NCBI GenBank assembly: GCA_016845825.1
Contig: JAERSJ010000155.1
Coordinates: 1-43,175 of the forward strand
DNA: 43,175 bases
Source of the DNA: Methanobacteriota archaeon
GTDB taxonomy: Archaea > Thermoplasmatota > Poseidoniia > MGIII > CG-Epi1
Direction of reading: 5' to 3'
Shown here: positions 1 to 43,175 of the stretch, one piece after another
Layout: every line of letters starts with the position of its first letter
How positions within the stretch are numbered: the first letter of the stretch is position 1
Position numbers and translations under genes: made by a program
The notes under the pieces: generated by a model
What the model was told of the DNA's origin: nothing
What the model saw: only the letters and a program-made list of their open reading frames with translations
Databases searched by the model: none

Positions 1-216
1 TAAAACGCCAGCATACGTTAACACAGTAAGTAGCATTGAATTTTTTTCAATAAATAGAGCACCAAGACCAACGGCAATTCCAAGTAAAAACCATCCAATA
101 ACCATTCCAAAAATCAGAGGTAAAGTTTTGTTAAATCCGAACTTTGAGGAGTGTACTGCCGATAAGAGATTATTTGGCCCAGGCAAGAAAGAGACTGGCA
201 AAGTAAATATGAGCAT
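1..216 (-). CDS. LysE/RhtB-family amino-acid exporter, N-terminal part (runs off the window edge; not in ORF track)
   Basis: Manual translation from ATG 216: MLIFTLPVSFLPGPNNLLSAVHSSKFGFNKTLPLIFGMVIGWFLLGIAVGLG..., with the PGP-N and G...G signature of LysE/RhtB. True start may lie at ~240-243. Confidence 0.8.
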   Translation of the reverse strand, partial: MLIFTLPVSFLPGPNNLLSAVHSSKFGFNKTLPLIFGMVIGWFLLGIAVGLGALFIEKNSMLLTVLTYAGVL

Positions 217-309
217 GGCAATTAAACTTGAGAAATCTATGATATGAAAAACCTCTTACTCCTTAGGCGATACATAACACTAAAGGAAAGGCGGTCTATA
301 TTTTGTCTT

Positions 310-891
310 TTATTTTTGAACTGCGACTTCTTTTTTTGTTATTTGGATATATCCTATTGATTTCCAAATTAAGAAAATGATAACAATCGGAATAATCGCT
401 ACCAAGAAAAGGGAAATAAGAATACACAATATCGAAGCAACGGCTTCTAACAGAGAAATTATAGGATTTGCTAACCCACCAGTAGTTCCAGTAGAAATTG
501 CTCTTGTGGCAACAGTTCCAAGTTGAATAACTCCGGAGACACTACCTCCCGCAATTACCGAGAGTGTCCATTGTGCAGATGGATCTAGTTCACCTTCCAA
601 GCTTGCGGAAGTTACGAAAATCCCTCCGATAATTGCAGCAGGCGTAGCTACAGCATCAAGTAAATTATCTATCCATGGAATAAAATATCCTCCAATCTCT
701 AGCAAAGTAGCAACTGCGAAAATAGCGATTGCCCAGGTATCATCAACCCAGACAAAAGAGCCTTCTAGTTTATACAAGTCCAATCTACTTCCTACACCCA
801 TCATCAAAGGAGGTATGAACACACGAAACCCACACGCTGCAGCTAATCCAAGACCTAAACTTAGAGAGAGAAGGATTTGTACAACGTCCAT
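310..891 (-). CDS. DUF4126-family membrane protein
   Basis: GLGLAAACGFRVF, E...YFIPWIDNLLD and TGTTGGLANPIISLLE motifs; multiple hydrophobic helices. Confidence 0.8.
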   Translation of the reverse strand: MDVVQILLSLSLGLGLAAACGFRVFIPPLMMGVGSRLDLYKLEGSFVWVDDTWAIAIFAVATLLEIGGYFIPWIDNLLDAVATPAAIIGGIFVTSASLEGELDPSAQWTLSVIAGGSVSGVIQLGTVATRAISTGTTGGLANPIISLLEAVASILCILISLFLVAIIPIVIIFLIWKSIGYIQITKKEVAVQK

Positions 892-968
892 ATTAAGCCA
901 TAATTAAGGAGATAATAAGATATGCTTTTTGACCCATTCAATCTATAACCCCTTTTCAATAGACAAGT

Positions 969-2051
969 ATGGCTTCAGCAGTAACTGAGTTAGAAGAAAT
1001 AGCTGCGCAAATATATGAGCAATTAAGTACAGGTAAAATTCCTGAGATGGCAGTTCCTACGCGTAGTAAGAATAACATAATATTCGATGAGAAATCTAAA
1101 GTTTGGAAATATGGGAATTCAGAGACAACTAGAACAGCTAAGAAACTAGATGGAGCTTACATGCTTCTTAGAACCACTTACCTTTTAGATTTTATTAGAG
1201 AGATGTCAACACAAAGCAAATCGTCTACCTTAAGAGAATTATATTACATATCAGAAGCCTGGGATTTAGGTAAATTCCATGCACAAGACGAATCTAATAA
1301 GTTGATCGAAGATTTAGAAATAGTTACGCACTTTCAAAGGGAAGATTTCAAAATCAGACCAGAAGAAGACGGAGCTAAAGTTCTAGGAGATGTAACACTT
1401 ACTGAGATAAATAGGAAAGGGCAACCAATGAAAATTAATTGCCGAAATGATGTAGGAGATACTGGATATAATATACCCTATAATGTTGAAGAAAATAAAA
1501 TAACATTTGATGATTTTGGTAAGTCTACATGTATCATTGCAATTGAGACTGGAGGTATGTTTGATAGGTTAGTTGAAAATGGATTTGATGAAACCCACGA
1601 GGCCATTTTAGTTCACATTAAAGGGCAACCAGCTAGATCAACGAGAAGATTCTTACAAAGAATGCATCAAGCCTCAGGTTTACCTCTTTTATTGTTTACA
1701 GATGCAGATCCTTGGTCCTACAGGATTTACAGTTCAGTAGCGTATGGAGCTATCAAAACAGCACATATTTCTCATATTTTGGCTACACCCAGTGCAAGAT
1801 ATTTGGGAGTTACACCTTCTGACATTATCAATTATGAACTTCCTGCAGATGAATTATCAGATAGAGACAAAAGCGCATTAAAGTCAATTTTAACAGATCC
1901 AAGGTTCAAAAGTAAATATTGGCGTAACGAAATAGAATTACAATTAGAAATTAATAAAAAATCAGAACAGCAAGCTTTAGCTAAATATGGACTTGATTTC
2001 GTTACGAATACTTATCTTCCTGAAAAATTAAAGGAAATGAATATTGGTTAA
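969..2051 (+). CDS. top6A: DNA topoisomerase VI subunit A
   Basis: TLRELYY (catalytic Tyr), Toprim motifs IAIETGG and TDADPW, C-terminal KSEQQAL. Confidence 0.97.
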   Translation: MASAVTELEEIAAQIYEQLSTGKIPEMAVPTRSKNNIIFDEKSKVWKYGNSETTRTAKKLDGAYMLLRTTYLLDFIREMSTQSKSSTLRELYYISEAWDLGKFHAQDESNKLIEDLEIVTHFQREDFKIRPEEDGAKVLGDVTLTEINRKGQPMKINCRNDVGDTGYNIPYNVEENKITFDDFGKSTCIIAIETGGMFDRLVENGFDETHEAILVHIKGQPARSTRRFLQRMHQASGLPLLLFTDADPWSYRIYSSVAYGAIKTAHISHILATPSARYLGVTPSDIINYELPADELSDRDKSALKSILTDPRFKSKYWRNEIELQLEINKKSEQQALAKYGLDFVTNTYLPEKLKEMNIG

Positions 2052-2060
2052 ACGGTAGTA

Positions 2061-2678
2061 TTAATCAAAAAAGTCAACTTTCAAATGTTGCTTTAGTTCT
2101 TCTACTGAATTTACAACAGGCGCCCATTTGCTGAGGAGTTCACTTGGATGATGTCCCCAACTTACACCCACTCCTCTGACTCCGGCAGCATCTGCCATTT
2201 CGAGGTCGTATGTTGTATCTCCAACCATTATTAGATCTTTAGTGCCTGTTGATTTCATTATTGAAAATAAGAGGTCTGGATTTGGTTTAGGATTAGGAAC
2301 AGAGTTTCCTCCTAAAATTACTTCAAAACGTCCTTCAAATCCAAAGTGCTTGATTACTCGGTCGGCACCACGCTGACTTTTTCCAGTTGCAACTGCAGCA
2401 CGAAATTTATTTGCTAAAAGTTCAGGTATTCCATCGAATAGTTTTTCATATCTAGTTGCTTCCATGTAAGTTTGAGAATAAACTTTAGCTAAAGCTCGAG
2501 GATCATATTCAGGTCCAAGCTTCTGCATTATATCAATCAAAGGTAGGCCGGTAAGTTTGAGTATTTTTTCTTTAGGTGGGCATTTTGCATTAACACTTTT
2601 CCATGCAGCTTTATGAGATTCCAAAATTGATCGACTGGAATCTATTAGTGTTCCGTCCAAATCAAAGACTACGAGCAT
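2061..2678 (-). CDS. HAD-superfamily hydrolase (phosphoglycolate-phosphatase-like)
   Basis: FDLDGTL, ATGK, PKPNP and MVGDTTYD motifs. Confidence 0.9.
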   Translation of the reverse strand: MLVVFDLDGTLIDSSRSILESHKAAWKSVNAKCPPKEKILKLTGLPLIDIMQKLGPEYDPRALAKVYSQTYMEATRYEKLFDGIPELLANKFRAAVATGKSQRGADRVIKHFGFEGRFEVILGGNSVPNPKPNPDLLFSIMKSTGTKDLIMVGDTTYDLEMADAAGVRGVGVSWGHHPSELLSKWAPVVNSVEELKQHLKVDFFD

Positions 2679-2689
2679 ACTTATCCAAA

Positions 2690-3427
2690 TTAAGCCATAG
2701 CTTTGGCCATAACACCTCTAACCTGCTCAACGTGTTTATCAATAGACTCTCTTTTCCAAGAATCGGTTTTTATTGGATCTAAAATGTCAACTCGGCACTC
2801 TCCAGGGTAAAAATTCATGGATTTAGCAGGCCATCGTTTGTTCGCATCATGTAAAATTACTGGAACAATAGGTAAATTAGTAGCCAGAGCTAAATGTGCA
2901 AATCCCTTTTTGAAAGGTAAAAGTTTACCATCTTCACTTCTCGTACCTTCTGGCCAAATCCAAATACTAAGATTATTATTTTTAACTTGCTCAGATAAAT
3001 TATTCATTGACTCTATCGCTTTTTTTCTATTACTTCTATCGATTAATAAATGACCAGAAAGCCAATACACTTGCCCAAAAAAGGGTATCTTAACGATTTC
3101 TTTTTTTCCAACTCCACATCCTCCGTAAGGGCAAAGAGCCATAGCTACAAAAATATCTAAAGCAGATGCATGATTCATAACGTAAATTGCAGGTTTTGTA
3201 TCATGAATTTTACTATAATTTGAGTATTTTATTCTAGTCCCCGTAATTCTAGTCACCACAGGCCCGATTATCTTTCCTGTTAAATTACCCAATTTAATCC
3301 TAAGATTTCGAAAAGGTAAACATATAATCATTAGACCAATTGAAATCAAAGACCAAAGTGAAAGCCAAACAAAGCCAATAATGAAACGTATACTCAGAGA
3401 AACTATATTGACTTTTTTAGCACCCAT
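2690..3427 (-). CDS. plsC: 1-acyl-sn-glycerol-3-phosphate acyltransferase (PlsC family)
   Basis: NHASALD (HX4D), LIDR, WPEGTRS, PFKKG and PIVPV blocks; N-terminal TM helix. Confidence 0.9.
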   Translation of the reverse strand: MGAKKVNIVSLSIRFIIGFVWLSLWSLISIGLMIICLPFRNLRIKLGNLTGKIIGPVVTRITGTRIKYSNYSKIHDTKPAIYVMNHASALDIFVAMALCPYGGCGVGKKEIVKIPFFGQVYWLSGHLLIDRSNRKKAIESMNNLSEQVKNNNLSIWIWPEGTRSEDGKLLPFKKGFAHLALATNLPIVPVILHDANKRWPAKSMNFYPGECRVDILDPIKTDSWKRESIDKHVEQVRGVMAKAMA

Positions 3428-3433
3428 GAAGCA

Positions 3434-3733
3434 CTAGTCATATGTTTCTAAGATACTTTCAAACTCTTGTGCAATGCGAATATCATTATCGGTAATTCCA
3501 CCTTTATCATGAGTTGTAGTAGCAACTATTACACGATTATATTCACAAACGGTCATATCGGGGTGGTGGTTTATTTTTTCAGCAACTTCAGCTAACTTGT
3601 TTATGAAACCTATAGCTTCTTTGAAATCTTTGAACGTAGTTTCTCGCACTAACATTTTTTCTTCGGGGTCATAATCCCAAGGCCCAATCATCCTAGTTCG
3701 ACTTGCAATTTCATCTTCTTTAAGTAAGCCCAT
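3434..3733 (-). CDS. Pterin-4-alpha-carbinolamine dehydratase
   Basis: FKDF..A..F, NHHPD and TTHD.GG.T..D motifs; 99 aa. Confidence 0.9.
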   Translation of the reverse strand: MGLLKEDEIASRTRMIGPWDYDPEEKMLVRETTFKDFKEAIGFINKLAEVAEKINHHPDMTVCEYNRVIVATTTHDKGGITDNDIRIAQEFESILETYD

Positions 3734-3815
3734 TACTCATAGGACGAAATGAACACTATTTATCTCTAACTCAACAACACATTTTAATTACCCTTCAAAG
3801 TGCGAAGATTCAGTA

Positions 3816-5509
<1,694 letters not shown>

Positions 5510-5563
5510 GACTTATTAGCCAAGTTAGGAACCCTTAAGTACTCTCACGAGTGATTCACAAGT

Positions 5564-7075
5564 ATGCAGATGTTAAGAAAGAGCCTCATTGCAATGGCTT
5601 TTTTCAGCTTTTTACTGTTGGCACAACCTAGTCAAGCAGAAACATCTGAAGACTTTAATGACTTAGATTTATTTTTCTACGGAGATTTGGATAATGGTAA
5701 CGGAAATATATCAACAATGCAACCAACATCTGATGTAGATACTCAAAGTGATTGTCCTCAAGAAGCAAATAGACTTTCATGGCCTGGGCAAGACAGGCAA
5801 TGGACCAGCGTAGGTAGCTGGGTAGTAGATTTAGAAACTCCAGGTTCCGTTGCTTCAGGTGAGCATGTGTTTACAATTTGGGCAAATTCAACTCAAGGAA
5901 CAGTTGAAGACGTCCAATTCAGAATTTCAGTAACGATTGGAGGAGGAACGGCAGATGGCCAGGCAACATCTCAATCAAAAACAATTACAGATTCTTCTGA
6001 GGAAGCTACAAAGTTTGAAATATCTTTCGATTTAACAAATGAGTCTTTTAATCAGAATCCAAATGATAATGATCAATTAGAAGTAGAAATTGAATATTCA
6101 GGAGGCGATCCCGGCCAAAATCCTGTAACAGGTGGACAATCAACTGAACAAATAGTAATACTGACTTCAAGCGTAGAACATCCTGCAGGTATTGCAGAAG
6201 TAAATTTCAATCATTTCCTTGCAGATTTCCCAATAATTAGCATAGAAGATTCAGCTGAGCGAGTAGCAGTGTCCGTAATGGTCTGGAGCGCATTTGGCAC
6301 TTCTGATATTAATCCTAATGAATGGACCTTAGGAGTAGTCGGAGTTTCGTCCGGAAATCAGGGTTACACAGCAGATTTTAATATGAAATCCATGCAAAAT
6401 GGATCATACAAAGCATCTTTTTACTGGTATTATAATGAAGCCCAGGCAATAAGTGACACATATTCTTTCTATATTCAAGCAAAAGACATTCAAAGCAATC
6501 ATTGGAAAGTCTTTTCAGAACAAGAATTATATCTTGTTATACATGGATATGAAATAGATAATGTAATCTCCCCAGGCAACATTCAAATTAATAATCAAAC
6601 AGGAATTTCTAAAGTTAAAGCAGGCAATTCATTTACAATAGATATTACGGTTTCAGCTGAGGGAGATCCATTAGTGGCTTACAATCCAATTCCTGTTACA
6701 GTAATTTGGGTTTCAGGAGGCAATGAAATAGTATTGTACGAAACTGCAGTGTTTGCAACACCAGGAGCTTCAGCTTCCACATCATTTAGATATACGTTTG
6801 ACAGCAACGGAGAATATTTAATCAAAGTAATAGTTGATAGGAATAATGTTGTTGCAGAGTCTAATGAAAATAACAACGTAGCTGAATTTATTCTTGTTGT
6901 AGCAGAACCAGAGAAAGAAGATTTCGTACAGTCATTACTTGATGAAGTTACTGAAGGTGGAACAATCACATTATTGGTTTTAGTTTCTGTTACTTCACTT
7001 ATTTTAGCAGGTTACTTTGCAACTAGAGGTAAAGAAGAAGTAGATTTTGATTGGGAGGAAGATGACGAATTCTAA
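5564..7075 (+). CDS. Secreted, C-terminally anchored surface protein with CARDB-like Ig domain
   Basis: Signal peptide ending PSQA; VD..N.V.ESNENNN CARDB motif; C-terminal TM helix followed by an acidic tail. Confidence 0.8.
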   Translation: MQMLRKSLIAMAFFSFLLLAQPSQAETSEDFNDLDLFFYGDLDNGNGNISTMQPTSDVDTQSDCPQEANRLSWPGQDRQWTSVGSWVVDLETPGSVASGEHVFTIWANSTQGTVEDVQFRISVTIGGGTADGQATSQSKTITDSSEEATKFEISFDLTNESFNQNPNDNDQLEVEIEYSGGDPGQNPVTGGQSTEQIVILTSSVEHPAGIAEVNFNHFLADFPIISIEDSAERVAVSVMVWSAFGTSDINPNEWTLGVVGVSSGNQGYTADFNMKSMQNGSYKASFYWYYNEAQAISDTYSFYIQAKDIQSNHWKVFSEQELYLVIHGYEIDNVISPGNIQINNQTGISKVKAGNSFTIDITVSAEGDPLVAYNPIPVTVIWVSGGNEIVLYETAVFATPGASASTSFRYTFDSNGEYLIKVIVDRNNVVAESNENNNVAEFILVVAEPEKEDFVQSLLDEVTEGGTITLLVLVSVTSLILAGYFATRGKEEVDFDWEEDDEF

Positions 7076-7076
7076 G

Positions 7077-7469
7077 ATGGATATCCGGGGATACGAGCCA
7101 GCAGATGGAACTTTTTACGAGTACAAAGATGAAGAAGAAACTCCAAGAGGTACACACCACACTAAAGAAGATGACGAAGACATCGATAATTCAACAGTTG
7201 GAAGGTATGCCTCAGGTGAAGATTTCAAACATTGGCCATTCAAAGTTGGAAATGCTATGACAAACAATGTGCCGGAAGATGTCCAACATAAAGTGAACGA
7301 TGGCGGAAGTTCTGGCTATTCTTCAATGAATCATTTTATGGAAGAAGATGGCGCTAAAGAACAGGCCTGGGTAGACCGTGAAAACGATAGCATTATTTCT
7401 CTTGCAATTAATAATTGGTTCGGTTTGAAGGGCTATATCTTATCTTTTTTCCCAAAGAAGGAATCCTAA
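7077..7469 (+). CDS. Acidic hypothetical protein
   Basis: ATG 1 nt after the upstream stop, preferred to the track's TTG at 7047; 130 aa; no recognised family. Confidence 0.6.
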   Translation: MDIRGYEPADGTFYEYKDEEETPRGTHHTKEDDEDIDNSTVGRYASGEDFKHWPFKVGNAMTNNVPEDVQHKVNDGGSSGYSSMNHFMEEDGAKEQAWVDRENDSIISLAINNWFGLKGYILSFFPKKES

Positions 7470-7477
7470 CTTTTTTT
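7470..7477 (+). terminator. Oligo-T tract, possible archaeal terminator
   Basis: T7 run just after the stop at 7469, between convergent genes. Confidence 0.4.
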
Positions 7478-7543
7478 AGCCATTCAAATTCATTAGGATC
7501 TTCCCATTTTGGTTCCAGAGAAGATAGAAAACTTTCCAATTCT

Positions 7544-8497
7544 TTAGCCATCTCTAATTCCGTCCTCAGTGATTGACACTAAAGCTTCATTTTCAGGTAA
7601 ATGAGGAGAATCAACTAGTCTGCAAACACGCTTACCTGCTTTTCCTCTTCTTAAGTAAACTCTGAACTTTGAAGTATGCCCTACAATATTTCCACCAATT
7701 GGTTTGGTAGGGTCTCCAAAGAAAGCAGCAGGATTTGATGAAACTTGATTTGTAACAACTACTGCAGCATTATTCAAATCTCCAAATCTAGCCAATTCCG
7801 TCATGTGAGCATTAATTTTTCCTTGCCTATCTGCAAGTGTACCTCTTCCGATGTATTCAGCACGGAATGCTCCAGTCAATGAATCCACAGCGAGCATCTT
7901 GATAGGACGCTCTTTTGCGATTTCACTAACTTTTTCCACCATTAGCATTTGCTGGTGAGAATTATATGCCCTTCCTACATGGATTTTACTCAATACTTCA
8001 TCAGGATCTAAATCAAGTGCCTTAGACATTGAAATAATTCTTTCCGGTCTGAATGTATTTTCAGTGTCAATGATTGCAACCTCTCCACCAAGACCTCCTT
8101 GTTCAATCGGAAGTAGAGTATTCACAGCTAGTTGGAGTACGAACTGAGTCTTACCAGACCCATATTGGCCATAGAACTCAGTAATAGATTGGGTTTCTAC
8201 ACCTCCGCCTAATAATTCGTTAAATGCTTCAGCTCCCGTTGTAAGTTTTCCAACAGTAGCTCGTTTTTCCATCAATTCTGTTCCAGTTAAGAAAGAACCA
8301 ATATTTGCTGCCTTTCTAGCTTCAGCTATAAACTTGGAACATGATTCTTTTCCAATTCCTGTGGCATCCGAAAGGGTGCCAGGTGCTTGCGTACCTATTG
8401 CTTCAAGAGTGTCGTAACCAGCATCTCTTAATTTTTCTGCGATTGCAGGTCCCACTCCAGGCAAATCTTCTACAACTTTTACTTTTGCTTCGCTCAT
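7544..8497 (-). CDS. radA: DNA repair and recombination protein RadA
   Basis: N-terminal HhH domain, Walker A GQYGSGKTQ, IDTENTFRPER, YIGRGTL..RQ, TNQV, RLVDSP. Confidence 0.98.
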   Translation of the reverse strand: MSEAKVKVVEDLPGVGPAIAEKLRDAGYDTLEAIGTQAPGTLSDATGIGKESCSKFIAEARKAANIGSFLTGTELMEKRATVGKLTTGAEAFNELLGGGVETQSITEFYGQYGSGKTQFVLQLAVNTLLPIEQGGLGGEVAIIDTENTFRPERIISMSKALDLDPDEVLSKIHVGRAYNSHQQMLMVEKVSEIAKERPIKMLAVDSLTGAFRAEYIGRGTLADRQGKINAHMTELARFGDLNNAAVVVTNQVSSNPAAFFGDPTKPIGGNIVGHTSKFRVYLRRGKAGKRVCRLVDSPHLPENEALVSITEDGIRDG

Positions 8498-9472
8498 TTA
8501 TGCCTCCTTGTAATGATTAAATCTAGGTTGAAAAATCAAACCTTGATCAGTCAAAGAATCTAATATTTCATCGAGCATAGGCCCGTCTATTCCTTCTAAC
8601 GAAACGGCAATACCCAAATCATCGTAATATATTCCGTCTCCTTCATCTAATTTTTTAATTGTCTGCAATACTTTACTCTCATTTTCAGAAGATTCTGGTG
8701 CAGTTTGCTCTTCTTCTACAACGTCTTCTTTGGCTTCTTCTTGGGCGATAGGTTCAGGCTCCTCTTCTGCAGTTTCAATTACTTCTTCATTCACTGAAGT
8801 GCTACTTGCAGGTTCGAATTCACCGGTAAAGTTTGAAGTTTCCTCAGAATTAGCTTCTCCACTGGCCAATTTTGTTAAACAATCATACAAAAGTGCGCTA
8901 TAGTTCTCAACAGCTACGGTTGGGTAGAATTCTTTAGCTAATTGCATTCCGTCTTTTTCGCGAGAAGTCAAATTCATTTTATTGTACTCTTCGTCATTTT
9001 CACCGAAAGCTTTTGTTGCATTGATACGCTTAATTAGTTCTTCACAGGCTTTTATTGCCCAATGATTAATTTCATCCATTGAAACTGCTCGAACGCCCTC
9101 AGGTTGAACACTAACGTATGTTCTTTCACTGTCTTCAGGAGTTCTTGCTCTTACCTTACCAACGCAAAGGATAGGCACTCCGTTTTCTAGTTTTGATAAT
9201 GCAGATGCACCTTCCGGATTATATTGCCCTGCTTGGAGATAGTAAAAATCTCCATTAGGGTCAATGACTCTTGCAGTATAGAATGGATCACTCTCTGAGC
9301 CTCGATTTTCCAATTGGTCTAGCACGCCGGCTATTAGTACGCGAGATAATTTCCCTCCAATTTCTGAAATTAAGTAGGTAGGTGAATATTCTCTATCTTC
9401 TACGTGTTTTTCTATTGCTCCATTTAATTCTTTTGCTAGAACAAGAACACCAGGCTCTCTTCTTTGCGCCAT
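8498..9472 (-). CDS. RPA small-subunit-like OB-fold protein with C-terminal winged helix
   Basis: RREP start, SP.Y....G...SRV.I.G, AGQY.PE motifs; acidic linker; C-terminal L...G.IF.P winged helix; operonic with RPA and radA. Confidence 0.85.
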   Translation of the reverse strand: MAQRREPGVLVLAKELNGAIEKHVEDREYSPTYLISEIGGKLSRVLIAGVLDQLENRGSESDPFYTARVIDPNGDFYYLQAGQYNPEGASALSKLENGVPILCVGKVRARTPEDSERTYVSVQPEGVRAVSMDEINHWAIKACEELIKRINATKAFGENDEEYNKMNLTSREKDGMQLAKEFYPTVAVENYSALLYDCLTKLASGEANSEETSNFTGEFEPASSTSVNEEVIETAEEEPEPIAQEEAKEDVVEEEQTAPESSENESKVLQTIKKLDEGDGIYYDDLGIAVSLEGIDGPMLDEILDSLTDQGLIFQPRFNHYKEA

Positions 9473-10837
9473 TTAGCCCTCCAATGCAGCGAGGAATTGT
9501 CTAGCTGCGTTAGGAACATCAATTTCAGTAGCGGGTTCGCAAGATTTTGCAAAGAATGATAATCCATATTCATCAGATCGTGCGAAGCCTCTTAGTTTCA
9601 AAGGTTTTAGTAAAAGGGCATCTTCCATTTCTTCGACTAAGGCTTCAGGGCCAAAGTTTTCTTTTACAAATTCTAAACATGAATCTAAATCTCTTCCAAT
9701 TAATCTCTCAGTAATTTCACGATTCAAATATGCAGTACATGAACCACTTCCATCATCAAATATCATTTTCACTCTTAGATCGGGTTCTGCGTTTTTACGG
9801 TCGTCACCATTTCTGATTAATCTTTTAGTTTCTTTATCTCTAAAGATAAGTCCGCTTCCTTCTCTTATATTGAAGACATGCCCCTCGATAACTGCATCGG
9901 AAGCCCCGTTACGTTCATCTAGTTGAGCTAAAGTATAGTTCATTCCAGCTTCGTAATCAGAAAGGGATGGCAGATCTTCTTCTTCTAGTTCAGTGAATTT
10001 TGAATATTCGCCAAATTGCAAATCCGGTCCGTTGAATTCCTTAACATATGCATTTTCTACAGAGTAAGCTTTTCCAGCTACAATATTATGATCTTCCCAA
10101 GAAGTAAAGCGACATGTTCCACTTTTATCACCTATATTTCCACCAAAAATGACTTTTTCTTCACCTTTTATGTTTATAGTACGAGGTTCAACATCAATTA
10201 CTCTTAATTTAACTGATACATTTCTCATACCTGGCTTTAGATTTACAACTTCTAACTCTTGTGCAGCTTGGGCGTTATTAGTTTTGACAACTCCTAAATC
10301 AAGTTCTTTTAAGTCATTGTCTTCAATATTCTTCATAATTGCGCGGTCGCCTATGTTTACAGTAATAATATCGTTCCAGCTTTTAGTATAAGCATTTGAA
10401 ATTTCTACAACATCATTTGGTTGAAATTTAAATTCATCATTCCAAAAAGTATACCTTAGTCTGCTACTAGCATCACCAATTTCGCCTTCATAAATTGTCT
10501 TTTTGGATCCTTCCTTAGTGTTTATTTCTTTTTTGTATACAGAAATAATCTTAGCCTTGAAGCTTACACTAGTTTCTCCAGGTCCAACTTGAGCGAGTAA
10601 TTTTTCTCCAGCTACACTCAGTTCATTTGGATTTCCATAATGTTTTCTTACTATAGATTCTTTAGCGGTAGACAGATCAATTCCATATTCATCTACATAT
10701 CTTCTTAGTTCGTTTGCAATTACATTGCGTTCTAGCTTATCTCCGATAGCTTTTACGATATCGTCGATGTGTTTCTCAAAATCAGGTTCGTTTTCTTGCA
10801 TTAGAGCATCTCCTTGTTTTTTAGATTCGGACTCCAC
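9473..10837 (-). CDS. rpa: Replication protein A, multi-OB large subunit
   Basis: Repeated OB folds (IGD.S....T.W, V.NAY.K); C-terminal GSGLIFR...DLRVK...DDGSG OB domain; GTG start. Confidence 0.9.
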   Translation of the reverse strand: MESESKKQGDALMQENEPDFEKHIDDIVKAIGDKLERNVIANELRRYVDEYGIDLSTAKESIVRKHYGNPNELSVAGEKLLAQVGPGETSVSFKAKIISVYKKEINTKEGSKKTIYEGEIGDASSRLRYTFWNDEFKFQPNDVVEISNAYTKSWNDIITVNIGDRAIMKNIEDNDLKELDLGVVKTNNAQAAQELEVVNLKPGMRNVSVKLRVIDVEPRTINIKGEEKVIFGGNIGDKSGTCRFTSWEDHNIVAGKAYSVENAYVKEFNGPDLQFGEYSKFTELEEEDLPSLSDYEAGMNYTLAQLDERNGASDAVIEGHVFNIREGSGLIFRDKETKRLIRNGDDRKNAEPDLRVKMIFDDGSGSCTAYLNREITERLIGRDLDSCLEFVKENFGPEALVEEMEDALLLKPLKLRGFARSDEYGLSFFAKSCEPATEIDVPNAARQFLAALEG

Positions 10838-10863
10838 CCAAATCTATCCATTACTACCAGTCA

Positions 10864-10880
10864 GGGTATATATACTTTTG
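10864..10880 (-). promoter_or_regulatory. BRE/TATA promoter of the rpa-rpa-radA operon
   Basis: Minus strand reads CAAAAG-TATATATA-CC, about 30 nt upstream of the GTG at 10837. Confidence 0.6.
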
Positions 10881-10900
10881 GGTTTTACGCCTTAAAACCC
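10880..10900. repeat. Perfect 8-bp inverted repeat, candidate operator
   Basis: GGGTTTTA-cgcct-TAAAACCC; GGGTTTTAC recurs at 10924-10932. Confidence 0.55.
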
Positions 10901-10987
10901 TAAAAGGCTATAAGGTTGTAGTGGGGTTTTACCTAAGTCAGGGAAGTATTATAATCGGCCCTCTCGTCGTAAAGATAGGTAGATAAC

Positions 10988-11491
10988 TTGAAAGTAGATG
11001 AATTGACACCAAGAACTGGGCGTGTAAACATGCCAGTTAAGGTAATAAGTTTGGACGAACCGCGTTCTATGGACAATGGAACAATGGTTTGTGAAGGTTT
11101 AGTTGGAGATGAAACTGGCACAGTAATAATGAGTTTCTGGAACGATGAAATAGAAGTAGCTCAAGCCGATGTGGTTTTAGATTTAAAAGATGCAAGAGCT
11201 AATTTAGTGAGAGGGCACATGCGCTTGAGTCTAGGTAAGAAAGGTAGCATGAAAGAATCCAATATTGCTTTAGATACAATAAAGCAGTCTGTAAATTTAT
11301 CAGATTTAGAATATGAGATGCCACGTATGGGCGGAGGAAGAGGCAGAGGTGGCCCAAGAGGAAAACCATCTGGACGCTGGGGAGATCTAATGAAACTTAA
11401 GAGAGAAACTGGTAACAAAAAATTCTTCAATCGAGATGAAATGACAGAGGAACAAATAGTCGCAGCCATTAAGGAAATGGGAGGCGAGTAA
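10988..11491 (+). CDS. ssb: Single-OB-fold single-stranded DNA-binding protein with RGG linker and helical tail
   Basis: KV..L.P, LVGDETG...S.W and L..G..G OB motifs; TTG start; TTATAA box at ~10949. Confidence 0.85.
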   Translation: MKVDELTPRTGRVNMPVKVISLDEPRSMDNGTMVCEGLVGDETGTVIMSFWNDEIEVAQADVVLDLKDARANLVRGHMRLSLGKKGSMKESNIALDTIKQSVNLSDLEYEMPRMGGGRGRGGPRGKPSGRWGDLMKLKRETGNKKFFNRDEMTEEQIVAAIKEMGGE

Positions 11492-11493
11492 CT

Positions 11494-11832
11494 CTGGCAA
11501 GAAGAGGGAGGCATAGGCGCCGAGGTCCAAGTAAAGCGCAACCTCCTGTAAGAAAAGATAAAAAGATTCAGAAGAGAAATAAGCCAAAAGCAATGTTAGA
11601 CGAAGGCCGTCGAACAGAGATGATTTATTTTCTAAAAGAAGTAGTCTCAGAAGCTGGCGTTTCAGATAAATTAGCTGAACCATTTATGGCATCTTTAGCA
11701 GCTAAAGGATCTAGGGAATCGGTAGATAGTGCGGTAGAATTTTTAGATTCAAAAATAGAGGAAGAATTTATATCTCAAGATGCTCGCGATCCAATTAAAA
11801 AGATAATGAGACGCTTTACCAAATATCGTTAA
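11494..11832 (+). CDS. Small protein with basic N-terminal arm and helical domain (probable CTG start; track starts it at 11593)
   Basis: Frame is open from CTG 11494, giving (M)ARRGRHRRRGPSKAQPPVRKDKKIQKRNKPKA before the ATG at 11593; GGAGG at 11480-11484. Confidence 0.7.
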   Translation: MARRGRHRRRGPSKAQPPVRKDKKIQKRNKPKAMLDEGRRTEMIYFLKEVVSEAGVSDKLAEPFMASLAAKGSRESVDSAVEFLDSKIEEEFISQDARDPIKKIMRRFTKYR

Positions 11833-13026
11833 ATGAGTATAATTCCTAGTAGAAGTAACTTAGGACATCATTGGAATTTAAAAGAAAGCACAATATTTCT
11901 GAATCATGGTTCATTTGGAGCCTGCCCAAGTAAAGTTTTAGAGCATCAAAAAAAATTAAGAGATGAGCTAGAATCAGACCCCATAAATTTCTTAGACGTA
12001 AAAGCCAAAAAATTATGGGCTGATGCAATTACAACTTTTTCAGAATTCATAAAGGCAGACAAAGAAGGCATAGTCTTTGTTCCGAATGCAACTTCTGGAG
12101 TAAACACAGTTCTACGTTCCATGGATTTAGAGGAGAATGACGAAATATTAGTCTTAGATCATACTTACCAGGCATGCTGGAATGCAGTAGATTTCGTTAC
12201 AAAGAAATCAGGCGCAAAAACAGTTGTTGTAAGTTTGCCTTTCCCAGTTCTTAGTCCCGATCAAATTATTGAATCTATACTAAAATCAGTAACAAAGAGA
12301 ACTAAGTTAGCATTAATCGATACAGTCACGAGCCCTACCGGAATCAGGCTTCCGTTTGAAGAAATAGTTAAAGAACTTCAATCAAGAAATATCGACGTAT
12401 TGTTAGATGCAGCTCACGGGCCAGGCATAGTACCATTAGAGTTAAACAAACTCCAAGCAGCTTACGTTACTGGAAATGCTCACAAGTGGTTATGTACTCC
12501 CAAAGGTTCAGCTTTTCTTTACATTAGGGAAGATAAGAGAGACCTAATTCGCCCATTATCAATTAGTCATGGCGCATCAGTAGATGGCAACATAAATGAA
12601 AAAATTAGATTAGAATTTGATTGGACAGGAACACAGGATCCTACGCCTTGGTTGTGCATTCCGAAAAGCATAGAATTCATTGCTAGCTTGTCAGATAAAG
12701 GCTGGGAAGGTGTTATGAAACACAACACAGATTTAGCAATCAAAGCCCGTAACATCCTTCTAGATACTTTGAAAACTCAAAAATTATGTCCAGATTCCAT
12801 GATTGTTGGACTGTCTGCAGTATTGCTGCCAGAAAACGATATCCCTTTAACATCGGCATTAGAGCCTGACCCTTTCCACACACTATTATACGAGAAATAC
12901 AATATTCAAGTTCCAGTATTTGCTTGGCCACATCACAATAGACGTTATCTTCGCACAGCTTCTTTTCTTTATAATTCAATAGAAGAGTATCAATATTTGG
13001 CTGAAGTTTTAAAAAAAGAAATATGA
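11833..13026 (+). CDS. PLP-dependent class V aminotransferase (isopenicillin-N-epimerase / C-S lyase-like)
   Basis: FLNHGSFG, VPNATSG, SPTG, DAAH, NAHKW (PLP Lys) and W.GT.D motifs. Confidence 0.85.
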   Translation: MSIIPSRSNLGHHWNLKESTIFLNHGSFGACPSKVLEHQKKLRDELESDPINFLDVKAKKLWADAITTFSEFIKADKEGIVFVPNATSGVNTVLRSMDLEENDEILVLDHTYQACWNAVDFVTKKSGAKTVVVSLPFPVLSPDQIIESILKSVTKRTKLALIDTVTSPTGIRLPFEEIVKELQSRNIDVLLDAAHGPGIVPLELNKLQAAYVTGNAHKWLCTPKGSAFLYIREDKRDLIRPLSISHGASVDGNINEKIRLEFDWTGTQDPTPWLCIPKSIEFIASLSDKGWEGVMKHNTDLAIKARNILLDTLKTQKLCPDSMIVGLSAVLLPENDIPLTSALEPDPFHTLLYEKYNIQVPVFAWPHHNRRYLRTASFLYNSIEEYQYLAEVLKKEI

Positions 13027-13060
13027 CCGGATATTTTTAAAACAGGCTAATCTGCGATGA

Positions 13061-14941
13061 ATGTCTATGAATTCAGATGATGAAAATTTTGAGGATTCGC
13101 CGGAAGAAGAATTATCAGATGAAGAATCATTAGAAGAAGAAAAATTGGAAGAACAGTCCGAAGAGGAAGAAATAGATCCAAATGCCCCTCTTCGTCAACC
13201 AATCGTTGCAGTTCTAGGGCATGTAGATCACGGAAAAACATCTCTTCTCGATTATGTAAGAGGAACAACGATAGTAAAGAGAGAAGCAGGGGCAATAACA
13301 CAACATATAGGCGCTACAGAAGTTCCATTTGATACAGTTTCAAAAATCTGCGGCCCTTTGTTGAAAGAAGGAACAACTAATTTACCAGGCTTACTTTTCA
13401 TAGATACTCCAGGCCATCATTCATTCTCGACTTTGAGGTCTAGAGGTGGAGCTTTAGCAGATATAGCTGTTTTAGTAGTAGACATTACTGAAGGATTCAA
13501 ACCTCAAACAATTGAATCAATAAATATTCTAAAACAGCATAAGACTCCTTTTATTTTAGCACTAAATAAGATAGACAAGTTGCCAGGGTGGAGGACAAGC
13601 AAAGGCTCTTTCCTAGCCAATAAAGCAAGCCAAAGCCAAACAGCACAACAAACATTCCAAAATAGGATGTATGAAATAATAGGAGAACTCGGAACACACG
13701 GTTTCGACTCAGCACTGTTTACAGACATTCAAGACTTTCAAAAGACAATAGCATTAATTCCAACATCAGTAAAAGATACGGGCGAAGGAGTTCCTGAATT
13801 ATTTATGATTTTAATGGGGCTAGCTCAAAAATATCTCAGAGACAGATTATTACTTGATGAAGGTTCATCAGAAGGAACGGTCCTTGAAATTAAAGAAGAA
13901 AAGGGATTAGGAAAGACATTAGGTATAATTATCTATAACGGAATATTGAAAGCTAGCGACACTCTGATAATTGGAGCACAACCTGAACCTATAGTTACTA
14001 GAGTTCGTTCATTATTAAGACCAAAAGCTTTAGATGAAATTCGAGACCCACGGCAACAATTTGACGCAGTAAAAGTAGTAGGCGCAGCAGCAGGGTTGAA
14101 AGTTGTAGCTCCAGATATAGAAGGAGTTGTTGCAGGCGCACCATTTTACAGCGCATCCTCAGAAGATGAAATTGACGATGCATTAGATAGACTTACGGAC
14201 TCAATGAAATCAAATGTAAAGTGTACAGATGAAGGCGTAGTTATTCGTGCAGACGCAATAGGTTCACTTGAGGCATTAGCTTATGAATTATCAGCAGTTA
14301 ATATTCCGATTGTAAAGGCCGTAGTAGGCGACGTCTCTAGAAGAGATGTTGTTACAGCAGACCCTTCGGATGAAGAATATAGAGCGATTCTTGCTTTCAA
14401 TGTAAAAGTGCATCCAGATGCTAAGAAAGAACTTCATGAAACTGGAGTTAAAATATTTGAATCAGACATAGTTTATAGATTATTAGAAGATTACCAAGAA
14501 TGGAAAGAAAAAATAAAAGATAAGCAGGCCCAGCATTTGAGAGAGGATTTTTCACATCCTGGTAAATTTGAAATATTAGAAGGCCATACCTTCAGGACTC
14601 GTGACCCTGCTGTTGTGGGAGTTAGAGTACTTGGAGGTCGTATTGCGCTTAATCAAGCAGTTCTTAGAACAGATAATTCAGTAGTAGGACATATTCGCTC
14701 ATTAAGGTCAGGAGAACAAGTGTTGAAAGAGGCTTTACAGGGCGATGAGGTGGCCATAGCCATTAGTGAAGCTACAGTCGGACGCCAGATATCAGAAGGC
14801 GATGTTCTTTACATTGAAATGGACGAACGCGCTATATTGAAGATAAGAGAAGCAGGCGTAAAATTGGACCCTATTGAAGAAGATATAATAACCGAAATGC
14901 AGAAGATTAAGAAAAAAGATCAACCTTTCTGGGCAAGATAG
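13061..14941 (+). CDS. infB: Translation initiation factor aIF5B (IF-2)
   Basis: LRQPIV, GHVDHGKT, EAGAITQHIGA, DTPGH and NKID motifs; archaeal-type C-terminus ending FWA. Confidence 0.97.
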   Translation: MSMNSDDENFEDSPEEELSDEESLEEEKLEEQSEEEEIDPNAPLRQPIVAVLGHVDHGKTSLLDYVRGTTIVKREAGAITQHIGATEVPFDTVSKICGPLLKEGTTNLPGLLFIDTPGHHSFSTLRSRGGALADIAVLVVDITEGFKPQTIESINILKQHKTPFILALNKIDKLPGWRTSKGSFLANKASQSQTAQQTFQNRMYEIIGELGTHGFDSALFTDIQDFQKTIALIPTSVKDTGEGVPELFMILMGLAQKYLRDRLLLDEGSSEGTVLEIKEEKGLGKTLGIIIYNGILKASDTLIIGAQPEPIVTRVRSLLRPKALDEIRDPRQQFDAVKVVGAAAGLKVVAPDIEGVVAGAPFYSASSEDEIDDALDRLTDSMKSNVKCTDEGVVIRADAIGSLEALAYELSAVNIPIVKAVVGDVSRRDVVTADPSDEEYRAILAFNVKVHPDAKKELHETGVKIFESDIVYRLLEDYQEWKEKIKDKQAQHLREDFSHPGKFEILEGHTFRTRDPAVVGVRVLGGRIALNQAVLRTDNSVVGHIRSLRSGEQVLKEALQGDEVAIAISEATVGRQISEGDVLYIEMDERAILKIREAGVKLDPIEEDIITEMQKIKKKDQPFWAR

Positions 14942-14945
14942 TTAA

Positions 14946-15728
14946 TTATTTTGAAGAATTAAACCAAGGAATCAAAACCGATGTATTTGATTTATACTGT
15001 AAATATTCGGAATCATTTCCGTATTTTTTATCTGCAGATGCTTCCAAGAGAGGTATCCCGCTAACGAATAAGAGTAAGAAAGTAGTCCAAAGAGGTCCGA
15101 TAACTGTCCATAGAGGCACTTCGTACGAATAGCAGAATACAAAAATACCAAACCACAATAAAATATTCCCAAAATAATTTGGATGCCTACTGTATTTCCA
15201 TAATCCACTAGTACACCATTTTTCACCATTTAATTTATGGTTAAATTTACTGTAATCGGCCCATGCTTCGATAATTAAACCAATTGAAAACATACTAATT
15301 CCAATTGACGCTAGAGTATTCACACTATCTGGAGAATCTAAACTATTGAAATAGACAACAGGTAAGCACGTTAGAAATACCCATAAAATTTGCATTATCC
15401 AAAATCCTAAGAAACTCCAGAACTTTGATCTCATTTCATCAAAGCGATTGTCTTCGCCCCAAACTAGTATCCTGTAAGAAAGATAAGCCCCTAGCCTTAG
15501 AGACCATAATATCACCATCAAAGATCCAATTATTTTAGGGAATGAAAAGTCTTCACCGAACCATAGAGTTACAGTTGCTAAAAGTAAGAAATTCGCAGTA
15601 CCTGCAAAATCAGTTACTTTGTCTATTTGCAGCCCGTAGGCTATAGCAAAAAAGCTTAGTTGCATACACACTGTGATTAACAGTGAAACCAGAATAAAAT
15701 GTTCGTCGTTTTCTATAAAATTAACCAT
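14946..15728 (-). CDS. DUF1295-family (steroid 5-alpha-reductase-like) membrane protein
   Basis: WSLRLG, ED.RF, E..AD..K, GLW.YSRHPNYFG and SGIPLLE motifs. Confidence 0.9.
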   Translation of the reverse strand: MVNFIENDEHFILVSLLITVCMQLSFFAIAYGLQIDKVTDFAGTANFLLLATVTLWFGEDFSFPKIIGSLMVILWSLRLGAYLSYRILVWGEDNRFDEMRSKFWSFLGFWIMQILWVFLTCLPVVYFNSLDSPDSVNTLASIGISMFSIGLIIEAWADYSKFNHKLNGEKWCTSGLWKYSRHPNYFGNILLWFGIFVFCYSYEVPLWTVIGPLWTTFLLLFVSGIPLLEASADKKYGNDSEYLQYKSNTSVLIPWFNSSK

Positions 15729-15975
15729 CTCGAGGTTTGGCCTCGTTCACCTTTAACTCACGGCCTTCGGCTTCATGTCCGTTTAAGGCCTCAATTGCAG
15801 CTGCAGCATCATCTGAACTTGCCATTTCGACAAATCCAAAGCCGCGGCTTCTACCACTCATGCGATCTACAATAACTTTCGCATCGGATACTTCCCCGTG
15901 CTCTTCAAAAAGCTCTCTTAGTGTGTCGTCTTTGAAAGACCATGGCAAGTTTCCTACATAGATGTTATTACTCAT
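15721..15975 (-). CDS. Single-RRM RNA-binding protein
   Basis: RNP2 IYVGNL, RNP1 RGFGFVEM, and GRELKVNEAKPR. Confidence 0.95.
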   Translation of the reverse strand: MSNNIYVGNLPWSFKDDTLRELFEEHGEVSDAKVIVDRMSGRSRGFGFVEMASSDDAAAAIEALNGHEAEGRELKVNEAKPRDG

Positions 15976-15987
15976 TTCTTAAATCCT

Positions 15988-16005
15988 GTCTTGATGTATC
16001 AAGAC
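15988..16005. promoter_or_regulatory. Palindrome/hairpin in the leader of the RRM gene
   Basis: GTCTTGAT-gt-ATCAAGAC; TATA-like CCTTAAAT on the minus strand at 16026-16033. Confidence 0.55.
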
Positions 16006-16041
16006 GACCTTCCAGAAAGTCCTCCATTTAAGGATTATCGC

Positions 16042-19000
16042 CTAAAATTCGTTTCCTAACTCTCTTCTAGTCTGTCCAGGGTCAATAAATGGTAAAACAA
16101 ATGCAATCAGAAGTTGACAACTTCCTCCGATCATAATTGTAGTGGTATATGTGAAATTCTCTTCAAAATATCCTGCCATTTTTAATCCAAACAAAGCCCC
16201 GAAATTCAAAAGAGCCATGTACAAGGTAAACTGTGTAGCTCCAACCTTTGGCCATGTAACATTCATAAATAATGAAATTAGAGAGATCCCCATAGCAGCC
16301 CCAAAGAAAGGATATATGACAATCAACCAGGTCATAACAGCTTTATTTTGCCACAAATCTTCAGCTAGGGCAATTGTAAATATCGATAATCCAGTTAATA
16401 CAGCAAATAAACTTGCAATACGTCTAGCACCAAACTTATCTGCAATAAGTCCACCAATAATTGTTCCGGCGATTCCAGCAGTTACAGCCCACCCTCCGGT
16501 TACAGCAATATATTCAGCATCGCTCCACCCTAGCTGTTGAATGAAAAGTACATTCAGAACAGGGATCAAAAATTCCCAGAAATAGGTAAGCATAGCTAAT
16601 AGCATTCCAATAAGCGGAGCTCTAAGTGATAAAGCTTTGACAATGTCGCTTTTTTGCGGAGCTAAGTCAAATGCTTGTTGACCAACGGTATTATTTCTTA
16701 AGAAAAAGAAATATGCAGCACCACATCCAAGAGTTAGTAAGTGAACCCACATACTTCCTGCAAAATCACCAATAGTTAACAGCAAAAATAAGTCTAAAGC
16801 AATTATTATTCCAAAATCAACTCCAAGAGATTGAGGAGTATGGGTTCCCATATCCCAGCTTACTTGCTTTGCTACTTTCTTTTTAGTCTTAGTTGGCTTT
16901 GGTTCATCTTTTACTTTAATTACAGCTTTACCTTCACCCCAAGGGAATAACTTTTCTCCAGGCCTTTCTCTGATGAATGCAGGCAAACACATAATCAATA
17001 ACAGCATTGGCACAGTCAAGAATAATCCTCCAGCAATACCCAGAGATCCAATGAAGTATCCAATACCAGCTCCACCAACCATCGTACCGAAACGCTTAGC
17101 ACCAAACATGAAACCGTTTATTTTACCAAATTCTTCAGGACTTAAAACATCTACAGCTAAACCATCAACAGCTACATCCTGTAAAGAAGCAAAGCAATTA
17201 TGGAAGAATAGCAACCCCGTAAGAAGTGCAATTTTACTTTCTATTCCTGGGACTAGTGCAATAATTACAACGGTAATTACCATTCCAGCTTGAGCACCTA
17301 ATATCCAAGGCCTACGACGTCCCATAGGTAAGTAATGATAATTATCAACGAAAGGACCCCATAAGAACTTGAAAACCCAAGGTAGGTAAACCCAGAATAG
17401 CATATTACCTATTTCTGCAGCAGTAAATCCTTGTTGAGCTAAATAAGCAATTAAAGTATATGAAATAAATCCAGAAGGAATCCCCTGTGCAACGTAAAGC
17501 GAGCAAAGAGTAAGAGCTTTAGCACTCATTCCGCCGAAGAACATAGTTGTCATCAAATTAGGTTGACCGGCAGCGTCACCTTCGTCTTCCCAGACAAATT
17601 CATCATCGCCAGATTCTTCTACTTCCACATTACTTTCAGATCTTCTTTTTTGCGTAAAAATATATCCAGTAGCAGCCATAGAAAGAAGAATTACGGGTAA
17701 GAAGATTCCACCTGCAAGGTCAGTTAAACCTGCGAGTAAAGCACTTGATGGTTTATTTTCGTTAAGATAAACTACTGAAAAACTACTCACAGCAGACATT
17801 GACTCTCCATTGTCTAGAACTAGTCTTGCTGATAGAGTAATAGTTTGATTATTTTCAATTACTAAATCAGATGGAATAGGTAACTCCCAAGTTGCCCAAT
17901 TCCCTTGTGTGGAAGTATCTGTAGCAGAGTACCATTCACTTGCACCGAATTTAATCTCAATACCACCACCATTAGTTGGTTTATTTGCAGTAACAGCAGT
18001 TCCTTTCAGAATTTCGTTTTTGTATATTTTAGGTTTAACTGGAACCATTGTTCCGTTAATTTCTTCCATATCATATTCTAAACTCCAGTTTACCGAAACT
18101 TCAGGATCAATTTTCCCTGCAATTTCAACAAATACCAAAGGATCGGCTTGCCCATATCCGTATTCATTATCAGGCCGAGTTTCAAGAATTGAACAGTTAT
18201 TTGATGCAGCATCCGGGTCATCGTTCAGGATTTCTCTTTCAATAGAATATCCTGCCACTAAAGTGTCTTTAACTTCAGCCGGAGTTAAATCGGGATTTGC
18301 TTCTAAAGTTAGAGCAACTATTCCAGCCATTAATGGAGTTGCCATGCTAGTTCCACTCTTACTAGTATAGCCAGTGCCAGTACCTTGATTAGGTGCCATA
18401 ATGTTACTGCCTATTGCAGCCACATCAGGTTTAACTCGTCCATCTGAAGTATAGCCTCTAGAGCTGTAAATTGCTAAACTCAAGTCCTTGTCAAGAGATG
18501 CAACAGTTATAGGCAATCTCGAATCGCCAGGTGAATCTATTGTATTACATCCTGCACCCGTTGCAGAACCAAATTCATTTCCAGCACTTAAAGTGACTAC
18601 AAGCCCAGATTCAACAGCGGCATCGACAATTTGGCTCCATGCTGAGCTACCGTCATTATCGATATGAAATTCTACTTGTTGTTCACCTAGGCTAGATGTC
18701 ATCACTCTAATGTTAGGGGTTACTACCTTTTGATTTTCAATAGTCCATTCAACACCTCTTATGATGTCTTCAATGTCTCCGTCACAACATGCTAAAACAT
18801 TTACTAAATTCGCTTTCGGAGCAACACCTATGTGTGGCGTACCAGTATTATCACCAGCACCAGTTCCTGCAGCAATTCCAGCCACATGAGTACCATGAGT
18901 TCCACTATCAATTGATTCTCCAGGTAAACAAGGTGAACATATTACAGCGTCCTGAACAGCATCATAGTATGCAACGACTTTCATATCATCAAATGTAAAT

Positions 19001-19548
19001 TGATTGTCGTCCATATCATCTAGACCAACATGTGCATTATCCACGCCAGTGTCCACAATAGCAATAGAAATTCCTTCGCCATAAATCCCGTGATTTAGCC
19101 AAACATCATCAACGCCCATTGCAGGAACAGCATCAGCCATGTGAGGTTCTGCTTTTCCGATATCATCAAGCATTACAACACCATCCCATAATGCAACCTC
19201 AGAAATCATGTCTCGAGGCATAGTTGTTGCAATTAAATCAATAAATTGAGCACGAAATGTTACTTCGATTCCAGCATCTTCCAATCTTTGAACGTCATAA
19301 TCAGTTGGATGATGATCATATCTTACGAAGACACGGGCTTCTCCAGTATTGAAGAATCGTTCACCCTGTTCTAATTTCCAAATTAATAAATCTGAAATTC
19401 CATCATGATTTTTGTCTCTAGAGTAAACATCCCACCAATTATTCTCATAAATTGGTGAATTTTCTTCAGCAGATAAATTGACAAAGCCAGTACTAAGTAA
19501 TAAAAAAGTCACGATTCCAGCTGTGATAGCTTTGCGCTGCATATACAT
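16042..19548 (-). CDS. Fusion protein: secreted S8 subtilase, TM anchor, then AmpG-like MFS transporter
   Basis: Signal peptide; catalytic motifs IVDTG, HGTHVAG, SAGN, SGTSMATP; MFS motifs LYVAQGIP, PWVFKFLWGPFVD, GRRRPW, QDVAVDG, GATQFTLYMALLN. Start set to ATG 19548 (or 19542) to avoid overlap with tgtA. Confidence 0.9.
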   Translation of the reverse strand: MYMQRKAITAGIVTFLLLSTGFVNLSAEENSPIYENNWWDVYSRDKNHDGISDLLIWKLEQGERFFNTGEARVFVRYDHHPTDYDVQRLEDAGIEVTFRAQFIDLIATTMPRDMISEVALWDGVVMLDDIGKAEPHMADAVPAMGVDDVWLNHGIYGEGISIAIVDTGVDNAHVGLDDMDDNQFTFDDMKVVAYYDAVQDAVICSPCLPGESIDSGTHGTHVAGIAAGTGAGDNTGTPHIGVAPKANLVNVLACCDGDIEDIIRGVEWTIENQKVVTPNIRVMTSSLGEQQVEFHIDNDGSSAWSQIVDAAVESGLVVTLSAGNEFGSATGAGCNTIDSPGDSRLPITVASLDKDLSLAIYSSRGYTSDGRVKPDVAAIGSNIMAPNQGTGTGYTSKSGTSMATPLMAGIVALTLEANPDLTPAEVKDTLVAGYSIEREILNDDPDAASNNCSILETRPDNEYGYGQADPLVFVEIAGKIDPEVSVNWSLEYDMEEINGTMVPVKPKIYKNEILKGTAVTANKPTNGGGIEIKFGASEWYSATDTSTQGNWATWELPIPSDLVIENNQTITLSARLVLDNGESMSAVSSFSVVYLNENKPSSALLAGLTDLAGGIFLPVILLSMAATGYIFTQKRRSESNVEVEESGDDEFVWEDEGDAAGQPNLMTTMFFGGMSAKALTLCSLYVAQGIPSGFISYTLIAYLAQQGFTAAEIGNMLFWVYLPWVFKFLWGPFVDNYHYLPMGRRRPWILGAQAGMVITVVIIALVPGIESKIALLTGLLFFHNCFASLQDVAVDGLAVDVLSPEEFGKINGFMFGAKRFGTMVGGAGIGYFIGSLGIAGGLFLTVPMLLLIMCLPAFIRERPGEKLFPWGEGKAVIKVKDEPKPTKTKKKVAKQVSWDMGTHTPQSLGVDFGIIIALDLFLLLTIGDFAGSMWVHLLTLGCGAAYFFFLRNNTVGQQAFDLAPQKSDIVKALSLRAPLIGMLLAMLTYFWEFLIPVLNVLFIQQLGWSDAEYIAVTGGWAVTAGIAGTIIGGLIADKFGARRIASLFAVLTGLSIFTIALAEDLWQNKAVMTWLIVIYPFFGAAMGISLISLFMNVTWPKVGATQFTLYMALLNFGALFGLKMAGYFEENFTYTTTIMIGGSCQLLIAFVLPFIDPGQTRRELGNEF

Positions 19549-19573
19549 AGAGATAGGACTTTGATTAAAGAAC

Positions 19574-21304
19574 TTACGATTTGTCAAAATCTTCTATTCC
19601 GCTTCGCACCCTTACAGCCATTCCTTGTTGGTTAAGTTCTATTTCTTTAGGCCCAATCATCAATTTTCCAAAAGCAATTAATTCATCATTAGGAGTAACC
19701 ACAATGCATTCGTCAAGGCATTTTAATTTTGAATCAATATGCTCTATAAATTTACAAAATACACTTTTTCCTTTTCGATTAAATTCAGCAGTTTCTGAAG
19801 TTACAACTATACGATAAGCAGGTTTTTCTGAATGTTTATGCAACAATTCTGCACCTTTTTTTTGAAGTATAAACATTCCTCTTCTATGGGAAAGCGAAGC
19901 CACATGTTCACCGTCTAGAAGTAAATTCCTCAATCTTCTTGTTTTCCTACTTATTACTAATTCAGTTTCCCCATCCGTAAATATCTTACCGGTGCCTTTG
20001 CCAAATTGATAATCCATAATACTTCTAACGCGAGCAATATCCCATTCTTGCATTTTAAATCCTTCAATATCGTCTTGCAACAGTCCTGGATGAAATGGAT
20101 ATGTCTCGGATAAATGATTTGGTACTTTTCCAAAGTAAGGATGAAGCATTTCACCAGATTCAAACGAATTACTCAGATTAGAAAATATAGGCCTAATATT
20201 TGATTTTTCTCCACTTTTGATAGGAGTTTTATAACGATAAGCAGGTTCAAACTTACCAATCCAGTCAATATTATTTTCTATGACTTCAAAGACTTTCATT
20301 AAGGCTGGAGAAGATCGTAATCGGCTTTCTACCAATTCCCATAGCAATCCGTCGTGAATAGCCTGTTTAATTCTCCTGATTTCAGCAAAAGAAGTCATGA
20401 GATTATGTTTTGCAATAATCTTCTGTCTTTCTTTTTTATCGAGCTTCTTTAGTTCAGCAGCAGTCATACCAGGGAATGCTGAAAACTCACTAGGCAATTC
20501 TTCTAATTCATCTAAATTTCTAGTCCCCCATGTGAACATTAGACTGTCTCTTGAGGCAAATTTAGCATAGCTTGCACTATCAAAAACATCGCATCCCAAA
20601 AATGCAGCTAAAGCAAAAACCATGGGATGACCGCATCCAAAAAGATGCACAGGCCTTGAAATATCAAGCCCTTTTTTAGAGGCTAAAATAACTTCTGATA
20701 AAAGTTTGAAATTATTTTTCTCCATAAGAGGAACGACCCCTCCGATTGGAAAAATTTCAGCTTTTGTTTTTGAAGCCATTTCTGCGGCTTTTGTTCTTAA
20801 ATCTAAATGGCGTCCACCTTGAATAGGCGCAGCTAGGAAAATATCTTGTTTGTTTGCATCGGCAGCTTCAATTCTTTTTTGTGTTTCTTCCAACTCTTTT
20901 TTAGCATCTTCAAACCTAGTTTCAGGTTCACAAAATACATCTAAGACAGTTCCAATATCAACTTTAATCTTTTTTTGGAAATCAAGTATTTCTTCCGGTT
21001 TCATCTCAATTTCGCCGTAAACATGAGATTGAAAAGTTCCACTATCAGTCATTATCGGACCCGGCCAGTTCACTAAGCCATGAACTCCTTTATCTTCAGC
21101 AACTTCCTTCAGTTTTGGATTTTTGTAAATGATATAACTGTTAGTAATAATACCTTGAGCACCGCATTCAGCCAACTCTTCCATAGAGAGCGTCATAATT
21201 TTTGGATTCACAACAGGAAGTAAAGTTGGTGTATCTAGAACTCCGTGTTTGGTTTTAATTTTTCCAAGTCGTGCAAGTCCATCGCGTTTATTGATTTCAA
21301 ACAA
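19574..21304 (-). CDS. tgtA: tRNA-guanine(15) transglycosylase (archaeosine synthesis) with C-terminal PUA domain
   Basis: TP.LLPV.NP, MTDSG.FQ, GGVVPLME, HLFG.GHP, FDSASY motifs; PUA domain GKSVF.KF. Confidence 0.95.
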   Translation of the reverse strand: MFEINKRDGLARLGKIKTKHGVLDTPTLLPVVNPKIMTLSMEELAECGAQGIITNSYIIYKNPKLKEVAEDKGVHGLVNWPGPIMTDSGTFQSHVYGEIEMKPEEILDFQKKIKVDIGTVLDVFCEPETRFEDAKKELEETQKRIEAADANKQDIFLAAPIQGGRHLDLRTKAAEMASKTKAEIFPIGGVVPLMEKNNFKLLSEVILASKKGLDISRPVHLFGCGHPMVFALAAFLGCDVFDSASYAKFASRDSLMFTWGTRNLDELEELPSEFSAFPGMTAAELKKLDKKERQKIIAKHNLMTSFAEIRRIKQAIHDGLLWELVESRLRSSPALMKVFEVIENNIDWIGKFEPAYRYKTPIKSGEKSNIRPIFSNLSNSFESGEMLHPYFGKVPNHLSETYPFHPGLLQDDIEGFKMQEWDIARVRSIMDYQFGKGTGKIFTDGETELVISRKTRRLRNLLLDGEHVASLSHRRGMFILQKKGAELLHKHSEKPAYRIVVTSETAEFNRKGKSVFCKFIEHIDSKLKCLDECIVVTPNDELIAFGKLMIGPKEIELNQQGMAVRVRSGIEDFDKS

Positions 21305-21353
21305 TAAATCTCCACGAAGAAACCTTTATTTCAATTCATCTCTAAATTATATC

Positions 21354-23600
21354 ATGGACGAATTGAATCTACGAGTCACAGGTATGACCTGTGCATCTTG
21401 TGTCGCGTCAGTTGAGTCCATCGTTAGTAATTTAGAAGGTATAGATTCTGTAAGGGTTAATCTTCCTCTTGAAAAAGCCACAATCAGATGGTCTGAAGGT
21501 GCAAATGAAGATTTAGGAGCTGTTAGAGATGCAATTAGTAAAGGAGGATTTGGCTCAGAAGAATATGTAGATCCTAAGAAATATAGGCAGGAATCTTTAG
21601 AAAATGCAAACAAAATGGGTTTGCAGGTTATAATATCTTTAATTTTAACAGTCCCAACATTTTTTCTGACAATGTTTGTCGGAGATTTAGGACAGGTGTA
21701 TGACCTAGATTCACGATTATTTCTCGCTTTCATTTTATCCTCAATAGTTTATTTTTATGCAGGAATGGAATTCCACAAGGGAGCCTGGCAAGCAATTCTA
21801 TCTGGAAGAGCAAACATGGATGTTCTAGTCCATATCGGAACTACGACTGCTATGATTTGGTCTTCGCTTGTAGTATTTTCACCATATCTCGATTTTCTAC
21901 CTTCGATTTTTTCATCAACTACCCATGTATTCTTTGATGGTGCAGCTTTCATAATTTCATTCATTTTACTAGGTAATTGGTTGGAAGCTAGAGCTAAGTT
22001 AAGAGCCACAGATGCAGTTTTTTCGCTAATGGATTTAAAAGCAAAAACTGGTTCGATTGTTAATTCAGATGACTCAGTTTCAGAAGTGCCAGTTGAAGAA
22101 ATATTAATAGGAACTGAAATATTGGTTAAGGTTGGTCAAACAGTACCCTTAGACGGAATAGTAGTGAAAGGGGCAGCTTCAATGGATATGTCAATGATGA
22201 CGGGAGAATCTAATCCTGTTTTTGTTAAAGAGAACGATTTAGTTATGGGAGGTACAATAGTTTTAGATTCAGCAATTCATATAAAATCAACAAAATATCA
22301 TGATGATACAGTATTAGCAAATGTCATTAATTTAGTAGATGAAGCTCAGATGGGTAAGGCTCCAATTCAAAAATTGGTAGATAGAATCTCTGCAGTATTT
22401 GTTCCTGCAGTAGTAATTTGTGCCATTCTTGCTTCGCTTACTTGGATGTTTTTCTCAGAAGGATATGGAGATTATAATTCTACAGAATTAGCCATTATGG
22501 TTTTGGTGTCAACCCTAGTGATAGCTTGTCCATGCGCATTAGGATTAGCTACTCCGACTGCACTCATGGTCGGTACTGGTGTTGGAGCTCAGTATGGCTT
22601 GTTAATCAAAGGTATAGATGCTTTGCAGAATAGCTATAATACAAACACATTAGTTTTAGATAAAACAGGAACTCTTACAGTAGGCACACCATCAATAACA
22701 AATATCAAGTCAATAAGTTCAGATGAAAATAACATTTTGGCAATAGCAGCTTCTCTTGAATCTGCATCCACACATCCAATTGCTAAGGCGATTTCGCAGG
22801 CCCATTTAGAAAATAGCGAAGAATTAATTTCTTTTGACAGGATTGAAAATATAGGTGGAATGGGATTAGTAGGCTATCTAGACAATCAAGAATATGCGAT
22901 AGGAAACCAGCCTCTAATGGAAGAGAAAGAGGTCTTTGTTTCTAATCACATTGAAGAATTAGTGGATGTATTGTCAACTAGTACCGTAGTCTTTGTTTCT
23001 AAAGGAAATAAATTGCTTGGTTGGATTGAGATGAAAGACAAATTAAGGGAAACTACAAACTTAGCAATTTCAAAAGCAAAAGATTTAGGTCTTAAAGTAA
23101 TTATGCTAACTGGAGATAGGGCTGAAACAGCTTTAACGATTTCAAAAGAAGTTGGAATATCAAGGTTTGAGGCTGAGGTCAAACCCGACGGAAAAGCTGA
23201 ATTTGTAAAAAAGTTGCAGACTGAAGGTGCGAGCGTTGCTATGATTGGTGACGGAATTAATGATGCAGCAGCTTTAGCAGTTGCAGATGTTGGAATTGCA
23301 ATGGGTGCAGGTAGTGATATTGCACTAGAGGCTGCAGATATTGTCCTTCTTCGAGATGATTTATTGGATGTAGTATCGACATTAGATTTGGGTAAGGCTA
23401 CAATGGGTAAGATTCGAGGTAATTTAGCTTGGGCATTTGTTTATAATTTAATTGGTATTCCTTTAGCAATGGGAGTCTTAATTTCCTCGACAGGTTGGTT
23501 ATTGCCTCCGGCATTTGCAGCAGGAGCTATGGCATTATCCAGTGTTAGTGTAGTCTTAAATTCTTTGACACTAAGATCTTGGAAGCCATTCAGGGCATGA
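21354..23600 (+). CDS. copA: P1B-1 Cu(I)-translocating ATPase
   Basis: GMTCASC, TGES, CPCALGLATP, DKTGT, HP, GDGIND, YN and MxxSS motifs; ATG 21354 preferred to the overlapping TTG at 21249. Confidence 0.93.
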   Translation: MDELNLRVTGMTCASCVASVESIVSNLEGIDSVRVNLPLEKATIRWSEGANEDLGAVRDAISKGGFGSEEYVDPKKYRQESLENANKMGLQVIISLILTVPTFFLTMFVGDLGQVYDLDSRLFLAFILSSIVYFYAGMEFHKGAWQAILSGRANMDVLVHIGTTTAMIWSSLVVFSPYLDFLPSIFSSTTHVFFDGAAFIISFILLGNWLEARAKLRATDAVFSLMDLKAKTGSIVNSDDSVSEVPVEEILIGTEILVKVGQTVPLDGIVVKGAASMDMSMMTGESNPVFVKENDLVMGGTIVLDSAIHIKSTKYHDDTVLANVINLVDEAQMGKAPIQKLVDRISAVFVPAVVICAILASLTWMFFSEGYGDYNSTELAIMVLVSTLVIACPCALGLATPTALMVGTGVGAQYGLLIKGIDALQNSYNTNTLVLDKTGTLTVGTPSITNIKSISSDENNILAIAASLESASTHPIAKAISQAHLENSEELISFDRIENIGGMGLVGYLDNQEYAIGNQPLMEEKEVFVSNHIEELVDVLSTSTVVFVSKGNKLLGWIEMKDKLRETTNLAISKAKDLGLKVIMLTGDRAETALTISKEVGISRFEAEVKPDGKAEFVKKLQTEGASVAMIGDGINDAAALAVADVGIAMGAGSDIALEAADIVLLRDDLLDVVSTLDLGKATMGKIRGNLAWAFVYNLIGIPLAMGVLISSTGWLLPPAFAAGAMALSSVSVVLNSLTLRSWKPFRA

Positions 23601-23630
23601 TTTCTTAATCAACCTTCAATTTACAAGATT

Positions 23631-23852
23631 ATGACTGAAACGTTAAAATTCCAGATAGACGGAATGACTTGTGGCGGCTGCTCAGGAAGAGTAAAAGGCG
23701 TACTTGAATTAAATTTAAATGTTGAATCAGCAGAAATATCTCACGAAGAAAATAGTGGAATAGTGAAAACTAATGGCCAGATAACTGCAGAAGAATTGGT
23801 GAAGGTAATTGAGCAAACAGGGTTTTCTGCAGCTATTTCGCCCAGCTCGTAA
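23631..23852 (+). CDS. copZ: HMA-domain copper chaperone
   Basis: GMTCGGC motif, 73 aa, adjacent to copA. Confidence 0.85.
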   Translation: MTETLKFQIDGMTCGGCSGRVKGVLELNLNVESAEISHEENSGIVKTNGQITAEELVKVIEQTGFSAAISPSS

Positions 23853-24480
23853 AATTCCTCAGACCATTTGGAGTTCAGATCGGCCTCTTAATTTTAGACC
23901 TAAATTATCCACAATTTTTGCTTTAGTTTCAGGACTATGGATATTCGGAACAGGTGAAGCAATTTTGATTGGTGCAGGAATAGGGGTAAGCCCCTGGACG
24001 GTTCTTGCTCAAGGAATTTCTGAACAGACAAGTTTTACGGTTGGTTTATCTACGTTTATTGTAGGAATAACGGTTCTTTTTCTTTGGATACCTCTTCGAG
24101 AAACTCCAGGTATTGGGACAATTTCAAATATTATTGTAATATCTTTGTCGATTGACGTTATGGGCCCTTTTATCCCTGAGCAGACAAATCTTTTGACACA
24201 GATAATTCAAGCATCGATAGGAATTATTCTTGTTGCAATAGGGAGTGCATTTTACCTCACCGCAAATTTAGGTCCTGGCCCTAGAGATGGGTGGATGACA
24301 GGCATTCAAAAGAGGACAGCATGGCCAATCGGAAGGGTACGTGCAGGAATTGAAATATCGGTATTAGCAATAGGTACTTTTTTAGGAGGAGTTTTTGGAC
24401 TAGGAACAGTAATGTTCGCGCTAAGTATAGGTCCCATGTTGGCAATATGTTTGGGAATTGTTAAGAAATGGGCTATCTAA
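23809..24480 (+). CDS. YczE/YyaS/YitT-like membrane protein
   Basis: G.SPW.VL..G, PGIGT and LGPGPRDG.M.G motifs; TTG start overlapping copZ is uncertain. Confidence 0.8.
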   Translation: MSKQGFLQLFRPARKIPQTIWSSDRPLNFRPKLSTIFALVSGLWIFGTGEAILIGAGIGVSPWTVLAQGISEQTSFTVGLSTFIVGITVLFLWIPLRETPGIGTISNIIVISLSIDVMGPFIPEQTNLLTQIIQASIGIILVAIGSAFYLTANLGPGPRDGWMTGIQKRTAWPIGRVRAGIEISVLAIGTFLGGVFGLGTVMFALSIGPMLAICLGIVKKWAI

Positions 24481-24521
24481 ACTATAATTCTATTAAAGCC
24501 CCATCAAAATGACATCTTAAC

Positions 24522-24598
24522 GGGCCGGTAGATCAGTCTGGAAGATCGCCTCCTTGGCATGGAGGAGGGCGCGAGTTCAAATCTCGCCCGGTCCACCA
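24522..24598 (+). tRNA. tRNA-Ala(GGC), CCA encoded
   Basis: Acceptor stem GGGCCGG/CCGGTCC with G3-U70; anticodon arm CCTCC-TTGGCAT-GGAGG; T-loop TTCAAAT. Confidence 0.97.
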
Positions 24599-24608
24599 TT
24601 TGGTATGT

Positions 24609-25355
24609 ATGGAACTGACTCCTGAAATTCAATCTACTGTAGCAAAAGGTGTAGCACTCACAACAGTAATGCTTTCAACAGGAGTATTAGCTAGATATTT
24701 CAACGTTAAAGTAAACTATACACGTAAAATTAACCATTTTGCAATATTTTTCTTACCTGTATTTATTGATCAACAATTTAATGCTGAAACTTTTGCAGAT
24801 TTCATTTATTTGGCAATTAGCGCCTTGATAACTACATTATCTTTAATTTCGTTTTATGGACCCATTAGACAAGCTATCCCTCCATTCCAACTAATGTTTG
24901 AGGGATTTGATAGGCCGGAAGACAGACCACACACATTGTCCTGGCTTTGGACTCAGTTTGCAGCAGGTTTTGCTGTAATGCTGCCTATGATATGGTTATT
25001 CGGCCAATGGGGATTAGAATCATTAGTTGTAATTCCAATTTTGATTAATGTAATCGGGGATGGATTAGCAGAACCTGTTGGCGTTAGATTTGGAAAATAT
25101 CGTTACAAGACTAGAGCTTTATTTACCAATAAAGAATATTTTAGAACATTTGAGGGGAGTGCTTGCGTATTGATTACTGGCTTTATTGTAATAGCAATGC
25201 ATACCGATTATTTTTCGACGATACAGTTTACTCTTGCAATGCTATTTGTACCTATAATAATGACATTAACTGAAGCTTATTCTCCACATACTTGGGATAC
25301 GCCTTTCTTGATGTTTACAGGCTACGTTTCATTATTATTGATAATGCAATTTTGA
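24609..25355 (+). CDS. CTP-dependent phytol/dolichol/diacylglycerol kinase-like membrane protein
   Basis: RK..H, GDGLAEPVG.RFG, RT.EGS and E..SP..WD motifs. Confidence 0.75.
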   Translation: MELTPEIQSTVAKGVALTTVMLSTGVLARYFNVKVNYTRKINHFAIFFLPVFIDQQFNAETFADFIYLAISALITTLSLISFYGPIRQAIPPFQLMFEGFDRPEDRPHTLSWLWTQFAAGFAVMLPMIWLFGQWGLESLVVIPILINVIGDGLAEPVGVRFGKYRYKTRALFTNKEYFRTFEGSACVLITGFIVIAMHTDYFSTIQFTLAMLFVPIIMTLTEAYSPHTWDTPFLMFTGYVSLLLIMQF

Positions 25356-25372
25356 ATTTTTTAATCAAATAC

Positions 25373-25906
25373 TCATGCAAGAGCTTCGTTAATTCGCTCT
25401 TCTAATTCAGATTGAGAAACAGCCCCACTTTCAGAATAAGTTACCATTCCATCTTTATCTATGATGACTAGTGTAGGACTTCGGTCAGCACCGAAAGCAT
25501 CGGTCATTTCCTCACTTCCGAACACGTAAGCCCAATTTTTACCTTCGGCTCGATCTTCTAAATCCTCCTGACTAACATCTTCAGTTTGTGTTAAGGAGAT
25601 AACTTCAACATCTTCTGGCATTGTAGTACTGTTACAATAACTTTTCAAGACCTCTTTTTCAAAATTGTGGCATGATCCACATCCCATATTCATAAATTCT
25701 AAAACAACTACTTTTTCATTTTCAAAGTCAGATAAATTAAAAGAATTTCCTTCACTATCTGTTAAAGTAAAGTCTGGAGCTTCACTACCAACTTCAACGT
25801 CAATAATGTTGTCTTCAGTTCCACTATCCATGAAATAACTGTTGATTGAAAATCCTCCAACGATTCCTGCGATTAAAAGGGCACCAAACAAAGTTCTTGT
25901 ATCCAT
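25373..25906 (-). CDS. Membrane-anchored TlpA/redoxin-family thioredoxin-fold protein
   Basis: N-terminal TM helix; GSEAPDFTL, CGSC and PT..IIDKDG motifs. Confidence 0.85.
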   Translation of the reverse strand: MDTRTLFGALLIAGIVGGFSINSYFMDSGTEDNIIDVEVGSEAPDFTLTDSEGNSFNLSDFENEKVVVLEFMNMGCGSCHNFEKEVLKSYCNSTTMPEDVEVISLTQTEDVSQEDLEDRAEGKNWAYVFGSEEMTDAFGADRSPTLVIIDKDGMVTYSESGAVSQSELEERINEALA

Positions 25907-25936
25907 ACTTCAAAGTTTACGGCACAGATTTATAGG

Positions 25937-26803
25937 TTATGCAGATTTTAAGAAGGTTAAAATTTTACGATGGTATACTTCAGGTTTTTCTAAAAAAGCC
26001 CAATGTGTAACATCTTCAAATTCGAAAAAAAGTGAACCTTCAATCAATTTATGTATCTCCTTACCAGATTCTGGACTTACCCAATTATCGTTAGATCCAG
26101 ACATAATGAAAGTTGGAATATTTTTTTTACCGATACTTTCGAAGATACTATTCATAGATTTATCGCCGACATATCCTCCAGTAGACAACAGGTGATTTTT
26201 CACAGTATCAATTGTTTTTTCATTCCATATATCTAAATCATTGTAAACTTTAAGAGCCAAATCTTTGGTTTCGTTCTCTTCTAAAACTTCCAATTCCTGA
26301 ACCATTTGTTTCTCCACCTCATGTTTCAATTCAGAGCTTATTTCTCCGTTACTTTCAAATGTTTGAAGTAAGGAAATTAGAACTGGAGAAGTAGGTAGTT
26401 GAGGTACACCAGTAGAGGCTATTAGAATTAAAGATGCACAACTATCCAATTTATCTGCAACCATTGAAGCAATAGAGCCTCCAGCAGAATATCCTACCAA
26501 ATTAATATTTCTTTTAGCGCCAGTCGGAATAAATTTTTCAATCAATTCATTAGCTTGATTGACGTATAGATTTTCAGAAGCAACATTAGGTACGTAATCA
26601 GATTTACCTCTTCCATAAAAATCAAAAGACAAAACTTGAAATCCTTGTTCAATAAGATCTTGAGTTAGATTATTGTAAATGTCTTTAGAAGTGGTTAGAC
26701 CGTGCATTAGAACTACTAAATTATCAGAAGCCTCGCCGGTAATTGAGTATCTTACTTTTCCGTATTCCAAATTAGTAAACCTGTCTATGATTTCCACAGT
26801 CAA
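25937..26803 (-). CDS. Alpha/beta-fold hydrolase
   Basis: HG oxyanion motif, D..GRG.S, nucleophile GYSAGG, acid G.ND, late His. Confidence 0.88.
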   Translation of the reverse strand: MTVEIIDRFTNLEYGKVRYSITGEASDNLVVLMHGLTTSKDIYNNLTQDLIEQGFQVLSFDFYGRGKSDYVPNVASENLYVNQANELIEKFIPTGAKRNINLVGYSAGGSIASMVADKLDSCASLILIASTGVPQLPTSPVLISLLQTFESNGEISSELKHEVEKQMVQELEVLEENETKDLALKVYNDLDIWNEKTIDTVKNHLLSTGGYVGDKSMNSIFESIGKKNIPTFIMSGSNDNWVSPESGKEIHKLIEGSLFFEFEDVTHWAFLEKPEVYHRKILTFLKSA

Positions 26804-26841
26804 CTTTTGATGGTAGATTTATAAAAGTTATTAGCTAGAGA

Positions 26842-27690
26842 CTACAAGAAAGGTTTAACAAATTCTTCAGATAATTCCCATAATTTCACATTATGTTTAT
26901 CATTTTTAGCTTTACTTGAACCTTTTTTCACTTGAGAATTAGCGAAGAACTTTCCAGTAATATTTTTAACTTCATCTGAGCATGCCAGGTGAACACTAGT
27001 TTTTGCACCGTCCTTTACGTTGATTGCAGTTAGCATCATTGCTAGTCTTATTGCATTTCTCCAGAAGAAATTATTATTTTTTCCAAAATTTGTAGATACA
27101 AATCCGGGATGCAAGCAATTTGCAGTAATTCCAGTACCTTCAATTCTTTTCGCTAATTCATAAGTGAACATTACGTTAGCGAGTTTAGATTTTTTGTAAG
27201 TTTCAAAGCCAGCATACTTCTTTTCACCATTCATATTATCGAATTCAAAATCAATACCATAATGAGCACTTGACGAAACATTAACAATTCTTTTGTAATT
27301 GCTTTTTTCAACAAGGGGAAGTAGTTTTTTCGTCATTAGAAAATAGCCTAGGTGATTCAAAGCAAATGTTCGCTCAAATCCTTCTTCAGTAACTTCTCTA
27401 GATGTAAAATAAGCTCCAACATTGTTTAACAAAACATCAATTCTAGGATATTTTTTGGATACTTCATCAGCAACTCGAGAAACTTCTTTCATCAACATGA
27501 GATCCGCTATCAAGTAATCAATGTCTACATGGCTATCAGCTACTTTTCTTATTTGCTCTACAACTTTCTTCCCTTTTGTTTTGCTTCTTCCAATAAGAAT
27601 TAGATTACATCCTTTTTTTGCTAGTTCGATAGCAGCTTCTTTACCGATTCCATCGGTAGCTCCTGTGATTAGGCAAGTGCGACCGTTCAT
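26842..27690 (-). CDS. Short-chain dehydrogenase/reductase (retinol-DH/WWOX-like)
   Basis: TGATDGIG, NNVG, VSS, YKKSK and HPG.V.T motifs. Confidence 0.92.
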   Translation of the reverse strand: MNGRTCLITGATDGIGKEAAIELAKKGCNLILIGRSKTKGKKVVEQIRKVADSHVDIDYLIADLMLMKEVSRVADEVSKKYPRIDVLLNNVGAYFTSREVTEEGFERTFALNHLGYFLMTKKLLPLVEKSNYKRIVNVSSSAHYGIDFEFDNMNGEKKYAGFETYKKSKLANVMFTYELAKRIEGTGITANCLHPGFVSTNFGKNNNFFWRNAIRLAMMLTAINVKDGAKTSVHLACSDEVKNITGKFFANSQVKKGSSKAKNDKHNVKLWELSEEFVKPFL

Positions 27691-28505
27691 GATTTCACCA
27701 TTAGATACCTATGATAATGTAGGTTTCCAGATTTAAACGCCTCATAGACAGGAGTTCCCTGTACTCCAGCAAAGGTCTCAAAGCTTTTTTTCATTCCCAT
27801 TGGCACACTTTCACTAATTCCTCTAACTTTACTATCATTAATATCATCTAAAGCCTCTAAAACTTCTTTGGTAATTTCTTTTTTCGATACAATATCAAAC
27901 CCAGCTTTCAAAAATATTTCATGTAATTTTTCCATACTCTCTTTATCCCTAAAGTCAGTCCAACAGAAATTTCCATCGGCCTTAAGAGAACGATAAACCT
28001 CTTTCACAAACGCTTCCACATTTCCATAACAATGCGATGATTCTACGTTGTAAATTATATCTTTGGAATTGTTTTTCAGTGGAAGGTCTTCGGCATTACC
28101 AACTTGGAAAGAAAGATTCTTTTGTGAAGAATACCAATTACTTGCTAATCCAATAGCGTCTTTGGAAAAATCAAATGCAGTCAACCTTTTTGGATTATAT
28201 GTTTTAGCTATCCAAGAAGCTCCACCGCCCCTTCCACAACCAACTTCTACAACCTCTTTTCCCTTCAGATCTACGTCACGAATGTTCATATTGTATAATT
28301 GGATGAAAAGACGATTTGGTTCATCTTCTTTTAATAATTTTAATTCTTTACCGTCTCTGTAACCATAATTCATGAAGCGGAAATCAGCCCTTCCATGTGC
28401 TTTTGCTAATCTTTGATACCACCATTTCCACATCCAGTTTCTAGTTCTACCTGGTGCAATTCTCAGTAGAGTTGCAAAAATGCGGGCAGGGATTCCCATT
28501 GCCAT
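27687..28505 (-). CDS. Class I SAM-dependent methyltransferase (lipid O-methyltransferase-like)
   Basis: FMNYGY, EVGCGRGGG, GNAEDLP and NVESSHCY motifs. Confidence 0.85.
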   Translation of the reverse strand: MAMGIPARIFATLLRIAPGRTRNWMWKWWYQRLAKAHGRADFRFMNYGYRDGKELKLLKEDEPNRLFIQLYNMNIRDVDLKGKEVVEVGCGRGGGASWIAKTYNPKRLTAFDFSKDAIGLASNWYSSQKNLSFQVGNAEDLPLKNNSKDIIYNVESSHCYGNVEAFVKEVYRSLKADGNFCWTDFRDKESMEKLHEIFLKAGFDIVSKKEITKEVLEALDDINDSKVRGISESVPMGMKKSFETFAGVQGTPVYEAFKSGNLHYHRYLMVKS

Positions 28506-30398
28506 CTATAGGAAGCTGGATAATTTTTCTTTTAGACCATCAATTCCAAGGCCTTGGTGTAGTATTTGTTCTTCTTGCCCACAGTTGCCAGGCCTAGTAG
28601 TTCCCATGTAATCGTAATTTGGAGCGAATCCACGTTCCAATAACCATGTTCCAAAGCGAACTCCGAGCCCAGTCCTTGAGTTCAAACTTTCAACGACTAA
28701 AACAAAAGGAGATTTCCCTATTTTCTCCATTGTATCTTCATCCACTGAACTTAAGCTTGGTTTGTTTATCAATCCAACATTTATTCCATTTTCACGATAT
28801 TCTTCTACTACGTGCAAACATCTGTGTAGCATATCACCGTAAGATACAATCCAACCTGCATCCCCATCTCGTATGATTTCATCAGATCCAGGAGTAAATT
28901 CATACCCTTCACCATAGAAAGAGTTTCCATCAGAATTCAAAATTAATGGAGTCTTAGATCTATTTGAAAATACAAATCTTAATCCATGATCGTTGAATAT
29001 TCGTTTAATAATCGCATCCATTTGGTTTACATCTGCGGGGAAGTATAATCCAGTAGAACTTCCTTCTTCTACATAGTTATCAGCAAAGAAATTGTTTAGG
29101 CCAAAATGGCAAGTATTGTCAGACATATTATCCACACCTGCGTGTGAAAAATGAGCTAAAACATTGGCTTCGTTGAGTCTGGACATTGTTATTTCTGAAA
29201 TCACCATTTCCATAAATGCTGAAAATGTAGCAAAAATTCCTTGATGCCCTTCTTGTGATCCAAAACCAGCTGCAGCAAGATAATTTCCTCTTTCATGTAT
29301 TCCAGCTCTTGTGAAACATTCAGGGTAATTTTCTCTTACAGCAGTCAAACCTACAGAACCTTCTAAATCAGAATCAAAAGCATGAACTTTCTTTCTTTCA
29401 GAATCGCTCATTTCATTTAGCATACTAACGACAGAAGTTCCAAATTGTTTTCTGCAAGCACCTTTCTCTCCAGATCCTTTGAAAGTTTGGTTAGCTTTTG
29501 AATTGTATTCTTCAGCAGTTTCTTTTAATTGTTTAACAGCCTCATGATGGCCCTTGTTTTCTAAGTAAGTTATTCCAACATCTAATGGAATTACATCATG
29601 CAATTGACATTCACCTTCTAATTCAGGTATTCCAGGACCCATTTTTCTCTTACATATTACGGCTACAGGCCCTTTAGTTTGCATAGATTTTGAAATCGCA
29701 TCGAATAATTCAGAAAAGTTTTCTCCATCGCACGTAATCACTTGGAAGCCTTGACCTTCCAATGTTTTAGATACGCTGTATCCCTTCATGTACGTTTCAG
29801 GATTTCCTGCAATCGTCACATTATTATCATCAATAATCCATTTAACATTCAAATTATTAGCAACAGCCAATCGAGCAGCTTCAGCATTATTTCCCTCCAT
29901 CTGAGCCCCGTCAGAACCATACATCACAACACAGCTGTTTGGATTTGCAATTGCAACTCCGTTAACATGCCCTGCAGCATGGCCCAATCTTCCAGTGGAA
30001 AAATCAATACAATCTAACAACTCCGGTTCAGGATGTCCAGCTAATCCGGATCCATATTCTCTATAGTGCATCAGTTTTTCAGTAGGCATTTTGCCTCTGA
30101 TTGCTCCTCGAACATATTGTACAGCAGAGCGATGTCCAGCTTCATCAAAGAATTCATCATGAATTGCTTCTCCACCATCCCGAAGTGCATCAACAATGAG
30201 CACTTCAGGAACAATATCATACGGACCGCCAGTGTGTCCTCCAATCCCTTTAGCTCTGGCAAAAGCAGTAGTTGCTATTACAGCATCACGTACCAATTCA
30301 ATATTATTTTCAAGAGATTTCAGTTCAGAATCGGTTAACTCACGCTTGGCACTTAATTCTAAATTTACAAAACTATCAAAGCTTAATGGAAAAACCAT
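28506..30398 (-). CDS. Transketolase-like ThDP-dependent enzyme
   Basis: GGHTGG, AGH, L.GHPE, ThDP motif SDG..MEG...DDN, DSDLEGS, GI.E and TFSAF. Confidence 0.85.
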   Translation of the reverse strand: MVFPLSFDSFVNLELSAKRELTDSELKSLENNIELVRDAVIATTAFARAKGIGGHTGGPYDIVPEVLIVDALRDGGEAIHDEFFDEAGHRSAVQYVRGAIRGKMPTEKLMHYREYGSGLAGHPEPELLDCIDFSTGRLGHAAGHVNGVAIANPNSCVVMYGSDGAQMEGNNAEAARLAVANNLNVKWIIDDNNVTIAGNPETYMKGYSVSKTLEGQGFQVITCDGENFSELFDAISKSMQTKGPVAVICKRKMGPGIPELEGECQLHDVIPLDVGITYLENKGHHEAVKQLKETAEEYNSKANQTFKGSGEKGACRKQFGTSVVSMLNEMSDSERKKVHAFDSDLEGSVGLTAVRENYPECFTRAGIHERGNYLAAAGFGSQEGHQGIFATFSAFMEMVISEITMSRLNEANVLAHFSHAGVDNMSDNTCHFGLNNFFADNYVEEGSSTGLYFPADVNQMDAIIKRIFNDHGLRFVFSNRSKTPLILNSDGNSFYGEGYEFTPGSDEIIRDGDAGWIVSYGDMLHRCLHVVEEYRENGINVGLINKPSLSSVDEDTMEKIGKSPFVLVVESLNSRTGLGVRFGTWLLERGFAPNYDYMGTTRPGNCGQEEQILHQGLGIDGLKEKLSSFL

Positions 30399-30435
30399 AA
30401 AGCTCCATTTAGAAAGAGTCCTTAAACGTTCCGTA

Positions 30436-30723
30436 TTAATTTGCTTTTAGATTTAGAATATCTGATTTTCCACCATCTAAAATGGCTATGATAGAAACTG
30501 GGAAAGGCTTTCCACAAGCTGCACCCAAAACAGAGTTATTTCCGTTGAATGAATAAACCGGAGTTTCACCATCTTTAGCCTTAGCTACAGTTTCATCAGG
30601 ACAGTTTGACGATAAAATCACCAATTTTGCTGAACCTGAAGTTATTGCTTTAGTTGACTCATTTGCTCCTACAGACACTTTTCCAGTATCTATTGCAAGT
30701 CTAAGAGATTTGTTTAGATCCAT
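30436..30723 (-). CDS. rpl30e: 50S ribosomal protein L30e
   Basis: TGKV..G, LG.ACGKPF and G.SDI motifs; follows rpoA2. Confidence 0.96.
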   Translation of the reverse strand: MDLNKSLRLAIDTGKVSVGANESTKAITSGSAKLVILSSNCPDETVAKAKDGETPVYSFNGNNSVLGAACGKPFPVSIIAILDGGKSDILNLKAN

Positions 30724-35665
<4,942 letters not shown>

Positions 35666-35669
<4 letters not shown>

Positions 35670-38600
35670 GATAAATCCTCCAATCTTAATCTAGCAACGA
35701 TTCCAAGCGATTTCAATTCCTCTAGGAGCAATTTAAACGCATAGGACATAGAAACCGGATAAATGGAAGTATTATCTCCCATTGGAGAAGTTAGTACTCC
35801 TCTTCTATCCAAGTAACCAATGTGTCCGGATTGACTGTCTACGTATTGTACAGTTTTATCACTTTCATCAAGTAAACGATCTTTGATAACCATCGAAGCT
35901 CCATGAGCAATTAAACAATCACGTTCCATTTCTCCGAATCTCAATCCTCCCATTCTTGCACGACCTTCAGTAGGTTGTCTTGTTAGAAGCTGAACTGGTC
36001 CTCTTGATCTAGCATGCATTTTACCGGAAACCATATGGTGTAATTTTTGATAATAGATAACTCCAACAAAAATTTCAGCATCTATACGGCGACCTGTTTG
36101 ACCATCGTACAAAACTTCTCTTCCACTGTGTTTTAATCCATATTGTGACAATGCATCTCTCAAATCATTTTCTTTTTCACCAGAGAATGCACTACCGTCT
36201 ACAGCACGGCCTTCCATACTGCCTACTTTACCGCCTATCATTTCAAGAACGTGAGCAACAGTCATACGCGATGGAATAGCGTGAGGATTAATAATCAAAT
36301 CAGGAGTAATTCCGTCTTCAGTGAAAGGCATACCTTCAGGTGGAACCATGTGTCCAATAACTCCTTTCTGACCGTGTCTACTTGCAAATTTGTCTCCCAT
36401 CTCAGGAACACGCTGGTCCCTTACTCTAATTCTTGCAATTCTAGAACCGTTTTCAGTTTCAGAAAGCATAACCGAATCTACAGTACCTTTTTCACCATGT
36501 CTTACAGTCAGTGAAGATTCTCTAACTTTTTGAGGACTTAAGAAATCAGTAGGTTCAGCTAAAAATCTTGGAGGGCTAGTTTTACCAATCAAGACTTCTT
36601 TACCTTTCAAATCAATTTCAGGATAAATGAGTCCGTCTTCTTCAAGGTAGAAATAAGCTTCTTCAGAACGTGCACCGCGAACTTCAGGTCCTGGGATTAC
36701 AAATCGATCTTCCTGTCCACCAGGATATCTTCTTTCCTCAGACATATATGTTCTAACGAAAGTAGACCTTCCAGTTCCACGGTCTATTGAACCGCGGTTG
36801 AAAATCAAAGCATCTTCCATGTTATATCCATGATAAGACATAACAGCAACAACTAAATTTTGTCCAGCAGGCCTTGCTCTTAGAGTGTTATATTTCATGG
36901 CTTCAGTTTGAAGCATAGGTCTTTGTGCATAATGCAGTAAATGTCCTCTGGTATCAGGCCTTATTCTGTAATTTGCTTGACCCATACCTAAAGACTGTTT
37001 TGACATACCTGCACCCATTGTACATCTTGGAGCAGAATTGTGCTCAGGGAATGGAACATTAGACGTAGCAACTCCCAAAATAGTTAGTGGATCTACTTCC
37101 ATGTGTGTGTAGGAATGCGTCTTCTTTTTCTCGGTCAAATAATCTGTATTTAATGCAATTAGACAATTTTCTTCTTCTTCAGCATCGATATATTCAATGA
37201 CTCCCTTGTCTATCAAGTCTTCCCAGACTAATTTACCACTCTTTAAAGCTTCGATATCGCTATCTTTAATGGCTAATTTATTTCCTCTTTTTGTAATCAT
37301 CAACGGCCTTCTTATTCTACCAGGATCACTATTGATAATCACATCATTCAAAGAATCGTCATATCTTACATTAACGACATTGCTGATTAGGCCCTGTCTT
37401 CTTCTTTGAATCATTTCTTTTACAAGATCGGTAGGTGCTTTGTGAGCCCCAATCAAATCTCCATTAAAGTAAACTTTACCCCAAGCAGGCTTTGCTTTAT
37501 CTATGTCTTGAATATCTAAATTAGCAATGGAGTCCATTATGATTTGATTTGGCACATTCTCAGAAACATCAACCATTAATGCTAAATTTTTAACCAAACC
37601 ACAGTTTTGCCCCTCAGGAGTTTCGTTAGGACATAACCTACCAAATTGAGTAGGATGCAAATCACGAGCTTCGAAGTGAGGCTGAGATCTAGTTAATGGA
37701 GAAATAACTCTTCGCAAATGTGACAAAGTAGACATATTACATGTCCTATCTAACAACTGTGAAACACCTGCGCGTCCCCCGGTCCAGTTACCAGTCGCCA
37801 TTGCGTGCATAATTTTGTTTGTTAAAACATCTCTTCTTACTGCATGGTGAACTCTATTCTCTTTTCTTTTAGAGTACGAGCGTTCCATTTGGTATTTCAT
37901 GTCATTTAGTAAAGCTTGAAGCCCAGAACGGAATAATTCTTCCATTAAGTTCCCAGCTAATTTTAATCTTTTATTTGCGTAGTGATCTTTATCATCAGGT
38001 TTTCGATCTCCTACGTGTAATTCTAGAACTTCTCTCGACATACGTCCAAGGAAAACAGCCTTTTTCATTCTTGAGTCTTCTGTAGTACTCAAGTGAGGTA
38101 GTAAGGTGTTATCCAAGATGTAGTTAATTCTCTTCTTTCTGTATTCTTTAGATTGCCCTGCAGCAAATCTTCTTTCTAAATATTCCAATGCTTCTTGTGT
38201 AGTGTAAATTCCTTCTTCATTATGCACTTCCTCAATATTAGCTAAAATTAAATTTTGTAAATCTTTGTTATCTGTAATTGCAGCCATTATGTCATCTGCA
38301 GATTCCATTCCAAGCGCCATTAGTAAAATCGCAAGAGGTACTTGTCCAGATGCAACGGGAATTGACACAGACAGAATACCATCTTTCTTCTTTTCGACAA
38401 CTGTTAAAGCACGGAAACCTTCCCTTTGCGAGAAAACTTTTGCTAACTCAGTTTGTCTTTGGTATCTTTCCTCTTGTTCTACCATTACACGGTTAGGTGC
38501 TAAATCTTCAAGACATACAAGAACACGTTCGGTTCCATTTACAATAAAGTAACCGCCAGGATCCATAGGATCTTCAGATTTTGCCTTTAGTCCCTCACGA

Positions 38601-39085
38601 TACTCAGCATCGCTAGAACCTTCCCCAGTCAAAAAGTTTCTGTGAAGATTACAAAGAATAGATTTTACCATAACAGGCATATTTCCTATTTCTTCCTCTA
38701 CTTCTTCAATTTCTATTCCTTCTTCAACAATTGTAAAATTTAAGTAAATTGGAGCTGCGTACGTCATATTCCTTAGACGTGCCATCATAGGAATGGAGTC
38801 AGTTTGAGAACCATTTGCCTCGTATACCATAGGCCTTCCGATTCTTATTTTTCCTAGATTAACGATTACATCTAAGTCACCTAATTCTAGGCGTATTGCC
38901 CCTCTTAGTGATTCATCAGCACCCACAGAAATATTGTCAACAACTCTCTGCATCCATGGTGCTTGGTTTTTGTCGTGCGGTAAGAAATCGTTAAAAGAAC
39001 CCAATTGGTGATTTACTAATGCAGCACTTGGTCCGGAAACACTACGGCTATCAAAGAAACCTTTGATTAATGCACGGGAATTCAT
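35666..39085 (-). CDS. rpoB: RNA polymerase subunit Rpo2 (B), unsplit
   Basis: GGYFIVNG, ETPEG, GDKFASRHGQKG and GGLRFGEMERDC motifs. Confidence 0.99.
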
Positions 39086-39327
39086 TCTTCCACCACCAAT
39101 CGGTATGCGAGGTTACTGCCTGCACTTTCACTAAAACGATGAACTTCTACAACGTCATTTGGTTTAGCCTCTTCATCCAATGCTTTCAAAGCAGGATCTT
39201 TCAAAAGTATTTTAGGCAATTGATCTCTAGTAATATTCAAAGGACTTAGCTTTCCTTCAATTTCAGATTCCTTAAGCAAAATGTGCTTCGGTACGAGCTT
39301 GTTTAACCACAGTATGTTGTCGTTCAT
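39082..39327 (-). CDS. rpoH: RNA polymerase subunit Rpo5 (H)
   Basis: LVPKH, QLPKI...DP and YRLVV motifs. Confidence 0.95.
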   Translation of the reverse strand: MNDNILWLNKLVPKHILLKESEIEGKLSPLNITRDQLPKILLKDPALKALDEEAKPNDVVEVHRFSESAGSNLAYRLVVEE

Positions 39328-39354
39328 TTTGGCATCCTTTTTTCCAAATCATTA

Positions 39355-39431
39355 TGGCGGGCCTGAAGGGATTCGAACCCTTGGCCGTCCGGTTAAAAGC
39401 CGGACGCTCTACCTAGCTGAGCTACAGGCCC
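39355..39431 (-). tRNA. tRNA-Lys(TTT), CCA encoded
   Basis: Acceptor stem GGGCCTG/CAGGCCC, then G-CCA; anticodon arm TCCGG-CTTTTAA-CCGGA; GTTCGAATC. Confidence 0.97.
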
Positions 39432-39486
39432 TACTGTTCGCTAACCGTTAGATTAATGATATTGGAGCTTGTGGCCAGTCGGGTGG

Positions 39487-39495
39487 TTTATATAA
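39487..39495 (-). promoter_or_regulatory. TATA box, probably for tRNA-Lys and the rpo operon
   Basis: TTATATAAA on the minus strand, about 55 nt upstream of the mature tRNA 5' end. Confidence 0.45.
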
Positions 39496-39666
39496 CATCT
39501 ATTCCAAAATAGCTTATTTTTCTAGTTTAAACACGATTTTAGCACAAAATATTGCGTTTGATAAAGCTTTTATCATATTTCAAATATTAAATTAAGGAAG
39601 TAGTATTTAAAAGAGGTGGTTTTCAAAAGAAGCGGTAATACTTATGTCAGCCCCTCTTAACCAATC

Positions 39667-40860
39667 ATGCCTAAAGTAGCTTTTTTGACAAGCGGTGGAA
39701 TCGCACCCTGCCTATCTGCATCAATAGGAGGACTAATCGAAAAATATAATGAGTTAGATCCGAATATTGAGATGGTAGGATACATGCATGGTTACCGAGG
39801 CCTTCTTCTCGGGAAATCGGTTGTTTTTTCCAATGAAGTAAAAAAGAATTATCAAGTTTTGTACGATTTTGGTGGAAGTCCGATTGGCAATAGCCGAGTT
39901 AAATTGACTAACGTTGAAGATTGTATAAAAAAAGGATTTGTTGAAGAAGGAGAAAATCCACTGGATGTAGCTGCAAAACAATTAGAAAAAGATGAGATAG
40001 ATATTTTGCATACAATTGGTGGAGATGATACAAACACAATGGCAGCAGCTCTGGCCAAGCACTTAGAAAATTCTGGTAAATCGCTAACAGTGGTGGGCCT
40101 TCCAAAGACTGTTGATAACGATGTTATTCCAGTTAAGCAAACATTAGGGGCGTGGACTGCAGCTGAACAAGGTGCTAGATTTTTCCAAAATATTGTTAAC
40201 GAAAATACTACAAGCCGTAGACAATTAATTATTCACGAAGTCATGGGAAGGCATTGTGGATGGCTAACCGCAGGAACTGCATTGGAATACAGGAAACTTT
40301 TAGACAAAAAAGAGTATTTGCCAGAATTATTTGTCTCAAAAAAGAGGTGGGATGTACATGCAGTTTATATTCCAGAAAAAAATATTGATTTTAAATCTGA
40401 ATCTGTAAGACTTCGCGAGATAATGGATGAAAATGATTGTGTTAACATATTTTTGAGTGAAGGTGCAGGTATGGATACGATTGTTAGAGAAATCGAATCA
40501 AGAGGAGAATCAGTACCAAGAGATGCTTTTGGACATGTAAGACTGGATGACATTAATCCTGGACAATGGTTTGCTAAACAATTTTCTGAAGCTTTAGATG
40601 CAGATAAAACATTAATTCAGAAGAGCGGTTATTTTGCAAGATCGGCTAAACCAGGTTCAAGAGATTTGGAATTGATAAAAAAATCAGCATTTATGGCAGC
40701 CGAATTGGCAATTAACGGACAGAGCGGCTTAGTAGGACTTGATGAAAATAATTCAGGAAATTTGGGCTTGATTGACTTACAATTGATAAAAGGTGGAAAA
40801 GAATTCGATACTTCACAACCTTGGTTCGTAGACTTATTAAAAGAAATTGGTCAAGAATAA
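39667..40860 (+). CDS. pfp: Pyrophosphate-dependent phosphofructokinase
   Basis: PPi-specific signatures GGDDT and PKTVDND; MGR and QKSGYFARS motifs. Confidence 0.92.
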   Translation: MPKVAFLTSGGIAPCLSASIGGLIEKYNELDPNIEMVGYMHGYRGLLLGKSVVFSNEVKKNYQVLYDFGGSPIGNSRVKLTNVEDCIKKGFVEEGENPLDVAAKQLEKDEIDILHTIGGDDTNTMAAALAKHLENSGKSLTVVGLPKTVDNDVIPVKQTLGAWTAAEQGARFFQNIVNENTTSRRQLIIHEVMGRHCGWLTAGTALEYRKLLDKKEYLPELFVSKKRWDVHAVYIPEKNIDFKSESVRLREIMDENDCVNIFLSEGAGMDTIVREIESRGESVPRDAFGHVRLDDINPGQWFAKQFSEALDADKTLIQKSGYFARSAKPGSRDLELIKKSAFMAAELAINGQSGLVGLDENNSGNLGLIDLQLIKGGKEFDTSQPWFVDLLKEIGQE

Positions 40861-40896
40861 CCCCTAATTGTTTTATTGAGGCCGTTTTGCGAGGTT

Positions 40897-41910
40897 ATGA
40901 ATAAAGAAAGTTTAGCTAAAGTCGCAAGTGGTATTGTCGCTTCTAATAGAGGAATTTTGGCAGCTGACGAAAGCACCCCTACTATGGGTAAAAGATTGGC
41001 TTTAATCGATCAGGAAAACACTGAAGAAAATAGGAGAGATTTCCGTCAAGCCTTGTTCGATACAGATGGAGTTGAAGATTACATTTCTGGAGTTATATTA
41101 TTTGAAGAAACATTAACACAAAAAGCTAAGGATGGAACTCGTCTTTCAAATATTTTAGAATCTAAGGGAATTTATCCTGGAATTAAGGTTGACAAAGGAG
41201 CCCACCCTATGGATTCTTCACCTTCTGAAAAGTTAACAAAAGGCTTGGATGGTTTATACGAAAGGTGCTTAGAATATCACAAGCAGGGAGCTCGATTTGC
41301 GAAGTGGAGAGCAGTAATTACAATTGGAGAAGGAATCCCTTCAGATGAATGTATTCAGGCCAATGCATCAGCCCTAGCAAAATATGCAAAAGCTTGTCAA
41401 GATGCAGAATTAGTTCCTATAGTTGAACCTGAAGTTTTAATGGATGGAGATCACACAATTGAGACATGTTACGAAGTTTCTGAAAAGACATTGAAGACTG
41501 TTTTCAAAGAGCTAGAAAACGAAGGCGTCTATTTGCCAGGAATTTTATTGAAACCAAATATGGTAATATCAGGAAGTGAGTGTAAAGTTCAAGGAGATAT
41601 GATGAAGGTTGCAGAAATGACAGTTAAGTGCCTCACAGCTTCAGTACCTGCTGAAGTTCCAGGAATAGTATTCTTATCAGGCGGCCAATCTGAAGTAGAA
41701 GCTACAGAACACTTGAATGCGATGAACAAAATGGGAGATCATCCATGGGCTTTGAGTTTTTCATATGGTAGAGCATTACAGCAATCAGCATTGAAAACAT
41801 GGAATGGCCAAAAGGATAATCTTGAATCCACATATGCAGTATTTCATCACAGGGCAGAAATGAACTCTTTGGCTTGTAGTGGCGAATATAGTTCATCACT
41901 AGAAATTTAA
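40897..41910 (+). CDS. Class I fructose-bisphosphate aldolase (eukaryote/bacterial 'Glycolytic' type)
   Basis: GILAADES, GIKVDKG, FAKWR, PIVEPE, LLKPNM (Schiff-base Lys) and FSYGRALQ; ATG 40897 follows GAGGT. Confidence 0.93.
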   Translation: MNKESLAKVASGIVASNRGILAADESTPTMGKRLALIDQENTEENRRDFRQALFDTDGVEDYISGVILFEETLTQKAKDGTRLSNILESKGIYPGIKVDKGAHPMDSSPSEKLTKGLDGLYERCLEYHKQGARFAKWRAVITIGEGIPSDECIQANASALAKYAKACQDAELVPIVEPEVLMDGDHTIETCYEVSEKTLKTVFKELENEGVYLPGILLKPNMVISGSECKVQGDMMKVAEMTVKCLTASVPAEVPGIVFLSGGQSEVEATEHLNAMNKMGDHPWALSFSYGRALQQSALKTWNGQKDNLESTYAVFHHRAEMNSLACSGEYSSSLEI

Positions 41911-41914
41911 AAAT

Positions 41915-42955
41915 ATGAAAAAAATGACCCTAATTGTAATCGCCATGCTCTTGGTAACAGGCGCAAGCGGTGCATATGGGTATTTTTTCATTTACCAATC
42001 AGAGGATTCTGATGAGGTAGAAGTTCAACAAGAACAGGTTCAGGAAACAAATGATACTGCAGAGGAGGAACCAGAAGAGCCCGAAGAGCCTGAGGACCCT
42101 CCAGTTGAGGATAATAATTCTTTTTTTAGAGGATTACGAGATGAATGCTTTGAGCATAATGGAATTGAGAGGTGCTGGATTCTCTATGTTCCAGAGCAGA
42201 CTGATGAAACAAAATCAATACCTTTGATATTTGATTTACATGGATTAGAAAGAAATGCACAGCAGCAGTACAATATGACAGATATGGATAGGATCGCAAG
42301 AGAAAATAATGCCATCATAATTTATCCTCAAGGATTTGGAGATTCTTGGAACTTTAGAGCTTGCTGCGATCCAGCCAGAGAAGAAGGAATAGATGATTTT
42401 GGTTTCATACGTACTTTAGCTTTACAAACCATAGATAATTTCCCTATCGATTCAGATAGAGTTTATTCTACAGGTTGGTCTAATGGTTGCGCAATGTCCC
42501 AAGCACTTGCAAATGAAGAATCTGATTTGATAACAGCAGTTGCTTGTATGTCAATGTATTTCATTGGAGATCAAGATTCTAGCTATTCACCAATACCTAT
42601 TATGGAGATTCATGGATTTTTAGATCCAATTGCGCCTTATGCTCATGTAGGTCCTACAGGCTTCTTCTTCCAACAAGAAACTTGGAATACGGGCGCAGTT
42701 CAAAATTTGTATGCTTGGAAAGATATGAATGGATGTTCAGGCAATACTCCAGACTTGAATGAACAAGAAGTATATTACAATATTCAGGGATTTACAGATT
42801 GTGATAATGGTACTGAAGTGTCTCTTGTTACAATTCATGCAGGAACGCACAATATTTATGCAAAAAATGACCCCGAATCTTCTGAACCGGGAACTCAGGG
42901 GACTGTAGATACAGCTCAAATTGCCTGGGATTTCATGAGCAGATTCTCCAAATAA
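41915..42955 (+). CDS. Membrane-anchored PHB-depolymerase/LpqC-like esterase
   Basis: N-terminal anchor, EEP linker; LHG, YPQG, WN..CC, DD.GF, GWSNG, HG..D motifs and late His. Confidence 0.85.
   Translation: MKKMTLIVIAMLLVTGASGAYGYFFIYQSEDSDEVEVQQEQVQETNDTAEEEPEEPEEPEDPPVEDNNSFFRGLRDECFEHNGIERCWILYVPEQTDETKSIPLIFDLHGLERNAQQQYNMTDMDRIARENNAIIIYPQGFGDSWNFRACCDPAREEGIDDFGFIRTLALQTIDNFPIDSDRVYSTGWSNGCAMSQALANEESDLITAVACMSMYFIGDQDSSYSPIPIMEIHGFLDPIAPYAHVGPTGFFFQQETWNTGAVQNLYAWKDMNGCSGNTPDLNEQEVYYNIQGFTDCDNGTEVSLVTIHAGTHNIYAKNDPESSEPGTQGTVDTAQIAWDFMSRFSK
42064..42102 (+). repeat. Coding tandem repeat (EEP)x3 plus EDP, acting as a linker
   Basis: Degenerate 9-nt units GAGGAACCA GAAGAGCCC GAAGAGCCT GAGGACCCT. 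Confidence 0.7.
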
Positions 42956-42989
42956 TAAATCTTATATTTGCCTGTAGGTGTTATTTAGC

Positions 42990-43175
42990 ATGGGTACTGA
43001 AAAGAAAGTTAAACTTTCAGAAGGAGAGGCTCTCAAAAATAAAGATGCCAAAGGCTCAGATAAAAAAGTCCAAATTTGGATTCCCAAGTCTACAATAGCT
43101 TACGAAGAAGAAAAATTAAAATTACAAATTGAACTTTTAAAATTGCAAAATCATGTTAAAAAAACAGGTCAGAGG
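42990..43175 (+). CDS. ppk2: Polyphosphate kinase 2, N-terminal part (runs off the window; not in ORF track)
   Basis: Manual translation ends ...YEEEKLKLQIELLKLQNHVKKTGQR, matching the YE.E...LQ.EL.KLQ..V..TGQR helix that precedes the PPK2 Walker A. Confidence 0.8.
   Translation, partial: MGTEKKVKLSEGEALKNKDAKGSDKKVQIWIPKSTIAYEEEKLKLQIELLKLQNHVKKTGQR

What the first reader, a model, noticed from the sequence alone, without database searches (positions are those of the whole stretch)
16042..19548. Extracellular subtilase fused to an AmpG-like MFS transporter: a one-chain 'cut-and-import' device
Seen: one uninterrupted ORF containing a signal peptide, a propeptide-like region, a complete S8 catalytic set (D ~19050, H ~18895, oxyanion N, S ~18348), a beta-rich domain, one TM helix with KRR on its C-side, an acidic linker, then a full AmpG-type MFS (~17520-16042). 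The topology is coherent: the single TM returns the chain to the cytoplasm, where MFS N-termini begin. No well-spaced internal RBS/start is apparent. Established: AmpG-family MFS proteins import muropeptides or siderophores, and MG-II/III are protein degraders. Inference: the protease is tethered to a permease that captures released peptides in dilute seawater, or it processes or gates the transporter. I know of no characterised S8-MFS fusion.
Basis: partly seen in the sequence, partly recalled or inferred. Interest (0 to 1): 0.85.

Follow-up and report, generated by a model that had tools for sequence, protein, structure and literature searches.

The report
Archaeal surface protease fused to permease
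A marine planktonic archaeon makes one long protein in which an outward-facing protein-cutting enzyme is joined by a single membrane helix to a nutrient-import channel, a conserved but unstudied design that may let the cell digest and swallow protein at one spot.

Summary
Window 16042-19587(-) is one open frame with signal peptide, S8 subtilase (invariant D166/H218/N324/S401), a beta-rich domain, one TM helix (TM0), an acidic linker and an AmpG-like MFS. It is no assembly artefact: 117 of 120 listed homologues carry both domains, 15 of 25 same-genus genomes hold it uninterrupted, contigs of two other studies bridge the junction without indels, and both halves are under strong purifying selection.

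New here: the permease is a scaffold with a swappable ectodomain slot. Across the class the same TM0-MFS carries S8, an M28 aminopeptidase, a halocyanin-like cupredoxin, three unrelated unknown domains or a stub (at least 8 switches in 33 rows). The same S8 orthologue also occurs on an unrelated MFS or on a plain TM anchor.

"Cut-and-import" is plausible but unproven (about 0.45). For: two peptidase families, two MFS families. Against: the halocyanin variant, pocket residues that follow lineage rather than ectodomain, and an Opp-type binding protein elsewhere in the genome. Nine literature searches found no description.

The parts
16042..19542 (-). Whole coding sequence of the S8-TM0-MFS fusion. 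The stop codon is 16042-16044. The likely start is ATG 19540-19542. The alternatives are ATG 19546-19548 and TTG 19585-19587, and the TTG would overlap the TGT gene.
   Evidence: ORF list, translation, homologue N-termini MQRK, coordinates.
19468..19542 (-). Signal peptide, residues 3-27: MQRK, a hydrophobic core, then NLSA|EE.
   Evidence: Read from the sequence. Hydropathy peak at 7-25. No signal-peptide program was run.
19111..19467 (-). Conserved N-terminal pro-like region, residues 28-146.
   Evidence: 32 invariant columns in 10 orthologues. dN/dS 0.09-0.16. No Pfam I9 match and no PDB match, so the propeptide role is inferred from position.
18139..19110 (-). S8 subtilase catalytic domain, residues 147-470. 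Catalytic residues: D166 (19051-19053), H218 (18895-18897), N324 (18577-18579), S401 (18346-18348).
   Evidence: Pfam PF00082, E 6.4e-46. Best PDB sequence match 9ues_B/3afg_A, E about 3e-34. Invariant triad and oxyanion Asn. dN/dS 0.04-0.07.
17749..18138 (-). Beta-rich domain after the protease, residues 471-600. No family assigned.
   Evidence: 15 invariant columns in 10 orthologues. No Pfam match above threshold. No PDB sequence match. dN/dS 0.06-0.15.
17653..17739 (-). TM0, the single membrane helix (residues 604-632) that returns the chain to the cytoplasm.
   Evidence: Hydropathy. Followed by KRR. An equivalent helix is present in every ectodomain-bearing relative whose hydropathy I examined.
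17524..17652 (-). Cytoplasmic KRR plus acidic linker, residues 633-675.
   Evidence: Sequence. Most relaxed segment, dN/dS 0.18-0.27. Length varies between families.
16954..17523 (-). MFS N-lobe, residues 676-865. It carries the AmpG-like residues K727, D735, G743-R745-R746 (motif A), D791, D795 and R819.
   Evidence: Pfam and NCBIfam. PDB alignment to AmpG, E 5.6e-12. Residue table. dN/dS 0.01-0.06.
16654..16953 (-). Lys-rich central loop with extra hydrophobic segments, residues 866-965.
   Evidence: Sequence. Length varies between families. dN/dS 0.10-0.27.
16045..16653 (-). MFS C-lobe, residues 966-1168. The TQF motif is conserved. The equivalents of AmpG E326 and R365 are Pro1080 and Ala1118.
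   Evidence: dN/dS 0.02-0.03.

Best explanation
The gene encodes a single polypeptide of a Marine Group III-type planktonic archaeon. An active subtilisin-like protease, with a beta-rich domain behind it, sits on the outer face of the cell membrane. About a dozen residues and one membrane helix (TM0) tie it to an AmpG-like MFS secondary transporter.

Shown:
- The fusion is real and conserved.
- Both halves keep their catalytic or transport framework residues and are under strong purifying selection.
- The topology places the protease outside and the MFS N-terminus inside.
- The permease belongs to a class-wide clade that carries a signal peptide, an ectodomain or a short stub, and TM0 in front of the transporter in every member examined.

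Inferred: the protease cleaves dissolved or particle-bound protein right beside the mouth of the permease, and the permease takes up a product class, most likely short peptides. Products are then captured before they diffuse away in dilute seawater. The substrate is not AmpG's muropeptide: the C-lobe pocket differs, and these archaea are not known to make murein.
For: Real and widespread:
- 117 of the 120 listed homologues carry both PF00082 and PF07690.
- 15 of 25 same-genus genomes have the full frame with no stop.
- 9 same-genus and 23 f3 genomes in a 161-genome class sample have frames of 1168 aa or more; 31 of those 32 are uninterrupted.
- DNA contigs of two other studies span 17395-18093 and 17180-18339 with no indel.

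Functional halves:
- The triad and oxyanion Asn are invariant.
- The MFS framework residues K727, D735, G743, R745, R746, D791, D795, Q1106 and N1115 are invariant in all 43 aligned MFS domains.
- dN/dS is 0.04-0.07 for S8 and 0.01-0.06 for the MFS lobes.

Coupling:
- The orthologous S8 (72% identity over residues 3-597) is fused in another Marine Group III lineage to an unrelated MFS: PF12832-like, with no BLASTP similarity (best E 0.058).
- That genome keeps the AmpG-like MFS with only a 25-aa stub in the slot.
- The same MFS clade carries an M28 aminopeptidase in 10 of 161 class genomes.
- S08A and M28A are among the four dominant extracellular peptidase families of deep-sea MG-II/III, with abundant transcripts (PMC4660358, passages).
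- The fused state is kept across sequences only 41-44% identical.

Precedents for protease or hydrolase coupling to an importer:
- The A. baumannii AmpG1 periplasmic domain binds Slt (PMC13507758, abstract).
- The PepT1/2 extracellular domain binds trypsin (PMC4597091, abstract).
Against: - The same ectodomain slot holds a halocyanin-type cupredoxin and three mutually unrelated unknown domains. None of these is a known hydrolase.
- Pocket-equivalent residues follow lineage, not ectodomain. R819 is present in all f1 and f3 rows whether they carry S8, an unknown domain or a stub. The f4-type clade has S/T/L/M there whatever is attached.
- Orthologous proteases end at a plain TM anchor in g13 (6 of 6), f2 (2 of 2) and about 10 f3 genomes. 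The protease therefore does not need the MFS.
- In the split-state genomes I checked, the protease and the MFS were not adjacent, and the neighbours of the split S8 in G035 are not transporters.
- The genome has an Opp/Dpp-type binding protein beside other S8 genes. Another peptide route therefore exists.
- The MFS scores below NCBIfam's cut-off for AmpG (122.7 against 350) and for RhtX/FptX (102 against 356). It matches no peptide-transporter family, so the substrate is unknown.
- One same-genus genome (G019) and one f3 genome (G131) show in-frame stops.
- No structure or docking model could be made.
Confidence: 0.45

Rival explanations
1. Permissive anchor or display scaffold. The TM0-MFS permease has its own conserved transport job, unrelated to proteolysis. 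Its N-terminal slot (signal peptide, ectodomain, TM0) is a structurally tolerant place where any membrane-anchored surface protein can be grafted by recombination at the anchor helix. The fusion gives anchoring and co-expression, not substrate channelling.
For: - Seven different occupants of the slot, including a redox cupredoxin and a 25-aa stub.
- At least 8 switches in 33 rows, while the MFS tree itself splits into three strongly supported clades that match genome families wherever the family is known.
- Pocket residues do not change with the ectodomain.
- The alone forms of S8 and M28 end exactly at a TM anchor equivalent to TM0.
- S8 and M28 are simply the commonest surface proteins of these archaea (PMC4660358). 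Peptidases would therefore be drawn often by chance.
Against: - When the S8 left the AmpG-like MFS in genus g14, it landed on another, unrelated MFS and not on a plain anchor.
- The fused state persists through deep divergence and under strong constraint.
- The slot is filled, at least with a stub, in all 33 clade members examined. That suggests the ectodomain matters to the permease.
- More distant relatives mount a glycoside hydrolase or lectin-like domains behind an extra helix at the C-terminus.
Confidence: 0.35
2. The protease acts on its own chain or on the transporter. Either it is released by autoprocessing near the membrane, so the MFS is only an export and maturation platform, or it gates or matures the permease.
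For: - Subtilases commonly self-process a pro-region (established knowledge).
- The tether between the beta domain and TM0 is short and variable.
- The pro-like region is conserved.
Against: - No conserved cleavage motif is visible in the juxtamembrane stretch.
- The non-protease occupants of the slot cannot do this.
- Nothing here tests processing.
Confidence: 0.1
3. Artefact: two adjacent genes joined by a sequencing or assembly error, or a decaying pseudogene.
For: The window comes from a fragmented assembly of 202 contigs. Two relatives show in-frame stops (G019, G131).
Against: - Hundreds of independent contigs from several data sources hold the same open frame.
- Independent DNA contigs bridge the junction without indels.
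- dN/dS is far below 1 in both halves.
Confidence: 0.01

Closest known systems
AmpG muropeptide permease (PAT family MFS). PDB 8zgz, 9j9z and 9c3f; includes A. baumannii AmpG1, whose periplasmic domain binds the lytic transglycosylase Slt.
   Same: It is the best solved-structure relative of the MFS half (E 5.6e-12, N-lobe). The equivalents of K62, motif A, D125, D129 and R153 are conserved. AmpG1 shows that a hydrolase can be coupled physically to an AmpG-type importer (PMC13507758, abstract).
   Different: Here the coupling is covalent and the enzyme is a protease, in an archaeon. The equivalents of AmpG R365 and E326 are Ala and Pro. The NCBIfam score is far below the family cut-off. There is an extra N-terminal helix, TM0. 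The substrate cannot be assumed to be a muropeptide.
Mammalian PepT1/PepT2 (POT family MFS), whose extracellular domain binds trypsin.
   Same: Both place an MFS importer and a serine protease together at the membrane. The paper proposes that this clusters proteolysis at the site of peptide uptake (PMC4597091, abstract).
   Different: It is a non-covalent, low-affinity recruitment through an Ig-like domain inserted between TM9 and TM10, and it involves a different MFS family. No PTR2 match was found in this protein or in this genome.
Membrane-anchored archaeal and bacterial subtilases, such as the PDB 3afg/9ues 'subtilisin-like serine protease'. The lactococcal PrtP plus Opp proteolytic system is recalled from memory, not from a call.
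   Same: S8 catalytic domain followed by a beta-rich C-terminal domain and a membrane or wall anchor. The enzyme feeds peptide importers in the lactococcal textbook system (recalled).
   Different: In those systems the protease and the importer are separate proteins. Here the anchor helix runs on into a 12-TM-class permease.
MFSD1-GLMP lysosomal dipeptide uniporter.
   Same: An MFS peptide carrier that works with a single-pass partner bearing a lumenal (topologically outside) domain (PMC11252000; search listing and start of abstract only).
   Different: It has two separate chains, the partner is not an enzyme, and the system is eukaryotic.

Membership tests
Peptidase family S8 (subtilases) | Catalytic triad in the order Asp-His-Ser, plus the oxyanion Asn | tested here: met
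   D166, H218, N324 and S401 are present and invariant in 14 fusions.
Peptidase family S8 (subtilases) | Pfam PF00082 above the gathering score over the full model | tested here: met
   157.4 bits against 21.8, model positions 1-288 of 288.
Peptidase family S8 (subtilases) | I9-type inhibitory propeptide | tested here: inconclusive
   No PF05922 match at E up to 0.1. The profile of residues 35-148 has no PDB sequence match. A conserved region occupies the expected position.
Major facilitator superfamily | Pfam MFS_1 above the gathering score, and motif A (G-x3-D-x2-G-x-R-R type) between TM2 and TM3 | tested here: met
   81.9 bits against 33.4. D735...G743-R-R745-R746 is invariant in 43 of 43 aligned domains.
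Major facilitator superfamily | Twelve core transmembrane helices in two six-helix lobes | tested here: inconclusive
   A crude hydropathy scan finds 9 strong segments after TM0. No topology program or structure model was available.
AmpG family muropeptide transporter (TIGR00901 / PAT family) | Score at or above NCBIfam's curated cut-off | tested here: not met
   122.7 bits against a cut-off of 350. The equivalog models NF008867 and NF008238 score 67.5 and 60, against cut-offs of 656 and 756.
AmpG family muropeptide transporter (TIGR00901 / PAT family) | N-lobe substrate and proton residues K62, D125, D129 and R153 (numbering of PMC12214514) | tested here: met
   They map to K727, D791, D795 and R819, all invariant in f1 and f3. 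Y152 maps to K818.
AmpG family muropeptide transporter (TIGR00901 / PAT family) | C-lobe residues R365 (substrate) and E326 (proton acceptor) | tested here: not met
   R365 maps to A1118 (A or G in f1 and f3). E326 maps to P1080 (A, G, S or Y in f3, T or N in f4).
AmpG family muropeptide transporter (TIGR00901 / PAT family) | Transport of GlcNAc-anhydroMurNAc(-peptide) | not testable with these tools
That these archaea lack murein is recalled knowledge, not a call.
RhtX/FptX siderophore MFS (TIGR02718) | Score at or above the curated cut-off | tested here: not met
   102 bits against 356.15.
POT/PTR2 proton-coupled peptide transporters | Pfam PF00854 match | tested here: not met
   Not among the Pfam matches of the protein. 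No match in the whole genome, which is 89% complete.

The most novel reading that the evidence does not exclude
Marine Group II/III archaea, among the most abundant heterotrophs of the ocean, carry a family of 'armed permeases'. Each is an AmpG-like MFS whose extra N-terminal helix mounts an exchangeable extracellular module: an S8 endoprotease, an M28 aminopeptidase or a binding or redox domain. Capture or cleavage of dissolved organic matter and uptake of the product would then happen on one polypeptide. That would be a covalent, single-chain archaeal counterpart of the 'selfish' enzyme-plus-importer systems of bacteria.
Probability: 0.4. Interest if true: 0.8.

Novelty: new variant of a known kind. 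Interest (0 to 1): 0.62.

Why it matters
Marine Group II and III archaea are uncultured yet abundant, and they are thought to live on dissolved and particulate protein. How they keep the products of extracellular digestion from diffusing away is an open question.

A conserved single-chain protease-permease would be a concrete, testable answer. It is one gene that can be expressed, mutated at S401 and assayed for uptake.

The wider finding is new information about how MFS transporters can be elaborated. One vertically inherited permease scaffold swaps its ectodomain among two peptidase families, a cupredoxin and unknown modules. This also means that published counts of 'extracellular S8 and M28 peptidases' in these archaea include proteins that are also transporters.

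If the fusion is only an anchor, the result still corrects annotation: many public records call these proteins 'hypothetical' or name only one half.

Tried and rejected

Complex prediction (S8 ectodomain against the MFS) was unanswered twice and then declared unavailable. No docking result exists, for or against.

Profiles of the pro-region (A2), the beta domain (A3) and unknown ectodomain A (A4) found no PDB sequence relatives. A4 had a single hit at E 0.19, which is not meaningful. Pfam found nothing above threshold for the unknown ectodomains or the beta domain.

Neighbourhood test: in G035 the S8 is split from the MFS. I asked whether its upstream same-strand genes are a peptide ABC importer. 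They are an acyl-CoA dehydrogenase, a Na/Ca exchanger, a 2-oxoacid dehydrogenase E1, ThiF and a thioredoxin-reductase-like protein. That gives no support.

The type-B MFS of P0056 was not found in the window's genome, which is 89% complete.

RNA evidence: contigs from two metatranscriptome studies cover pieces of both halves and the TM0 region (X15 17707-17937, X16 17650-17808). None bridges the cytoplasmic linker into the MFS, and contigs in an RNA library do not prove transcription. A single transcript is not shown.

An internal translation start at M666, M669 or M675 was considered and set aside, because the Met cluster is not conserved.

Literature: nine searches found no paper that describes an S8-MFS or M28-MFS fusion. 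'AmpG' together with 'Marine Group II' gave 0 papers. The library lacks most subscription journals.

Rows left out: L032 (the f3 g19 M28 fusion) was dropped from the MFS tree because my anchor motif did not match it. L037 and the L013 S8 were dropped from alignments A2 and A3 for the same reason. The trees used the 'quick' method (SH-aLRT only), and the outgroup was chosen by architecture.


Full report
OBSERVATION. Window 16042..19587 (minus strand) is one open frame of 1181 codons from a TTG. Homologues start at MQRK, so the likely start is ATG 19540-19542, 31 nt after the stop of the upstream archaeosine tRNA-guanine transglycosylase gene. I used the 1168-aa translation from ATG 19548 (P0001) for numbering.

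Pfam finds Peptidase_S8 at 157-466 (157.4 bits) and MFS_1 at 682-1121 (81.9 bits), with weaker BT1 and acetyl-CoA-transporter matches on the same stretch. NCBIfam's best transporter models are the AmpG family (122.7 bits, cut-off 350) and RhtX/FptX (102 bits, cut-off 356). The permease is therefore AmpG-like, but not a member by the curated score.

The positive-inside KRR after the helix fits a topology with the protease outside and the MFS N-terminus inside.

IS THE FUSION REAL? Yes.
- Of the 120 best homologues listed from a 5.8-billion-protein collection, 117 carry both PF00082 and PF07690. They come from ENA, JGI, NCBI, Tara and Logan assemblies, and JGI names some 'subtilisin family serine protease/MFS family permease'.
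- In whole genomes, 15 of 25 same-genus genomes (the window's own included) hold the full-length frame without a stop. Eight hold it only as pieces, mostly at contig ends, and one of these (G019) has an in-frame TAG. In two it was not found.
- Contigs of two other studies cover 17395-18093 (no differences) and 17180-18339 (18 substitutions, no gaps). No insertion or deletion was seen anywhere in the gene.
- Pairwise dN/dS among same-genus orthologues is 0.04-0.07 in the S8 domain and 0.01-0.06 in the two MFS lobes. It is 0.18-0.27 in the linker. dS is about 1-2, near saturation, so these values are rough.
- The four catalytic residues are invariant in 14 fusions that are as little as about 44% identical.
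- The flanks are core chromosome: RNA polymerase subunits, aIF5B, TGT and a Cu-ATPase. The order TGT, fusion, RRM protein, DUF1295 is kept in 11 of 11 same-genus loci.

WHAT THE WIDER COMPARISON SHOWS. I sampled 161 genomes of the class, each at least 80% complete.
- Window's genus (g1): the orthologous protease sits in a frame of 1168 aa or more in 9 genomes.
- Family f3: 23 of 53 genomes have such a frame (one, G131, with two stops).
- Genus g13 (6 of 6), family f2 (2 of 2) and about 10 f3 genomes: frames of 505-854 aa that end at a TM anchor.
- Family f4: no orthologue at E 1e-90 in 84 genomes.

Searching every protein of a 1.8-billion-representative library with the TM0+MFS half gave 301 hits at E 1e-30 or better. 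The nearest were other long forms. Pfam and NCBIfam on these, and on genome loci, show the same TM0-MFS behind:
- an M28 aminopeptidase (P0124; its cluster has 134 members; frames of 877-976 aa in 10 of 161 class genomes);
- a halocyanin-type cupredoxin (P0123; its printed sequence holds a Cys-x2-His-x4-Met pattern, and I recall that pattern as the type-1 copper motif);
- three unknown ectodomain types that HMMER does not relate to each other;
- in genome G042, only a signal peptide and a 25-residue stub.

That same G042 carries the orthologous S8 on a different, unrelated MFS. This is the P0056 type: 72% identical over residues 3-597, with no similarity beyond, and PF12832-like. Its cluster includes 'Marine Group III euryarchaeote CG-Bathy1' on a 211-kb contig.

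More distant relatives, whose origin I did not establish, mount a glycoside hydrolase with an F5/8C domain, a DUF1080-type lectin-like domain or FG-GAP repeats behind an extra hydrophobic helix at the C-terminus.

TREES. In a maximum-likelihood tree of 43 MFS domains, the 33 ectodomain-bearing ones are separated from standalone and C-terminally fused ones by a branch with SH-aLRT 99. They fall into three clades, each with support 100, and these match genome families f1, f3 and f4 wherever a row's family is known. Ectodomain types are interleaved inside each clade. The fewest changes of ectodomain type is 8.

In the S8 tree, the 'alone' proteases of f3 genus g10 nest inside fused ones. In f1 and f2, the alone forms are sister to a clade that holds both fusion types.

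So the permease is inherited vertically, its N-terminal module is exchanged repeatedly, and the protease moves between three states: MFS-A, MFS-B and a plain anchor. Both trees used the quick method. One M28 row was dropped.

HOW AmpG-LIKE IS THE PERMEASE? Solved AmpG structures are the best PDB sequence matches (E 5.6e-12, N-lobe), followed by the acetyl-CoA transporter SLC33A1. I used the residues named in PMC12214514 (passages) and the printed alignment.
- Conserved: K62, motif A, D125, D129 and R153 correspond to K727, G743-R746, D791, D795 and R819.
- Not conserved: R365 and E326 correspond to Ala1118 and Pro1080.

The N-lobe chemistry is therefore shared and the C-lobe pocket is not, which implies a related mechanism and a different substrate.

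MECHANISM AND ITS RIVALS. The best reading is a tethered ecto-protease that feeds the permease it is mounted on.

For coupling:
- two peptidase families on one permease clade;
- one protease on two unrelated MFS types, including a partner switch that left a stub behind;
- long retention of the fused state;
- two published cases where a hydrolase or protease is held at an MFS importer non-covalently (AmpG1-Slt; PepT1/2-trypsin; abstracts read).

Against coupling:
- The cupredoxin and the unknown modules occupy the same slot.
- Pocket-equivalent residues follow lineage, not ectodomain. R819 is kept in f1 and f3 whether the protein carries S8, an unknown domain or a stub.
- The protease works from a plain anchor in relatives.
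- Split genes were not neighbours in the genomes I checked.
- The genome also has an Opp-type binding protein next to other S8 genes, and no POT match was found.

I put coupled digestion and uptake at about 0.45, a permissive anchor scaffold with independent functions at about 0.35, self-processing or gating at about 0.1, and artefact at about 0.01.

COMPARISON WITH WHAT IS KNOWN, AND NOVELTY. Both domains belong to well-known superfamilies, and the architecture is present, machine-named, in public databases. I found no paper that describes or tests it in nine searches.

Two MGII/III papers that count S8 and M28 as extracellular peptidases do not use the words MFS, fused or fusion in their main text.

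I rate it a new variant of a known kind: a covalent form of hydrolase-importer coupling, and a permease scaffold with a swappable ectodomain. It is interesting because the organisms are abundant and uncultured, and because the hypothesis can be tested with one gene.

LIMITS. No structure model, docking or topology program was available. Family labels f1-f4 and genera g1-g25 are the tool's anonymous codes. That f3 and f4 correspond to Marine Group II families is my recollection of GTDB, not a call. The only names seen are 'Marine Group III euryarchaeote', 'Candidatus Thermoplasmatota archaeon', 'Methanobacteriota archaeon' and 'Euryarchaeota archaeon TMED99'. Transcription as one mRNA and the intactness of the protein are not shown.

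Noticed in passing
L024-L026 (G141, G159, G108); P0124: An M28 aminopeptidase is fused through TM0 to the same AmpG-like MFS clade. Frames of 877-976 aa occur in 10 of 161 class genomes. Other genomes have M28 alone (415-489 aa frames), plus the MFS with an unknown ectodomain.
   Followed up: partly
P0123 (660 aa; cluster of 33 members, contigs up to 1.2 Mb): A halocyanin/plastocyanin-type cupredoxin with an apparent type-1 copper ligand pattern is fused through TM0 to the same MFS clade. An electron-transfer domain on a permease is unexplained.
   Followed up: partly
L028 1709-4903 (+) and L027 1947-3767 (-), both in genome G042: One genome holds the orthologous S8 on an unrelated MFS (1065 aa). 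It also holds the AmpG-like MFS with only a signal peptide, a 25-aa stub and TM0. This looks like the footprint of a partner switch.
   Followed up: partly
L013 16645-19338, L033, L034; P0133, P0129, P0125: A recurrent Cys-rich ectodomain of about 200 aa (unknown type A, with a conserved Y-M-Y-F-W-G stretch) is mounted on the MFS in both the f3 and f4 clades. It has no Pfam or PDB sequence relative.
   Followed up: partly
P0213 (1367 aa), P0147 (840 aa), P0164 (1080 aa): More distant AmpG-like MFS proteins carry an MGH1-like glycoside hydrolase with an F5/8C domain, a 3-keto-disaccharide-hydrolase-like domain, or FG-GAP repeats. Each sits behind an extra hydrophobic helix at the C-terminus, a mirror image of the TM0 design. 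I did not establish their origin.
   Followed up: partly
window 15721-15975 (-): An 84-aa RRM_1 RNA-binding protein lies directly downstream of the fusion, followed by a DUF1295 membrane protein (14946-15728). The order is kept in 11 of 11 same-genus loci. That RRM proteins are uncommon in archaea is recalled, not tested.
   Followed up: partly
window 30724-33009 (-): The RNA polymerase A''-like ORF is 761 aa. The Rpb1_5 match covers only residues 307-701, so about 300 N-terminal residues have no Pfam assignment.
   Followed up: no
window 9473-10837 (-) and 5564-7075 (+): A 454-aa ORF with no Pfam match, and a 503-aa ORF whose only match is a CARDB domain, which suggests a surface protein.
   Followed up: no
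G000 contig C158, about 9.4-27 kb (outside the window): Two S8 paralogues (9474-11288 and 21011-22333), the genome's only SBP_bac_5 (Opp/Dpp-type) match (13119-14351, 785-aa frame) and MFS_1 matches (25936-27051) lie on one contig. This may be a protein-use island.
   Followed up: no
G019:C52:72-2675 and G131:C50:5886-8306: Two relatives show in-frame stops inside the fusion gene: 1 TAG in G019, and 1 TAG plus 1 TAA in G131. These could be pseudogenes or assembly errors.
   Followed up: no

Follow-up and report, generated by a model that had tools for sequence, protein, structure and literature searches.

The window analysed here is the whole stretch of 43,175 nucleotides, a contig from an archaeon of the MGIII CG-Epi1 lineage. 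As listed in Table 1, it carries RNA polymerase (RNAP) genes in the order rpoH-rpoB-rpoA'-rpoA''-rpl30e, which is that of the canonical archaeal operon. The Rpo2 protein contains the Rpb2 domains 1–7 in order (PF04563, PF04561, PF04565, PF04566, PF04567, PF00562 and PF04560), all above the Pfam cut-offs. Its best PDB matches were five archaeal Rpo2 sequences, matched over the full length with E = 0 and 1084–1233 bits, and Pol II Rpb2 came next (1.8e-225). A search of the bin, which represents an 89% complete genome, found no second archaeal Rpo2. The sole other Rpo2-like ORF, on contig C6, has 37% identity, and its matches in giant-virus MAGs reach 72%. The rpo2 gene of the window is an archaeal Rpo2 gene and the only one found in this genome. 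Contig C82 of the bin holds a second Rpb10-like piece, which is also foreign.

Table 1. Coordinates of the RNAP genes, zinc sites and former ligand codons in the window.
Feature	Position	Strand	Description
rpo5 (H)	39082..39327	-	upstream of rpo2; Pfam Rpb5_C 2.3e-18
rpo2 (RNA polymerase subunit Rpo2/B)	35666..39085	-	1139 aa; complete, unsplit ORF; no stops
Cys-less clamp ribbon of Rpo2	35750..35848	-	aa 1080-1112, QYVDSQSGHIGYLDRRGVLTSPMGDNTSIYPVS
D1083 (GAC)	35837..35839	-	opposite zinc ligand 1; invariant in 16-row family alignment; GAC/GAT alternate among 16 loci
S1086 (TCC)	35828..35830	-	opposite zinc ligand 2; Ser/Thr in every family member read
S1100 (TCT)	35786..35788	-	opposite zinc ligand 3; invariant in family; all four TCN codons occur
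M1102 (ATG)	35780..35782	-	beside one-residue deletion removing ligand position 4
rpo1N (A')	33009..35669	-	886 aa; directly downstream of rpo2
Rpo1N clamp-core zinc site, degraded	35448..35489	-	C61, S64, D71, H74 vs C, C, C, H in solved Thermococcus/Pyrococcus chains
Rpo1N clamp-head zinc site, first knuckle degraded	35352..35372	-	H101, S104 vs reference TCRECGR
Rpo1N clamp-head zinc site, second knuckle kept	35202..35219	-	C152, C155 (SCPHCG)
rpo1C (A'')	30724..33009	-	761 aa; extra N-terminal region of ~300-370 aa
rpl30e	30436-30723		L7Ae/L30e family match

The sequence-only reading had proposed that the C-terminal zinc ribbon of this Rpo2 has lost all of its cysteines between conserved flanks. 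Ligand positions were set by HMMER alignment to archaeal Rpo2 chains (2pmz_B, 2waq_B, 7ok0-type, 4qiw_B and 8cro-type), and the codons at these positions were read by eye in the DNA. The minus strand of 35771–35845 translates to YVDSQSGHIGYLDRRGVLTSPMGDN, residues 1081–1105 of Rpo2. Both the translation and the alignment to the solved chains confirmed that this ribbon is without any Cys. The flanks are kept as claimed, with LLDESD at residues 1071–1076 and MSYAFKLL, which includes the SYAFKLL of the claim, at residues 1113–1120. The last Cys of Rpo2 is C1057. In place of the four-ligand pattern C-x2(4)-C ... C-x2-C/H, the protein has D1083, S1086, S1100 and a deletion. The gap after M1102 faces the His of CPIHG in Sulfolobus-type chains and a Cys in Thermococcus/Pyrococcus chains.

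The Cys-less ribbon was present in all 36 genomes read from the CG-Epi1 family, f1 (g1, n = 25; g13, n = 2; g14, n = 9; labelled MGIII CG-Epi1). It was also present in 120/120 of the nearest protein clusters listed at 90% identity, which come from ENA, JGI, NCBI, Tara and Logan. Nine named GenBank records, including "MGIII-CG-Epi1-LRMED-003" and "A2.5-MGIII-9", are Cys-less as well. The same state is thus seen in independent assemblies, and an assembly error, which the earlier reading had named as a possible explanation, does not account for it. A search with the C-terminal region returned, among the 120 clusters listed, members of this family only, and so carries no information on wider distribution.

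Outside the family the picture is different. The sister family f2 reads VCAECGH...RCVVC with all four Cys in both of its genomes, and f1 and f2 group as a clade (SH-aLRT 99) when the tree is inferred without the ribbon positions. Four Cys were found in 38 of the 41 other Thermoplasmatota families read, so the substitution is not widespread in this phylum, the other ground on which it might have been dismissed. Tree and motifs together show that the Cys-less state arose on the f1 stem, after the split from its Cys4-keeping sister. In the alignments, loss of ribbon Cys is recurrent, not unique: it is as a rule partial in Marine Group II-type families, and family f27 contains a second complete loss. 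Most Marine Group II-type genera read have just one or two Cys left. Six of the 17 f27 genomes are Cys-less and read VDAKSGFIG...RSLSSG; their closest kin read VCDKCGHVA...RCTVCG, and the flanks are otherwise family-typical. This form repeats the changes seen in f1 (Cys to Asp, Cys to Ser, Ala to Gly and Thr to Val), and f27 sits in a separate clade. Elsewhere ligand 4 alone varies, as His in CPIHG of family f18 and Sulfolobus-type chains and as Asp in RCPVDD of two soil MAGs. Of the claim of an independent loss in an archaeal RNAP, the loss itself stands and is dated after the f1/f2 split; it is neither unique, as f27 and the Marine Group II-type families have it too, nor limited to Rpo2, as Rpo1N is also affected.

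Selection on the 33 ribbon codons was examined at 16 loci with the window copy as reference. Within the genus, 15–20 synonymous and 1–3 non-synonymous differences were counted. Between genera the counts were 11–22 and 5–10, respectively, and the flanks showed only 3–6 non-synonymous differences in 55 codons, fewer than the ribbon. All 16 loci have a ribbon of 33 residues. Across the three genera, 17 of the 33 positions are invariant in the 16-row alignment and three others are nearly so. D1083 and S1100 are invariant in all 16 rows, Asp and Ser being kept despite GAC/GAT and TCN changes. The segment is held by purifying selection and its length is kept.

We consider it probable that the f1 clamp ribbon is zinc-free yet structurally retained, and that it is one step in a gradual loss of structural zinc sites that is specific to certain lineages. 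Judging from conservation, both beta-hairpin knuckles would still fold without metal. The Asp, Ser and Thr side chains may cap the backbone amides of the knuckles (Asx/ST turns) and so stand in for the thiolate-zinc cluster. Nearby changes, Ala to Gly after GH and Thr to Val before the knuckle, may assist, as may packing on the Rpo1N clamp core. Through this folding, capping, compensation and packing, the metal-free domain would still tether Rpo2 to the mobile clamp. AlphaFold2, run on residues 1040–1139 with the 16-row family alignment, gave a model too uncertain to inform on the fold (mean pLDDT 48, pTM 0.33), with low-confidence strands at residues 1078–1082 and 1089–1093.

The same conservation could be read as a re-ligated site, in which the ribbon still binds metal through D1083, H1088, D1093 and D1104, possibly with Ser hydroxyls or water. 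D1083, H1088 and D1093 are indeed invariant in the family alignment and D1104 is nearly so, each of the two independent lineages without Cys has Asp at ligand 1, and the CPIHG and RCPVDD forms show that ligand 4 can be swapped singly for His or Asp. However, H1088 and D1093 are just as conserved in Cys4 forms (CGHIAMLDRRG), which argues that they are not new ligands. Moreover, the Cys-less form of f27 has Phe in place of H1088, and f1 has no residue at ligand position 4. Zinc is in general bound poorly by Ser and Thr. We regard a re-ligated site as unlikely. A loop that has become dispensable and decays under relaxed constraint, with no defined structure left, would fit the excess of non-synonymous change in the ribbon over its flanks between genera and the low AlphaFold2 confidence. 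Against this, the low pLDDT spans the entire isolated 100-residue piece and does not single out the ribbon. Constant length at 16/16 loci, the synonymous excess within the genus, the invariant positions across three genera and the same replacement pattern in two independent lineages also speak against decay, which we hold to be very unlikely.

It is extremely improbable that the Cys-less gene is an artefact of assembly or binning, or that it is a pseudogene or foreign copy behind which a true Rpo2 with Cys4 is hidden. The bin does hold foreign contigs, namely C6 with its giant-virus RPB2 and C82. However, rpo2 lies on a 43-kb contig in canonical operon order without stops, the same or almost the same gene is present in 36 genomes and at least 120 clusters from several sources, and the bin yielded no further archaeal Rpo2. 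Operon context, intact ORF and the copies in 36 genomes rule the artefact reading out.

The zinc-free but retained ribbon is not the only altered zinc site in this genome. Both Rpo1N sites have lost ligands (Table 1), and two ribosomal zinc ribbons are degraded, S27e reading S, S, D, T and L44e reading S, A, C, T. However, Cys4 is intact in Rpo10, both copies of TFB, both ribbons of TFS, Spt4, Rpo12 and L37ae. A general zinc purge is contradicted, since most zinc ribbons of the genome are intact. Among the lineages read, none combined a degraded Rpo1N site with an intact Rpo2 ribbon. It is possible, if rather doubtful, that planktonic Poseidoniia (MGII and epipelagic MGIII) strip structural zinc stepwise from their most abundant information-processing machines as an adaptation to surface water that is zinc-poor and oxidising. 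The clamp sites of Rpo1N would follow the Rpo2 ribbon, and in the ribosome S27e would follow L44e, an ordering drawn from three lineages whose kin are not independent. On this proposal, the Asp-x2-Ser/Thr knuckle with the adjacent Ala to Gly change would be a general recipe for a metal-free ribbon. If it is true, the CG-Epi1 enzyme would be the first cellular RNAP of the archaeal-eukaryotic type with an essentially zinc-free clamp.

As to the driver, we tentatively suggest that the repeated losses in planktonic Poseidoniia may go back to selection in sunlit surface water where zinc is scarce, either for a reduced need of zinc or against Cys4 sites that can be oxidised. According to Rinke et al. 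2019 (PMC6461757), MGII favours the photic zone, zinc uptake genes are interpreted as adapting cells to the scarcity of free zinc at the surface, and zinc is far higher at depth. Habitat and depth of f1, f2 and f27 are taken from record labels. We used the ZnuA family (PF01297), which is not zinc-specific, as a proxy for zinc-limited life in 40 genomes, and its presence did not track ribbon state. Matches were found in 0/4 genomes of f1, in 8/12 of f4 with one Cys, in 4/9 of f3 with Cys4 and in 0/6 of f3 with two Cys. The zinc-scarcity driver therefore gains no direct support from the ZnuA test. Of the 10 genomes whose Rpo1N clamp-core site is altered, 9 also have ZnuA (one f4 sub-clade and g27 of f3), which may reflect phylogeny alone.

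To our knowledge, the three clamp zinc sites have been regarded as fixed in archaeal and eukaryotic RNAPs, on the assumption that small domains without a core depend on them to stay together. The f1 ribbon shares with the canonical archaeal Rpo2 and eukaryotic Rpb2 ribbon (2pmz_B, 2waq_B, 4qiw_B, 8cro-type; Rpb2 1i3q_B) its place at the C-terminus of Rpb2_7, the LLDESD...MSYAFKLL flanks, a nearly equal length and the GH and DRRG motifs between the knuckles. It differs in having none of the four metal ligands, with position 4 deleted. Bacterial beta, as far as we know, has no clamp zinc site of its own and yet closes the clamp as the second-largest catalytic subunit. Its segment is shorter; E. 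coli-type chains matched at E ~6e-6, with no stretch passing alone. Unlike bacterial beta, f1 reached its state secondarily, from within the archaeal type. The existence, in a globally abundant marine lineage, of a natural enzyme that selection maintains without the Rpo2 site and without most ligands of both Rpo1N sites would mean that clamp function is not intrinsically zinc-dependent. The substitutions that nature supplies (Cys to Asp, Cys to Ser/Thr, Ala to Gly, Thr to Val) are testable in tractable archaeal or yeast enzymes. For Sulfolobus shibatae RNAP, Korkhin et al. 2009 (PMC2675907) describe zinc both in the head and in the core of the Rpo1N clamp, and an Rpo2 zinc "in the clamp".

The closest parallel outside RNAP is found in bacterial C-minus ribosomal proteins (L31, L33, L36, S14 and the mycobacterial alternative set), in which Cys are replaced recurrently and the place in a large assembly is kept, as for S27e and L44e here. 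A "two C or not two C" analysis of such zinc-ribbon ribosomal proteins was reportedly made by Makarova et al. in 2001. The bacterial proteins usually come as pairs of paralogues, between which Zur switches when zinc is limiting, whereas here a single-copy orthologue, a catalytic subunit of RNAP, is affected. RNAP would join the ribosomal proteins as a machine with microbially remodelled zinc sites. Disrupted zinc ribbons as such are already known. A Cys-less archaeal Rpo2 clamp ribbon is apparently unreported, as no publication on one was found in the literature covered, which excluded subscription journals and bioRxiv supplements. The pairs f1 and f2, and Cys-less and Cys4 members of f27, are ready comparisons for effects of trace metals or oxidative stress on core machinery in the ocean.

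That a multisubunit RNAP can lose a structural metal centre in particular lineages has a precedent in Rpo3/RPB3, which is another subunit and belongs to the assembly platform rather than the clamp. According to one study (PMC10881513), RPB3 of eukaryotes carries a zinc finger, Rpo3 of some archaea carries an iron-sulphur cluster, and the fusion proteins of vaccinia and ASFV have neither; the study also describes the ASFV RPB2 homologue as keeping the clamp-ribbon zinc. Rpo3 was read in this genome alone and contains three Cys, which are scattered and form no cluster, an observation that says nothing on loss. Cys-poor ribbons also occur in distant RPB2 homologues, which differ from f1 in having only 34–38% identity to the query. 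Among 150 clusters returned at 50% identity, 12 of the 123 alignable representatives lack the four Cys, with a viral origin that sequence style suggests for these 12. In giant-virus MAGs, one of 56 readable RPB2 copies reads ICKKSG...NS.

rpo2, the gene for RNA polymerase subunit B, encodes a protein with 7/7 Rpb2 Pfam domains. Among solved structures, archaeal Rpo2 chains match it best (E = 0). Proteins nearly identical to it are labelled by source as Candidatus Poseidoniales/Poseidoniia archaeon, and its GenBank relatives include 'MGIII-CG-Epi1-LRMED-003' (90% identical) and 'A2.5-MGIII-9' (78% identical). The gene order around it, Rpo5(H)-Rpo2-Rpo1N-Rpo1C-L30e, is the usual one. Eight Cys are present in Rpo2, and the most C-terminal, C1057, lies within GEMERDC. 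To assign the ligands of the C-terminal clamp zinc ribbon, we aligned the last 107 residues with solved archaeal Rpo2 chains using HMMER. The first C-x2-C of the solved chains aligned with D1083 and S1086 and the third Cys with S1100. A one-residue gap faced the fourth ligand; Sulfolobus-type chains carry His there, and those of Thermococcus and Pyrococcus carry Cys. The flanks LLDESD and MSYAFKLL are both intact. Translation and alignment thus confirm, as stated, the sequence-only reading that this ribbon has no Cys between conserved flanks.

Features discussed, in the window unless a contig of the same genome (G000) is named
Feature	Position	Strand	Description
rpo2	35666-39085	minus	one open frame, 1139 codons
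Rpo2 ribbon segment	35771-35845	minus	aa 1081-1105, YVDSQSGHIGYLDRRGVLTSPMGDN
Rpo1C (A'')	30724-33009, especially 31900-33009	minus	761 aa, roughly double the normal length
S27e + L44e	G000 contig C36:6929-7329	minus	outside the window; zinc-ribbon Cys lost
Rpo3 (D)	G000 contig C37:3228-3515	plus	three scattered Cys, no cluster
Rpo12	C68:3005-3151		Cys4 intact; located by tblastn

The Cys-less C-terminus was found in 36/36 genomes read of the window's family f1, Marine Group III of CG-Epi1 type (25 of genus g1, 2 of g13 and 9 of g14), a count that leaves out two further g1 genomes with the Rpo2 C-terminus on separate small contigs. It was also found in 120/120 of the 90%-identity clusters among the matches listed. 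This agreement rules out an artefact as the source, and the state first seen in one contig was recovered in other genomes of the family. The ribbon is 33 residues long in 16/16 loci compared. Its codons differ from the window copy by 15-20 synonymous and 1-3 non-synonymous changes within the genus, and by 11-22 and 5-10, respectively, between genera. The former ligand positions stay Asp or Ser despite GAC/GAT and TCN codon switches, and the family alignment shows no variation at D1083 or S1100. Judged from sequence comparison, the Cys-less ribbon of f1 is under selection.

The single other Rpo2-like ORF in the bin, on contig C6 (5098 b), has a Cys4 ribbon and 37% identity to window Rpo2. Its identity to copies in giant-virus MAGs reaches 72%, and by this likeness the contig looks like mis-binned giant-virus DNA. 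Contig C82 (2586 b) carries a second Rpb10 fragment of eukaryote- or virus-like type and also looks like mis-binned giant-virus DNA. In each of two Marine Group II (MGII)-type bins, a second Rpo2 C-terminus is of the Cys-less kind seen in f1 (L115, G082:C27; L116, G293:C220). Both are 95-97% identical to window Rpo2 and are probably cross-binned MGIII contigs.

The order comprises 45 species genomes in two families. In the sister family f2 all four ribbon Cys are kept (VCAECGH...RCVVC, 2/2 genomes). We built a maximum-likelihood tree of the Rpo2 C-terminal half with the ribbon removed (masked tree, quick search mode), which gave an f1+f2 clade (SH-aLRT 99) and a monophyletic f1 (SH-aLRT 100). 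Because f2 keeps Cys4, this topology places the loss on the stem of f1. In the MGII-type families f4 (17/17 genomes read, 12 genera) and f5 (one genome) the first Cys alone is kept, and the ribbons read VCAQSGH...VSPIHG or ...VSPVLG. In the MGII-type family f3, one or two Cys are left in 7 genomes (6 genera), and C-x4-C...C-x2-C is retained in 10 genomes (7 genera).

Across the phylum, 38 of 41 other families surveyed (one to ten genomes each) have four Cys; the exceptions are f18 (C,C,C,H), f21 (C,C,C,S) and f27 (mixed). Of 78 named GenBank loci, the ribbon has four Cys in 60, five in one, C,C,C,D in two and none in 11 (9 of f1 and 2 of f27 type); the other four were unreadable by the ligand pattern. 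Among the 50%-identity cluster representatives listed, 123 of 150 were alignable; the ligands are kept in all aligned near-archaeal representatives, and the four Cys are missing in 12 distant, virus-like ones. Two variants have otherwise intact ribbons: a C-x-C first knuckle (VCKCGH) in family f19 (L095, G345), and Asp as fourth ligand (RCPVDD) in two soil Thermoplasmatota MAG records (L208 and L245).

In f27, 6/17 genomes (genera g104, g124, g131 and one g127) have a Cys-less ribbon, VDAKSGFIG...RSLSSG, and the remaining 11 have VCDKCGHVA...RCTVCG with equally family-typical flanks; mis-binning between closely related populations could confuse the assignment of form to genome, but both forms exist in any case. 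In the masked tree f27 is a separate clade, with a Cys-less row sister to a Cys4 row (SH-aLRT 97). Compared with their Cys4 kin, the Cys-less members carry the same substitutions as f1, with Asp and Ser in place of Cys, Gly in place of Ala following G-H/F, and Val in place of Thr ahead of the knuckle. On the tree and sequences, f27 holds a second complete loss, independent of f1. The literature searched, with most subscription journals outside its coverage, describes no archaeal RNA polymerase whose clamp ribbon lacks Cys.

Korkhin et al. (2009, PMC2675907) locate one zinc site in the clamp head and one in the clamp core of Rpo1N, and a third in Rpo2, 'in the clamp'. In window Rpo1N the clamp core has C61, S64, D71 and H74 (reference C,C,C,H), and the clamp head has H101, S104, C152 and C155 (reference four Cys). 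Both sites are kept in f2. In the MGII-type genomes read, the clamp head is intact throughout. The clamp core is intact in f4 g16, g22 and g24 and in every f3 genus read but g27; f3 g27 has CPTDNCKYDESPGH there, as do f4 g5, g6, g9 and g17-g21, and f5 has CPTDNNKYDRSPGH, which is degraded further. In f27 the clamp core is intact in all genomes, and the clamp head is also gone in three Cys-less genomes (TDRATGR...VSPHSG). None of the lineages read has a degraded Rpo1N site alongside an intact Rpo2 ribbon. As far as three lineages indicate, it is therefore the Rpo2 zinc that seems easiest of the three to do without.

In f1 the ligands are gone, length and most residues are conserved, and two lineages arrived separately at one replacement pattern. 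Both ribbon hairpins would persist: hydrogen bonds from Asp, Ser and Thr side chains to the knuckle amides would take over from the zinc-thiolate cluster. Packing on the Rpo1N clamp core would be tuned by the two other replacements, to Gly and Val, so that the domain would keep Rpo2 tethered to the clamp. The f1 ribbon does hold conserved His and Asp that might form another metal site, but this is unlikely because Cys4 forms conserve these residues just as well, Cys-less f27 has Phe at the His position and ligand position 4 is deleted in f1.

As to the driver of the Cys loss, Rinke et al. (2019, PMC6461757) describe a photic-zone preference of MGII, far scarcer zinc at the surface, and a zinc transporter encoded by most Poseidoniales and missing from deep-water genera. 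Zinc economy is therefore a plausible driver; the sensitivity of Cys4 sites to redox conditions in sunlit water is a second candidate. In a census of 40 genomes, ZnuA-family presence did not track the ribbon state, and 0/4 f1 genomes had a match. In f3, the Cys4 genera are nested in the masked tree among genera with a degenerate ribbon. De novo regain of Cys4 is unlikely, since C-x4-C is common across the rest of the phylum. Either the same degenerate sequence arose repeatedly, or the rpo2 3' end and rpo1N start recombined between lineages. The g27 locus L061 (G261) has a ribbon, an Rpo1N clamp-core site and a ZnuA-family gene that are all f4-like (compared with L073 and the f4 loci), and its masked Rpo2 C-terminal half groups with f3 g30 (SH-aLRT 95). 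Recombination or a chimeric bin could account for this mixed signal.

Bacterial ribosomal proteins offer well-known examples of disrupted zinc ribbons. In the window genome the ligand positions are S,S,D,T in S27e and S,A,C,T in L44e. Among 20 genomes compared, Cys-less S27e occurs only in g1. L44e is degraded in genera g1 and g13 of f1 and in every f3, f4 and f5 genome sampled, with a common pattern (...YSP.A.KH...RCTETGKAH) that would be either a striking convergence or a transfer; Cys4 is intact in f1 g14, f2, f27 and four other families sampled. Cys4 is also intact in Rpo10 (contig C44), both TFB copies, both TFS ribbons, Spt4 and L37ae. This mix argues for selective, ongoing erosion of zinc sites and no general loss of zinc use.

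Having no Cys cluster, Rpo3 lacks a zinc or iron-sulphur motif; Rpo3/RPB3 metal centres vary, according to PMC10881513. In Rpo1C the Rpb1_5 Pfam match begins at residue 307. Over the first 380 residues Pfam matched nothing, even at E = 1; this region holds helix-hairpin-helix-looking repeats. The nearest among the protein-atlas matches listed, which serve as leads only (scores 0.79-0.88), are Rpb1-domain-5 clusters from Thermoplasmatota with lengths of 508-661 aa. Extended Rpo1C forms may therefore be common in the phylum.
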